The notes under the pieces: generated by a model
The model's database searches: none
Told to the model about the DNA's origin: nothing
What the model saw: the letters and a program-made list of their open reading frames with translations, nothing else
Origin: a virus
Taxonomy: Duplodnaviria; Caudoviricetes
Direction: 5' to 3' (one strand)
IMG/VR virus record: IMGVR_UViG_3300025112_006453
Location: 1-55,561 of that record
DNA length: 55,561 bases
Shown: positions 1 through 55,561 of the stretch, in pieces
Position numbering within the stretch: the stretch's first letter is position 1
Layout: each line of letters begins with the position of its first letter
Translations under genes and position numbers: made by a program

Positions 1-1
1 T

Positions 2-775
2 TCTTATATTCCACATGCTGTAAAGCCTAATATTTTTAAGCCCCTAGAAGAAGAAGTAGTAAAAGGATTTAAAGCTCAGAAAGGTCTGGCTGATAAATTT
101 GTTTGCTTTTGGAACAGTCGGAATGCACGAAGAAAGCAATCGGGAACACTAATTTGGTGGTTCAAAGAATTTTTGGACAAAGTCGGGCACGACAAGGCCA
201 CACTCATTATGCACACCGACGTAAAAGATCCTCATGGTCAAGATTTAGAAGCCATCATACACGAACTTGGGCTTACAAACGGGGAGATTCTTTTTTCTCG
301 AGAGAAGATTGATCCGACCAGCCTAGCTATGTTGTATAATATGGCCGACGTTACTATAAACCTTTCGGACGCCGAAGGCTTCGGCCTATCGGCTCTTGAG
401 TCACTTTCTAGTGGCACCCCGGTAATTGTGACGATGACCGGAGGCCTCCAAGATCAAGTTACGGATGGTAAAAATTGGTATGGTATTGGTATTGAGCCGG
501 CATCTAAAGCTATTATTGGTTCTCAACAGGTTCCATATATTTATGAGGATCGATTAAATAAAAATGATTTCATAGTTGCCTTGGAGCAGATGTATGAGAT
601 AGGTTCTGACGGCCGCCGTGAGTGGGGTCTTAAGTGCAGAGACTGGGTGGAGAAGAATTTTAATTTTGAGAATTTTGTGGAAGCATGGGATGAATTATTT
701 GAAAAGATTAATACCGAAAAGGGATCTTGGGATAGCAGAACTGGCTATACGCCCTATGAAGTGAGGACGTTCTAA
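2..775 (+). CDS. Glycosyltransferase, GT-B fold, GT4-like (5' truncated)
   Basis: The frame is open from base 2 (SYIPHAVKPNIFKP...WNSRNARRKQ). It has the GT4 motif EGFGLSALESLSSGTPVI (E-x7-E). Confidence 0.9.
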   Translation, partial: SYIPHAVKPNIFKPLEEEVVKGFKAQKGLADKFVCFWNSRNARRKQSGTLIWWFKEFLDKVGHDKATLIMHTDVKDPHGQDLEAIIHELGLTNGEILFSREKIDPTSLAMLYNMADVTINLSDAEGFGLSALESLSSGTPVIVTMTGGLQDQVTDGKNWYGIGIEPASKAIIGSQQVPYIYEDRLNKNDFIVALEQMYEIGSDGRREWGLKCRDWVEKNFNFENFVEAWDELFEKINTEKGSWDSRTGYTPYEVRTF

Positions 776-2034
776 TGTTACAAAAAATTCTTGTTAAAGG
801 GCCCGCGCTCTCCCGCTCGGGTTATGGAGAACAAACTAGGTTTGCATTGCGAGCACTAAAGTCTCGCGAAGATTTATTCGATATTTATGTTATTAACACC
901 CCGTGGGGAGGTACGGGTCAAATTGTCGAAAATGGAGAAATGCAACAGTGGATCCACGAAGTTATGACCAAAACGAGTCACTATGCTTCCCAGGGCGGCC
1001 AATTCGATCTATCTTTACAAGTTACGATTCCTCCCGAGTTTGAAAAAATTGCTCCAATCAATATTGGGTATACGGCTGGGATCGAGACTACGAAAGTGGC
1101 CCCCCAGTGGATTGAAAAATCAAATGCGGTAGTTGATAAGATAATTACAGTATCGCAGCACTCAAAGACGGTTTTTGAAAACACCAAATATGATGCCACA
1201 AACAAACAGACCGGGGAACAGGTTACAGGGTGGGGGCTGCAAGTACCAGTCGAAGCTGTTGGTTATCCTGTGCGACTGGCTGAGGCTGAAGCCGTCGATA
1301 TTAACTTAACAACAAGTAAGAATTTTTTGACCATTTCTCAGTGGGGCCCCCGAAAAAACTTAGATAATACCATAAAATGGTTTGTACAAGAGTTTGCAGA
1401 CGACGAGGATGCTGGACTTATTATAAAAGCTAATACCGCTTCTGATTCAATTATTGATCGTGTACAAACCGTAAATCGCCTCGAAGCTTTGTTAAGCACC
1501 ACCGGTGATCGAAAATGTAAGGTCTACTTAATTCACGGAGAACTGACTGAAGGCCAGCTGGGGTGGCTCTATCAGCACCCTACAATACAGGCTCTAATCA
1601 ATATTGCTCATGGAGAAGGATATGGACTGCCTTTATTTGAGGCCGCTTATAATGGGCTGCCAGTCATAACTATCACGTGGGGAGGCCAACTAGACTTTCT
1701 TTGCAGGAGCAATAAGAAAGGTAAACAAGTGCCACACGTTATTCGTGTTGACTATGATATTTCGCCTGTGCAAAAAGAGGCGGTTTGGGAAGGGGTTATC
1801 CAAAAAGACTCTATGTGGGCATATGCCAAAGAAGCCTCCTACAAACGAGCGCTGCGTGAGGCCATAGAGAAACAGAAACACTATCGCTCTCGCGCCAAAC
1901 TTCTTCAAAAGACGATACATCAGAACTTTTCTGAGGACGTTATGTTAGAGAAATTTGTAGCATGTGTTCATAAGGAGCCCGACGAAGAAGTAGTTGAGTG
2001 GCTTAAAAAGATCGAGGAAATGGAATCGCTGTGA
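775..2034 (+). CDS. Glycosyltransferase, GT4-like
   Basis: N-terminal SRSGYG, central PRKN, and the GT4 signature HGEGYGLPLFEAAYNGLPVI. TAATG overlap with the upstream gene. Confidence 0.9.
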   Translation: MLQKILVKGPALSRSGYGEQTRFALRALKSREDLFDIYVINTPWGGTGQIVENGEMQQWIHEVMTKTSHYASQGGQFDLSLQVTIPPEFEKIAPINIGYTAGIETTKVAPQWIEKSNAVVDKIITVSQHSKTVFENTKYDATNKQTGEQVTGWGLQVPVEAVGYPVRLAEAEAVDINLTTSKNFLTISQWGPRKNLDNTIKWFVQEFADDEDAGLIIKANTASDSIIDRVQTVNRLEALLSTTGDRKCKVYLIHGELTEGQLGWLYQHPTIQALINIAHGEGYGLPLFEAAYNGLPVITITWGGQLDFLCRSNKKGKQVPHVIRVDYDISPVQKEAVWEGVIQKDSMWAYAKEASYKRALREAIEKQKHYRSRAKLLQKTIHQNFSEDVMLEKFVACVHKEPDEEVVEWLKKIEEMESL

Positions 2035-2879
2035 GCCAAGTAATCTTTTTACAAGATTTCTTTGTTCATCAGCATCTTGGGGGAGGCGAACTGCATGACG
2101 CAGTTGTAATTAATTACTTCAAAAGCAGGGGTCTTCTCTATGATGAAGTAAATACATATAATGTTACGCCCGAGTACATTCTTCAAAACACCGATAAAGC
2201 GTGGTTTATAAGTAATTTTGTAGCACTAAAAAATGTTTGTAAAGCTTTGTTGGCAAAATACTGCAAATATGTGATATATGAACATGATTATAAGTTTCTA
2301 AAAAATAGAAACCCGATCGTTTACCCAAATTTTTTGGCTCCAGATAAAAGTCATAAATATAATTTTTCCTTTTATCAAAATGCAGAAAAGATAATTTGCT
2401 TAAGTAAATTTCACAAAAAGATATTTGATGATAATCTGGGTCTTTCAAACATTGATAACATCAATTGCAGTATGTGGGAGGATTCGGATCTAGAACTAAT
2501 GAAGTCACTTAACAATAGCCCGAAAAATGGAAAATATGCTGTTATTCAATCAGATAACAAAATAAAAAAAACGAAGGAGACTGTCTCATACTGCGAGAAG
2601 GCGCAGATTAACTTTGATTTAATAAAGGCGGACAATCATCATGATTTTTTGAAGATCCTGGCGCCATATCAGGCGTTAGTATTCCAAACCGGACACCCAG
2701 AGCCAACGCCGCGTATAGCTGTGGAAGCTAAAATGCTTAATTGTAATTTTATGTCGCAGAAGAATTTGATCGGTGTTGCTCACGAAGACTGGTTTCATTT
2801 AAACGGAAATGCTTTGATTAAAGAAGTGAGAGATATGCGTGATAAGGCCTGTTTGAAACTAGAAAGCATTCTTTTGTGA
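2031..2879 (+). CDS. Putative GT-B glycosyltransferase
   Basis: N-terminal GGGE loop and a C-terminal EPTPRIAVEAKMLNC E-x7-E motif. GTG start overlaps the upstream stop (GTGA). Confidence 0.7.
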   Translation: MSQVIFLQDFFVHQHLGGGELHDAVVINYFKSRGLLYDEVNTYNVTPEYILQNTDKAWFISNFVALKNVCKALLAKYCKYVIYEHDYKFLKNRNPIVYPNFLAPDKSHKYNFSFYQNAEKIICLSKFHKKIFDDNLGLSNIDNINCSMWEDSDLELMKSLNNSPKNGKYAVIQSDNKIKKTKETVSYCEKAQINFDLIKADNHHDFLKILAPYQALVFQTGHPEPTPRIAVEAKMLNCNFMSQKNLIGVAHEDWFHLNGNALIKEVRDMRDKACLKLESILL

Positions 2880-3580
2880 GGCACAACATATTAACTGTAG
2901 TAAATGAGGGGTATGCCGATTTTGGGAAGCTCTTTTTAAATTCATTATTTGAAAACGTAGACCTTCAACAAGTTGATAAAATATTAGTGCATGATACAGG
3001 ACTCTCCCAGAGTACAATAGAATACTACAATTATTTTCCAAAAGTTGAGATTGTTCCGACCGGCGCCAATTACCGATCTAATGAAATACATGACAAAGGG
3101 TGGAAAGATAACACTTACTCTAAAACAAAATATTTACTCGAGTCGCTAGAAGAAAGAGGACTTCCTACCCTGATGATTGATTCCGATTGTATATTTGCTT
3201 CATCTTTTGACGATTTAATAGATGAGAAAGCAGACATAGTTGTTTGTTCGCGAAATCGAGAAGGGTTTTCGAAATATATTGGTTCTTTTTTTGGCGCCAT
3301 AAACGTTGAAAAATCTAAGGACTTTTTATCGAAATGGATTAAGAATGTTGAATTATTACAGGATACCACCGAAATGAAACATTGCGAAAGCCCCGCGCTT
3401 TCCAAAACTATTGATGAAGAAACTATCGTAGCCCAAGAGTTACCCGAGCAAACAATATCAGCAACTTTTCCCGACAGCACTTCACTTATATATCATTTAA
3501 AATCAGACTATTATGCCACCACCATCGAGCAGCGGCTTTCGTTGCCTCATTCAACACCATTTAGAAAGAGATATTTGTAA
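2876..3580 (+). CDS. Putative GT-A nucleotide-diphospho-sugar transferase
   Basis: DxD motif (LMIDSDCIF), HDTGLS, and a late H (LIYHLK) typical of the GT-A fold. Cluster context agrees. Confidence 0.7.
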   Translation: MRHNILTVVNEGYADFGKLFLNSLFENVDLQQVDKILVHDTGLSQSTIEYYNYFPKVEIVPTGANYRSNEIHDKGWKDNTYSKTKYLLESLEERGLPTLMIDSDCIFASSFDDLIDEKADIVVCSRNREGFSKYIGSFFGAINVEKSKDFLSKWIKNVELLQDTTEMKHCESPALSKTIDEETIVAQELPEQTISATFPDSTSLIYHLKSDYYATTIEQRLSLPHSTPFRKRYL

Positions 3581-4287
3581 TGTCTCTATCGGTAGTAATA
3601 ACCACGTTCAACAGAAGCGAAGTTCTAAGACAAAATCTTGATCAGTTTAAGAAGCAGACAGACATGGATTTTGAGATTGTCGTAGCCATTGACGGCTCGA
3701 CCGATGATACGAAGGAAATGCTAGCAGGCTACGATGCGCCATTCTCAATTAAATGGGTTGATACCGAAATAAAAGATAAATATTGCTTAGCAAAAGCAAG
3801 AAACATGGGTATAATAGAGACTACAAAGCCTATTATTGTAATATTAGATGATGATAGTTTTCCTGTGGGGGGTTTTGTGGCAGCACACAAATCTAGCGTC
3901 ATGCCGAAAGTATTAACTGGCGGTTATCGTAACTCTCACGATCCAAAGGATTCCTTGCACCCTAAGATGAAAAAGACACTTTTAAAATATGGAATCAAAA
4001 AGCCACAACCTATAACCGAAAGGATTGTAGAAAACAACGCATGCATGCTGCGCAAGGACTGGATTGGTTGTGGCATGTTTTCGGAAAGGTTTGAGGGGTA
4101 TGGCGGTTGCGGACAGGAGTTTGTAGCTCGCTTGGCTCATCAGGGGTTTAAGTATCAATTTAATCCAGAGGCGATGATGTATCACCATCGGGAGTTTGAG
4201 GGAGACAATGGTCTCACTAGAGAAATAAAAAATAGGCAAGCAAGCGAATCAGTTCAAATGATTCAGAAACATTGTTGGAGTTATTAA
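3580..4287 (+). CDS. Glycosyltransferase family 2
   Basis: SVVITTFNR, DGSTDDT, ARNMGI, ILDDD and FSERFEGYGG motifs. Confidence 0.92.
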   Translation: MSLSVVITTFNRSEVLRQNLDQFKKQTDMDFEIVVAIDGSTDDTKEMLAGYDAPFSIKWVDTEIKDKYCLAKARNMGIIETTKPIIVILDDDSFPVGGFVAAHKSSVMPKVLTGGYRNSHDPKDSLHPKMKKTLLKYGIKKPQPITERIVENNACMLRKDWIGCGMFSERFEGYGGCGQEFVARLAHQGFKYQFNPEAMMYHHREFEGDNGLTREIKNRQASESVQMIQKHCWSY

Positions 4288-4320
4288 CAAATGAATTTGT
4301 TAAAGTAGAGAGGGGAAGGA

Positions 4321-4989
4321 ATGTCCTTTGTAGATAAAAATGAAGAAATATGTTTCATTCATATTGCAAAGAATGCTGGTAAATCTATTTCTTCTGCTCT
4401 AAAGAAACATTTTGAACCTTCCGAAGCTTCTGCTGGTCGTCACCCCTGGGGACTTGGCTCGGGCCACTGCACGTATTATCAGGCTCTGCGCGATTTTCCA
4501 GAAACATCTAAAAAATGGTATGCTTTTGCAGCTGTGAGAGAGCCAGTTGATAGGCTGGTGTCTGCCTACTATTATTTAAATGGGATCCCATCCCCGGGCT
4601 GGGAAGAAACCCTCAAATTTGATAAATTCGTAGAGGCTATTTACCGACTTTCTTGGGGTGGCGGCAACGATCGCTGGTCACCAGATTTGTGGTGGAAAGA
4701 TTATGCCCGGCGCTCCTTAAGCGGACAAAAATCGCGCTGGGCCCTCCCACATATAGTCCCTCAAAACTTTTATTTTAATGATAATCATAATATTAATTTA
4801 TTTAAGTTGGATAAACTTGATGAAATGTCTTTAGTCTTTAAGGAGAAATTTGACTGTGATCTCCACATCCCGCATCTTGGTGCCAGCGTAAACCGAAAGA
4901 ATATTGAGATTTCAACACATCAACTTAAAATAATTGAAAAAATTTATGAAAAGGATTTTGAAATTTATGGTCGGTTATCGTCGAAATGA
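4321..4989 (+). CDS. Sulfotransferase (Sulfotransfer_2-like, carbohydrate sulfotransferase)
   Basis: 5'-PAPS loop FIHIAKNAGKSI, 3'-PB motif VREPVDRLVSAY, HIVPQ, and C-terminal IYEKDFEIYG. Confidence 0.85.
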   Translation: MSFVDKNEEICFIHIAKNAGKSISSALKKHFEPSEASAGRHPWGLGSGHCTYYQALRDFPETSKKWYAFAAVREPVDRLVSAYYYLNGIPSPGWEETLKFDKFVEAIYRLSWGGGNDRWSPDLWWKDYARRSLSGQKSRWALPHIVPQNFYFNDNHNINLFKLDKLDEMSLVFKEKFDCDLHIPHLGASVNRKNIEISTHQLKIIEKIYEKDFEIYGRLSSK

Positions 4990-5025
4990 GAGAAGTTGCA
5001 ATTAAAAAAATATGTAGTAAATTTG

Positions 5026-5619
5026 ATGAAAAAACTTAACAATTATAAAACTTACAAAGACTATCTTCTTCATCAGGCTGCCAAAACGACAGACCCCTAT
5101 CGTAGGGAAAAGTGGCTCGGTAAAGAATGGGATATAAAACTAGATGGATTTAAAAAGATCTTTATCGAAAAAGAAGAGTTACTTAAAGAATGTCGGAATG
5201 TCCTGTGCGTCGGCGCCCGTACAGGACAAGAGGTGGTGGCCCTCAAAGATTTGGGATATCATGCTGTGGGGATTGATTTAATTCCATGTGCTCCTCACGT
5301 TATTCATGGCGATATGCACAACCTTGAGTTTGAAAATAACTCATTTGACTGCGTTTTTTCTAATGTATTTGATCATTCTTTACATCCAGAGAAAAAATGT
5401 AGCGAGATAGAGAGAGTGTTATCTCCAGACGGAGTTATAATCATGCAATTTCAACTAAATGTTTCACAAGATAAATATACAGAGGTTGAAATCAACAGTC
5501 TCCTTGATGATGTGGTGCCTCTGTTTGATAACTGTACGGTTGTTTCTTGCGGCCCAATTGCTGCTAATTTTGCGGCCATGAATCACGAACTTGTTTTGAG
5601 AAAGAACCTGAGCTCATAA
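5026..5619 (+). CDS. Class I SAM-dependent methyltransferase (Methyltransf_11-like)
   Basis: VLCVGARTG motif I, GDMHNLEFENNSFDCVFSN and EIERVLSPDG. ATG 5026 is preferred over TTG 4996. Confidence 0.85.
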   Translation: MKKLNNYKTYKDYLLHQAAKTTDPYRREKWLGKEWDIKLDGFKKIFIEKEELLKECRNVLCVGARTGQEVVALKDLGYHAVGIDLIPCAPHVIHGDMHNLEFENNSFDCVFSNVFDHSLHPEKKCSEIERVLSPDGVIIMQFQLNVSQDKYTEVEINSLLDDVVPLFDNCTVVSCGPIAANFAAMNHELVLRKNLSS

Positions 5620-5620
5620 A

Positions 5621-6283
5621 ATGCTGAAAGACATATTAGATACTCACCTGTCGGAGATAGAGGTACCCCGCGACTACCAGCGAATTTGGGATGAGGTTAA
5701 TCTGCCAACACAAATACGAAAAGCAGAAAGAAACAATCTTCCGCCTGCACAGAGAGAGGCTGTTTTTGAGAGGCTCTCGAAACGTGGCTATTATTTAACC
5801 CAGATAGCTCACAAATATGGCGCCAAAAACATATTGGAAGTGGGAACAGCAGAAGGCTGGCAGTTTTTTAGTTTTGGGGAGTATTGCCGCGGCGAATCTG
5901 GCCATGTCTGGAGTTGCGATGTAGAAGATAAGTACGATAAATCATACGCCCAAAAATATTCCGATGTGTGCACCTTCGTACATGGCGATAGCGCTAAATT
6001 AACTGCTAAGCTTCGCGAAGAAAATGTAAAGATTGATTTATTTTACGTCGACGGATCTCATGAGCGAGGTGCCGTAATAAGAGACGTTTTGAACTTGAAA
6101 GAACTACAATCCGACGAGAGGACTCCTATTTGGATTTTTGACGACTATGATCAAAGATTTGGGTGTTATAATGACATTGCAATGATTCTAGATAAGGTGC
6201 CATCATATTTTGTATACTCAGTTGGCAAGACGGCCAGCAATAATCCAAATCACCAAGTCGTTGTTCGAGGAAGATTTCCATGA
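5621..6283 (+). CDS. Class I SAM-dependent methyltransferase (Methyltransf_24-like)
   Basis: ILEVGTAEG, HGDS, IDLFYVDGSH and IFDDY motifs. Confidence 0.85.
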   Translation: MLKDILDTHLSEIEVPRDYQRIWDEVNLPTQIRKAERNNLPPAQREAVFERLSKRGYYLTQIAHKYGAKNILEVGTAEGWQFFSFGEYCRGESGHVWSCDVEDKYDKSYAQKYSDVCTFVHGDSAKLTAKLREENVKIDLFYVDGSHERGAVIRDVLNLKELQSDERTPIWIFDDYDQRFGCYNDIAMILDKVPSYFVYSVGKTASNNPNHQVVVRGRFP

Positions 6284-7227
6284 AAATATTATATATTGAA
6301 AGACAACATACTGATACTTTTTCATATTATAATGAAATCATGAAAGCTGTTGGAAATGAGGCACAAACATATCAATATTCTAATTGGTCTCCAAAACAAA
6401 AACTGAACTTACACGTCCGAGACCTGGCCACATACATTAGAGCCACCAACTTTGTACCAGAAGTATTTTTATTTGGTTTCGGCTGGACCGACTGTTCTTA
6501 TGATTATCCCAACGTTATAGATGGTCTGCGCGAGAGTGGAATCCCCACAGCCGTAATTCTAAACAAAGAATATGCCGCCTTAGATAAGAAGCTTGATTGG
6601 ATAAAAGATTTAAATCCTATATGCGCATTTACAGTTCATCATGATTATCAAGAATATGAAAAAACTACAGGTATTCCATTCTATCAATTACCGTTTGCCG
6701 TCAATCCGAATATCTTTAAAGATTATGGAGAAGAATATGATTGCGACTTTGGGTTTACTGGAATAGTGCGCCCGGAGCAAACAAACAATTGGCGTCAAAA
6801 GATCGAGGAGCGCAGCAGAGAATGGGAAGATATTAATTTTTCGTTTTCTGCCCATCGCCGCGATACTCTGGAAAGCTATGCTAGGCGCATTAGCCGATCT
6901 AAAATATGGCTTAGCACAACTGGACCCGGCGATTTAGTGGGGCCGAGATATTATGAAGTAATGGCAGCCGGAAGAACTCTTTTGATGTGTAATCGATTTG
7001 ATAGAGGATATGAAGGTCTCTTTAGTGAAGACGAACACTGTGTTATGTTTGAAACCCTGGAAGAGCTAGAAGATAAACTTCGGTATTATCTTGCAAACGA
7101 AGACAAGCGCGTACAAATCATACGAAATGCTCAGGCACACACTCTCAAACACCACACATGGCAGGAAAGAGCCCAGAGGGTGATATCAGGTATTACAGAA
7201 AATTTGGAGAAAAAAACAGATGAGTAA
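6280..7227 (+). CDS. Glycosyltransferase, CgeB/Glyco_trans_1_2-like
   Basis: LPFAVNP, DFGFTG, RYYEVMAAG, ELEDKLRYYL and HTWQERA are typical of this GT-B subgroup. Confidence 0.85.
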   Translation: MKILYIERQHTDTFSYYNEIMKAVGNEAQTYQYSNWSPKQKLNLHVRDLATYIRATNFVPEVFLFGFGWTDCSYDYPNVIDGLRESGIPTAVILNKEYAALDKKLDWIKDLNPICAFTVHHDYQEYEKTTGIPFYQLPFAVNPNIFKDYGEEYDCDFGFTGIVRPEQTNNWRQKIEERSREWEDINFSFSAHRRDTLESYARRISRSKIWLSTTGPGDLVGPRYYEVMAAGRTLLMCNRFDRGYEGLFSEDEHCVMFETLEELEDKLRYYLANEDKRVQIIRNAQAHTLKHHTWQERAQRVISGITENLEKKTDE

Positions 7228-8152
7228 AGGCAAACATAACGCAGCAATTTATTTGTTATCATCTCGAACCTCTATGCTTAAAAAATCTTTAGAATTTTTA
7301 TATTCAAACTGGAATAATGAGTATGATTATCCCGTATATGTACATTATTTCGACAACATCTATAGTCAAGAATTTATTAATAATATTACAAGCACTATTT
7401 CACCGAAGATTTCTTTTCATCAAATTGATTACGAAGTTCCCGAACATATACCCGAAGAGACGTTATTCTATAATCGCAAATATTTGAAATATGTTCGTAC
7501 TTCATTTCCACCGGCAAGAATTGGATACTTGCACATGGAACATTTTGTTAATAATTTCCACAAATATGGTGAAAAGGGCTGTTTAATTAAAGATTTAGAG
7601 AAATACGATTATTTGATGAGGATTGATGACGACTCGTGGTTTAAGGAGAAAATAGATTTTGATCTCTTTGATCGCGTTCAGGATGTTCCTGTGGCCACTG
7701 CGTATAGCTGGCGACACGCGCATTGGCGCCATGAGCAAACTACTGAAAATCTATGGAAATTTTATTTGGCATATTTAAATATTAAAAATATTAAGCCCGA
7801 AAGTATCAAAAACAATATTCTAAGAGAGGCCGCCATGACGCGTAGCACAGAGCTAACATTCCCACAGACAGTAGAAGTTAGTTGTGGTAACTTGAATATT
7901 TATAATATTAAGATGCTCTTGAATGCCGGTTATGAAGACTGGATGAATTTTGTTAATGATTACGGCGGCGCCTACAAGCATCGTTGGGGCGATATTGAAA
8001 CAATAGCATTATTTACTGGCACGATGTTTGAGTATCCTCTTCGAGTTCTGGGGCTAAAAGAAAAGGGACTTTATAATCCCCAGCTCCCTGGCTGGACGTA
8101 TGCTCCGAGTACACTACATAATGAAGGGCCTTCGAGAGGAAAAAAAAGCTAA
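7220..8152 (+). CDS. GT15 (Kre2/Mnt1)-like glycosyltransferase, putative mannosyltransferase
   Basis: YDYPVYV, GYLHMEHF, YDYLMRIDDDS and YKHRWGD parallel the GT15 motifs YRHMCRF, YWRVEP and ERWGD. Confidence 0.7.
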   Translation: MSKGKHNAAIYLLSSRTSMLKKSLEFLYSNWNNEYDYPVYVHYFDNIYSQEFINNITSTISPKISFHQIDYEVPEHIPEETLFYNRKYLKYVRTSFPPARIGYLHMEHFVNNFHKYGEKGCLIKDLEKYDYLMRIDDDSWFKEKIDFDLFDRVQDVPVATAYSWRHAHWRHEQTTENLWKFYLAYLNIKNIKPESIKNNILREAAMTRSTELTFPQTVEVSCGNLNIYNIKMLLNAGYEDWMNFVNDYGGAYKHRWGDIETIALFTGTMFEYPLRVLGLKEKGLYNPQLPGWTYAPSTLHNEGPSRGKKS

Positions 8153-8799
8153 TGAAAGTCCTTATATGCGGTAGAGGCGAATCTCTAAAATACTATAAAA
8201 AGCTTAAAGACAAAAAATTTGATTATATATATTTGATAAACGATTTTAATATTTTTATACGTCAGGACGCCGAACTATTATCTTTTTTTCAAGCCAATAA
8301 GAATGCAAAAATAATACAACAAGTTAATATATGCATCACAGGAGTTGATAGTTTTTTGTTGAAAAATTTATCTATACATGAATGCCGCGTAGCACGGTGC
8401 CCTCACATACCAGGTAGTTCTCATTGGGTCGATGACAAGGCGGACACAACAAAGTTTATGAGACAAGGGCTTGATATAGAGGTTAAGCCATACCCGTCTT
8501 TGTTAAGGAACCACATTGTTGATCTAGAAGTATCTAATTCTTTGCCCGTTGCAATAATAGATGCAGCAATTACCAAAGGATGTGAGGAAGTTACCGTGCT
8601 AGGAGCAGATTTTTACGAAACAGGATACTATTTAAATGCGCCGCAAAATTGGACTACTGAAAATACGAAGCCTACCCAAGATAGGCTTAAGAGCGGGATG
8701 ACCAGGGTGTGTAAAGAGTTTTCAGATGTGCGATTTACATTTTATACTTATTCGTCATATAATAGTGGTTTACATAATTGTAATTTTATAAAATTATAA
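8152..8799 (+). CDS. Cst/GT42- or Maf-like putative nonulosonic acid (sialyl) transferase
   Basis: N-terminal KVLICGRGESL and GCEEVTVLGADFY resemble CstII KKVIIAGNGPSL and GYKEIYLSGIDFY. The gene lies directly before neuA/neuB. Confidence 0.55.
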   Translation: MKVLICGRGESLKYYKKLKDKKFDYIYLINDFNIFIRQDAELLSFFQANKNAKIIQQVNICITGVDSFLLKNLSIHECRVARCPHIPGSSHWVDDKADTTKFMRQGLDIEVKPYPSLLRNHIVDLEVSNSLPVAIIDAAITKGCEEVTVLGADFYETGYYLNAPQNWTTENTKPTQDRLKSGMTRVCKEFSDVRFTFYTYSSYNSGLHNCNFIKL

Positions 8800-8816
8800 C
8801 TAAGTTAATAAAAAAG

Positions 8817-8845
8817 TCGACAAACAGCCTAAAGTGTGTTATATT
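8817..8845 (+). promoter_or_regulatory. Sigma70-type promoter upstream of neuA
   Basis: TCGACA (8817-8822), a 17-nt spacer, and TATATT (8840-8845) with extended -10 TG (8837-8838). An A-tract lies upstream. The site is in one of the few intergenic gaps of the cluster. Confidence 0.5.
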
Positions 8846-8877
8846 ATAGAAAAAGGATAAATAATGGTATATGTTAT

Positions 8878-9543
8878 ATGAGTGCGATTAAAGATAACAA
8901 AGATAATTTATGGATCGTCATCCCCGCACGCCAAGGCTCCGTTGGATTTCCAAATAAAAATAGGCTACTTTTTGAATACACTGCTTTACAGATACCTGAA
9001 TACCTAAGAAAAAGAACGGTAGTAACAACAGACGACGATGTTTTAAAAAAAGAGGCATCCGCTTTTGGATTTATTGTTATCGACCGGCCTGAAATTTTGG
9101 CCACAGCTGAAGCAAGCACAAGAGACGCACTGGATCATGTAAAAGAATATTTGTGCATGTCTGAAAACGATGTTGTAATAATGCTATACTTAACCTTCCC
9201 GGAGAGAAGATTTAAGGATGTAGAAAAAGTGTTTGATTTTTATAAGGATAACGGTGCTAAAAGCGTGCTTTGTAAAAGCAAAGTAGACAAACATCCATAT
9301 TTGTGTCTATATGAGGAACCGGGCAACACCGGCAGACAGATTATAAGACACGATATGTACAGAAGACAAGATTACCCAAAGTGTTTCTTTGTGCTTCATT
9401 ATGTGACTATCTGCAAAGTATCAGAGATCGACAAATTAAACAAAAATCTTTATAATAACGACACACTATATTTTTCAATAGAAAGAAAGATAGACATTGA
9501 TGAACCAGAACATTTTGAGAAATGGAAAAAAGATGACTTTTAG
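8878..9543 (+). CDS. neuA: Acylneuraminate (CMP-nonulosonate) cytidylyltransferase
   Basis: IPARQGSVGFPNKN, VTTDD, IDRPEILA, RRQD and IDIDEPEHF. ATG 8878 is preferred over GTG 8836. Confidence 0.88.
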   Translation: MSAIKDNKDNLWIVIPARQGSVGFPNKNRLLFEYTALQIPEYLRKRTVVTTDDDVLKKEASAFGFIVIDRPEILATAEASTRDALDHVKEYLCMSENDVVIMLYLTFPERRFKDVEKVFDFYKDNGAKSVLCKSKVDKHPYLCLYEEPGNTGRQIIRHDMYRRQDYPKCFFVLHYVTICKVSEIDKLNKNLYNNDTLYFSIERKIDIDEPEHFEKWKKDDF

Positions 9544-10417
9544 CCCCTATAAAGATACTTTAAACTTGCCGTTTTTTATTGCCGAAATCGGTATTAATCA
9601 TAATGGCGATATAGAGATATGTAAGCAATTAATAGACATGGCCGTTGAGAGCGGCTGCAACGCGGTTAAATTCCAGAAGAGGGAAATCGATACCGTTTAC
9701 ACCCAAGAATACCTTGCATCGGCACGTCAGAGCCCATGGGGAACCACTCAAAGGGATCAGAAAGAAGGGCTGGAGTTTGGCAAAGCCGAATATGATGAAA
9801 TTGATCGATATTGCAAGAAAAAGGGCATCTTATGGAGCGCATCCGCTTGGGATACCCAGAGTCAGTATTTCTTGCGCGGGTACGATCTGCCCTTCAACAA
9901 GGTGGCTTCCGCGATGCTTACTCATCTTGAATTACTCAGGATAATTGCTGAAGAAGGCAAACACACTTTTATTTCCACTGGGATGTCTACCAGCGAAGAT
10001 ATTGAGAAGGCGTTAGCAATTTTCTGCACAGCTACGTGTCCTGTTACCCTCTTTCATTGTGTTTCGACCTACCCGTGCAAAGACGAAGATTGCAATATCA
10101 ACCTTGTCAAAAACCTACAGATTCAATACAACATTCCTGTGGGATATAGCGGTCACGAAGCAGGCATATTGCCTTCGCTATTGGCTGTAGCTGTTGGAGC
10201 GACTGCTTTAGAGCGCCACATCACTCTGGACAAAACTATGTATGGCTCAGATCAGTCGGCGTCTATCGAATGCGAAGCCCTACAAACACTAATTCGTGAA
10301 TCGCGACAAGTTACTAATACGCTTGGCACCGGACAAAAAGAATTCCTTCAGCATGAGATTCCCATAGCCGAGAAATTACGTTATTTTGAGGGAGGAAAGA
10401 GTGCGTCAGACGGATAA
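9533..10417 (+). CDS. neuB: N-acetylneuraminate/nonulosonate synthase (short form, no obvious C-terminal AFP-like domain)
   Basis: FIAEIGINHNGD, AVKFQKR, ISTGMS, HCVSTYP, GYSGHE and ERHITLD...GSDQSAS. Confidence 0.95.
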   Translation: MTFSPYKDTLNLPFFIAEIGINHNGDIEICKQLIDMAVESGCNAVKFQKREIDTVYTQEYLASARQSPWGTTQRDQKEGLEFGKAEYDEIDRYCKKKGILWSASAWDTQSQYFLRGYDLPFNKVASAMLTHLELLRIIAEEGKHTFISTGMSTSEDIEKALAIFCTATCPVTLFHCVSTYPCKDEDCNINLVKNLQIQYNIPVGYSGHEAGILPSLLAVAVGATALERHITLDKTMYGSDQSASIECEALQTLIRESRQVTNTLGTGQKEFLQHEIPIAEKLRYFEGGKSASDG

Positions 10418-10760
10418 TATTTCCTTTGTACCCAAAGGATGGGGTTTTGAAAAATGGATTATAAATTGTGAAGAATATTGTGGAAAGCTGTTATACTTTG
10501 TGAAAGGAAAGCGTTGTTCGTGGCACTATCATAGGTTGAAAGATGAAGTTTTTTACGTACAGTCTGGTCGCATTAGGGTGAGATACTCGAACCGTGACGA
10601 TTGGAATTCGGCCGACTCGATCGTACTCGTCCCGGGCGACAACTTTCATGTAGCTCGCGGATTGCGCCACCAAATGGAGGCACTTGAAGATACGGAGTTG
10701 TTTGAGTTTTCAACACAACATTTTGATTCGGATAGCTACCGGATTAAGAAGGGCGATTAA
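10401..10760 (+). CDS. Cupin (sugar isomerase / mannose-6-phosphate isomerase-like)
   Basis: VPKGWGFE, SWHYH..KDEVFYV and LRHQM cupin motifs. GTG 10401 is preceded by GGAGG. Confidence 0.8.
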   Translation: MRQTDNISFVPKGWGFEKWIINCEEYCGKLLYFVKGKRCSWHYHRLKDEVFYVQSGRIRVRYSNRDDWNSADSIVLVPGDNFHVARGLRHQMEALEDTELFEFSTQHFDSDSYRIKKGD

Positions 10761-11086
10761 TGATAATTTATGTTGATATAGATGAAACAATTTGTCACTA
10801 CGAGGACCTTAGGGAATATCCCTTAGCGCTTCCTATTCTTGAGAATATCAAAAAGATTAACGACCTATACGACGCGGGACATACCGTTGTCTATTGGACC
10901 GCACGAGGCGCCAAAACGGGTATCGACTGGACGAAGCTTACCCACCAACAACTAAAGGATTGGGGCGCAAAGTACACCGACTGCTGCTTAGGCAAACCAG
11001 ACTACGATTTATTTATTTGTGATAAAGCTATAAATTCCAACTCTTTTTTTGAGAGTAGAGAAGAAAATTTTTATAATAGGCAATAG
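10760..11086 (+). CDS. Capless HAD-superfamily phosphatase (capsule-biosynthesis phosphatase-like)
   Basis: Motif I VDIDETIC, motif II WTARG, and motifs III/IV GKP-x-YDLFICDKA. Confidence 0.85.
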   Translation: MIIYVDIDETICHYEDLREYPLALPILENIKKINDLYDAGHTVVYWTARGAKTGIDWTKLTHQQLKDWGAKYTDCCLGKPDYDLFICDKAINSNSFFESREENFYNRQ

Positions 11087-11108
11087 CCAGAATTTAAAAG
11101 GAGATAAA

Positions 11109-12068
11109 ATGAAGAAAATTTTTATAACAGGCATTAGTGGATTTATTGGAAAATACCTTTCCAAGAAATTAATTGAAGAGGGAGATTATGAAATCCATGG
11201 TCTGGTGGAAAAAGATCCCGACAGAGATCTTGGGTTTGAATATACCGCCTGGGCCGGCTCCCTAACGGACTTTGATTTAATTGGAAAATATTTGGAAGAG
11301 ATTAATCCGCACTTTATTATTCATCTCGCCGCACGTACCGAGGTTGAAAAAAGCTTTTATGATCCCATTCATTTCCAAACAGTTAACTACGATGGAACGG
11401 TCAACCTTATTGAAAAATCCAAGAATTTGTCTAATTTAGAGTTATTTGTTTTCTCTTCCACCATGGAAACGTATGGTGCGGTGCCAAAATCTGAATGGGT
11501 TGCGTTTGACGAAGACACTAAACAATATCCCAATGCTCCCTACGCTGTGGCCAAGATTGGGTGTGAGTACTATTTGAGATATGCGGAACGCTCCTATGAC
11601 TTTCCGTTCACAGCCCTTCGACAAACCAACACATATGGGAGATGGGATAACGACTTTTTTGTTGTAGAACAGATTATCACACAGATGCTCAATAACCCGG
11701 ACGAAATTAGCTTAGGTTATAGACAGCCGTATAGGAACTTTTTATTTATTGATGATTTAATCAACCTATACACCACTGTACTTAAAAATGTTGATTTGGC
11801 AAAAGGCGAGATCTTTTGCACTGGTCCGGACAACGCAATTCAGATAAAAGAACTTGCGGACGTAATCGGAGAGAAGCTCAACTGGAAGGGCAAGATTATG
11901 TGGGGGACGAAGCCCCCCCGAGCAGGAGAGATTTATTATCTTAATTCCACAGCAGAAAAGGCCCGAAGAATTTTAAATTGGGGTCCGGAAACTGACCTAG
12001 ATAGTGGGCTTGATAAAACAATCGAAATGTGGAGAGGTCGCATTTCGACGAAGGCCACTGATGGCTAG
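11109..12068 (+). CDS. NAD-dependent epimerase/dehydratase (extended SDR; NDP-hexose 4,6-dehydratase-like)
   Basis: TGISGFIG, HLAA, STMETYG and YAVAK (YxxxK). AGGAG Shine-Dalgarno before ATG 11109. Confidence 0.92.
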   Translation: MKKIFITGISGFIGKYLSKKLIEEGDYEIHGLVEKDPDRDLGFEYTAWAGSLTDFDLIGKYLEEINPHFIIHLAARTEVEKSFYDPIHFQTVNYDGTVNLIEKSKNLSNLELFVFSSTMETYGAVPKSEWVAFDEDTKQYPNAPYAVAKIGCEYYLRYAERSYDFPFTALRQTNTYGRWDNDFFVVEQIITQMLNNPDEISLGYRQPYRNFLFIDDLINLYTTVLKNVDLAKGEIFCTGPDNAIQIKELADVIGEKLNWKGKIMWGTKPPRAGEIYYLNSTAEKARRILNWGPETDLDSGLDKTIEMWRGRISTKATDG

Positions 12069-12933
12069 ATGCTTGGTAACCGGACACAAAGGTTATATAG
12101 GGTCCAGATTATTTAAAAAATTGCAGGATCTTGGCCATGAAGTTGCGGGGATTGATTTGGAAGATAAAATTTCAAAAGACATCATATCTTATCTCAAAGA
12201 AGATAACGATGGTAATTTTCACCCTTACTATACTGCTTTTGAACCAGAATATATCTTTCATTTAGCATGTTGGCCTAGAATTGGATTCAGTCTAGAAAAC
12301 CCGGTCGAAACTATGCGAAACAATGTTATGGGGGGCACTGTTTTGTTAAACTTTGCCAACAAGATGGCGTCTGTTAAAAGGGTAGTCTATTCTTCTTCAT
12401 CATCGGTGGTAGGGAATGGTACCGGGCCTACTAATCCTTATGCCTTGCATAAATTAATAACAGAAAAAGAGTGCGGGATCTACTCTGAGGTTTACGGATT
12501 AGATACAGTATGTTTAAGATACTTTAATGTATATTCAGAAGATCAGCCGGCCGACGGTCCGTATGCGACAGCTATAGCTAATTGGATGCATACCTTGCGC
12601 GAAGGCAACATCCCGTTTATTACCGGCGACGGGGAGCAGCGCCGCGACATGGTGCATGTGGAGGATGTAGTATTAGCCAACATTCATTGTATGGAACATG
12701 CTGAGCGATTTGACGGAAAAGTTTTTGATGTGGGCACTGGTCAAAATATCTCTCTTAATGAAATTAAAAATATTGTTAAGAGGTATCATGACGTAAGATT
12801 TAACTATATCGGTCCTAGACCCGGCGAAGTAGCAACTACGTTGGCAGATACAGAACCACTTAAAAATTGTGGCTGGAAGGCGCAGACCTCTATAGCAGAC
12901 GGTATTGATGGGTGTTTTAATTTTGAAAAATAA
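12061..12933 (+). CDS. NAD-dependent epimerase/dehydratase (extended SDR)
   Basis: TGHKGYIG, SSSS, YALHK, LRYFNVY and GDGEQRRD. Confidence 0.92.
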   Translation: MARCLVTGHKGYIGSRLFKKLQDLGHEVAGIDLEDKISKDIISYLKEDNDGNFHPYYTAFEPEYIFHLACWPRIGFSLENPVETMRNNVMGGTVLLNFANKMASVKRVVYSSSSSVVGNGTGPTNPYALHKLITEKECGIYSEVYGLDTVCLRYFNVYSEDQPADGPYATAIANWMHTLREGNIPFITGDGEQRRDMVHVEDVVLANIHCMEHAERFDGKVFDVGTGQNISLNEIKNIVKRYHDVRFNYIGPRPGEVATTLADTEPLKNCGWKAQTSIADGIDGCFNFEK

Positions 12934-13774
12934 TAAAACAATTGGTATTGTAGGTCAGGGTTTTGTTGGGACTGCTATTCGCGAGGGAATGAAAAAATAC
13001 TATAATATAGAAACATATGACAAGTATTTTGCCGATCGCTCAACTTGCAATAGTTTAGAGGAGTTATGCAGAAAGGCACAAATAGTATTTACGTGCTTGC
13101 CAACGCCCATGAAAAAAGACGGTTCATGTGACCTGTCCATTTTGGAAGACACGGTATATAAGATTAATCAGCTGGCTCTTAATAGTGTGGTGATAATAAA
13201 ATCAACAGTCATTATAGGCACCACGGCAAGACTGAATAACGAATGTAAAAATATAGATGTAGTTTTTAACCCAGAGTTTTTGACTGAAGCTAATTATATC
13301 GATGATTTTAGAAATCAAAATAGGATTATTATAGGCGGCCCGCGCCCAGCAACCACGCTTGTTAAAAACATGTTTCGAAAAGTCTTTCAAGAGGCGACGA
13401 TAGTTAAAACCGGCTCAAACACGGCTGAGGCCGTTAAGTATTTTACTAATTGTTTTTTGGCCACCAAAGTAAGCTTTGCTAATGAGTTTAAACAAATTTG
13501 TGATGAAACGGATGTTGATTACGATAAAGTAGTAGAATATGCCTTATACGATGGCAGAATCGGAAAGACTCATTTTTCTACTCCGGGCCCAGACGGCAAA
13601 AGGGGCTTTGGGGGCTCCTGTTTCCCCAAAGACTTAAATGCCCTGATGTATTATGCTAATATGTTAGGGATTTCGACAAGCGTTATGGAAGGCGCTTGGA
13701 ATAAAAACCTTGAGGTAAGGCCCGCAAAAGACTGGGAACTACTCATAGGAAGAGCAATTTCAAAAGACCAATAA
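12905..13774 (+). CDS. UDP-glucose/GDP-mannose dehydrogenase family (short form lacking the C-terminal domain); start uncertain
   Basis: GIVGQGFVG, CLPTP, IKSTV, FNPEFL, AEAVKY..N and GFGGSCFPKD (catalytic Cys). Confidence 0.9.
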   Translation: MMGVLILKNNKTIGIVGQGFVGTAIREGMKKYYNIETYDKYFADRSTCNSLEELCRKAQIVFTCLPTPMKKDGSCDLSILEDTVYKINQLALNSVVIIKSTVIIGTTARLNNECKNIDVVFNPEFLTEANYIDDFRNQNRIIIGGPRPATTLVKNMFRKVFQEATIVKTGSNTAEAVKYFTNCFLATKVSFANEFKQICDETDVDYDKVVEYALYDGRIGKTHFSTPGPDGKRGFGGSCFPKDLNALMYYANMLGISTSVMEGAWNKNLEVRPAKDWELLIGRAISKDQ

Positions 13775-13783
13775 GGAGAAAAA

Positions 13784-14002
13784 ATGAAGTTATCAAATCA
13801 AGCAATTGGCGCCCTGATGATGGCACTGCAGAAATCATTAATGGAACAAAGTGATATTGTTCCAGTTTTAATGGAAATGGATTTTCAAGTCGAGGCCCCG
13901 GAATCGGAGTCGCCGCAACGACACCTAGTCGTGATTAATCCGCCGGTTGTATCACTTGAAGGAGTGACCCCACCATTTACCATAGAAGAGGAGGAAGAAT
14001 AA
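13784..14002 (+). CDS. Hypothetical protein
   Basis: AAGGAG Shine-Dalgarno; 72-aa ORF with an acidic tail. Confidence 0.75.
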   Translation: MKLSNQAIGALMMALQKSLMEQSDIVPVLMEMDFQVEAPESESPQRHLVVINPPVVSLEGVTPPFTIEEEEE

Positions 14003-14004
14003 AA

Positions 14005-14184
14005 ATGGCTATGACAAAACGCAAAGAGAAAAGCACCCCAGCGCCCCAGGTAATGGGCGAACTGGCTGTTAGAGACCTTGTAGCGAGTATAGTGAGAGAT
14101 GCGGTTAGGCTGCAAGCAAGAGAATTAGAAAAGCATCTACAAAGTATTCATGAACGTCTGAATGTTTTAGAAAAAGTCCGTTAG
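14005..14184 (+). CDS. Small hypothetical coiled-coil protein (59 aa; not in the ORF track)
   Basis: MAMTKRKEKS...LEKVR* exactly fills the gap between neighbours. GAGGAGG lies upstream. Confidence 0.65.
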   Translation: MAMTKRKEKSTPAPQVMGELAVRDLVASIVRDAVRLQARELEKHLQSIHERLNVLEKVR

Positions 14185-14185
14185 T

Positions 14186-14434
14186 ATGCCCCGGTATACT
14201 TATCGGTGTACAGAATGTGAAGAATTGTCAATAATTTTTCATTTATCTAATGAACTAGAAAAGGAGTGTCCTAAGTGTGCCGCCTCAAACGGCCTCGTTA
14301 AGATGCTGTCTAGTTTTACTACCTCCCCAAAACACCATAATAAACTTAAAGTTGGTGAGACAACTGAAGAGTTTATACAAGAGGCGCGCGGGGAACTACA
14401 ACAACAAAAAAAAGAACTTGATGAAGGTAGGTGA
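14186..14434 (+). CDS. FmdB-family zinc-ribbon protein
   Basis: MPRYTYRCTEC...CPKC pattern. Confidence 0.8.
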   Translation: MPRYTYRCTECEELSIIFHLSNELEKECPKCAASNGLVKMLSSFTTSPKHHNKLKVGETTEEFIQEARGELQQQKKELDEGR

Positions 14435-14760
14435 TGCTGATCTATATAATACTAACAATATCAATAATAAGTAATATACTATTATTTTGGTACGTAGCCA
14501 GATTGCTGAGAAAGTTTATTTTCATATCTCAGAATATGGCTGACTTGTTTCTTATAACAAAAGCGTTTCAAGTTTTTACAAAATCCTTGTTTAGTATGAA
14601 TTCTTTTAATGGAGAGCCTATAATTGAAGAGCTCATTTATAAAATAAAAGAGGTAAATGAAGAAATAGAGGATTTTAGGAGTATTTTTGAATATTCAATA
14701 GACGCAGAACTAGAGGAAGAACTTAATGCCGCCGAAGAAGAAGCGCAAGAAAAGCACTAA
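14431..14760 (+). CDS. Hypothetical membrane-anchored protein
   Basis: N-terminal hydrophobic helix (LIYIILTISIISNILLFWYV) and an acidic coiled-coil C-terminus. Confidence 0.7.
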   Translation: MMLIYIILTISIISNILLFWYVARLLRKFIFISQNMADLFLITKAFQVFTKSLFSMNSFNGEPIIEELIYKIKEVNEEIEDFRSIFEYSIDAELEEELNAAEEEAQEKH

Positions 14761-15424
14761 AAATCATTATTTTACAAAGGTTCATGAAGATGCAATAGTA
14801 AAATACGCACGCACTGAAGATAAAGAATTGCGAACAAAGTTGTATATTGAATTTATACAACCTGCGTTTGACCAGATGGTTGATAAAATAATCTATACTT
14901 ATAGGTTTACTAACCTACCGAATATTGCCTACTTAAGAGACGACTGTAAAATCTGGCTCACAACAATTTTAAACAAATATGACCCTTCTAAGGGGTCCAA
15001 AGCATTTTCATATTTTTCTGTTGTAACTAAAAATTGGTTTATTCACAAAGTTAAGAAAAACCAAAAACGAAACAAAGTTGAAGTTTATTTGGAGGATATG
15101 TTAAATGAACTCGACGAAAAAGTGATATCTCAGGAGCCTACATATTCTGAACTTCGAGAAGAAGCTGAATTTTGGAAAGCACTTAATTCGGAAATAGAAA
15201 CCTGGAATTCTTTTATGTTGAAAGAAAACGAACGAAAGGTTTTGATGGCTGTTCGTATTCTTCTAGATTCAGCAGACGAAATTGAAATTTTTAACAAAAA
15301 AGCTATTTACTTATACTTGCGGGAGATCACGGGCCTCAATACTAAACAGGTCGTCAATAATCTAAATAAGCTAAGAAAAAAATATAAGGTTTTTAAACAA
15401 AAATGGGAAAGCGGCAAAATCTAA
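14726..15424 (+). CDS. Phage RNA polymerase sigma factor (T4 gp55-like, late)
   Basis: HYF near the N-terminus and a region-2-like KYDPSKGSKAFSYFSVVTKNWFI. The gene precedes the structural module. Confidence 0.7.
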   Translation: MPPKKKRKKSTKNHYFTKVHEDAIVKYARTEDKELRTKLYIEFIQPAFDQMVDKIIYTYRFTNLPNIAYLRDDCKIWLTTILNKYDPSKGSKAFSYFSVVTKNWFIHKVKKNQKRNKVEVYLEDMLNELDEKVISQEPTYSELREEAEFWKALNSEIETWNSFMLKENERKVLMAVRILLDSADEIEIFNKKAIYLYLREITGLNTKQVVNNLNKLRKKYKVFKQKWESGKI

Positions 15425-15711
15425 AATTAGAAGATTATATAGAAGAAACAACTACAAATATTCGTGAGGATAGAGCCCTGGCGAAATCTCTTTTAATGGA
15501 TGTTATGTCAGATATGAAGCTGTCACCGGCAGATCGTAGAGAAATGGGATCAATTGCGGCCAAATTTGTAGAGAATCTTCAACGCTCAAACGAGCAAATG
15601 GTTAAGTTGACAGCTTTAATGCAGCGGCAGAAATCTCAACAGTTCGGTCTGTCAGCCGATGATAAAGAAGAATTATTCGATCTCCTAAACGAAGACCAGA
15701 ACAATGAGTAA
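15403..15711 (+). CDS. Hypothetical helical protein
   Basis: 102-aa ORF overlapping both neighbours. Confidence 0.7.
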   Translation: MGKRQNLKLEDYIEETTTNIREDRALAKSLLMDVMSDMKLSPADRREMGSIAAKFVENLQRSNEQMVKLTALMQRQKSQQFGLSADDKEELFDLLNEDQNNE

Positions 15712-16978
15712 TGAAATTGATAATATTCTAGCAAATTTGGGCGTTGTAAATTCGACGGGGCCTAGCCGAGATTATAGTGAACTTCAAATTGGAGAAAACC
15801 AAATTGATACTCGATTTGAATCTACCTTTGATATAATCCGAAAAGCCGCTCTAGCCGAAAAGACGCCTAATATTCTGGGAAATTCTGATGCTGTAGAGGC
15901 CATTGTACTTCGCTCCGAGCCGTCTTCGCCTTCAGCGACGATGGGCGCACCACCCCCGCCCGGGGGTTTAGATTCAGTTGCGTATTGTAGGGTAATAAGC
16001 GGCCGCCATACCACCCTATTGCCGGATCCGGAAACTTTAGATCCGCCTGATTTTCGTAGTCAGTCTCTTATCTCTGCATTTCCAAAATTTCGTTATTCGT
16101 CCAGGGTCTGGGGGGTAATCCCAGCCGGCCTTCGAGTTCGCGTTGTTTTTGACCCCGGCTCCCTGTCGACCGGGCTCCTAAAGAAAGTAGTTGGCCTAGC
16201 TGCCTCTGGCGCCTCGGCCCATGGACCCATGGCCCCTGGACCCATGGGTCCTCTCCCGGGCCTTCCAAACCACTTTACCAATCCCGCATTTCTTGGGAGC
16301 GTGACAAACGTCGGCGCGTGTCCAAGTGTAGGTCAGGATCCCTCTAATAGTAGTGCGGGAGTCGGCCGGATAAACGGTTCAGATACTCAAACCGGCAAAC
16401 AACTTCATCAAAATAACTGGGAGCACAGTACATGGACGGTAAATCCTGTAAGCAATTTTATTTTGCCGATAAAACCATCCGAAGGAAGGGGCACTTCCAC
16501 CACCCTGGCTGCAGCTTCGGGATATAATCGAAGCTCGGGGAAAAGGCACGGCGGCGTCGATATCAGCGCACACACGGGGACACCTCTTTATGCCATTCAA
16601 GACGGCGTAGTAGTTGATAATCCAGGCATTTGCCGCGGCAATCGACCTAGTACCGGCGGCAACATGTTTCAGTACAAAACCCTTGAAGGGTATTATATTC
16701 GTTATGTTCACATGGATATGCCAAGTCATATACAAAAAGGCCAGCCGATTAAAAAAGGACAACTTGTGGGATATGTAGGAAATACCGGCGCCTCTCAAGC
16801 AGCACATCTTCATTGGGATATATCCACAGAAAGAATCAAGAAAGGTGCGGCGACGCTACACCCTGCAGATTTTTATCCTCCTACAATGATTCTCGCGAAG
16901 TGGGACCAGCAGCCGCTCTCTCAACAGCGACGTGCATCAAGGCCAGACATCCATGTCCCGAGCCGCCGGACGGTTTAA
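15704..16978 (+). CDS. Shared N-terminal (gp5/VgrG OB-fold-like) domain + M23 zinc metallopeptidase
   Basis: HGGVD (HxxxD), GTPLYAIQDGVV, YVHM and KGQLVGYVGNTG..AHLHW (HxH). The N-terminal ~160 aa are shared with the next two paralogues. Confidence 0.85.
   Translation: MSNEIDNILANLGVVNSTGPSRDYSELQIGENQIDTRFESTFDIIRKAALAEKTPNILGNSDAVEAIVLRSEPSSPSATMGAPPPPGGLDSVAYCRVISGRHTTLLPDPETLDPPDFRSQSLISAFPKFRYSSRVWGVIPAGLRVRVVFDPGSLSTGLLKKVVGLAASGASAHGPMAPGPMGPLPGLPNHFTNPAFLGSVTNVGACPSVGQDPSNSSAGVGRINGSDTQTGKQLHQNNWEHSTWTVNPVSNFILPIKPSEGRGTSTTLAAASGYNRSSGKRHGGVDISAHTGTPLYAIQDGVVVDNPGICRGNRPSTGGNMFQYKTLEGYYIRYVHMDMPSHIQKGQPIKKGQLVGYVGNTGASQAAHLHWDISTERIKKGAATLHPADFYPPTMILAKWDQQPLSQQRRASRPDIHVPSRRTV
15713..15849 (+). 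repeat. Direct repeat shared with 18512-18648
   Basis: 31 nt are identical (15713-15743 = 18512-18542) and 50 nt are identical (15800-15849 = 18599-18648). Confidence 0.95.
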
Positions 16979-16982
16979 CTAT

Positions 16983-18359
16983 ATGGTAAAAACGCCCACC
17001 GCTGTTCAAGTATTATTAGCTGAAGTTGACATGAACGCTCCAGATGCTGGCTCGATATTGGGCATAGGACACTCTGCAATAGATACCCGATTTGAATCTA
17101 CTTTTGATATAATTAAAAACTTTGCATTTAATAAAAGTACACCTAATATTTTCGGAAATTCCGACACGGTTGAAGCCATTGTGCTTCGTTCGGAGCCAGA
17201 TTTGCGATCGCCTCCTGCTCCGTCCCTTGTTCCATCGTCGCCCAGCGCCCAGCCAGAGGCTTCTGCGGGCGCGATGGCTCCTATGGGAGCTAATCTCATT
17301 GCCTACTGCAAAACGATAAATTCCGACCACACCACCCTATTACCAGACCCACAAACCTTAGATCCAACGGACTTTCTTAGTCAAGCGCTTATTTCTGCAT
17401 TCCCAAAGTTTCGCTATTCTGCTCCTAATTTGATGGGGGTAATACCACCAGGAACAGTTGTTAGCGTTACTTTTGATCCGGGGTCCTTACAAGGCGGTGT
17501 TATTAATTTACCAATGGCGCCTCCCTGTATGGATTGCCCTGGTGGCTCCGCCGGCTTTCCTGGCGCTTTTGGGGCATTTGCCCCGGGCGCTTTCCCTCCT
17601 GGTCTGTCCCCGGGAGGATGTAGTGGCCCTTCGGGAGCTAAAGGATCCACGCGTGTCCCTAAGTTTACATATCAGGAACTAAAAACATTAAGGGCCCCGT
17701 TGCAACCACTTTTAGAATATATTGCCGCACACGAATCTAGGGGAAACTATAATGCTGTTAATAGGGGTGTCGGCGGCGATACTCCCGGCGGCGCAAAAGC
17801 CGTTGTCGGAAAAGATTTAACCGAGATGACAATTGGAGAGGTATTGAGTTACATGAAGGGATATAAACGAGGCGACGGGTCGCGCCAACCGGCGGGCGCC
17901 AATGCTGCTCAAACAGGCGCCGGCGGTCAGGGCTCGGTTGGGTTTTTAGCAACAGGTAAATATCAATTAATTCCCGTCACCCTTCGTGCTGCGGTTAACA
18001 GCACGGGCATACCTCTCAGCACAAAATATAATAGAGAAACTCAGGAAATTTTAGGAGTTTACTTGTTGTTAAAGAAAAGAAGGAAGCTTGGAAGCTATTT
18101 AATAGGCGTCAATAACGATGTCTGCACTGCCGGACAAGCAGCTGCCTTAGAATGGGCGTCACTTCCTCTTCAATATGGCAGAGAAAATGGGTGCCCCCGC
18201 GGCTTTAGTGCATATTGTGTTGGTGGCGCAAATGCGACAGGGAAGCTAAGTAGATCTCCAGAAGAGGTTATCCAACAATTAAGCCAGGCCCGGGCTGCGA
18301 TGCTTCGAAATCCTGTGGCGAGAGCTCTTATAACCAACAGGGGGGGCGTTATAGTTTAA
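16983..18359 (+). CDS. Shared N-terminal domain + lysozyme-fold muramidase (lambda-R/GH104-like)
   Basis: HESRGNYNA (catalytic E), LTEMTIGEV, ATGKYQLIPVTL, TQE and ALEWASLP. ATG 16983 is preferred. Confidence 0.8.
   Translation: MVKTPTAVQVLLAEVDMNAPDAGSILGIGHSAIDTRFESTFDIIKNFAFNKSTPNIFGNSDTVEAIVLRSEPDLRSPPAPSLVPSSPSAQPEASAGAMAPMGANLIAYCKTINSDHTTLLPDPQTLDPTDFLSQALISAFPKFRYSAPNLMGVIPPGTVVSVTFDPGSLQGGVINLPMAPPCMDCPGGSAGFPGAFGAFAPGAFPPGLSPGGCSGPSGAKGSTRVPKFTYQELKTLRAPLQPLLEYIAAHESRGNYNAVNRGVGGDTPGGAKAVVGKDLTEMTIGEVLSYMKGYKRGDGSRQPAGANAAQTGAGGQGSVGFLATGKYQLIPVTLRAAVNSTGIPLSTKYNRETQEILGVYLLLKKRRKLGSYLIGVNNDVCTAGQAAALEWASLPLQYGRENGCPRGFSAYCVGGANATGKLSRSPEEVIQQLSQARAAMLRNPVARALITNRGGVIV
17358..17422 (+). 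repeat. Direct repeat shared with 18821-18885
   Basis: 65 nt with 2 mismatches, both at codon third positions. Confidence 0.95.
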
Positions 18360-18362
18360 ATT

Positions 18363-18488
18363 ATGGGCGGAGAAGACAAGCATACAAGACCAAAATCTGT
18401 TCGAAGCCCGGCTGAGCACATCATGCTGCTAGATGGTTCCCATGGCCGCAGCATCGAGGCTGAAAATTCTGATTTAGAAGATAATTAG
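18363..18488 (+). CDS. Possible 41-aa ORF
   Basis: MGGEDKHTRP...DLEDN* fills the gap between paralogues 2 and 3. No motif and no clear RBS. Confidence 0.3.
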   Translation: MGGEDKHTRPKSVRSPAEHIMLLDGSHGRSIEAENSDLEDN

Positions 18489-18502
18489 GTAAGGAGGTAG
18501 AA

Positions 18503-19711
18503 ATGGCCAGCGAAATTGATAATATTCTAGCAAATTTGGGCGCCACAAATTCGACGGGGAGAGCCACAGGTTATGACGAGCTTCAAATTGGTGTTTCTCA
18601 AATTGATACTCGATTTGAATCTACCTTTGATATAATCCGAAAAGCCGCGCTGGTTGAAAATACACCCCATATTTTCGGAAAGTCTGATACTTGTGAGGCT
18701 ATAGTACTTCGATCGGAGGGCGACACGGCTGCCCCGTCGACCGGCGGTGGCGCCGCCCTCATTGCCTATTGCAAAATAATAAATTCCCACCACACCACTC
18801 TATTGCCGGATCCAACAACTTTAGATCCAACGGACTTTCTTAGTCAAGCCCTTATTTCTGCATTCCCAAAGTTTCGTTATTCTGCGGTCGACCTAATGGG
18901 AGTTCTCCCCCCGGGGACAAAGGTAAATGTCACTTTTGATCCGGGCTCCCTACAAGGCGGTACTATTAATTTGCCAGGCGCGCCTGCCTGTATTGATGTT
19001 TGTCCAACCGGCTCCGCCTCTTTTCCGGGCGCGCTGGGCGCCTTCGCTGGCGGCGCCCCCGGCGCCTTCTTCCGGTTGCCCCCGGGCAGCCACGATGTCG
19101 GTCTTTTATTTGGAGACAGTCAATCAGACGGGGGAAGCACACTCGGAGGACATTTACCTAAAGAACTTAAGGAGAAGGGTGTTGAATTGAAGGTGGAAGC
19201 GAAATATGGCAAGGGGCTTATAAGCGGGAAGGAACATTGGGATATTGAGAACCCTGCCGGCATCGCCCAAAAAGCATTGGCAGCTGCCCGTCCGGGCTTT
19301 GTTATAGTCGAACTGGGAGGCAACGATTCGTATTGGGTGGGCTCCGGTAATTCAACTGAGAAACAAACTAGATATGCTCAAACTATTCAAAAATGGGTAT
19401 CAACTATTCAATCATATGGGGTTAAAGCAATTATTTGGTTCGGCCCCTCCAAAGCCACCAAAATTGGCTCAAACGGTACCCCCTATGATAGCTTGCGCCA
19501 AAACGTTCGCAATTGGCAGCAGGAGATTCTCGGCAACATGTCGGGGGTGACTTGGCACGATACGGTGCCTTATACTGAAGGCTTACCGATGAAAACTGAT
19601 GGTGTGCACTTTATAGGGTCTTCTTATAAAGAGTGGGCCAATAGGCTGGTACAACTAGGCGCCCCCCTAGGCGGCCTTAAATCCAGCACCAACGCAGGAG
19701 CAACAAGATAA
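18503..19711 (+). CDS. Shared N-terminal domain + SGNH/GDSL hydrolase (esterase)
   Basis: Block I FGDSQ, block III ELGGND and block V DGVH. AAGGAGGT Shine-Dalgarno. Confidence 0.85.
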   Translation: MASEIDNILANLGATNSTGRATGYDELQIGVSQIDTRFESTFDIIRKAALVENTPHIFGKSDTCEAIVLRSEGDTAAPSTGGGAALIAYCKIINSHHTTLLPDPTTLDPTDFLSQALISAFPKFRYSAVDLMGVLPPGTKVNVTFDPGSLQGGTINLPGAPACIDVCPTGSASFPGALGAFAGGAPGAFFRLPPGSHDVGLLFGDSQSDGGSTLGGHLPKELKEKGVELKVEAKYGKGLISGKEHWDIENPAGIAQKALAAARPGFVIVELGGNDSYWVGSGNSTEKQTRYAQTIQKWVSTIQSYGVKAIIWFGPSKATKIGSNGTPYDSLRQNVRNWQQEILGNMSGVTWHDTVPYTEGLPMKTDGVHFIGSSYKEWANRLVQLGAPLGGLKSSTNAGATR

Positions 19712-19713
19712 AC

Positions 19714-20664
19714 ATGTCATCTAAAAAATATCTTAAGTACGTTCTTCCTAAAGTAGAGCCTCCTTCTGTTGACATTCGCAATCCACGAAACCCAAAAGAA
19801 GGCCTGGGTCTTAGAAGTTTCTATGATTATGCCGGTGTTGGTTGCGCACCAACTTTGAAGCCACCTCCTTTAAGAAATATAGCTCCTGCTGAAAAACTTT
19901 TGCAGGGCGAGACAAATGCCACTATTTGTTTAGGTGTTGATAGACCATCAGGCAGGGCCACTGGTTACGGCGGTAAAGGCGTCACAGGCGCGGGCGCTGT
20001 AGATATTTGTGCCGGCAACATGGGAGGCTATGAAAGGAGTCATGGTTCTGGCCCTTTGTATAGTGATCCCAGTTATGTTATCGACGCCGCACGCTTCACG
20101 CTTAGTCAAAAATCCGACCCTGATGATAATCTTTTATTGCCCAAAGGAAAAGTGGGAACCGTTACGGGACTGTCGTCTGCCGTATTAAAGGCAGACGCGG
20201 TTCGCATGGTAGCACGAGATGGCGGGATGAAATTAGTAACGGGAGTGGATAACCGAAATTCACAAACTCATAAAATATTGAAAACTCCCGGGATTGATCT
20301 AATAGCCGGGGGCGACGATCAGGGTCTTCAAAAGATGGTGCTAGGAGAAAACTTAGTAGGAGCGCTTACCGAGATGCAGAGCGATGTAGATGATCTTAGA
20401 GAAGCAGTTACTTCTTTTCTAAAATATCAAAGAGGCTTCAACGACAAGATTATATCGCACAATCACCATTCTCCTTTCTTCGGGCTGGTGGGGGCCCCGT
20501 CAATTAATTTGATATTCGAAGGAATAAAAGCAACATTTCAGTTGACCGCGGAGACGGAAACTTCTCTTCTTTTCTCGGGGATCAATAAAACAATGTCTAA
20601 AAATTCATATTTTAATCCAATAGCGGAAAAATATATACTAAGTGCGTTGAACCATAATAACTAA
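19714..20664 (+). CDS. Putative baseplate central spike protein (gp5 C-terminal-like)
   Basis: Gly-rich short beta-strand segments, VLGENL, a helical segment and then HNHH (HxH, the spike-tip metal motif). It lies between the OB-fold paralogues and gp25. Confidence 0.55.
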   Translation: MSSKKYLKYVLPKVEPPSVDIRNPRNPKEGLGLRSFYDYAGVGCAPTLKPPPLRNIAPAEKLLQGETNATICLGVDRPSGRATGYGGKGVTGAGAVDICAGNMGGYERSHGSGPLYSDPSYVIDAARFTLSQKSDPDDNLLLPKGKVGTVTGLSSAVLKADAVRMVARDGGMKLVTGVDNRNSQTHKILKTPGIDLIAGGDDQGLQKMVLGENLVGALTEMQSDVDDLREAVTSFLKYQRGFNDKIISHNHHSPFFGLVGAPSINLIFEGIKATFQLTAETETSLLFSGINKTMSKNSYFNPIAEKYILSALNHNN

Positions 20665-20666
20665 AA

Positions 20667-23600
20667 ATGACTACTTTGACAAAAAGAAATTGGTATGCGA
20701 GAAAGGTCAATAGACCTTATAAAGATGATGATAACTATTATCTTAATGTATACTCTCCTATTATAGAGCGAGGTCTCGCCGATCCCGAAAACGCTGCCTC
20801 GGCCTCTGAATATGTGGACTCTGAACTACAAACATCTGCTTTAAATTCTATATTGTCCTATTATGGTAAACGGCAGACGTCTGCAGAGTACCGTGCCTCA
20901 CTCGACCCGGTGCCCCCGCCCCTAACCCTACAAATAAAGAATATATATTTTCCCAAGAGGGCATTAGTAAATCCGATTGTACTTTTGGCTCTTCCTAAAG
21001 AGCAAATGGAAAATCCCGAACTTATACGGGACTTGGCGCCCCCTGAAATCAACCAGTCCGAGGTAGCACCCGGAGGCCTTGAAAACATTCAAGTAGATCA
21101 AATAAAGCCTTTTCTTGCGCACATAGACACGGCATTCAAGATATATCAACAGCAACTACAATATTTTAATGGATCCATTACTCCTCGTATTAATTTTCTT
21201 GGTCTTTCAAGTAAAGTAAAAGCTTTCTTTGATAACTTAGAAAACTTTATTTCATTTAATGGTTATGACCTTAAAAAATATCAAACAGTAAATTTAGGAT
21301 TTAATGAAGATTTTAAAGTAGTATATGTAAGGCTAAATCTAAAGCCCGGTAGTCCAAGTCCCCCCGAAGCAATCGAAGCCGAGTCGGGGATGGCCGGGGT
21401 GTACATGCCTTTGGGCTCCTCACAAAAAACTCCAAAAATGGTGGTAATGCCCACCAAAGGCCTTTCCTATTATTTTGATGAGCTGCCAGCCGGAAAGAAT
21501 ACGATGGTTAACCAGCTGGTTTCCCAAATGACGAATATTTTTATGGTACGCAGGAGTCAAATTAATTGGACTCAATTTGCGAAGCAGTTTATGCCACAGA
21601 TTGTGGTAAATCATTTTGGGCGCCCGAAGACTCCCGACGTTGTGAGTGAGGCCCGGGCCGCCACCGCTGATGGGGACGCCGGCCCCTTGGGCACCACCGC
21701 GCTACTTCAACAAGATCTGAATAATTATTTTTCAGACGTCAATATTATCTGGAGAGGCTTCCAGGAAGCACGTAAAAAAGATGAAAAAGCTGAAAAATCG
21801 TTGCAGCAACGATTAGGCGATATCACAAAAGATATTCAGAATGCCGGCGAAGAAATGAACAAGGTTTCTGAATTTTTGGGTAAATATAGAATTACTTCTC
21901 TTATTGAGGCCGCCTTAGAGTGTTTGTTATTCAAAATAGGATATAGAGGCGAGATGCCTGCATTTATTCCTGGCATAGACCCGTTTGACCCGACACCTCC
22001 TCGTCTTCTATTGAAATTCCCAGCGATTGAATTAAAATTTCCGATTATTAAGATTAACAAGGAGATGCTGGCTGAAATAGAGGAAGGCTTAAAGCGCGCA
22101 GCTATGAGCGCACTTTTCGGAATCATCGAAGCCATTGCTGATATAATTAGAGAACTTTGTCTTAAAGATGACCATCCCGACGAGTCCACACGGCCGTTAC
22201 AGGATGCTATTGATAACTTTTTAAGCCCGATAGCCCCTCCGGGCGGCGCTAGAAATTGTTATAATGATTATAATTTAACAATTTCGGAGGCCGAGATGTT
22301 TCTTAACTTCTTGGCAAACCAAATAACAGATAAAGAGACCTGTGATTTGGTCAATGGCTATCCTTCAAACGATGTCTTACAGATTATTAGAAGTGTTTTG
22401 GCATATCCTGAGTTGTCTGCCGCTGCAGCTGCTTTGCCGGACGACGATACAGTTAGAGAGTTTTTTATATGCTTGGGAAGTTTTTTGGATCCTAGCTATT
22501 GCGAGGGCGTTTATAATGTGCAGCCTAATCTTACTGCCATCGACCCTTGCGAAATTGAAGACCAGTTAGCAGAGAATCCGGCGTTCCAAGAAATACTTAA
22601 TTTGTTAAATGAAGTGGCGGACTTGACACCAGATATGTCTTGTGGGGGGGGCATCGTCCCTGCGATGGCCGACGTGGCATCTTATAATTATGCTGTCACA
22701 ACATTAATCGATTCAATTCTGCAGCCGTCGCAACAGTTTTTTATTACTGACTTGGGAAATTATAAAGCAATCATAATGAAGCCGGATCCATACAATGAAG
22801 CCAACCAAGCCCGGCTGGACGAAATTAGGGTATTGTCGGGATCTCTCAATCCTCCTAGAGATAATCCTTCCGATACCGGAGGCGGCAAGAAGTTTCTAAA
22901 AGATCTTATACCCGAACAGGTGATCGAGAATTTTGGGGAAGATAGTGAATTTGGACGACTTGGAGCGAGGCTTAAAGCTCTTGCTGATCGTCCCATGGAG
23001 CAAAGATTAGCAGATCTCCAGGCGTCTGTGGTATATGCCGTAGCTCCCGAAACTCGACGATTTTATCAGAATATTGAAGACAATTTCGTGACAAGTAAAC
23101 TATTTGAGCCCGGCCCAAACGTCGGCGATGAACTGGACAGCTGGGAAGCTTCGAAGCGTTATTCGTTTTTAACTAATATTCCTCTCCCACTTGTCGCTAA
23201 ACCTGCCGGCCTATATGACGATTATGGGAAATCGATTGTCTATAGTCTAGATGCGCGCAGAGGGCAATTCGACATCACCCCCAACCCGGATCGAATTCAT
23301 ATTTTTGATGACGTGGTGGGAACGCCAAATGCTGAGATAGATGCTTTGCTCTCGCTTCCTAACCAGCTCGATCTCTTCCCCGGGCTGGAAGAAAATGCTT
23401 CTACGATAGCTTATTATCGTCAACAAGAAGCCAAAGAATTTGGTTCAACAATGACGAGCGCCGCGGCAACGCTTTTTGATTCCTCTCCTAATTTAGATAC
23501 TTATTTTATTCGAAAAGCATATCCGGCTGTTTATTTTTCGCTAATTAATATGTTTGCCTATCAGATAGGCAATTCAGAACTTTTTGATGCCAAAGCAATG

Positions 23601-26600
23601 AGTGCTTTGAGTTTGTTCCCTAAATTTTGTCACGACGGGCGCCAGGCGGATGCCGATCTTTTTGATGCCAACCAGATTAAGAGAGAGGCGTTACAAGAGT
23701 TTGTCGACAATTCTTGCACAGATAGACAAACAGAACTGGGCCCAGTCCGAGACGCGGGCATTTTAGCCTTAGTTAGTGCATATTTGCAGGTTTTGGTCGT
23801 GGACTTAATGCTTAAAAATATTTTTGTTATTAATGAGTTTGGTGCTGATTTCCTGACAGACGCTTCCGAGATTGTGAATGAACTTTTTTCACAAGCATCT
23901 ACTGGCCGAGACACCTCGGCTTATTTGATATCAGACTATGCGCGCATTCCATCAATTGTTAGAAAAGGTGCAGCCCTGGCGGTGAGAAAACTTATTGATA
24001 GAGATCCGGTGGGTTTCAATAGTACAGGATATCCAATTAGTGGCCCGTCACAAGAAATTGAAGATCTTATTGTAAATAATGGATTGATAATACCCGTATT
24101 CCAAACGGCCGGCTTCATCAATCCACTTACAGGCGAGTACACTCCCCCGGAAAATCCTCAAACCTCCACCCCTCCTCTTGAAACACAACTCAAAGCTTTT
24201 GATGCATCTAAGGTGCACCTTGATAATGAGTCTATGCAAAAGGTTGCTATTCGTTATCTTTTTGAAAAGCGACTACTGGGAACGCAAAACACTATAAAAG
24301 AGTATTTCAAGGTGGAGGGAACGAATGTGATAGAAAACTATCTTTTACATGGAATTCCTCACGTTGAAATACCAGTGTTTGATCAGGAGTTCCGCGAAAG
24401 CGCAGGCCTGCCCCGCACGGCGGAATTTGATACTTTGACCCACGAGAATGATAGCACCGTCCAGGTAAGAACAGTCCGCAGCGCGATGGATCACCCGCCG
24501 ACGACTTGGTTTGAACAGCTTGGATATTTTAGCGGCGGATCCACCAGGGAGGAACGACGTTATGAAATGAATTCTATAATGAATTATGGTGGACTTGTAG
24601 CTGAAAAATATATGCTTGTTGAATATAATGCGCCCGCGTATCAAGAGTTTCTTACAAACATAGAAGGCACTCTTCTAGGCTCTCTAGGCGACCAGCTAGC
24701 TCAATTCGGCACCATAATGGAGCGTCAGGAGGGGCTCGTAGCGATGTCATATGCTGATGTGGAAGATCCCTCCTCGACAATGAAGTATTATATCAGCTTC
24801 GACTTTTTTAAGTCGGCCTTTAAAATTTTATTTGATGCAATGCAATTGCAACGCGGCGGCGTCTTTCCGATTCCGTTTGCCCTTCGAGGAAATACCGCCT
24901 ACCAAATCGACCGCAACGTGTTCTCTCACAACAGCACCAACCAGAATGCCAATGATGAGGCCGCGAAGACCCCGTGCCAGGACAACTATAATTTCGGCAG
25001 CCTCAATGATCATGATACTAAAAATTTATATATCCAACTCAGTCCGGCGGGCTCTGAGTGGGGCCTAGGGGACGATGGAAGCGATCCTTACAAGCTGTCA
25101 GATTATGCTCTCATTCGAGGATGGGTTAGAGATATTCAAAGAGGCAATCGGCCTGCTTTCTTGTCTGATGTCCCGGACGACCGCATGTGGCGCGTCCGCT
25201 GCAAGTATGGCGACGACTGGGAAACCATCTGGAGGGAGCGGGGCAACCCGCCTATAAGAGAACTACGCTCACCCCGATCGACCTTCGCAAATGGTAAGTT
25301 TCGTTGGAACCCCATACCCGCCGGCGGGTATGGATCCACGCCCGGCGAGGAAGACGACTACCTGTACAACTGGCCTACGCCCTCGTGGGTCGCGAATCAC
25401 GGCTACGCCTATGCGCCGGAGGCCTTCGGAATTTTTAAGAGCATGGCCATTCAAGGATTAATAAATAAAAGGGCGCAGCACGGCCCCGGCCCCCACGACG
25501 GCTCGCCCACGGGCGATTCGCTCGGCGGCGTACTGTTGGGCACGGCTGCCCCCCGGCATTCGACGGACATCCTGGAAGACGCTTTTCAGAACGACCTCGC
25601 CCGAGGCGAGACCGGCTTCGGCATGGCCCTATTTGAATCAGAAAGTTTTATGATAGTTGTTCGTCTAGAAAAAAATTGGTGGAACATGACCAATGAAGCC
25701 CGAACTCATGATGATTACCAACAGGATGACGTACCTTACAGCAGCATATATTTATATTTGGTTCTCAAGTCAAGAGACCAAATGGACGAAACGACGAACA
25801 GTAATTTTCTCCGAGCTTCAGAGACCTCAAGCAAAACGTTTTATGCTCCTTTCCTCGACTTCGAGAACTCCATGGCCTCCGGGGGCTCAGCTGACGAGTA
25901 TCGAGAGAATTTTGAGATTATGATGACACTATTTGACACGTATAGAACACAAGAAGATTTATTTGATGGAATAGCGGAATTTCATGCCAACACAATGGAC
26001 TTAAGCAGTGCAGGTTCACCGTCAGGCACCGGCAGCCTAAGCCCCACCGTCGAGGAGCACTTGCCCGATTCCACTCCTCCCCCTGAGTTCACTGGCCTCG
26101 CCGCGATTTTTTCAAGTATATTTCCTTCTATTGAGATGGGCATGAGGCTTTCTTATATAACTCCAAAGCTAGAGACCATAAATGAAATGAACGACATAGT
26201 CGAACTCTTCGGAACCTCCGGAGTACAACATCATGAAAATATAATGAAACAATATAAATCTTATTATATGTATGGCCCTATGGGTGAGTCTGGGAAGTAC
26301 TTCGCCAACATGGCGACTAATAAAAAAGCTTCTAGACCGATAACAGATAATCTTTTTTCACAAAAGTTCCAAGATTTTGTTATGCAAAATGGTACTGTTA
26401 ATGGGTTTTCTAGATATGTTGATTTTATATTTAATGAGACAAAGCCGGCGTCCTGGATTCAGACCTCCTTGCCAGGCGAAGAACCGGCCTTTACGGACAT
26501 TCCAGAACAACCGAGCGTTAAGTTAGAAGTTGCAAGAATGCTTGCAGCTCAAACTCAACAGCTTTTCGGCCCTGGTGAGGTCGTAGATGTTGGAAAAATC

Positions 26601-27401
26601 CTTCAATATCTTTATATTACGGGGGAGATAAAGAACTACTATACTCTTTTCCAAAATGAGGAGATTTTTGCAGATACAAAGCATAGCTTGCTCCTGGCTA
26701 TTCAAGCTGCGTTTGCTGGTGATGACTATACGGCGACGTCGGCCTGCGACCAGAGTGCCCTCCAGGCACAAGTCCAGAGCGGCATAAGCTCTGCCCTAAC
26801 ACCGTTTGCTAACATGGGGCAGTCCTTTATAAATAAGATGCTGGATGAGACCCCAAAACACCTTATTAAGGGGATTGCAGAAATGATAGAACCACATGTT
26901 ATTTTAGCTAAATTCATTAAAGATACAACTGGCCAAGTTTTTCAAGGAATGGAGCAGGCCCAAAGTATAGCAAATATGGCTATGGGTCTTGCTTCTGGGC
27001 TAGCGGCCGGCCAAGAACTGGGATTCGGCGGCGGCGTAGATGGAGCTTGTAATGAGAATCCAACTGAAGAAGAACTCGCCCAGGCCATCCCCCCCATCCC
27101 CGCTAATCTTCCGATGACCCTCGAAGGGGTCATGGCTGCAATTCAAGCAAAAATTGATCAAGCGTTTCCTGCTGTGGATCCACTCACTGGCGGCGACTTC
27201 CCTGAGGTTCTCAAGCCACAAGTTTCTGTAAAGGGCTTAGATTTATTGGGATCCCTTCCTTATACTTTTGCGCTGCCCCCCCTTACTCCAATCGGGATGA
27301 TATATTTGCTTTTAAGATTAGGCGATTGGCCAGAGCTTCCCGATCTCGAAACCGATTGTCGAGAAGAAGCTGCAACGTGGCCACCAAATGAGGAAGAGTA
27401 A
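20667..27401 (+). CDS. Very large (2244 aa) hypothetical protein, probably virion/baseplate-associated
   Basis: Uninterrupted ORF inside the baseplate module; no recognisable motif. Confidence 0.75.
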   Translation: MTTLTKRNWYARKVNRPYKDDDNYYLNVYSPIIERGLADPENAASASEYVDSELQTSALNSILSYYGKRQTSAEYRASLDPVPPPLTLQIKNIYFPKRALVNPIVLLALPKEQMENPELIRDLAPPEINQSEVAPGGLENIQVDQIKPFLAHIDTAFKIYQQQLQYFNGSITPRINFLGLSSKVKAFFDNLENFISFNGYDLKKYQTVNLGFNEDFKVVYVRLNLKPGSPSPPEAIEAESGMAGVYMPLGSSQKTPKMVVMPTKGLSYYFDELPAGKNTMVNQLVSQMTNIFMVRRSQINWTQFAKQFMPQIVVNHFGRPKTPDVVSEARAATADGDAGPLGTTALLQQDLNNYFSDVNIIWRGFQEARKKDEKAEKSLQQRLGDITKDIQNAGEEMNKVSEFLGKYRITSLIEAALECLLFKIGYRGEMPAFIPGIDPFDPTPPRLLLKFPAIELKFPIIKINKEMLAEIEEGLKRAAMSALFGIIEAIADIIRELCLKDDHPDESTRPLQDAIDNFLSPIAPPGGARNCYNDYNLTISEAEMFLNFLANQITDKETCDLVNGYPSNDVLQIIRSVLAYPELSAAAAALPDDDTVREFFICLGSFLDPSYCEGVYNVQPNLTAIDPCEIEDQLAENPAFQEILNLLNEVADLTPDMSCGGGIVPAMADVASYNYAVTTLIDSILQPSQQFFITDLGNYKAIIMKPDPYNEANQARLDEIRVLSGSLNPPRDNPSDTGGGKKFLKDLIPEQVIENFGEDSEFGRLGARLKALADRPMEQRLADLQASVVYAVAPETRRFYQNIEDNFVTSKLFEPGPNVGDELDSWEASKRYSFLTNIPLPLVAKPAGLYDDYGKSIVYSLDARRGQFDITPNPDRIHIFDDVVGTPNAEIDALLSLPNQLDLFPGLEENASTIAYYRQQEAKEFGSTMTSAAATLFDSSPNLDTYFIRKAYPAVYFSLINMFAYQIGNSELFDAKAMSALSLFPKFCHDGRQADADLFDANQIKREALQEFVDNSCTDRQTELGPVRDAGILALVSAYLQVLVVDLMLKNIFVINEFGADFLTDASEIVNELFSQASTGRDTSAYLISDYARIPSIVRKGAALAVRKLIDRDPVGFNSTGYPISGPSQEIEDLIVNNGLIIPVFQTAGFINPLTGEYTPPENPQTSTPPLETQLKAFDASKVHLDNESMQKVAIRYLFEKRLLGTQNTIKEYFKVEGTNVIENYLLHGIPHVEIPVFDQEFRESAGLPRTAEFDTLTHENDSTVQVRTVRSAMDHPPTTWFEQLGYFSGGSTREERRYEMNSIMNYGGLVAEKYMLVEYNAPAYQEFLTNIEGTLLGSLGDQLAQFGTIMERQEGLVAMSYADVEDPSSTMKYYISFDFFKSAFKILFDAMQLQRGGVFPIPFALRGNTAYQIDRNVFSHNSTNQNANDEAAKTPCQDNYNFGSLNDHDTKNLYIQLSPAGSEWGLGDDGSDPYKLSDYALIRGWVRDIQRGNRPAFLSDVPDDRMWRVRCKYGDDWETIWRERGNPPIRELRSPRSTFANGKFRWNPIPAGGYGSTPGEEDDYLYNWPTPSWVANHGYAYAPEAFGIFKSMAIQGLINKRAQHGPGPHDGSPTGDSLGGVLLGTAAPRHSTDILEDAFQNDLARGETGFGMALFESESFMIVVRLEKNWWNMTNEARTHDDYQQDDVPYSSIYLYLVLKSRDQMDETTNSNFLRASETSSKTFYAPFLDFENSMASGGSADEYRENFEIMMTLFDTYRTQEDLFDGIAEFHANTMDLSSAGSPSGTGSLSPTVEEHLPDSTPPPEFTGLAAIFSSIFPSIEMGMRLSYITPKLETINEMNDIVELFGTSGVQHHENIMKQYKSYYMYGPMGESGKYFANMATNKKASRPITDNLFSQKFQDFVMQNGTVNGFSRYVDFIFNETKPASWIQTSLPGEEPAFTDIPEQPSVKLEVARMLAAQTQQLFGPGEVVDVGKILQYLYITGEIKNYYTLFQNEEIFADTKHSLLLAIQAAFAGDDYTATSACDQSALQAQVQSGISSALTPFANMGQSFINKMLDETPKHLIKGIAEMIEPHVILAKFIKDTTGQVFQGMEQAQSIANMAMGLASGLAAGQELGFGGGVDGACNENPTEEELAQAIPPIPANLPMTLEGVMAAIQAKIDQAFPAVDPLTGGDFPEVLKPQVSVKGLDLLGSLPYTFALPPLTPIGMIYLLLRLGDWPELPDLETDCREEAATWPPNEEE

Positions 27402-27413
27402 TTGACTGAGGAG

Positions 27414-27421
27414 ACTAATTA
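27414..27421 (+). promoter_or_regulatory. Candidate late-promoter motif ACTAATTA
   Basis: Intergenic, about 18 nt before the gp25-like ATG. It resembles ACTATTTA at 49238 and 54192. Confidence 0.35.
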
Positions 27422-27439
27422 CAATTAACGGGGTACACC

Positions 27440-27832
27440 ATGATTGGATATTCACCAAAATTTCCATTATTAATAAACGATAAGCTTGGCGCTTATGCAA
27501 TAAACGTTACTCTAAGGCAAGTTGCAGTACAAAACTTTAAGAATCTACTTTTAACTTCTCCTGGTGAAAGAATAATGGATGCAAATTTTGGTGTAGGGTT
27601 AAAACACTATTTGTTCGAACAAAATACACAATTTCTAAAGGGGGAGATTGCAAGGAGAATTCAGGATCAAGTAGAAAAATATATGAGTTTTCTTAGTATA
27701 AATTCAATTAACTTTAATTTAGGAGTCACCGAACCAGATGATGGGCTGCTTTTGAATGTTAGTGTAAATTTTTCAATCCCTAGAAGCGGGCCCGCTACTG
27801 TTGGGATTGGCACTACCACAAATAACTTATAG
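27440..27832 (+). CDS. Baseplate wedge subunit, gp25/GPW-like
   Basis: QNFKNLLLTSPGERIMDANFGVGLKHYLFE signature. Confidence 0.92.
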   Translation: MIGYSPKFPLLINDKLGAYAINVTLRQVAVQNFKNLLLTSPGERIMDANFGVGLKHYLFEQNTQFLKGEIARRIQDQVEKYMSFLSINSINFNLGVTEPDDGLLLNVSVNFSIPRSGPATVGIGTTTNNL

Positions 27833-27843
27833 GATAATGGACT

Positions 27844-29661
27844 ATGGCGCAAAAAACAGCAACTAATAGTATAAAAAAGCTGAAAATTATTGATTATTCT
27901 GGCCGAGACTTTGACTCGATTAGACAAAATTTGCTGGATTACGTAAAAAGATACTACGCAGATTCATATAAAGATTTTAATACGGCGGGCTTCGGTTCGC
28001 TTATGCTGGATACGGTATCGTATATTGGAGACGTATTATCTTTCTACTTGGATTATCAAGTAAATGAAACCTTTTTAGATACTGCCACTGAATATGATAA
28101 CGTAGTAAAAATTGCGCGACAGCTCGGATATAAGTATAATACTGCGTTTTCTTCAATGGGTGAAGCGCAATTTTATGTTTCCATTCCCGCAGACTCCCTT
28201 GGAGGCCCAGATGAGAGGTATATTCCTCTTTTACGTGCCGGCTCAACATTCACGGCTTCAGGGGGTCAATTATTTACGTTGTTCGAAGATGTTAATTTTG
28301 CTGCCACTACAAATCAAATAATTGTCAATCAAATTAATGCCGCAACAGGAGCCCCCACACATTATGCCATAAAAGCCGTGGGAAGAGTTATCTCAGGCCG
28401 CACCGAGCGCCAGGTCGTGTCTGTTGGGGGTTTTTTGAAGTTTAGAAAAGTACGACTGGATAATCCGAGGCCAACAGCAGTACTTAATGTTGTAGATTCT
28501 GAGGGCCACCGTTATTATGAAGTTGAACATTTGTCGCAGGAAATTGTTTTTAAATCTATTAAAAATACCAATGCTGATAAAGATTCCGTACCTTCAATTA
28601 TAAAAGCTATTCCTGTTACCAGAAGGTTTACGGTTGAAAAGACTATCGGCGAGGCGTATTTACAGTTTGGATATGGTTCCGAGCTCGAACTAACAAACGA
28701 ATCGGTGGCTGACCCTAGTAAAATTATATTGAATAGACACGGAAGAGATTATATAACACAAAAGGATTTTGATCCGACAAATATTACGGACACCGATAAA
28801 TTTGGGGTTGGGCCATCGAACACTAACCTTACTATAACGTATAGGGTTAATGACTCCTCAGATGTCAACATAGGAACAGGCGCCTTAAATAAAATATCAG
28901 TTCCATTATTAAAGTTTACCAATAGACAAGTTCTAAATCAAGACGTCGTCAGTTCGGTAAGGAGATCTTTAGAAGTTTCTAATGAGAATCCAATTGTTGG
29001 AGACGTTAGTATCCCCACAGCTACAGAAATTAAACAACGAGTATATAGCTTTTATGCGGCCCAAAACCGAGCCGTAACAATTGAAGACTATAAAGCACTT
29101 GTATACGGGATGCCTTCGAGTTTTGGCGCCGTAAAACGATGCTCGTTTGAGAGAGATTTTGATTCATTCAAAAGAAATCTTAATATGTATGTTATTACTG
29201 CTAATGCGCGCGGCTATTTGATTCCTACAACTCGAACAATTAAAGAAAATCTAAAGGTATGGCTATCCAATTATAAAATGATTAATGATACCATAGATGT
29301 ATTGGATGCAAAAGTAGTCAATTTTGGTATAAACTTTACTGTTGTTGCTGATTCTGAGGTGAATCGTTTCGAAGTTGTGGCTTTGGCTACCCAGCGATTA
29401 AAGAATTTTTATTTAGGAAGACAATTTGATATTGGAGAGGCTCTTTCAGTTGGTGACATTTATAAAACACTACAAAGAACGCCCGGGGTAATCGATGTAT
29501 TGGATGTAAAATTATTACAAAAACAAGGCGGTAATTATTCACGAACTAGTTTTGATTTTGATGCAAATTTATCCAACGATGGGCGTCAACTAAACGCAGA
29601 GACTAATAGTATATTTGAACTTAAGTATCCATCTTCTGATGTGGTGGGGAGCGTTACATAA
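27844..29661 (+). CDS. Baseplate wedge protein, T4 gp6/P2 gpJ-like
   Basis: DFDSIRQNL, ETFLDTA, ARQLGY, LQFGYG and AQNRAVTIEDY. Confidence 0.9.
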   Translation: MAQKTATNSIKKLKIIDYSGRDFDSIRQNLLDYVKRYYADSYKDFNTAGFGSLMLDTVSYIGDVLSFYLDYQVNETFLDTATEYDNVVKIARQLGYKYNTAFSSMGEAQFYVSIPADSLGGPDERYIPLLRAGSTFTASGGQLFTLFEDVNFAATTNQIIVNQINAATGAPTHYAIKAVGRVISGRTERQVVSVGGFLKFRKVRLDNPRPTAVLNVVDSEGHRYYEVEHLSQEIVFKSIKNTNADKDSVPSIIKAIPVTRRFTVEKTIGEAYLQFGYGSELELTNESVADPSKIILNRHGRDYITQKDFDPTNITDTDKFGVGPSNTNLTITYRVNDSSDVNIGTGALNKISVPLLKFTNRQVLNQDVVSSVRRSLEVSNENPIVGDVSIPTATEIKQRVYSFYAAQNRAVTIEDYKALVYGMPSSFGAVKRCSFERDFDSFKRNLNMYVITANARGYLIPTTRTIKENLKVWLSNYKMINDTIDVLDAKVVNFGINFTVVADSEVNRFEVVALATQRLKNFYLGRQFDIGEALSVGDIYKTLQRTPGVIDVLDVKLLQKQGGNYSRTSFDFDANLSNDGRQLNAETNSIFELKYPSSDVVGSVT

Positions 29662-31196
29662 TGGCAATTAAGAGATATGGCGCCACTAAAGATAATATAA
29701 TTACGAATGGTTATGATTATACTCTTTCGACTAGAGGTACCGGGTCCAATATGGGCTATGCAGACTCTCTGGAGGTTTACTCTATATATGGCCAGACTTC
29801 TTCATCGACTAATGGTCGTAGTCAAGAGCTAGCGCGGACTTTAGTAGAATTCCCCATTAGTAGCATATCAACCGACAGGGACGCCGGGACCCTCCCGGCA
29901 TCTGGGAGTGTTTCCTTTTACCTTAAATTATTTAATGTCGCGACTGCGTTCACGTTACCACAGGATTTTACGCTCACCGTGCATGCAGTTTCTCGCTCTT
30001 GGGTGGAAGGAACCGGCCTAGACATGGACGAGTATACTGACCTGGGAAACTCTAATTGGATTAACGCGAGCGCTAGCAACGCGTGGTCCAAAGTAGGAGG
30101 AGACTATCATACTGCCTCTGGCGACCCCCACTATACTGCTAGCTTCTCGTTGGGCTATGAGGATCTAGAGGTCGATGTTACCCCGATGGTAGAACAGTGG
30201 ATAGATGGCACGAGGACCAACAACGGCTTTGGGATAAGACTAACAGGAAGCGAAGAGGCTCTCTATTCAAGTTCAACGGGGCTAGATAATGGCAGCCTTA
30301 TCCATAACCCCGGCGGATCCGAGGACACCTATTATACCAAGAGATTCTCTGCTCGCTCTTCCCAATATTTCTTTAAGCGACCCACTCTAGAGGCCCGCTG
30401 GGATTCTCGGATTATTGATGATCGCGGAGATTTTTACTATTCTAGTTCGCTAGCTCCCGCCGCAGATAATCTTAATACTTTATACTATTATAATTATATC
30501 CGCGGCCGCTTGGTAAATATTCCCGCCATCGGTACGGGCGAAATCCTTCTCTCAATATATTCGGGTTCTTCGAATAACTCTTCCCCGACGGGTGCAAAGG
30601 TTTGGCTACCCACCGGTGGTGGCGTAGCTGCCGATCTTGATGTTAATGTTACTGGAGGGTATGTTAGTACGGGCATTTATTCTGCTTCATTTGCTGTAAC
30701 TGCGGCCGCTACTCCACTAACGGCCATGTTCGATGTTTGGCACAGCGAAAATGTGGAGTATTTTACGGGCTCGCTCTATCCCACAAAATTTCCAACCTAT
30801 AATAACGCACCAACTTTTGAGAGAGTTACTTCAATTAAAAATTTGAAAAAGAAGTATTCCAGATCGGAGACTGCACGTTTTAGATTATTTATAAGAGACA
30901 AGAACTGGTCTCCTACAATATATGTTAAAGCTACAGCGAATAATCCAACGGAGGTTTTAGACAGCGCTTCTTATTCTATTGTACGTACTACTGATGGTTA
31001 TGGCGCTGTACCCTATGGGACAGGGTCAGATTATAGTACTTATTTGTCGCACGATGTAAGTGGCAACTATTTTGATTTTGATATGTCGATGTTAGAAGAT
31101 GGGTATATGTACGAAATTAAACTTTCCTATTATAATGATTCAATTTCTACCTGGGTCGAACAACCTTCTACCTTCAAATTTAGAGTTGAAGAATAA
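29661..31196 (+). CDS. Virion structural protein (DNRLRE-like beta-sandwich plus Ig-like C-terminus)
   Basis: RTLVEF, SWVEGTG, W..GGD, DVTPMVEQW...NNGF and PTLEARWD pattern. TAATG overlap with gp6. Confidence 0.6.
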   Translation: MAIKRYGATKDNIITNGYDYTLSTRGTGSNMGYADSLEVYSIYGQTSSSTNGRSQELARTLVEFPISSISTDRDAGTLPASGSVSFYLKLFNVATAFTLPQDFTLTVHAVSRSWVEGTGLDMDEYTDLGNSNWINASASNAWSKVGGDYHTASGDPHYTASFSLGYEDLEVDVTPMVEQWIDGTRTNNGFGIRLTGSEEALYSSSTGLDNGSLIHNPGGSEDTYYTKRFSARSSQYFFKRPTLEARWDSRIIDDRGDFYYSSSLAPAADNLNTLYYYNYIRGRLVNIPAIGTGEILLSIYSGSSNNSSPTGAKVWLPTGGGVAADLDVNVTGGYVSTGIYSASFAVTAAATPLTAMFDVWHSENVEYFTGSLYPTKFPTYNNAPTFERVTSIKNLKKKYSRSETARFRLFIRDKNWSPTIYVKATANNPTEVLDSASYSIVRTTDGYGAVPYGTGSDYSTYLSHDVSGNYFDFDMSMLEDGYMYEIKLSYYNDSISTWVEQPSTFKFRVEE

Positions 31197-31206
31197 TTAG
31201 TAAGAC

Positions 31207-34200
31207 ATGAGTTTAAAGGGCTTATTCCAGGACGTTACTGTAACGAAGACGGTAGCCGACAAAAGCGCAGAACAGATCGGCGGAGTGGTTGAGTCTGCTC
31301 GGTATCATCTAGCCGATATTGTTGATGAGAAAAGATTTATCCCAAGGATAGATTATTCGGAGCCCAAGAACTTTGCAAAGTATGGATCTGCTGAAAAATA
31401 TTATGAGGATTCTTTTTCTTATATCTATTCGTCTTATCCTTATGACGGCTCTCTATATGAGCAAATAGAGTGGAAAAACAGTGGCTCCTATTTAGACATT
31501 TATCTCTTTGAAGATAAATATCCCCGAACACATGGTTATATAAACTTTTCATATGGGGGCTGGGGTACCCACGGAACTGCTCCCGCGTGGCCAGATAATG
31601 CGGGCTACGGGAAGCCCCAAACCTCAGATCTAGAACATATTTCCATTGAAGGCGGTCCGGGGTTAGGCGGCGGCCCCCATAACCAGGGCGCGAATATATG
31701 GGATCCTGCAGAAAAAAGAAAATCAAATCTAGAACTTGATCTGTCTAATGGTGTTACTGTAGAATTCTGGCTTAAAAAAGAGGCCTACAACAATACCGAC
31801 ACAGAAAAAGAAGTAATTTTTGATTTATGGAATAATGAACTTTCAAGTTCCGCAGATTATGGGCGCCTTAGGATAGAGTTAACCGGTGCTGCGCGATCTC
31901 GGGGGACATGGCTCGCGACAGTCATGTCGGGGACGACAGGATTCCAATGGCAAACAATTGGCACCACCCCAACTGGGACCGTCGCAGATGGTAAATGGCA
32001 TCATTATGCTTTTAGTTTTCTGTCTGCATCTGATGGGGTTGATACAAAATATTATATTGACGGCGACCTAGAAACCAATACCACATTAGGCTCAACTGGA
32101 ATAGACTCCATCGGCGGCGATATGTTGGCCTATATAGGAGCCCTGCGAACGTCTGTTTCTGGTAATACTTATTTTGGCCTTGATATGACGGGCTCTGGAA
32201 AGCTGTCAGCCTCTTTGGATGAGTTCAGATATTGGAAAATTCAGAGAAGCTCTAAAGATATTGGAAGATACTGGTTTACCCAGGTTGGGGGCGGCACGAA
32301 CACTGATGTTGCAAATACAGATTTGGGGGTTTACTATAAATTTAATGAAGGGATTACCGGTAAAACTTCTACAGATTCTGTTGTTTTAGATTATTCTGGT
32401 CGTGTTTCTAATGGTGCCTGGGAGGGCTACGCCTCCGGCGCCCGAAGTACGGGGTCGGCTATTATAGAGTCTAGTGCCTCCGCAATCGAGTTCAAAGATC
32501 CAATTATTTACAGTTTTCACCCGGATGTGCAGGCAGAGCTAGAGTCACTTAAGCTTTCGGGGTCTGCTCACGATTTTCAAAATCCATCTAGAATGTTGGG
32601 GTTCTTTCCATCCTGGATCCAGGAATCGGATATCGAAAATGGCGGAGAGCTAACAAGACTAACACAGGTTCTGTCCAGCTATTTTGATACTTTATATCTT
32701 CAAATTGAAAGTATGAGCAATTTGCAGGATATTCAATATGTTAGTGGTTCGACTAAACCTAACACGATTGCAAACCGTCTTTTGGAACACCGAGGCCTCC
32801 TGGCCCCGGAACTATTTTTAGATGCAGACATTCTGGAAAAGCTAGCCGATCGAAGCGAAGATAAGCTATATGAAGAATCATTGACTGATATTAAAAACTC
32901 CATATATCAAAATATTTACAATAATTTAGTAAATATATTTAAGTCGAAGGGGACTCGAAAGTCTTTTCGTAATTTACTTCGTTGTTTTGGCGTAGATGAC
33001 GAAATTTATAAATTTAATGTTTATGGAAATAATGTTGAGTTTCAAGTTCGGAATAATCGAGAACTAAATTCGGTAAAGAAAAGGTTTATTGATTTTAATA
33101 ACACGGAGCGCTTCGCTTCGACTGTATTTCAACAGACATCAAGTCTTAATTCAAACACAGTTTCCTACATTTCTGGCTCTAGTGCTCTTACTGGCGGCTA
33201 TGCCACAACATTAGAAACATACGTATTCTTCCCGGAAAAGCCAAAAGTTTACGATGAAGGATATTCGGACTCACAATATAAAGCGCTCTCTTCTTCGTTA
33301 TTTGGGCAACACACAACGATACCTTTTCAGGATTCCGATCCCACAAACTTAACATGGAATACACTAGACACTGCGAATTTCCAAGTATATGCTGTCCGTG
33401 ACGAATTGTTTTCAAAGGATGTTAAATTTGTATTAACAACGAGTTTGGGGAGTTCGTTCCCAACTTTGTCATCATCGTATTTTGCTGATACCTATGAAAA
33501 CACCAATTGGGTGCTGGGCGTTACAGTTAAGCCTCAGAAATACCCACTTGAACCGACTCTTTCAACCGACGTGTCCGCTTCGGGGGAGTATGTCGTAGAG
33601 TTTAAGGGTTCGAATGTTGATGCTGGGGCGGTCCTTGGTACTTTTTTGGTAACTGGTACAATCGACCCGGCCCAGGTTGGATATAGCTTCTTAACTGAGT
33701 CAAGGCGTGTTTATGTCGGCGCGCACCGAACAAACTTTACAGGAAGCGCCCTTACTAAAACAGATGTAAGAATTGGCTTCTGTAGGTATTGGATGGATGA
33801 TATCACGTTAGAAGGTATTTCGACGCATGCCATGGATATTCAAAATTATGGTACAAAATATCCGTCGATGAGCCCCTACCTTTTCCAAGATGTCCGAACT
33901 TCGAATATTGAGTTCAAGAGCAACGATACTCTCGCATTAAATTGGGACTTTGAAATAGTAAGTTCCTCTAATGCTGCTGGCCAATTTGTAGTGGACGATT
34001 TTTCATCGGGATCGACCACCATTCAAGCAACAAGGTATGGCCCATTAGGAAACCTCTTGGGAGCCCAGCACTCAGCCTTAGGTTTTGCTTTCCCCACTAG
34101 TTCGACAGATGTTATCGACGCCGACTATGTGTTAGCCGCCGAGCTTCAAAGTTTTGAGCACATTAGTTCAACCGATATGATTTCAATAGTGGGTGCTCAA

Positions 34201-37200
34201 GATGATGTTCAGTTTACGCGTGAGTCCAGACCAATTAACTTTAAGTTTTCAATAGAAAAGAGCATGTATCAGAATATTTCTGAAAATATGGTAAGGATGT
34301 TCTCGGTTATTAATGATTTTAACAATATTGTTGGTGATCCTGTTAACAAATATAGAGATAGCTATAAAAACTTAAGAATTTTAAGAAATAAGTTTTTCGA
34401 GTCAGTCCGGAACACCCCAGATTTAGATAAGTATATAGAATTCTATAAGTGGTTTGATTCGTCACTGAGCGCGTTACTACAGCAGCTTATGCCAGCAACT
34501 GCTGACTTTTCTAAAAACATAAAGACAATGGTGGAAAGCCATATGTTAGAAAGAAATAAATATCAGCACAGATTCCCAACCATTGATCTTTATCCGGCTG
34601 TTTTTGAGGGGGTAATAACCTCTCCCCTCCCGCTTAGTCCCGGCTGGCAGTTTACCCATCATCCAATAAATAATCAGGAAAACACCAATGCAAACTGGTG
34701 GAAGACAATGGCGCCACGCGACAAAGGAAGGCTTGCCACCGGCGAGGCGGATCTTGATGCAACCAGGCAGAAAACTTTTGATAATACGACGTCTAAAGAT
34801 CGCAAGGATAAAAAAAGCAATATATTTCGGTTTAACGTTCGAGCCCCCGCCTCCCCCTCCGGCCCGGCACAAAATTTGGTTATTGTGCAGCCTGCCGGTA
34901 CTAATTTCCACCCCTCTAAGTTAGTAAATTACGTTTTCGAAGCAACACAGCCCTATGGTCCCACCCTCGTTGCTAGTAATATTCCACGTAATATAATTTT
35001 AGGATTTTCTGGAGGGGTGGAGAAACTGCCAGATATCGTCGACGATATTAATCCAGGCGCCAAAAAGCGTTTGGGATTTGCGTTAGACCCGACAATTAAC
35101 AAGAAAGATTTGGTCGACCCGGCGCAATATAATGGAAATGTGATAGCTCCATTTAGTTTGTATAGTTCGTCCGTGAACACCGGCTATAATAAAAAAGTTC
35201 AGAATTTTTATGCGTCCGGTACTATGGTTACCAACTTACACGAAGATATAGTACACACCAATGCAACAAGACCTCTTCAGGGGCCTTTTACAGAAAGGTT
35301 TGTTGGGGGCCGTAACTATCGACACGTACCTTTAAATCGTTATGATGAAAGCCGAACAACGCCGAGCTTCTTAGACTATCGAACTACTCGTCCAGAAGGA
35401 TTCAGAATTGACTTTGGAGCATGGAATTTTTCTGGTGCTTTGGGTATTGTGCCTCCCAATTATCCATTCCTTGATTCCCCCCCCGGCTCCGCGCCGAAAG
35501 GATTTTTAAAGGATTTGCCGATTGCAAATCGACTACGCAACGTTGGAACAAAACGTCCGGTTAACATAGGCAACATTTTAATGACAACGGCTTCTGCGGA
35601 TGTAAGGGTACCCGGTACCCTGGCCCACGGCCCGATAGGTAATTATACTAAAAATTATCAAGTCGTCCAAACTGCTGGCCGCACTATTAATGATCCTTAT
35701 TTCCAACGACAGTCCTTTGATTTTGCATCGTATCCACAGAGCCCATACCCTCGGCTGCCGATTGTAGATCGCCATGCACTGCAGGACATTAGAGTTAGGA
35801 ACACCAAGGCCACGTATCTCACTTCGAGCGCTTGCTATGACTTCGATGCGGATCTCGTGCCCGAGATGGACACAAATAGCGCCGAAACGTGGATTTTTTG
35901 GATGAATTGCACACAGACCGGCTCCCTGAATTTTGTTTTTGCGGATGAAGGAGCAGACGAACGTTATATCCTTCTGAGCAACACCCAGCTTTTGGCTTTT
36001 AGAGCTTTCTGGACGGACGGCGGATCAGTCGCCGTACAGTGGAATACAGATGCAGCAGTAACTACGGGTAATGAGTGGGTTCATGTTGCTATAACATATG
36101 ATGGCACATCTACCGCGAATAATCCCGTATTCTACGTTAACGGAGAAGAAGTTGCCTCGTCCCTTATCGGCTCCCCCCCCGTCGGCACGTTAGATCCTTA
36201 TGAGGGTGTTGTAAATATTGGGTTTCATAATGGAAACGGATTTAAAGGGTATATGTCTGATATAGCTTTCTATAATACCAATTTAACTGGTGAAGAGATT
36301 GCGGCAATTTATGGCAACTCAACGTTAGATCTGATTAATTATGGCCCACCCCGAGTTGCTAACAACCTCATAATGTGGTGGAGAATGGGCGACGGCCCGG
36401 GCGATACGGTTAGCACCATCATCGACCAGGTGGGCAATGCAAATCTAGATTCCGTCAATTCTCCAACTATTAATGATATCTCTCCAGGCGTCTGCCTGGT
36501 TACTGCCAACGACAATAACTTCGCTCTTCCAAATCGCGACGGAGCTAACTCAAACCAGACCGTATTTGTTAATAGGTTCTCGGCTCCAGGTTCCTACGAA
36601 GCTTCCTCGCGCGGCTATTTAGATCCAGCACACGAAGAGAAGTCGGTCTACAACGTTCTTCCATATCGCAACCTTGGAGTGCTGAACTATGGACTATCGG
36701 GCTCTGCTTCTGCAGATCCCACGGTAGTTAATTCAATTGTTGTGGTCGACCAAATTGGCAAGAATCGCGGCCTTCGTCAACGCCTGAGCCTGCACTGCGG
36801 CCCATACGGCTCAGACGCCGCGTACGGCTCTGTACCGGCCGACACGTATGTAACGGTACCCTCCTATCATAAAGTCTATAGAAACCGCAAGAGACAGATT
36901 GTAGAGGGCAACTCGTATGTCACCGCGTCGGTATATGACAACTGGTATGTCCGCCATCCCATTCCGCGCTCTGCGCGACAGTATTCATGGATAACGGCAT
37001 CCTTGGACGAAGCTTCGGCAAACGCCAGTGCGCTGCTCTTTGGGTATTCAACGTTGAGTGGTGGAGTATTTGTTGAAAGTTTGCCCACGGTTACTGCAAG
37101 TGACTGGGTGACCGTGACGGCCTATCCAGCGTGTCAGCACCCGGAACTGAGATTTTTTGGTACTGATAAAACCTCTCAATCACCACTATCTTTGGCTACA

Positions 37201-40200
37201 TACCCGCGACCCCTATTCACGGATTTCGTTGGACTTAATTCCAATATTTATGAGCCCATCACATCTAGCACAAATACACTTGGCTATCCTCGTATGGAGG
37301 TCAGCCTCCAATATAACTCTTGCGCGACGGCAAACCTTTATAGGGTAAATTATTATGGAGGCCTGATCAGCGGTTATCCAGGGAGCGCGCCTGATGATGG
37401 ACGATATGTGGCCCCGACGCTTAATGCCATCTTACTTCACCGACAAGGGCCCTACGGCTGGCCCAGTTGGAAACAGATTAAGACTGGTGATCATCCAGTA
37501 AGAAGACACCAGAACGCCCGCAGCACCATTTCTGTGAGAACTAAAACTGCTTATGATGAGAACGTCTATGCCAAGAAAGGCAACGCAATAACGCAGTTTA
37601 TAGAGCCGGCCGCTTATTCTGAAGAAATGCCGATGGTTCATACCATGAGGGTAACCCCAAGCGATGGTGGCCCCGCCTTCGACGCAACTTTAAAAAGCTC
37701 TTTTGGAAACAAGATTGTCAATTATGCCACTTATGAGCTAGACAATCTTCTTGAAACTAACAAAGATTATGATTCATCTGATTTGTATTTTAACCGAATC
37801 AACTCAATGATTTTTGAAGGAACCAATAACGACCCGGCCTTTGAGGGCATGCTATCAAACATCGGGGCGGTATATGCTCAGCGTGTGTATCCGGCGGCTT
37901 ATAATTCCTTCTTAAAGAGAACAAATGCTCGCGGAAACTATTCAATCTCGGCCATATGGGACGATTCCCGCGCAAATCGCAACTCAGGCCCCTCCGGTTT
38001 TAACAACTCACAGGGAAGGCCAACTCCTTCGGCAAGTGTATGGCCGCTTGATGGGCATTCTAATTACAGCTCAACGGCCAGTCTCGCTGGCTATGATGGT
38101 TCTGGCGAACTCCAAAATAATTATTTTAAATATGCATCAGGCAGCGTTTCCCTCGGGCGCGCCTTTACTTCGGCATCCGTGATATATGCAGCACGACTAC
38201 CCCTAGGTCTCAACCCGGCCACCGACGGCGCCGTTTTTGGTGGCGATCAATATTATGAAGTTGCCTCGATGGCCGGAAAAGACCCCTACATGACCTATGA
38301 AGAATATTCCCATAAGATGAGGCTTATAGGCAGAGACTATTCTATAGTTCCTGAATTTAGAATCAGCGAACACATGGACAGATATATTGACGACGATAGT
38401 TCCGAGTTTACGACACTTACGGACATTGCAGACCTGTTAGATCTTACAGGCTCCCTATATGATAATTCCGGAGAAGAAGGTTTCTTCCAGGACTATGCAA
38501 ATTCAGATTTCATGAAGTTCTTTAAGATTGTAAATTCGGAATATGATGGCGCCCAATTAGTCGATGGGTCAAAGATGAAGCAATCCAAGATTGGTCTCCG
38601 ATGCTTTGCTCTTCTCAAGTTTTTGCCGTATAAAGGGTTCTATCCTGCTGAGCGCACACTTGAATTAGCAAGCCTTTTCTCGCAATCCTATGGCTCTTAT
38701 ATGAACCCGTATACATGGGATTGGACCACCCCGAGAGATATATTGGTGCCTTATCCGCGGTCATATCGAGCCATGGTTGAGCCCCTCTTCGGACCGGGCA
38801 TCCTATTTAATACGATAAAATCTGGAATTGCAGTAAGCAACGTAATGCTGCTCAATACAGCTTCCACAAGCCCGGGCGATATCATGAAGAATGACGAATT
38901 GGTCTGCCGCGATATCGAAGCTAATGCTCTTGTAGCCCCCGAAGGCAATATATATTATCCAAACTTGCTCGGCCGCGCATGGCATGCCGAGGATGAAGTC
39001 GACGTTAATGAAAAGGGCTATTATATGGAACAGCTTCCTTTTGAAGCGTTGTATAAGCCCCGCGCTTACCTTACTAAAAAATACATATACGATATTGCAG
39101 TTCACCCATCGGCGTCCCTGTACGTAAAAGACTATTATAGAGGCGCCCATGTATATTGGCCCGGAGAAGGTTCACAGTTATATGAGCTAGCAATTGATAA
39201 TTTTATGTGCGAAACTGTGGACTTTTTTCAACAAGGACTGACAACACTTACGTCAAAAACAGAAAACTATTTTGGTGAAGTTCAGTCCGGTTCGGCATAT
39301 ACAATGACTTTGAAAATGATTCGACCAATGCTGGTTTCATCTTCTATTGGTCCCGACGGAAGATGGCACGGAACCACTGTTAATACTTATACAAGTGGTT
39401 GTCAACTTATAGATCATTCAAAATTTGATATGTATAGAAGAATCTCGGCTTTTGGTCAGCCCCTTGCTGGAGTTAGGTCGCCCGGCGGTGGGCCGCCGGT
39501 CTGTGGTAACTCCGCACTCCGCATTACCGCATCTTTTAGCCATCTTACTCCTTCTTATTTCATGGGCTCGGGCTCTGCCACTTTTACATTTGCGGCTCCC
39601 TATACGGGCCGGCCCACTTTAGGCGAGATATTGGCGAACACAACCATAACCTTTGACCGGATGGAATTGAGTGTTCTCTCTAGTGGCGTATCCTCATTAC
39701 CAGTGCATCTAAGTAATTCCTTTAATCTTATGGATATAGCTTCAAACGTTGTCCCCGGTACCACCACCGAGACCCAACAATGGGTAATTCAATCTAAGTT
39801 TGAGACGCCCGTGATTAACTTGGCCGGAGTAACAGCGTCGGTGCGCGCACCGACGACCAAGAATCCTGCTTTTGTTACGGACAACATCACACCAGCAAAT
39901 CTGTTGACTGGCTCTGGGCTTTGGCACCAATATGGTAGTATCCCCAAACCATCTGAAACTGTATATACTTATATTGAAGAGCCGCTGCGCAATTCTTTGG
40001 CTGATATCGTTGGTATGCCGGCAGGCGTACCTTATCCTCTCGGGGATATTAAGAGAAGTAAACAAATTTTTGAAGCGGTTGTGGCCGTTCCATTCCTCCT
40101 TGGAAAGGATGGAAGAAGAAAGTTCTATAAATTAAGTGCTCCTCCACTCGGCCGCGGCCCGTCATCTACAATTTTGGCTACGATTAGCAAACTCGCAGCA

Positions 40201-40779
40201 CATATGAAGAAATATGTTTTTCCCCCGCGATTTGATTTTGTAATAAACAAAGAGATGGATCCGGTTGCTATGTATGTCTTCGAATTTAATGCAGATTTAA
40301 CACAACAAGATTTGGCAGATATTTGGCAGAACTTGCCTCCCACGGTTAATGAAACTTTTGTTGCGAGAGAGGTTGAGATTGAACATGAATTATTAGTAGA
40401 CGAACTATTAAATAGAACCACTCGTCCCATCACTGAGGATTTAAGATGGCTTGTCTTTAAAGTCAAGCAGCGCGCTCAAAAGGATTATACAAGATATGTG
40501 AAGCGAGGCCTTGTTACGGATCTATCGACAATTCCGAGCAATATTAGAAATGCGTCGTATTCTTACAACTGGCCCTACGATTATTTCTCCCTTGTCGAAC
40601 TAGTTAAAATTGATGAAGCCATTGAATATACATCTGAAAAACCACCAGATAATACAACTCAGATAGTTGGCGATGTAAATGTGGTGATTCCAGATGTTCT
40701 ACAGGTAGATGTTGTTGGGGGCGATCCTCCAGGATCCGGCCCCGGCCCGCTTCCTTTAGAGGGTCTTAACGAGGGATAA
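31207..40779 (+). CDS. Giant (3190 aa) baseplate wedge/gp7-like protein with two LamG/ConA-like domains
   Basis: LamG motifs TVEFWLK...WHHYAF...LDEFRYW and WVHVAITYDG...FKGYMSDIAFYN. Also the wedge-type motif IFKSKGTRKSFRNLLRCFG. Confidence 0.7.
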   Translation: MSLKGLFQDVTVTKTVADKSAEQIGGVVESARYHLADIVDEKRFIPRIDYSEPKNFAKYGSAEKYYEDSFSYIYSSYPYDGSLYEQIEWKNSGSYLDIYLFEDKYPRTHGYINFSYGGWGTHGTAPAWPDNAGYGKPQTSDLEHISIEGGPGLGGGPHNQGANIWDPAEKRKSNLELDLSNGVTVEFWLKKEAYNNTDTEKEVIFDLWNNELSSSADYGRLRIELTGAARSRGTWLATVMSGTTGFQWQTIGTTPTGTVADGKWHHYAFSFLSASDGVDTKYYIDGDLETNTTLGSTGIDSIGGDMLAYIGALRTSVSGNTYFGLDMTGSGKLSASLDEFRYWKIQRSSKDIGRYWFTQVGGGTNTDVANTDLGVYYKFNEGITGKTSTDSVVLDYSGRVSNGAWEGYASGARSTGSAIIESSASAIEFKDPIIYSFHPDVQAELESLKLSGSAHDFQNPSRMLGFFPSWIQESDIENGGELTRLTQVLSSYFDTLYLQIESMSNLQDIQYVSGSTKPNTIANRLLEHRGLLAPELFLDADILEKLADRSEDKLYEESLTDIKNSIYQNIYNNLVNIFKSKGTRKSFRNLLRCFGVDDEIYKFNVYGNNVEFQVRNNRELNSVKKRFIDFNNTERFASTVFQQTSSLNSNTVSYISGSSALTGGYATTLETYVFFPEKPKVYDEGYSDSQYKALSSSLFGQHTTIPFQDSDPTNLTWNTLDTANFQVYAVRDELFSKDVKFVLTTSLGSSFPTLSSSYFADTYENTNWVLGVTVKPQKYPLEPTLSTDVSASGEYVVEFKGSNVDAGAVLGTFLVTGTIDPAQVGYSFLTESRRVYVGAHRTNFTGSALTKTDVRIGFCRYWMDDITLEGISTHAMDIQNYGTKYPSMSPYLFQDVRTSNIEFKSNDTLALNWDFEIVSSSNAAGQFVVDDFSSGSTTIQATRYGPLGNLLGAQHSALGFAFPTSSTDVIDADYVLAAELQSFEHISSTDMISIVGAQDDVQFTRESRPINFKFSIEKSMYQNISENMVRMFSVINDFNNIVGDPVNKYRDSYKNLRILRNKFFESVRNTPDLDKYIEFYKWFDSSLSALLQQLMPATADFSKNIKTMVESHMLERNKYQHRFPTIDLYPAVFEGVITSPLPLSPGWQFTHHPINNQENTNANWWKTMAPRDKGRLATGEADLDATRQKTFDNTTSKDRKDKKSNIFRFNVRAPASPSGPAQNLVIVQPAGTNFHPSKLVNYVFEATQPYGPTLVASNIPRNIILGFSGGVEKLPDIVDDINPGAKKRLGFALDPTINKKDLVDPAQYNGNVIAPFSLYSSSVNTGYNKKVQNFYASGTMVTNLHEDIVHTNATRPLQGPFTERFVGGRNYRHVPLNRYDESRTTPSFLDYRTTRPEGFRIDFGAWNFSGALGIVPPNYPFLDSPPGSAPKGFLKDLPIANRLRNVGTKRPVNIGNILMTTASADVRVPGTLAHGPIGNYTKNYQVVQTAGRTINDPYFQRQSFDFASYPQSPYPRLPIVDRHALQDIRVRNTKATYLTSSACYDFDADLVPEMDTNSAETWIFWMNCTQTGSLNFVFADEGADERYILLSNTQLLAFRAFWTDGGSVAVQWNTDAAVTTGNEWVHVAITYDGTSTANNPVFYVNGEEVASSLIGSPPVGTLDPYEGVVNIGFHNGNGFKGYMSDIAFYNTNLTGEEIAAIYGNSTLDLINYGPPRVANNLIMWWRMGDGPGDTVSTIIDQVGNANLDSVNSPTINDISPGVCLVTANDNNFALPNRDGANSNQTVFVNRFSAPGSYEASSRGYLDPAHEEKSVYNVLPYRNLGVLNYGLSGSASADPTVVNSIVVVDQIGKNRGLRQRLSLHCGPYGSDAAYGSVPADTYVTVPSYHKVYRNRKRQIVEGNSYVTASVYDNWYVRHPIPRSARQYSWITASLDEASANASALLFGYSTLSGGVFVESLPTVTASDWVTVTAYPACQHPELRFFGTDKTSQSPLSLATYPRPLFTDFVGLNSNIYEPITSSTNTLGYPRMEVSLQYNSCATANLYRVNYYGGLISGYPGSAPDDGRYVAPTLNAILLHRQGPYGWPSWKQIKTGDHPVRRHQNARSTISVRTKTAYDENVYAKKGNAITQFIEPAAYSEEMPMVHTMRVTPSDGGPAFDATLKSSFGNKIVNYATYELDNLLETNKDYDSSDLYFNRINSMIFEGTNNDPAFEGMLSNIGAVYAQRVYPAAYNSFLKRTNARGNYSISAIWDDSRANRNSGPSGFNNSQGRPTPSASVWPLDGHSNYSSTASLAGYDGSGELQNNYFKYASGSVSLGRAFTSASVIYAARLPLGLNPATDGAVFGGDQYYEVASMAGKDPYMTYEEYSHKMRLIGRDYSIVPEFRISEHMDRYIDDDSSEFTTLTDIADLLDLTGSLYDNSGEEGFFQDYANSDFMKFFKIVNSEYDGAQLVDGSKMKQSKIGLRCFALLKFLPYKGFYPAERTLELASLFSQSYGSYMNPYTWDWTTPRDILVPYPRSYRAMVEPLFGPGILFNTIKSGIAVSNVMLLNTASTSPGDIMKNDELVCRDIEANALVAPEGNIYYPNLLGRAWHAEDEVDVNEKGYYMEQLPFEALYKPRAYLTKKYIYDIAVHPSASLYVKDYYRGAHVYWPGEGSQLYELAIDNFMCETVDFFQQGLTTLTSKTENYFGEVQSGSAYTMTLKMIRPMLVSSSIGPDGRWHGTTVNTYTSGCQLIDHSKFDMYRRISAFGQPLAGVRSPGGGPPVCGNSALRITASFSHLTPSYFMGSGSATFTFAAPYTGRPTLGEILANTTITFDRMELSVLSSGVSSLPVHLSNSFNLMDIASNVVPGTTTETQQWVIQSKFETPVINLAGVTASVRAPTTKNPAFVTDNITPANLLTGSGLWHQYGSIPKPSETVYTYIEEPLRNSLADIVGMPAGVPYPLGDIKRSKQIFEAVVAVPFLLGKDGRRKFYKLSAPPLGRGPSSTILATISKLAAHMKKYVFPPRFDFVINKEMDPVAMYVFEFNADLTQQDLADIWQNLPPTVNETFVAREVEIEHELLVDELLNRTTRPITEDLRWLVFKVKQRAQKDYTRYVKRGLVTDLSTIPSNIRNASYSYNWPYDYFSLVELVKIDEAIEYTSEKPPDNTTQIVGDVNVVIPDVLQVDVVGGDPPGSGPGPLPLEGLNEG

Positions 40780-40784
40780 GAGTA

Positions 40785-41930
40785 GTGCAATTTTTTGATG
40801 ATAAAGAAGAGGTGTTGGATATAATTGTGACCCCGTACGGCCGCCATCTATTATCACTAGGGCGTTTTAGTCCTGAGTATTACGCTTTTTTCGACGATGA
40901 CATACTGTATGACTCTCAGTGGGCAACCATTACAGACGAAATACAAAATGATATCGAGACCCGGATTCAAGATGGGACTGCCAGGATTAAGCAGCCGTCT
41001 ACATATACGGGGGTTGAAACAACTATAAATGAAAATACTGAAATTATTACAACCGCTCTACAGGACGCCGGCTTTGCATTCGGAGGCGACAAATATGGGA
41101 ACGTCGCCCAAGACACATACAATACCAGCATTTATAATCAAGAGGCCCTCCAAAGATTTGGAGATACTTATGAGTTTTTATCTTCGCCAATTGGTTCCTC
41201 TGAGCTTAGCTCGAAATACTTGCCCACCTGGAATGTCTCTATGCTCAGAGGACATATATCCAGTAGCTCTGGGTCACTTGCAACCGCTAAACAAGGCGGC
41301 GTTAATGATACCGTAAAATATACGTACGAACAAATACCTCAATTAAACATAACACTTACCTATGAGGTGTATGTTGATACAACGGATAATCCTATATTAA
41401 CTAATAATGCGACCACCGTTAATTATAGTCAACAGGGGTTTCCGATATCAGACAGTGAGTGGCCCCCCGAAGATACGGGCCCCCTCGATCTTCAGGACAT
41501 CTCACCGGCCGAATTTGAAAATATAGCCTCAGAAATATTTCCAGAAGATGGTACCTTTTTTCGATTAATTGACGGCAGGGTAGTATTACAAGTAGCAGAA
41601 AATAATACAATGTATAAAAAAGAAAACTTTGAGATTCAGGTTTTTCTTAGCGCTTCTTCGGTGACTGCGGGATCCCCCGGAACCCTAGAACTTTTGAGTT
41701 TTGCTTCAGAAGATGCATTCGAATATACAGCAACAACTGTAGGAAAGTATTTAACTTTGAATGTTGACAAAGAAATACAAGATAGTACCCTCAAGAGCTT
41801 GGTTTCACAAGGCTTGGGGGCCATAAGAAGCGGCGAATTGGTAACTGATTCTTCCACCACTAACGTAATAAGCACCCGCGAATTCTTAATAAGAGATCTA
41901 TATGGGCCCGAACTCGGATGTCCTGAATAA
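40785..41930 (+). CDS. Putative baseplate/tail structural protein (GTG start)
   Basis: N-terminus DIIVTPYGRHLLSLGRF..YYAFFDDDILYD is paralogous to that of 49264. Confidence 0.65.
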   Translation: MQFFDDKEEVLDIIVTPYGRHLLSLGRFSPEYYAFFDDDILYDSQWATITDEIQNDIETRIQDGTARIKQPSTYTGVETTINENTEIITTALQDAGFAFGGDKYGNVAQDTYNTSIYNQEALQRFGDTYEFLSSPIGSSELSSKYLPTWNVSMLRGHISSSSGSLATAKQGGVNDTVKYTYEQIPQLNITLTYEVYVDTTDNPILTNNATTVNYSQQGFPISDSEWPPEDTGPLDLQDISPAEFENIASEIFPEDGTFFRLIDGRVVLQVAENNTMYKKENFEIQVFLSASSVTAGSPGTLELLSFASEDAFEYTATTVGKYLTLNVDKEIQDSTLKSLVSQGLGAIRSGELVTDSSTTNVISTREFLIRDLYGPELGCPE

Positions 41931-44900
41931 TGAAACGTATATCTTTTGGTTCGACTAGCGTGGCTGTAAATATTAGCCAAATACGAATTGGCAAAAATCA
42001 TGATTTTCATTCTTTGGCAGTGGAATTGGAGGTTTTAGCGTCTAATAATGCCGGCCCTCGCCGAAATCCATACACTTCAACAGGATCGCGAACAAAAAAT
42101 TTATTTGTGGCGGCCGTAACCAGCGACCAACTCACAGAAAGTTTTTTTGTAGACAATAATAATATTATTCCTTATCTAACTCAGGAAGCAAGTAGCCCCA
42201 GTGTCATTATTATGAAGCGGACTCTCGACGGCGGCCCGTCCCCTCGTAATTATCGAGCAAATTATGGCGGCAATGTGTCTTCTGGGAATTCTTTTTCGTT
42301 GACAATTGATGGTTCGAGCTTGTCAAATTTAACAATATTTGCTGGTGTTCTTACCACCACCTTACGAACTCGCCGAGATATTCACAGTTTAACCTCAATG
42401 GATAAACTTATATGCATCCGAGCCGGACAGAGACAAGAAACTAATATAGTTTTATATACCGATAAGGCAAAGACCAATGTTTGGGTAGGAAAAGCTTACC
42501 AAGATAATTCTGGTAACTGGTTTAAAGCTGTTGTTGGACGAGCCGGCTCCGGTAAACTTTATGCTGTAATCGTTCCTAATACGAAAGTAATTTTTCTCTG
42601 GGACGCAGAGAAAGTACTAAACAGACAATTGGTTAATTTGCCCTCAGTTTTATATAATACTAATAAAGGAATTAATTCTAAAAAAGCAATAGTACAAAAT
42701 ATAAAAAGACACAGCCCAAATTATTTTTCTTCTTTGTATACGTCTAAGATTGATTCGGGCGATTTGGCGCTTACTTTCGCATTTAATAAGATTGATTTTT
42801 TTAGAAATAAGGGTTTGTTTGGGGATTTAATCCAAAACATTCCTGCTCTTATAAGCTCTTTTAGTTTGGCGTCGACAAAGATTCTTAGAAAGCGAGTAAC
42901 AACCAATAGACCGTCCAACGAGCTTACGGGCGGCGGCGCGAACAGCGAATATATTGATTCTGAGAAAATAATTACACAGACGCCTACATTCCCTGCTCTT
43001 GCGGGCCCCCATACCAATGTTCTTATGGTGGCCGCTACTGATGCGGGTGCCAAAGATTTAACATATGGCTATTATGCCTATGGTGTAGAATTTGTATTTA
43101 TTGATAAAACATCTGAAAAAATTAAAGGTTTGGTTGATGATCCTATAAATGGGCTTAGGTTTCATGTTAATATGCTAACGGCTCTCTATAAGCGAGCCTC
43201 TCTGCCTAATAATTATGACAGGTATAGCAGGCGGTATACCCCTCAGTGGAACGCGGCGCAACCTGGGGAGCTTGATTCGGCCCTCGGCGCGATCGCAAGA
43301 TATATTGGCGTTTTAAATGTTTTCTATAAGTCATTAGAGTCGGAACTCGGCAAGCCGCTTCAAAGCCTACAACAAGAAATCTATAATATGACTGCGCGCG
43401 CCAATAATGGCCCAGAAGGAATTAATTTATTGATCCAAATAATTAATAATTTGATTTCGGAAATTAATAATTTCCTAAAGAAAAGGAATATCTACGGGCC
43501 CAATTCTGCAGCCGAACTTAAGACCGGAAGTTCGAGGATAAGTCAGGGAGCTAGAATAATTAAAGTTAAATATTATTTTAATGAATTTGTTGATGCCGAA
43601 GAATTTGTTGATTATGGGTTTGATTATTTAGCGACGGAGGGATCGGAACAGGAAACCTCAGCTTATAATCCTTTTAAAATAGTGTCATATGAAAAGATTA
43701 GATCACTCCTGGCACTTGAAAATACTACTTATAATAATACAACCAACAATGCTTTTAGTCCCATAACCCTAACCCCAAACTTTTTTAATTTATATGGAAA
43801 ACGCCATGCACTTAATACAACGGGCCCCAATCGAGGCAAACAGGATGCCGCATTAGGATCTCTGTTGGCAGCCTCTAATTTATATAGAAATTCGCCAATT
43901 GATCTGGCTCAATTTATGTTACCAGATCCAGGAGCGACTTCTCAATCGGATGAGTTTAATACTATTCGCAATGGTTTAAAAATGATGGAGCATGGTGGCT
44001 GTTCTGTAGAAATCGACGCGACCATCGATGATAAACAGCGGGGAATTTTTAGTACTTATAATTCCTTAGCTTTGGAAGAAGATAATAATCTATTGGATGC
44101 TGCAAAGAAGTTGTCAGAGTCATCTCCGTTTGTTGTTAATAAAAAATCCCCAACGTCGGCGGCGGATTTTATTTTATCCGTGGATAACGCAGGGCAGCCT
44201 AGTCAAGCGCAAGTTATTTCAAAGCTTAATCCTGATTTTGTAGCCTATTTGACACAAACAGATTATTTTGTTTCGGAAACAAGAAATAATAGCACCACTA
44301 TTAAAAATATAACAGATGGGAAGGTTTTTAGGTCAGCCAATAACAGTGTCTCTGCCTTCTTGCAAGAAGTACAAGATCAACCCACTCCCAACCCCAAGCG
44401 TCCGGCGCCTAGGATTAGCCAACTGCTTCTTGATGATGATATATCTCCGCGCACCCCATCGATACAAGAATATACATACGCTCAAATTTTAGAATCTTCG
44501 CAAGTAAAAGCTACCCAAACAGCCACGGTGGCGATGACAATTGGATCAACCAGAAAAACTCAATATCTTGCAGGTTTTGGGCGGTTAAATGATTCTCTTA
44601 TGTTGCAACGACCTATCTGGATTGATCTTACGGCAACTGATATTAATAATTTCGCAGCCGGTGGCAGCTCGATACTTTGCAGATTTGTGGACGAGACGTC
44701 ACAGTTTAGTCCTTTTGAGGGAGTAGCCGCCCCAGTTTATAATTCTATGTTTATATTGTCAAATACTATGTCGCTCCCCGTAGCTCCCCAATTGTTTGTT
44801 CCCGAAAGCGGACTAGTACCAAACGTTTTGCCCCCTACAGTCACTCAAGATGACTCGATGTCTTATTCAACCTCTTACATCCCGGGCACTCAGGAGAACC

Positions 44901-45211
44901 GAGATGAGGCCCCCCCGCTTTCTTCACAAAACGGGGATGAGTCCACGAATAATAGAGAAAGCCTATATACTTCAGGTAAGGACTACATACTCCCTAATGG
45001 CCAGAGATATGCGGGGTATTATCATATTTATATTAGGAATAATGGTACGGCAATTGCGATGGTAGGACCAACTCATGTTGGCACCTCTCACGAAACTTTA
45101 AAGCCAATTTCGCCTATGGCGCGTCGAGAACTACAGCTAGCCGGCCGCAATGCCTCCAGCGGCACAGGCACACCAGCCACTCCGCAGGGCCCCTCGGGGA
45201 TGGGATATTAA
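41930..45211 (+). CDS. Large hypothetical virion-associated protein (1093 aa)
   Basis: Long ORF with a TAATG overlap, within the structural module. Confidence 0.7.
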   Translation: MKRISFGSTSVAVNISQIRIGKNHDFHSLAVELEVLASNNAGPRRNPYTSTGSRTKNLFVAAVTSDQLTESFFVDNNNIIPYLTQEASSPSVIIMKRTLDGGPSPRNYRANYGGNVSSGNSFSLTIDGSSLSNLTIFAGVLTTTLRTRRDIHSLTSMDKLICIRAGQRQETNIVLYTDKAKTNVWVGKAYQDNSGNWFKAVVGRAGSGKLYAVIVPNTKVIFLWDAEKVLNRQLVNLPSVLYNTNKGINSKKAIVQNIKRHSPNYFSSLYTSKIDSGDLALTFAFNKIDFFRNKGLFGDLIQNIPALISSFSLASTKILRKRVTTNRPSNELTGGGANSEYIDSEKIITQTPTFPALAGPHTNVLMVAATDAGAKDLTYGYYAYGVEFVFIDKTSEKIKGLVDDPINGLRFHVNMLTALYKRASLPNNYDRYSRRYTPQWNAAQPGELDSALGAIARYIGVLNVFYKSLESELGKPLQSLQQEIYNMTARANNGPEGINLLIQIINNLISEINNFLKKRNIYGPNSAAELKTGSSRISQGARIIKVKYYFNEFVDAEEFVDYGFDYLATEGSEQETSAYNPFKIVSYEKIRSLLALENTTYNNTTNNAFSPITLTPNFFNLYGKRHALNTTGPNRGKQDAALGSLLAASNLYRNSPIDLAQFMLPDPGATSQSDEFNTIRNGLKMMEHGGCSVEIDATIDDKQRGIFSTYNSLALEEDNNLLDAAKKLSESSPFVVNKKSPTSAADFILSVDNAGQPSQAQVISKLNPDFVAYLTQTDYFVSETRNNSTTIKNITDGKVFRSANNSVSAFLQEVQDQPTPNPKRPAPRISQLLLDDDISPRTPSIQEYTYAQILESSQVKATQTATVAMTIGSTRKTQYLAGFGRLNDSLMLQRPIWIDLTATDINNFAAGGSSILCRFVDETSQFSPFEGVAAPVYNSMFILSNTMSLPVAPQLFVPESGLVPNVLPPTVTQDDSMSYSTSYIPGTQENRDEAPPLSSQNGDESTNNRESLYTSGKDYILPNGQRYAGYYHIYIRNNGTAIAMVGPTHVGTSHETLKPISPMARRELQLAGRNASSGTGTPATPQGPSGMGY

Positions 45212-45217
45212 AATAAG

Positions 45218-48200
45218 ATGTCAAACACAACAACATGGCATTTCGCTGATAGAAATTATATAGCTCCCGCGGGCACAGCGCGCTCCAACCGGAATAAGAA
45301 ATATAATTTACAGGATCGGTTCCACCCAATGATATCGCAACCCAAATCCGGTGCCGGGTCCACGACGGCAATTTCATATGATAATACTCCAGATTATTTT
45401 CGCAATTCGGGCGCTCGTTATTATTCTTGGCGCGCCGGCACAGGGCCTGGTTCTTATACAAATTATGGTTATTTAAGTGACTGGGGCAACGACGGCAGCA
45501 TCTATACGGCGGGAGGCCAGCACCACTGGGTAGGCTATACGGTTGCGGGGGACGACACGGACAGCGGCTGGGATAGTACTTTTTTCTTTATTGTGGAGGG
45601 CGCCGGCAACTATTATTACTCGACCCATGGGTGGGGCATCGGGATGTGGACATATATTGAAAACATGTTCGGGGACAGCTTCCAGCAGACGGGCACACCC
45701 GAAACTAACCCTGAAGCTTTTTATCCAAACGTTCCTTATTCGTCGGTCAGCGCGTTCTCCACCCCCACCGACGATGTCCTTAGAGAACACGTAACAATCA
45801 CAATTGAAGCGAACTCGGACGGATGGCTCGCTGCATCGACCACCCCCGGCGTTGGAACCGTAAAACCTCAGTATCATGAATTAGATGCCGGGCCTCCCCC
45901 CGTTGGTGACCCAAATTATGTGGCCAACAATCCGGATGAAATGCTTAACAATTGGCATATGTGGCAGACATATGTTTTAGGATCGGACGATTCTCGGCTC
46001 TCGGAAACGTGGTACGGCAATCAGGGCCCCTCCAATATAAAAATTCCAGGACTTTTTGGCGGTCGAACCCTGGGTAATAGATATTATGATCACAATTTTA
46101 CCATTAATGTCCCTACTAATAACGATACCGCCCAAATAACTCCACAATATACATATTATAATAACAATTATGAAAACTATGGAACATCTCCAACTGCATT
46201 GGAAACCTTAATGCCAAATCATTATGTTGTGATGTCTGTAGCAAAAAATGGCACTGACTGGGCGTGGGGCACCTCTGACCCCGATGATGATACCCCGAAC
46301 ATCTATGAGAATAGCTTATATGCGGGCTACGGCGGCGGGCCTATAAAGGATATATTGGGGTTGTATGGATACATTGGAGGCGATGTAGTCAGCGACGACG
46401 TTGATTTGTTCAACAATGCAGGTATTCCCTTCGGCCAAATTCAAGCAGGGCCACAAACGCCTGATTCTTTGTTAAGTAGGTTTGGTAGGACGAACTTTTC
46501 TGCACTTCCCGCCCCATCAGCCAGTGCCGTCACCAACTTCAATAAGCACATCGGATTTTCATCAAGGATTGTGAGAGGCCAGAATTCGATATTTCAAGAA
46601 ATGGGGGCATCAACAAACACAGCGGTGGTTCCATATGGAATCGATATTAATCTTACGAATATGCCCCAAAGTGAGTTTTTGCGTACTTTTGAAGAAGGCC
46701 CCCTCACCCCGGGATATACAGACGCCATGGTTGATTATTTCTTATATGAGATAATGAAAGCCAATATTTTTGGTTACACTAATCCTGAGGTTCCTATTGG
46801 TCTTCCCTATTCCGACCCCGCGGTGCTGCGCAGAAAATACCCAGCATATCATAATATTTCCTTATCGGCAAAGGAGGTGCGGGGTGATGGGGAGACCGAT
46901 AAGGGAAACTACTATGGATTTGATTGGACGGGCGCCGACGACGCAAATTGGTCAGACAACTCGACAGCCGAGGCCCGGGCGCCCTTCTCTCTCCGTGCGA
47001 TAAATTTCAACCACCTCATACAACAGTGGTATCAACATATAGGTAGGGACTTTGCTGTGGATCAGATTTACAATGGACTTATTGGGCAAACCGAAAATAA
47101 ATTTGTAGCCGATGGAACCGGATTTATAGTCGGCCGCGGCCTCCGAGATTCTCCCACTTCCGAAGAAACTGTTGCTCCCGCCCATTATAAAAACGTACTG
47201 CCGGGCGACACCGCCCTGGAAGATGTGTACGCAGCCCTTGTAGATATGGGTGAATATCTTGAGACTCGTATGCGCACATTCAGGGACGTATATACAGGCG
47301 TCCCATGTTTCACTGACACAATTGCTTACAGAGTTGAAAAATATGCTGTGGACCCCGACGGCCTTGATATAGGGGAACCCATTCAAAACTTCTACATCCC
47401 CGCTGTTGTGGGCGACGATGCAAGCAATTCGACTATTAAATTCTTTGATTCACAAGTATTCTATAATAAAAAATATAGATATAAGGTATATGCTTATAAG
47501 CTGGTTATCGGCAATCAGTACTATTATAGGAATGCCGAGGTGTTCCCCCCGGCTGAGACAGCAGCATATTCAAACAATATGGCCGTCCCTCTCGGGTTTG
47601 ATCCCAACGTAGACTTGATTTTTCCGGCCACCGCTGCCGGGTCCTCGCTTTCAGCAGATGCACCTATCGGCGCGCCGCGCGAGATTCTGGATGGAATGGT
47701 TCACGTTCCGTTCTATGACTACGCCCCGACCTTTAGCCTCGATCCTTCCCAGCCTCACTATGTAGATGTCATGATTAATGGTAAAAGAATGGCTTCGCAG
47801 CAGGTTGGCGCTGGCTCCACCGGCGCGGCGGGCCAATGGGCCCTCCTTGGCTCGCCCGGGGTCGGGCTGGAGAACGAAGTAGAAGAAGCTATCACGGCTG
47901 CAATTCAGGCCTACGTGGCCGCGTTTGTCGAAGGAGATGCCACTAAAAAGTCCAACACGATATATTATAATAGTATTAAGGTCAAGGGGATCCTTCATCC
48001 CGGATACACACCGGGCCAAGTCGGGCATGTAAGTCTAGTATTGGCTAAGGTTAATCACCTGAGGGTTGGAAATCAAGTAAACAACATCTTCTCTGTGGAC
48101 CTTATGAATCGGGTACACGCCATAAATCCAGCTGTGATGCCAAATCCCTGGGACACTGCCGGAGGGATCCAAGTCTCGCCCGGTATCGGGCAGTCCACCG

Positions 48201-49228
48201 TAGTCGATGTCGGGTCGCTGATGACGAACTTCGACGTGTTCTTCGGCCTCGATCATCGCTCCCTCCACCAGGGCCCGCGAGAGAACCTAGAAGTTATGCT
48301 CCAATTCCGGACCGGCCAACATGGCGTCAGTCCTTCTATACCGTGGGATACGGACCAAGAGGGAACCGCCAAAGTAGATGTTAAGAACTATTCTTCTATA
48401 CAAATTATCGAAATCCCATATGTTATAACAAATGCAGTGAACGTCCACGATCTCCCTCCTATGTACCCGGATGTTAATTTTTATCCAGTGAGATACAAGT
48501 CGGACAAGATTAAGATTTTATTAAATCAAAATAATTTTAGATACTCAGCAGTCCCGGTGGCCATTCAAGCAACGGATAATCAACTATTTAATGATATGAG
48601 ACAATCACAGGGCGCCGAACAAGATGCCCCCATCGTCTTTGGCGCGGATGACACGGAGGTTCGATTCCAAATATTTAGACTAGACGCCGTTGTACCAGAA
48701 ACTTATTCAGACTTTGCAAACAAAATAATTCATACGTTAAGCACCAAAACTTCTAATAACCAGTCAGTAACTTCTGCTGCATTAATTGATGATATAAGGC
48801 CAAATACTAATTACTATTATTGCTTTAGGACAATTGATAAGGGTGGGTGGATATCTAATCCAAGTCCCATTATTCGAGTGCAAGTTGTTGATGATAATGG
48901 TCGCAGATATCCAATCATAGAGCCATATGATTTGCAACTCTTGAATCCTCCAAAGACAAAAAAATCATTTAAGAAGTATTTAGAGATAGGCGCTTCTGTG
49001 GAGGAGCAAGTTGTTGTCCCGATAGACCCGGACGCTACATCTGCCGGCAGCCCATATAACTTGGCTGAAGCTTTAGTTGGCCCAGAAGGAGGAATTATGA
49101 GAGACGGCCCTCAGAACAAAGCGCTTAAAATTAGAATAACCAGCAAAGATACAGGCAAGAAGATAGATTTAAATGTTGATTTTAATGTAAATATGATTGC
49201 AAACCCAAATTTGGTGGAGGAGAATTAG
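45218..49228 (+). CDS. Large hypothetical virion protein with FN3/Ig-like segments (1336 aa)
   Basis: FN3-like C-strands YNKKYRYKVYAY and IRPNTNYYYCFRTID. Confidence 0.7.
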   Translation: MSNTTTWHFADRNYIAPAGTARSNRNKKYNLQDRFHPMISQPKSGAGSTTAISYDNTPDYFRNSGARYYSWRAGTGPGSYTNYGYLSDWGNDGSIYTAGGQHHWVGYTVAGDDTDSGWDSTFFFIVEGAGNYYYSTHGWGIGMWTYIENMFGDSFQQTGTPETNPEAFYPNVPYSSVSAFSTPTDDVLREHVTITIEANSDGWLAASTTPGVGTVKPQYHELDAGPPPVGDPNYVANNPDEMLNNWHMWQTYVLGSDDSRLSETWYGNQGPSNIKIPGLFGGRTLGNRYYDHNFTINVPTNNDTAQITPQYTYYNNNYENYGTSPTALETLMPNHYVVMSVAKNGTDWAWGTSDPDDDTPNIYENSLYAGYGGGPIKDILGLYGYIGGDVVSDDVDLFNNAGIPFGQIQAGPQTPDSLLSRFGRTNFSALPAPSASAVTNFNKHIGFSSRIVRGQNSIFQEMGASTNTAVVPYGIDINLTNMPQSEFLRTFEEGPLTPGYTDAMVDYFLYEIMKANIFGYTNPEVPIGLPYSDPAVLRRKYPAYHNISLSAKEVRGDGETDKGNYYGFDWTGADDANWSDNSTAEARAPFSLRAINFNHLIQQWYQHIGRDFAVDQIYNGLIGQTENKFVADGTGFIVGRGLRDSPTSEETVAPAHYKNVLPGDTALEDVYAALVDMGEYLETRMRTFRDVYTGVPCFTDTIAYRVEKYAVDPDGLDIGEPIQNFYIPAVVGDDASNSTIKFFDSQVFYNKKYRYKVYAYKLVIGNQYYYRNAEVFPPAETAAYSNNMAVPLGFDPNVDLIFPATAAGSSLSADAPIGAPREILDGMVHVPFYDYAPTFSLDPSQPHYVDVMINGKRMASQQVGAGSTGAAGQWALLGSPGVGLENEVEEAITAAIQAYVAAFVEGDATKKSNTIYYNSIKVKGILHPGYTPGQVGHVSLVLAKVNHLRVGNQVNNIFSVDLMNRVHAINPAVMPNPWDTAGGIQVSPGIGQSTVVDVGSLMTNFDVFFGLDHRSLHQGPRENLEVMLQFRTGQHGVSPSIPWDTDQEGTAKVDVKNYSSIQIIEIPYVITNAVNVHDLPPMYPDVNFYPVRYKSDKIKILLNQNNFRYSAVPVAIQATDNQLFNDMRQSQGAEQDAPIVFGADDTEVRFQIFRLDAVVPETYSDFANKIIHTLSTKTSNNQSVTSAALIDDIRPNTNYYYCFRTIDKGGWISNPSPIIRVQVVDDNGRRYPIIEPYDLQLLNPPKTKKSFKKYLEIGASVEEQVVVPIDPDATSAGSPYNLAEALVGPEGGIMRDGPQNKALKIRITSKDTGKKIDLNVDFNVNMIANPNLVEEN

Positions 49229-49236
49229 TTTTATAA

Positions 49237-49246
49237 AACTATTTAT
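49237..49246 (+). promoter_or_regulatory. Candidate late-promoter motif AACTATTTAT
   Basis: AT-rich intergenic site about 17 nt before ATG 49264. The identical 10-mer occurs at 54191-54200. Confidence 0.4.
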
Positions 49247-49263
49247 TTATAAGGACTTATGTT

Positions 49264-50214
49264 ATGGCATTCTTAGACAACTCAGGTGATATTATATTGG
49301 ATGCGGTTTTGACCGATACGGGCCGCATGCGACTAGCAAAAGGTGATGGGACCTTTAGAATTGAAAAATTTGCATTAGGAGATGATGAGATCGATTATGC
49401 GCGGTATGATGTTAATGCAACCACCTCGATTAAGGGCTTAACTGTTCTTCAAACCCCAGTATTGGAAGCATTTGCAAACAATGTGGGGAGCATGAAATAC
49501 AAGCTTATGAGTGGCTTGAATAATAATTTGCTTTATCTTCCAATAATTAAATTATTTGAGAGCGGAGATAGCGCTCGTTTTGGCTCTGGCGACAGTGCTA
49601 AATTTATTGTTTTAGTTGATAATACGACAGTGTTATCGGTGATAGGAGCCGGCGCCGGCGCCGCTGCCAGCGGCCTTCCTGGTGGGGTATTGAATGGAAT
49701 TTTTACGGGAGAAAGCACGCACCTAATTCGTGCCGATCAAGGAATTGATAATAATAAGGTTCTTACTATGAGTCCTGAATTGAGAGAAACTCAATATATG
49801 GTGAAGATGGATAACCGATTTGGTTCTCTTATCCCACCACAAGGATCGACAACGCCTGCGCAGCCCGCCTTTATAGATGACGATAGTATAGCAACATATA
49901 TTTTAACATCAGCAACGGATAGTGGTTATGTGAACGTGGATCCAAATTTCTTAATAAACCCGACACAGGGCAGCCAGCCAACCGGTAAAGCCGTCGCCGG
50001 CGCTTTTGGGTCGAGGGTGGCATTTAGAATAAAGGCCTCAACCTCGGTTGCAACAAGCGATCATTTGTTTGCCGTTCTTGGGAATGTTGGCACAGAAACA
50101 ATTGGTTCTCTAGCCAGTGGGAACTACCGATATGTTGACACCATTGTTAACATTTCTGGGGAAACAACCGGCTATAGTATTGACATACCGCTACGATATG
50201 TCAAACAGACCTAG
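49264..50214 (+). CDS. Putative baseplate/tail-fibre attachment protein
   Basis: DAVLTDTGRMRLAKG...FALGDDEIDY resembles the first half of the P2 gpH-N/DUF3751 tail-collar domain. Confidence 0.6.
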   Translation: MAFLDNSGDIILDAVLTDTGRMRLAKGDGTFRIEKFALGDDEIDYARYDVNATTSIKGLTVLQTPVLEAFANNVGSMKYKLMSGLNNNLLYLPIIKLFESGDSARFGSGDSAKFIVLVDNTTVLSVIGAGAGAAASGLPGGVLNGIFTGESTHLIRADQGIDNNKVLTMSPELRETQYMVKMDNRFGSLIPPQGSTTPAQPAFIDDDSIATYILTSATDSGYVNVDPNFLINPTQGSQPTGKAVAGAFGSRVAFRIKASTSVATSDHLFAVLGNVGTETIGSLASGNYRYVDTIVNISGETTGYSIDIPLRYVKQT

Positions 50215-50236
50215 GAAACTAAGATAGGGATACAAA

Positions 50237-51322
50237 ATGGCTTCTACTTTCAAACCACTTAATCAAAATGATATTACCACCGTTAGGGATATGCTCCACG
50301 AAGCAATCCCGATCACGGGGACAATAGTTTCGGGCACATACAATACGGGGCCGACCGATCATAACATCAAAAATTATGAGACTGGCTTATTCCAATCAGT
50401 TTTTGATTATCCTTATTTAAGTTCTTCGGCAAATCATATCTTTGATTTAACAGTTGGCTATTCGAATGTTTCAAGCTTATCGGCCTCCGCGATGGTCGCC
50501 GGCGGCACACAAACAAACAAAAAAATAAATATGTATAATGAGATGGCTCAAATACTTGCTGGGTTCGATGAGACCGGCTCTGTCAGGAGATTCGACAGGG
50601 ACGGGGACCTGACGGGAGGCGCCAAGCTTGATGAAGTTTTTATTGTTAACTTTGCTCGCCTTCTTACAAAAGATGAAATTAAGAAGCAGTCGTTCTCTAT
50701 GACGTTGCTGACCGGGAGCACTGTTTCTACTCCTAGTCTTGTTAGTTCTAATTTATTGATTCAAGATCACGGCGCTCAAACTTCTTATAAAGTTAACTCT
50801 CCTGTGGGCGAATATGGGATTCTTTATACAGCTTCTGCTCCGATCCATAATAATTCAGGCGTCGGTCTAATCTATTATCAGGCTGGTATATGCGTACTCA
50901 CGGCTAGTGTCTTCGACGGCCCGGCGGTTGCAGATTATATTGGCAACAATGGCGCCGGCGGCGAAACAGTAAATTATACTACTGTAGACGATATGCTCAT
51001 TTCGGGCTCAATTTCTGGCTCTTGTGATGCATTTAGGAATCGTTTAGATAATATTTCTTTCAATAATACAACGGAGATTAACTCAACGATTTACTTCTGT
51101 CGGGCAAACTTTAATGAATATAATTATTCTAGTAATCCAACCTATTTGAGTCAAAGTCAGATCGTTGTAAAAACGAGTCCGAATGAATTACCAAGGGCTT
51201 TTGTCACCAGTGTAGGCCTCTACTCGGCTGATAATGAATTGTTAGCTGTTGCTAAGTTGTCGGCACCGCTGCAGAAAGATCCTACGGATGAGCTTATTTT
51301 AAGGGTAAGATTAGATTATTAA
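50237..51322 (+). CDS. Putative baseplate/tail structural protein
   Basis: C-terminal VTSVGLYSADNELLAVAKLSAPLQK...RVRLDY. Confidence 0.65.
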   Translation: MASTFKPLNQNDITTVRDMLHEAIPITGTIVSGTYNTGPTDHNIKNYETGLFQSVFDYPYLSSSANHIFDLTVGYSNVSSLSASAMVAGGTQTNKKINMYNEMAQILAGFDETGSVRRFDRDGDLTGGAKLDEVFIVNFARLLTKDEIKKQSFSMTLLTGSTVSTPSLVSSNLLIQDHGAQTSYKVNSPVGEYGILYTASAPIHNNSGVGLIYYQAGICVLTASVFDGPAVADYIGNNGAGGETVNYTTVDDMLISGSISGSCDAFRNRLDNISFNNTTEINSTIYFCRANFNEYNYSSNPTYLSQSQIVVKTSPNELPRAFVTSVGLYSADNELLAVAKLSAPLQKDPTDELILRVRLDY

Positions 51323-51336
51323 GAAAATGAACTGAA

Positions 51337-52776
51337 ATGTCGTATATTTTTAAGTTCAAACAAAATGATAAGGTTATTAATCTTGTAAGGACTTATCCAC
51401 GAGTTTCTTTTGCCTTTTACAACGGTACCTCCTCCTACAATAATCAATATAAATTAAGTGGACAGTTTACATCTAGTATATTGGGCGCGCCCAATGGTTA
51501 TATTTCGTTATATGAGCAGAATGTCGACCGGAGTGGCTCTCTAGATTTTGCCACCGCGCAAAGCTTATGGCAATCTGATTGGGTGAACCCGGACACCGGC
51601 GAAGAGATCGACGCCGGGATGGCCGCAAACCCCCAAGATCCTTTTGGGTTTGCGGTGGCTGCCGGTTACGACCCCACCAATTTTTATCAAGGCGCCAACC
51701 CTCGCTATTCAACTTTTAAAGTAAAGGATGGCACTAGAATAAACTTTAAGACAGTCTCCCGTAAGGAGTTTAATATTACACCCGACGGGGAGCCTTTCTT
51801 TAAAGACTACCCCCTAACAGCAACGGTCCAAAAATATTATTATTCGGCCGCAAAAGCGAGGTATACAAATTCATTAGAGGGCGGCACGCAGGAGAACCCC
51901 GGGGATGATGTAACCGGTTCTATTACATTCCTATATGCTCTTAAAAATACGATGAATTACTATAAGGTATTAAATCCAAATTATGCATTTTCGTCTTCTG
52001 TCCGAGACTTGAGTGCGTCGACTGGGATGCCCGGCGGCGACCGGGTCGACCCGGTAGAGGCCTCTTTGCTCACTATTCCAACTATTTTTTATGGGGATTC
52101 AATCAAAAAGGGTACTGTAGATTTAAAATTTTATGTAACTGGTACGTTAGTTGGTCAGCTTAAAGATATTAATAGAAATGGGGACTTGATTCAGATAGGC
52201 CCTTCTGGTTCTGGTGGTTCAGGTTCTGTTGGAGGCGTTGCTCTGTATACTGAAGGATTTTTGGTTCTTACGGGCTCATGGGACCTGACCGCCGCCGGAA
52301 CAAAATTTGCTCCTTCTCACAGTGAGGTACTCGGGTACGGAACAGCCCACAATTATCCAAGTTGGATTAATTTTGCTCAGACCATCTCCGGCTCGACCAC
52401 CGGAAACCCAGCGCCACTATCGAGTTGTCAAATGGATTTTAGTGGCTCACATAAAATTCCCACTATGATGTTGTTTGCGACGGCAGAAAAGAACTTACTC
52501 AATCACTCCAATAATCCGACATATCGCAATCGAGATTCACAACTTTTAATAACGTCCGGCTCTTTGGGGTATGTTCAAAATAATAAAGCTCTGATTAAAA
52601 ATACTACATATTCCCCGTATAATGATCCTACCGGCTCGTTTTCAAAAACAACTTATATTTCAAAAATAGGAATTTATGATCGAAACAAGAATCTTATTGC
52701 GATTGCTAAAGTTGCTAAGCCAGTGAAGAAGCTAGAAGAAAGAGAACTAACTTTTAAACTTAAGTTAGACATGTGA
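51337..52776 (+). CDS. Putative baseplate/tail structural protein, paralogue of 50237
   Basis: C-terminal ISKIGIYDRNKNLIAIAKVAKPVKK...KLKLDM; NHSNNPTY versus NYSSNPTY in 50237. Confidence 0.65.
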   Translation: MSYIFKFKQNDKVINLVRTYPRVSFAFYNGTSSYNNQYKLSGQFTSSILGAPNGYISLYEQNVDRSGSLDFATAQSLWQSDWVNPDTGEEIDAGMAANPQDPFGFAVAAGYDPTNFYQGANPRYSTFKVKDGTRINFKTVSRKEFNITPDGEPFFKDYPLTATVQKYYYSAAKARYTNSLEGGTQENPGDDVTGSITFLYALKNTMNYYKVLNPNYAFSSSVRDLSASTGMPGGDRVDPVEASLLTIPTIFYGDSIKKGTVDLKFYVTGTLVGQLKDINRNGDLIQIGPSGSGGSGSVGGVALYTEGFLVLTGSWDLTAAGTKFAPSHSEVLGYGTAHNYPSWINFAQTISGSTTGNPAPLSSCQMDFSGSHKIPTMMLFATAEKNLLNHSNNPTYRNRDSQLLITSGSLGYVQNNKALIKNTTYSPYNDPTGSFSKTTYISKIGIYDRNKNLIAIAKVAKPVKKLEERELTFKLKLDM

Positions 52777-52788
52777 TAAAATTGACCT

Positions 52789-53322
52789 ATGATCTTAGGT
52801 TTAGACATATCAACTAGTATCACCGGCTATACAATATTAGATAATGAAGGCAACATCGTTGCTTGTGAACATATCGACTTGCGTAAAGAAAAAAACTTCT
52901 TTCTTAAGAGCGCTCAAATCGAGGGAGTATTAAACGAAATTAGATCTCTATATTTTATAGAGCAAATATATATTGAGCAGTCACTTCAATCGTTCCGATC
53001 AGGTTTTTCCTCAGCGCAGACACTTTCATTGTTATCAAAAATCAACGGCGTTGTATCGTGGATCTGTTATAATATTTTCGGAAGCGAACCTCAATATCTT
53101 GCAGCCACATCTGCTCGCAAGCTTTGCGGTATTAAGGTTCCCCGCGGCCAGAAAGCAAAGGCCGTTGCAATGCAATTTGTTGTTGACAACGTACCTGATT
53201 TTAATGTAGAATATACAAGACATGGAAATCCCAAGGCTGGTTATGCCGACCGGTCAGATAGTTATATTATAGCAAAGGCGGGCTGGTTGCGTGAAAGACA
53301 AGAAATTCAAAATACTGACTAA
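52789..53322 (+). CDS. RuvC-like Holliday junction resolvase
   Basis: MILGLDISTSITG, IYIEQ and DRSDSYIIA acidic catalytic residues. Confidence 0.85.
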   Translation: MILGLDISTSITGYTILDNEGNIVACEHIDLRKEKNFFLKSAQIEGVLNEIRSLYFIEQIYIEQSLQSFRSGFSSAQTLSLLSKINGVVSWICYNIFGSEPQYLAATSARKLCGIKVPRGQKAKAVAMQFVVDNVPDFNVEYTRHGNPKAGYADRSDSYIIAKAGWLRERQEIQNTD

Positions 53323-54226
53323 CGTGTTGGGACCTACTTATCGGACCAATAACGAGTTTCTTTTTAGGTGCCCATATTGCGATCATCACAAACGTAAGTT
53401 TTCTGTAAATCTCGACAAGGGCTATTACAAGTGCTGGGTTTGTGATACTCGGGGTAAGAATTTGTATCGCGTTATCCGACGCTTTGGCACAAATCGCGAT
53501 AAATCCCAATGGCGAGATTTAACATCTGAAATTGATTATAATAAGCTTGAAGATTTATTTTCCGAGAAAGCCGAAGAGAAGCAAATACTTGAGATGCCCG
53601 AAGGGTTTGTGTCCTTGGCCAACAAAGCGGTTCCCCCTACTGGTTTCGCCGCAAGAAACTATCTGAGAAAAAGAGGAGTGAGCAAACAAGATATTGTTTG
53701 GTGGAAGATGGGATATTGCAGCAAGGGAGAATATGAAGGCAGAATCATTATTCCATCGTTTGATGGTGAAGGTGATTTAAATTACTTTGTTTCTCGATCT
53801 TATGATCGAGCCAGTTACCCAAAATATAAGAACCCCTCAGTAAGTAAAAATATTGTATTTAACGATTTATTTGTCGATTGGAGTTCAGATATTATTTTAG
53901 TTGAGGGAGTATTTGATGCTATTGTCGCTGGCCGGAATTCGGTACCCATCCTTGGCTCTACCCTAAATCAACACTCGGTACTGCTCCGCAAGATCGTAAA
54001 AGAAGATGCCGGAGTATACGTGGCCCTCGATCCCGACGCAAAGAAGAAAGAACTTCAAATTATCAAGACTTTGTTGGATTTTGATATTGAGGTTTGGAAG
54101 GTAAATATCGGGGATAACGAAGATGTTGGCTCGATGGAAAAGGAACAATTCCAGAAATGCCTGGAAAATGCGACCCTTATCACTCCAGACAACTATTTAT
54201 TGTTGACACTTGCTATGTCTGTATAG
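53291..54226 (+). CDS. DNA primase (Zn finger + TOPRIM), GTG start
   Basis: CPYC...CWVC, YLRKRG, RIIIP, KYKNP, LVEGVFDA and ALDPDA. Confidence 0.92.
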   Translation: MKDKKFKILTNVLGPTYRTNNEFLFRCPYCDHHKRKFSVNLDKGYYKCWVCDTRGKNLYRVIRRFGTNRDKSQWRDLTSEIDYNKLEDLFSEKAEEKQILEMPEGFVSLANKAVPPTGFAARNYLRKRGVSKQDIVWWKMGYCSKGEYEGRIIIPSFDGEGDLNYFVSRSYDRASYPKYKNPSVSKNIVFNDLFVDWSSDIILVEGVFDAIVAGRNSVPILGSTLNQHSVLLRKIVKEDAGVYVALDPDAKKKELQIIKTLLDFDIEVWKVNIGDNEDVGSMEKEQFQKCLENATLITPDNYLLLTLAMSV

Positions 54227-54237
54227 AGGAATAAAAC

Positions 54238-54378
54238 ATGAAACAGCTATTATTAGAGACGGTAGTCTTAGCAAAGCAGCTTTTGTTACTGCAGGGATCC
54301 CGCGAGGTTTATGTTCTTTTGGCGCTTAACAGTGCTGGTGCGCTTGTCGCAGGAATGATCGTAGGCTCACTGCTTTAA
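54238..54378 (+). CDS. Small hydrophobic protein (46 aa; not in the ORF track)
   Basis: GAGGA Shine-Dalgarno; MKQLLLETVV...GALVAGMIVGSLL* with a C-terminal hydrophobic helix. Confidence 0.6.
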   Translation: MKQLLLETVVLAKQLLLLQGSREVYVLLALNSAGALVAGMIVGSLL

Positions 54379-54388
54379 GGAATATATT

Positions 54389-54652
54389 ATGAAAATCACT
54401 AAACAAAGACTAAGAAAAATTATTAAGGAAGAACTTTCGAACGTTCTCTCCGAAATGAATGAAGATGATTATCATGCTGTTCGCCTGAGGCTACAAGTAG
54501 AATATGGTGTTGGCGCTTCGGGGGACCTAATAGAGGCTGTCTATAGGATTTGGCCAGAATTTGCAACAGAAGCAGTAGAGGTCCCACCCGAGATAGACCA
54601 GGCTATTAAGATGGCCATCATCGAAGACGCTGCAAACCCAGTGAGAATATAA
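54389..54652 (+). CDS. Small protein with MKITK..L..IIKEE leader
   Basis: MKITKQRLRKIIKEEL; AAGGA upstream. Confidence 0.8.
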   Translation: MKITKQRLRKIIKEELSNVLSEMNEDDYHAVRLRLQVEYGVGASGDLIEAVYRIWPEFATEAVEVPPEIDQAIKMAIIEDAANPVRI

Positions 54653-54653
54653 A

Positions 54654-55100
54654 ATGAAGATTTCAACCGCCCGCTTAAAGCAAATCATCAAAGAGGAACT
54701 CTTTTATCGAGAGTTTCATCGTGAATCCCTAGAGCTTGCCGAAGCAAAGAAGGCGAAAGCCGCGAGAATTTCGAGGAAGATCGCATATCTAGTTGACAAA
54801 GAGGGGAAAGATCCTAAACAGGCAACCGCTATCGCCCACTCTATGGAGGAACGGGGAGAGTTGGAAGAATCAGAAGATGACTGGAATAAGGCTGCCCGTT
54901 TCGTCGACGCCGAGAAAGAGCGCAAATGGAGAGAAAAATGGGTCCAAAGTATTCCTCCGGAAGATCGCAAGGTTGCGGGGGTTGAATATCCCGAGGACGA
55001 CCCTACGTTGCGGACGATCCGACCCGGAGACCCCCATAGTTTCAGACCCGAAAGAAAGCCTAAGCTCGGAGAAGTTCAGTTTTTTGAGAAAGAAGAATGA
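54654..55100 (+). CDS. Small protein with the shared leader
   Basis: MKISTARLKQIIKEEL; internal EGKDPKQATAIAHS. Confidence 0.8.
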   Translation: MKISTARLKQIIKEELFYREFHRESLELAEAKKAKAARISRKIAYLVDKEGKDPKQATAIAHSMEERGELEESEDDWNKAARFVDAEKERKWREKWVQSIPPEDRKVAGVEYPEDDPTLRTIRPGDPHSFRPERKPKLGEVQFFEKEE

Positions 55101-55333
55101 AAGTTACCAAACAAAAACTTAAAGAGGTTATCAGAGAGGTACTTGCGGATACGGACCCCACGGCCCGAGCCCGCGAGTTGCATGGGATATTAAGCAGACT
55201 GGAAGAGGACGTTCTTAAAAATGCTTACATTCCCCAAGGGCCTTCCCACGCGGACGAAGAGGCCAGCTATGCGAAACTTATCAGTTCATATCAGCACATT
55301 CTATCGAGCTTAAAGAGGACCTTTGAAAAATGA
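55097..55333 (+). CDS. Small protein with the shared leader
   Basis: MKVTKQKLKEVIREVL; ATGA overlap. Confidence 0.8.
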   Translation: MKVTKQKLKEVIREVLADTDPTARARELHGILSRLEEDVLKNAYIPQGPSHADEEASYAKLISSYQHILSSLKRTFEK

Positions 55334-55561
55334 AAATCACCAAACAAAGACTAAAAGAGATTATTAGGGAAGAACTTGCTTCTTTAGATGAAAAAAATTA
55401 TTATCCGACCGACTATGGAACAGATCCCACGCGTCGGGAGCGTACTCCGGAGGAACGAGATCGTGATCGCCGCGAACGCGAACGACAAAACCAAGACTAC
55501 ACCCGCCGCCATGGAAAGAAACCATTTGGTTCCCGCGGTACCCACCTAGAAGAAGATGGTC
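55330..55561 (+). CDS. Small protein with the shared leader (3' truncated; not in the ORF track)
   Basis: MKITKQRLKEIIREELASLDEKNYYPTDYG...; ATGA overlap; R/E/D-rich; runs off the window. Confidence 0.8.
   Translation, partial: MKITKQRLKEIIREELASLDEKNYYPTDYGTDPTRRERTPEERDRDRRERERQNQDYTRRHGKKPFGSRGTHLEEDG

Follow-up and report, generated by a model that had tools for sequence, protein, structure and literature searches.

A five-gene block of an uncultured marine phage with a predicted KDN-style route from a phosphorylated aldose

An uncultured marine phage carries, in one contiguous block, genes resembling those for the synthesis, activation and transfer of a nonulosonic acid. Which sugar would such a block produce, and from which precursor? 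The window, that is, the whole stretch of DNA analysed (55,561 nt), is the full-length IMG/VR record IMGVR_UViG_3300025112_006453, with an estimated completeness of 35% (CheckV). Since the record covers only about 35% of the genome, absences hold for the window and not for the genome, and precursor genes could sit elsewhere. The reading favoured here, with slightly better than even chances of being right, is that the block codes for a Kdo/KDN-style route from a phosphorylated aldose, with KDN from Man-6-P as the likeliest product.

Gene block and its surroundings

The earlier note described a contiguous set of a Cst-like transferase, neuA, neuB, a cupin and a capless HAD, lacking a UDP-GlcNAc 2-epimerase, an aminotransferase and an acetyltransferase in the window. 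The arrangement was confirmed: five partly overlapping ORFs fill the span 8152–11086 exactly (Table 1). TAATG junctions are located at 8150–8154, at the start of the transferase ORF, and at 10758–10762, between the cupin and HAD genes; the NeuA/NeuB and NeuB/cupin overlaps are 11 and 17 nt long. Alternative starts are GTG 8836 for the NeuA-like ORF, TTG 9497 for NeuB and TTG 10386 for the cupin, whose GTG start is preceded by GGAGG. The absences also held within the window, where Pfam searches of 40 ORFs and six-frame HMM searches gave no Epimerase_2/NeuC, DegT, Hexapep or NanE.

Table 1. Features of the block and the flanking regions
Feature	Position	Strand	Evidence
Upstream glycan island	173..8152	+	Pfam
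GT42-like (Cst-like) transferase, putative, 215 aa	8152–8799	+	Family profile, fold match
NeuA-like CMP-ulosonate synthetase homologue, 221 aa from ATG	8878–9543	+	PDB matches
SAF-less NeuB, 294 aa from ATG	9533–10417	+	PF03102
Metal cupin, 119 aa from GTG	10401–10760	+	PF07883
Capless (C0) HAD, 108 aa	10760–11086	+	Motifs, PDB 9iqw, phrog_1238
Downstream nucleotide-sugar genes	11109..13774	+	Pfam, NCBIfam, PHROGs; tblastn

The upstream island encodes two GT4 proteins, a GT2 protein, a nucleotide-diphospho-sugar transferase-like protein, a sulfotransferase, two methyltransferases, a Glyco_trans_1_2 protein and a GT15-like protein. The downstream genes comprise two SDR epimerase/dehydratases and an ORF that resembles UDP-glucose dehydrogenase but lacks its C-terminal domain (tblastn with full-length UGDH as a query).

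The product of the first gene had no match in Pfam, PHROG, NCBIfam or, as a single sequence, the PDB. It belongs to a rare family, with 34 representatives at E ≤ 1e-3 among 1.84 billion. The top PDB matches of the family profile are all GT42 sialyltransferases (9 of 13 at E ≤ 10), the best being Cst-I (2p2v, 9.3e-5), followed by Cst-II and 9c08. In a Foldseek search with the AF2 model (pLDDT 89.3), ranks 1–7 were Cst-II chains (E 2.6e-5), with TM values of 0.50–0.57 for the better-aligned ones. Residues R8, G9, S11, G151, D153 and F154 are invariant, and the protein is a short form with the motifs GRGxSL and GxDFYE. It resembles Campylobacter jejuni Cst-I and Cst-II in profile, fold and the motifs GxGxSL and G(I/A)DFY(E/Q), but has 215 aa instead of roughly 260–290 and is 13–17% identical to them in structural alignments. 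A counterpart of the catalytic histidine of Cst-II, which we take to be His188, was not seen. The protein is a putative ulosonate transferase, Cst-I/Cst-II-like.

The second product matches CMP-Neu5Ac synthetases in the PDB (6ifd, 5.3e-10; 1eyr, 6.3e-8) and, weakly, the NCBIfam models PseF (5.4e-6) and KdsB (2.6e-5); its score with Pfam CTP_transf_3, 18.3 bits, is below the threshold of 22.6. An IPARxGS...KN motif is found at the N-terminal end. The protein is a homologue of CMP-ulosonate synthetases of the CMP-sialate/CMP-KDN type.

The SAF-less NeuB and its linked phosphatase

NeuB was assigned to PF03102 (2.9e-67), and no SAF domain was found with Pfam. Its best NCBIfam model is TIGR03569 (NeuB_NnaB), with 237 bits against a cut-off of 399.65; the PseI model gave 174 bits (cut-off 340.25). 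The closest PDB match is 6ncs (5.9e-43), a short NeuB of 290 aa. In a comparison made without the BT1714, Prymnesium parvum synthase and human NANS sequences, 37 short NeuBs separated from eight SAF-bearing or second NeuBs with 100/100 support, and the window NeuB fell within the short clade (100/100). Residues K49, R50, R65, R228, K281 and R283 are invariant in this clade only. The subgroup containing the window NeuB (22 rows) includes GmhA-like- and aminotransferase-linked loci. The enzyme is predicted to condense PEP with an aldose or aldose phosphate into a 3-deoxy-2-ulosonate or its phosphate.

Within the short clade, Streptomyces is the sole lineage with a known product, Kdn: its wall polymer is a teichulosonic acid of Gal and Kdn, and the cluster, SCO4873–4882, includes NeuA and NeuB (PMC11481543, PMC13011467, PMC3479208). 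Streptomyces encodes a single NeuB, which is short (1 match in G012; 59 of 61 genomes of the genus), and a cytidylyltransferase fused in a single frame to a KdsC-type HAD directly upstream of it. In the NeuB phylogeny, which the earlier note had named as a check, the window NeuB shares one 100/100 clade with Kdn-making Streptomyces, and the Streptomyces sequences form a branch separate from the window subgroup.

The window HAD matches a 'capsule biosynthesis protein' in the PDB (9iqw, 1.8e-12) and phrog_1238 (3e-24); the catalytic motifs (DxDxT, T, K, D; residues D6, D8, T10, T47, K79 and D88) are invariant in 13 sequences. It can be placed in the EcbF/BcbF-like small family as a putative ulosonate-ω-phosphate phosphatase. 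The Bacteroides BT1713/KdsC type, expected earlier, was ruled out by sequence: the protein is of a different subfamily and had no match at E ≤ 1 to NF058599 or TIGR01670. Of the 80 cellular short-NeuB loci, 53 have a HAD phosphatase (49 KdsC-like and 4 small HADs), and homologues of the small HAD are present in 12 of 17 phage loci and the same 4 of 80 cellular ones, often directly adjacent to NeuB. Two loci (L033 and L040) have the order NeuB–small HAD–cytidylyltransferase; in L037, the HAD beside the short NeuB reached 170.8 bits with the model for KDN-9-P phosphatases (cut-off 180). In phages with two NeuBs (L004, L005 and L015), the SAF-bearing copy is accompanied by PseB-like, DegT, formyltransferase or GNAT genes and the short copy by HAD, cupin and cytidylyltransferase genes.

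The HAD coupling points to a phosphorylated substrate, but not to which one. An animal-type route, where host ManNAc-6-P would be converted to Neu5Ac-9-P, then by the HAD and NeuA to CMP-Neu5Ac with the cupin uninvolved, is suggested by the NeuB motifs KFQK, GYSGHE and ERHITLD, which presumably resemble those of human Neu5Ac-9-P synthase. HMM searches found no NeuC or GNE-like gene in the window and related phage records. For NanE, the window, G001, G002 and G005 were negative, and G004 has one sub-threshold match (23 bits). The S. coelicolor cluster also contains a putative ManNAc-6-P 2-epimerase (PMC3479208), but the Streptomyces polymer contains Kdn, not Neu5Ac (PMC11481543), and the enzyme of P. 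parvum acts strictly on Man-6-P (PMC6200933). Such a route is very unlikely.

The cupin and the identity of the aldose

The cupin matches PF07883 (34.3 bits) and phrog_7851 (4.9e-60), with no Pfam match to PMI (PF01050). Its HxH..E...H motif (H42, H44, E49 and H90) is invariant in 31 sequences, and the family is highly conserved (74–93% identity across the best 120 of 6246 homologues). The best Foldseek matches of the AF2 model (pLDDT 89.6) are a D-lyxose/D-mannose isomerase (7nzp, 4.6e-9) and the CapF cupin, among generic fold matches numbering at least 500 at E ≤ 0.001. A short NeuB followed directly by a cupin also occurs in L004 and L005. The cupin is a putative ketose-phosphate/aldose-phosphate isomerase and may supply Man-6-P.

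Cupin orthologues 63–64% identical to it are found in the ADP-heptose-like modules of cyanophages P-SSM2 and P-TIM68, next to a kinase similar to rfaE_dom_I (3.3e-43), a transferase similar to rfaE_dom_II (1e-30 to 2e-36) and an epimerase similar to HldD (209.9 bits); gmhA was found in none of five records, including the complete genomes of both phages. There, the cupin would yield heptose-7-P, not Man-6-P, so isomerisation of sedoheptulose-7-P is indicated at least as much as that of fructose-6-P.

The block might consist of two unrelated modules. Cupin and HAD would serve an NDP-heptose pathway with its kinase and nucleotidyltransferase in the remaining 65% of the genome, and an unphosphorylated sugar that comes from the host or from more distant genes would be turned by NeuB and NeuA into Neu5Ac, Leg or Pse. 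The 35% completeness of the record leaves room for this; the cupin–HAD–epimerase order is the same as in P-TIM68, and NeuB_NnaB is the best NCBIfam model of NeuB. Related records G004 and G006 hold NeuB, cupin, heptose kinase and transferase together, so the cupin–HAD pair could serve a heptose route. Nevertheless, this arrangement is unlikely. NeuB lacks SAF and scores far below both equivalog cut-offs, Pse/Leg enzymes accompany the SAF-bearing copy in two-NeuB phages, and five related phage records, two of which are 100% complete, showed no NeuC above the cut-off. A HAD also accompanies the short NeuB in seven loci without cupin or kinase (L012, L013, L015 and L017–L020); a search for the kinase in 5 records was negative in all. 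The window HAD is 55–60% identical to phage NeuB-linked HADs and 40–46% to cellular ones. Like them, it lacks the 13-aa insert of the heptose-module HADs (46% identity), and it groups with the NeuB-linked proteins.

Another possibility is a ten-carbon acid: the cupin would isomerise sedoheptulose-7-P in the GmhA role, NeuB would add PEP to give a 3-deoxy-2-ulosonate 10-phosphate, and phosphate removal, CMP-activation and transfer would follow. Besides the gmhA-less phage modules, this agrees with the adjacency of NeuB and cupin in G000, G001 and G002, where the cupin is kept (64–80% identity) with no heptose kinase or nucleotidyltransferase, an absence that also favours the KDN-style reading. 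Of the 80 cellular short-NeuB loci, 29 also contain a GmhA-like SIS_2 isomerase (169–202 bits on TIGR00441, cut-off 209); that of L029 forms a fusion with a KdsC-like HAD, and L037 has the order HAD–NeuB–SIS. Taken with the cupin–HAD pairs of GmhA-less modules, these neighbours mean that the aldose could be Man-6-P or heptose-7-P. Several points make the ten-carbon product rather unlikely. We know of no natural ten-carbon ulosonic acid, a literature search turned up no NeuB–GmhA pathway, and Kdn of Streptomyces is the only product tied to the clade. SIS-bearing and SIS-less loci are intermixed across the clade, which is easier to reconcile with a single shared substrate than with two; phage loci L012–L020 have no isomerase, so a ten-carbon route would need a common host metabolite there. 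Fructose-6-P, one carbon shorter and of the same stereochemistry, is an equally possible substrate for the GmhA-like protein or cupin; moreover, pathways mix in polysaccharide clusters and adjacency need not mean coupling. Man-6-P, leading to KDN, is most likely the aldose, while heptose-7-P could give a ten-carbon acid.

Proposed route and comparison with known systems

With gene content and homologies observed as above, homology and gene context suggest the following steps, substrates and acceptor. The cupin would convert a ketose phosphate into a manno-configured aldose phosphate, which the SAF-less NeuB would condense with PEP to a 3-deoxy-2-ulosonate with a terminal phosphate. This phosphate would be taken off by the small capless HAD; the NeuA homologue would form the CMP-sugar, and the GT42-like protein would transfer it to a glycan probably built by the neighbouring island of glycosyltransferases, sulfotransferase and methyltransferases. 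Of the KDN-type reading in the earlier note, a phosphorylated NeuB–phosphatase–CMP-transferase route with its own transferase is supported by the HAD linkage, the two-NeuB phages, the lack of NeuC matches in the five related phage records and the Kdn of Streptomyces; the Bacteroides HAD type is not retained. This pathway type has so far been known from cells, not phages, and the phage block looks complete: it would make, activate and attach the sugar.

The KDN route from Man-6-P and PEP, in which dephosphorylation precedes CMP transfer, has been established for Bacteroides thetaiotaomicron (phosphatase BT1713, KDN-9-P synthase BT1714 and CMP-KDN synthetase BT1715) and P. parvum (PMC6200933). 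The phage block shares the logic of both: a NeuB-family synthase, in the phage a predicted one, for a phosphorylated manno-aldose, a capless HAD, a CMP-transferase and no NeuC (PMC6200933). It differs in its carrier, a phage, in a phosphatase of another HAD subfamily (EcbF/BcbF-like, 108 aa) than BT1713, and in the addition of a cupin in the isomerase place and a GT42-like transferase. The Streptomyces Kdn cluster has a SAF-less NeuB of the same clade, 44–48% identical to that of the window, with a phosphatase and a cytidylyltransferase beside it; its phosphatase, however, is of the KdsC type and shares one frame with the cytidylyltransferase, and there is no cupin, SIS isomerase or GT42-like gene. 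The heptose modules of P-SSM2 and P-TIM68 share the cupin and a small HAD (42–44% identical by tblastn, 46% in an alignment), but have an rfaE-like kinase, an adenylyltransferase and an HldD-like epimerase where the window has NeuB and NeuA. Finally, the four steps of the Kdo pathway KdsD–KdsA–KdsC–KdsB (isomerase, PEP-dependent synthase, HAD phosphatase and CMP-transferase) are paralleled in the phage block, with a NeuB-family synthase instead of the DAHP-synthase-like KdsA, a cupin instead of a SIS+CBS isomerase and a HAD that is not KdsC-type.

The five-gene block and its carrier phage

Five ORFs with overlapping junctions occupy positions 8152-11086 throughout, which bears out the contiguous nonulosonate block described in the earlier note. 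In order, they encode a short GT42-like transferase, a NeuA-like cytidylyltransferase, a NeuB without a SAF domain (short NeuB), a cupin and a capless HAD protein. The claim that no UDP-GlcNAc 2-epimerase, aminotransferase or acetyltransferase is present in the window also holds: six-frame searches of the window for NeuC, DegT, hexapeptide acetyltransferase (Hexapep) and NanE were negative, and no Polysacc_synt_2-type PseB was found there. NeuC does not rise above cut-off in any of five related phage records, two of them rated 100% complete.

Coordinates of features in the window and in comparison loci (L0xx) of phages and cells
Record	Positions	Feature
Window	4321-4989	Sulfotransfer_2 protein (2.5e-10), glycan island
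Window	7220-8152	GT15-like protein (glycolipid 2-alpha-mannosyltransferase family; 7.1e-16), glycan island
Window	8152-8799	GT42-like protein, 215 aa
Window	8878-9543	NeuA-like cytidylyltransferase
Window	9533-10417	Short NeuB
Window		Cupin, 119 aa
Window	10760-11086	Small HAD, 108 aa
Window	12905-13774	UDP-glucose-dehydrogenase-like ORF, 289 aa; NAD and central domains, no C-terminal UDP-binding domain
Window	20667-27401	Giant ORF, 2244 aa, structural region
Window	31207-40779	Giant ORF, 3190 aa, structural region; two Laminin_G_3 stretches
L002	6336-6674	Small HAD with 13-aa insert, cyanophage heptose-like module
L003	5655-5999	Small HAD with 13-aa insert, cyanophage heptose-like module
L004	2058-3056; 7989-8879	NeuB paralogue pair, one cytidylyltransferase per copy
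L004	10571-11350	HpcH/HpaI-aldolase-like protein
L005	5574-6635; 7998-8864	NeuB paralogue pair, one cytidylyltransferase per copy
L015	7989-8819; 10774-11748	NeuB paralogue pair, one cytidylyltransferase per copy
L007	9517-10767	Class-III aminotransferase
L008	9601-10863	Class-III aminotransferase
L010	9577-10926	Class-III aminotransferase
L016	6185-7564	Class-III aminotransferase
L023	7565-9363	Class-III aminotransferase
L033	8866-10128	Class-III aminotransferase
L040	7906-9294	Class-III aminotransferase
L014	15180-16364	394-aa protein with RuBisCO large-chain catalytic domain (PF00016, 2.9e-33)
L029	5974-7868	Lachnospiraceae genome; triad with short NeuB, GmhA-like isomerase and KdsC-like HAD fused in one 348-aa protein
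L033	6982-7986	Riflebacteria genome; small HAD fused to SAM methyltransferase domain, one 334-aa ORF
L037	5471-7417	Nitrosopumilaceae genome; order HAD-NeuB-SIS, HAD 170.8 bits on KDN-9-P phosphatase model (cut-off 180)
L038	5396-6828	SAR11 genome; order SIS-NeuB
L083	4719-5900	Fused cytidylyltransferase-KdsC-type phosphatase upstream of NeuB
L091	4760-5930	Fused cytidylyltransferase-KdsC-type phosphatase upstream of NeuB

The window spans an entire IMG/VR record of 55,561 bases, for which CheckV gives a completeness of 35%. A Pfam scan places a + strand glycan island in its left third, comprising several glycosyltransferase families, a sulfotransferase, two methyltransferases, the five-gene block, two SDR epimerase/dehydratases and the UDP-glucose-dehydrogenase-like ORF. 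A tblastn search with a full-length phage UDP-glucose dehydrogenase found no remnant of the C-terminal domain downstream of this last ORF. The GT15 family is chiefly eukaryotic; the GT15-like and Sulfotransfer_2 genes together suggest that the acceptor is a mannosylated, sulfated glycan. Beyond the island lie an M23 peptidase, a gp25-like baseplate protein, two giant ORFs and a primase-like ORF, and no tRNA was detected in the window. Apart from the Laminin_G_3 stretches, neither giant ORF has a family match.

The carrier is a large myovirus without a close cultured relative. Its gp6-like baseplate protein reaches its best identity, 28.5%, with proteins of Microcystis phage Mel-JY01 and Flavobacterium phages; two further structural-protein queries from the window gave no match. 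A T4-like cyanophage was considered as the carrier and dropped, since likeness to cyanophage DNA is confined to the cupin region (24 records, 60-80% identity, query positions 2274-2648) and the gp6-like protein is at best 23.5% identical to its counterparts in Synechococcus phages.

No direct family match was obtained for the 215-aa protein, which represents a rare family, with 34 cluster representatives among 1.84 billion. A profile built from the alignment of this family has 13 PDB matches at E ≤ 10, the nine best of which are GT42 enzymes, headed by Cst-I (9.3e-5), and Cst-II chains take Foldseek ranks 1-7 for the AF2 model (pLDDT 89.3). These two results uphold the label ‘Cst-like’ for both fold and family. 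Pfam CST-I (PF06002) matches two of 20 family members, with a best value of 7.6e-4, and does not match the window protein itself. The DFY(E) motif is invariant in the alignment, where the stretch after the motif has no conserved His; the catalytic base of Cst-II is His188, and CMP-sugar-binding tyrosines would also be expected in GT42. None of 17 related phage loci has a homologue of the 215-aa protein, and its similarity to their MptE-like and CST-like neighbours is at the motif level only. The NeuA-like protein matches solved CMP-Neu5Ac synthetases over most of its length in a phmmer search (6ifd, 5.3e-10; 1eyr, 6.3e-8) and scores 18.3 bits with PF02348, below the cut-off of 22.6.

The short NeuB and its phosphatase neighbours

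On sequence grounds, the third gene is an unambiguous member of the NeuB family, matching PF03102 from profile position 1 to 241 of 241 (227.1 bits, cut-off 22.1; E 2.9e-67). The SAF domain (PF08666) is absent, and the protein stops about 10 residues past the catalytic domain. The scores against the NeuB/NnaB equivalog TIGR03569 (237.1 bits, cut-off 399.65; profile positions 2-272 of 329) and the PseI equivalog TIGR03586 (174.2 bits, cut-off 340.25) are both far too low; given these scores, the missing SAF domain and the lack of precursor genes in the window, the reading as a synthase of Neu5Ac, Pse or Leg was set aside. Among solved structures, 6ncs, a short NeuB of 290 aa, is the best match. 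Matches to this NeuB are found in only 3 of 50,697 GenBank phage records, at no more than 41% identity, and a search of the ESM Atlas yielded only viral and actinomycete NeuB clusters.

The window protein shares E18, N22, H23, K46, Q48, K123, S206, H208, E227, H229 and D240 with SAF-type NeuBs; these residues are taken to have the metal and PEP catalytic roles described in the N. meningitidis NeuB literature. In a tree of 45 NeuBs, 37 short proteins split from eight SAF-bearing or second copies with support of 100/100. The residues K49, R50, R65, R228, K281 and R283 show full or almost full conservation in the 37 and are different in the other eight; W101, W106 and the GYSGHE motif (G207, E209) are likewise limited to the short clade, and some of these residues are candidates for a phosphate site. 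The window NeuB groups with those of phage loci L004 and L005 (100/99), within a 22-row subgroup (100/100), and the Streptomyces proteins branch separately from this subgroup in the clade of short NeuBs.

Gene neighbourhoods of short NeuB were compared in 17 phage loci and, out of 598 cellular loci, in the best 80. A HAD phosphatase is present in 53 of these 80 and in 12 of the 17 phage loci. The cellular proteins are of KdsC type in 49 loci and small, EcbF/BcbF-like HADs in four more, mostly abutting NeuB; the phage ones are small HAD homologues, located directly upstream of NeuB in L012, L013, L017, L019 and L020. The order NeuB, small HAD, cytidylyltransferase is found in L033 and L040. In Kdo- and KDN-type pathways the synthase product is phosphorylated, according to passages of PMC6200933, and the linkage of HAD and short NeuB is likewise the signature of a synthase with a phosphate-bearing product. 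The core of the earlier proposal, a phosphorylated route that includes a transferase of its own, is upheld by this linkage across loci and by the lack of an above-cut-off NeuC in the five relatives. The small HAD of the Riflebacteria locus, fused to a methyltransferase domain, adjoins short NeuB.

Several phages carry a second NeuB, L011 among them. In the two-NeuB loci scanned (L004, L005 and L015), the SAF-bearing copy lies among PseB-like, DegT, formyltransferase or GNAT genes, and the short one goes together with the HAD, the cupin and a cytidylyltransferase distinct from that of the other copy. This arrangement, with a cytidylyltransferase for each paralogue, implies that these phages make two different ulosonic acids each. 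The aldolase-like protein of L004, the closest relative of the window, lies between two cytidylyltransferases and the small HAD and is absent from the window. A class-III aminotransferase comes after short NeuB and its cytidylyltransferase in five of the 17 phage loci and 10 of the best 80 cellular ones, in many cases alongside methyltransferases and a glyoxalase-fold protein. This gene content suggests that amino-modified ulosonic acids are synthesised by a different route from that of Pse or Leg. The phage record of L014, which has 203,859 bases and terminal repeats and is rated 100% complete, encodes its RuBisCO-like protein at the edge of a glycan island.

The cupin, the small HAD and the sugar

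The 108-aa protein belongs to the HAD superfamily and, by its motifs and lack of a cap insertion, is predicted to be a capless C0 phosphatase: all four HAD motifs (DxDxT, T/S, K, D/DD) are present, with D6, D8, T10, T47, K79 and D88 invariant in 13 sequences. The phrog_1238 label ‘phosphoheptose isomerase’ was rejected, as the motifs indicate a phosphatase. Residues 5-96 align with a 134-aa PDB chain, 9iqw, named ‘capsule biosynthesis protein’ (1.8e-12), for which no publication was found. The KdsC and KDN-9-P phosphatase models (TIGR01670, NF058599) do not match at E ≤ 1, BT1713 structures are not among its PDB matches at E ≤ 10, and the NCBIfam matches, EcbF-BcbF (0.015) and BT0820 (0.069), are weak. 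The earlier comparison with the Bacteroides KDN route stands for the capless C0 fold, but not for the type of phosphatase. The window has the gene context of a KDN-9-phosphate synthase of the BT1714 or P. parvum type, an enzyme that condenses PEP with Man-6-P rather than with Man or ManNAc: a HAD phosphatase and a CMP-transferase alongside NeuB, and no NeuC.

The cupin matches PF07883 (34.3 bits, cut-off 27.2), with an invariant His/His/Glu/His motif (H42, H44, E49, H90) and a predicted β-barrel fold (pLDDT 89.6). It has 6246 homologues; the best 120 of these are 74-93% identical, and an alignment of 31 sequences has 52 invariant columns. The PMI families (PF01050/PF20511) give no match at E ≤ 0.01, PDB entry 7zvm, ‘mannose-6-phosphate isomerase’, is matched at E 0.2 only, and sequence and profile searches of the PDB returned weak, mixed matches. 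The phrog_7851 label ‘cysteine dioxygenase’ was not adopted. The top Foldseek match is a D-lyxose/D-mannose isomerase (7nzp, 4.6e-9) among at least 500 cupins; such generic matches to a predicted model do not tell fructose-6-P from sedoheptulose-7-P as the substrate.

In the complete genomes of cyanophages P-SSM2 and P-TIM68, the cupin and small HAD are grouped with four further genes. The best family matches of these partners, all below cut-offs, include heptose-1-P adenylyltransferase and ADP-glyceromanno-heptose 6-epimerase; a thiamine-diphosphate enzyme, found in P-TIM68 only, is annotated as transketolase-like and has mostly pyruvate dehydrogenase E1 models as NCBIfam matches. Because gmhA was not found in either genome (none of five records searched has it), the cupin would, by elimination, be the isomerase of this module and the HAD a GmhB-like phosphatase. 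In the window, L004 and L005 (the latter two from genomes G001 and G002, G002 being 67% complete), NeuB and NeuA occupy the places that the heptose kinase and transferase hold elsewhere, and neither of these enzymes was found in the window, G001 or G002. Genomes G004 and G006 have both sets.

The pair could also serve a heptose route with its other genes elsewhere, uncoupled from NeuB: the cupin-HAD-epimerase order of the window mirrors that of P-TIM68, and 65% of the genome lies outside the record. However, phage HADs linked to NeuB share 55-60% identity with the window HAD, against 46% for the HADs of heptose modules. The latter have, in the cyanophages, a 13-aa insert after motif II, possibly a marker of substrate class, which is absent from every NeuB-linked HAD aligned, that of the window included. 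Moreover, the adjacency of HAD and NeuB persists in loci without the cupin, with a kinase in none of five such records searched, all fragments, and the cupin is conserved in G001 and G002 though the kinase and transferase were not found there.

Cellular loci have GmhA-like SIS isomerases (169-202 bits, cut-off 209) in 29 of the best 80. In the Nitrosopumilaceae, SAR11 and Lachnospiraceae loci, such an isomerase, a short NeuB and a HAD resembling KdsC or KDN-9-P phosphatase form triads. From these gene contents, the general module comprises an isomerase, a short NeuB, a phosphatase and a cytidylyltransferase, in which the phage cupin and small HAD fill the places of the cellular SIS and KdsC-type proteins. 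Isomerisations of fructose-6-P and sedoheptulose-7-P are stereochemically identical, one carbon apart. Both isomerase types could equally form Man-6-P from the former, leading to KDN, or D-glycero-D-manno-heptose-7-P from the latter, leading to a C10 acid. For the second course, the cupin would be a non-homologous replacement of GmhA, the short NeuB of the window's subgroup would condense the heptose phosphate with PEP, and the phage, along with many bacteria and archaea that have short NeuB, a GmhA-like protein and HAD, would make a CMP-activated ten-carbon 3-deoxy-2-ulosonic acid. An HldD-like epimerase adjoins the cupin in cyanophages and the GmhA scores of the SIS proteins are close to cut-off, both in its favour; to our knowledge, no acid of this kind has been described, and this course is considered rather unlikely.

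Streptomyces Kdn and comparison with known routes

Streptomyces walls contain teichulosonic acid, a polymer of Gal and Kdn, as stated in PMC11481543; a passage of PMC13011467, citing Ostash 2014, assigns its cluster to SCO4873-SCO4882, in which SCO4880 and SCO4881 are annotated as NeuA and NeuB (PMC3479208). The NeuBs of the Streptomyces loci are 44-48% identical to that of the window, and immediately upstream one frame fuses a cytidylyltransferase with a KdsC-type HAD. A short NeuB match is found in 59 of 61 sampled Streptomyces genomes, as a single match in all but one of the 59, and in the genome of L083 it is the sole NeuB. By this association, the Streptomyces short NeuB probably produces KDN-9-P, and for that reason KDN is ranked first for the phage, although the window NeuB belongs to another branch of the clade. 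Besides this analogy, the intermixing of loci with and without an isomerase across the clade counts for KDN, and phage loci L012-L020, which have no isomerase, fit the use of a common host metabolite.

The phage would thus run a phosphorylated NeuB route that ends in its own transferase, with KDN as the foremost candidate product. If so, it can provide every step to a sialic-acid-like sugar itself, from central metabolites only (fructose-6-P or sedoheptulose-7-P, PEP and CTP), and the transferase and large glycan island would let it decorate host-surface or virion glycans. A SAF-less NeuB with K49/R50/R65-type residues beside a HAD phosphatase would be a marker of such a route; the clade occurs widely, among others in marine phages, SAR11, ammonia-oxidising archaea and Streptomyces. 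The isomerase partner that often goes with it, GmhA-like or cupin, would mean either a new type of Man-6-P-forming isomerase or a new sugar; the ten-carbon acid, the minority reading, would represent a novel class of sugar. Among the literature titles and abstracts listed, nothing relevant turned up on a phage KDN-type module, on nonulosonate modules of phages or cyanophages, or on a pathway that joins NeuB and GmhA, which is no proof of absence.

In overall design, the block matches the KDN route of B. thetaiotaomicron and P. parvum and the Kdo route. It differs from them in its phosphatase, which is of another subfamily and matches neither KdsC nor BT1713 models, in having a cupin and a short GT42-like transferase, and in being carried by a phage.
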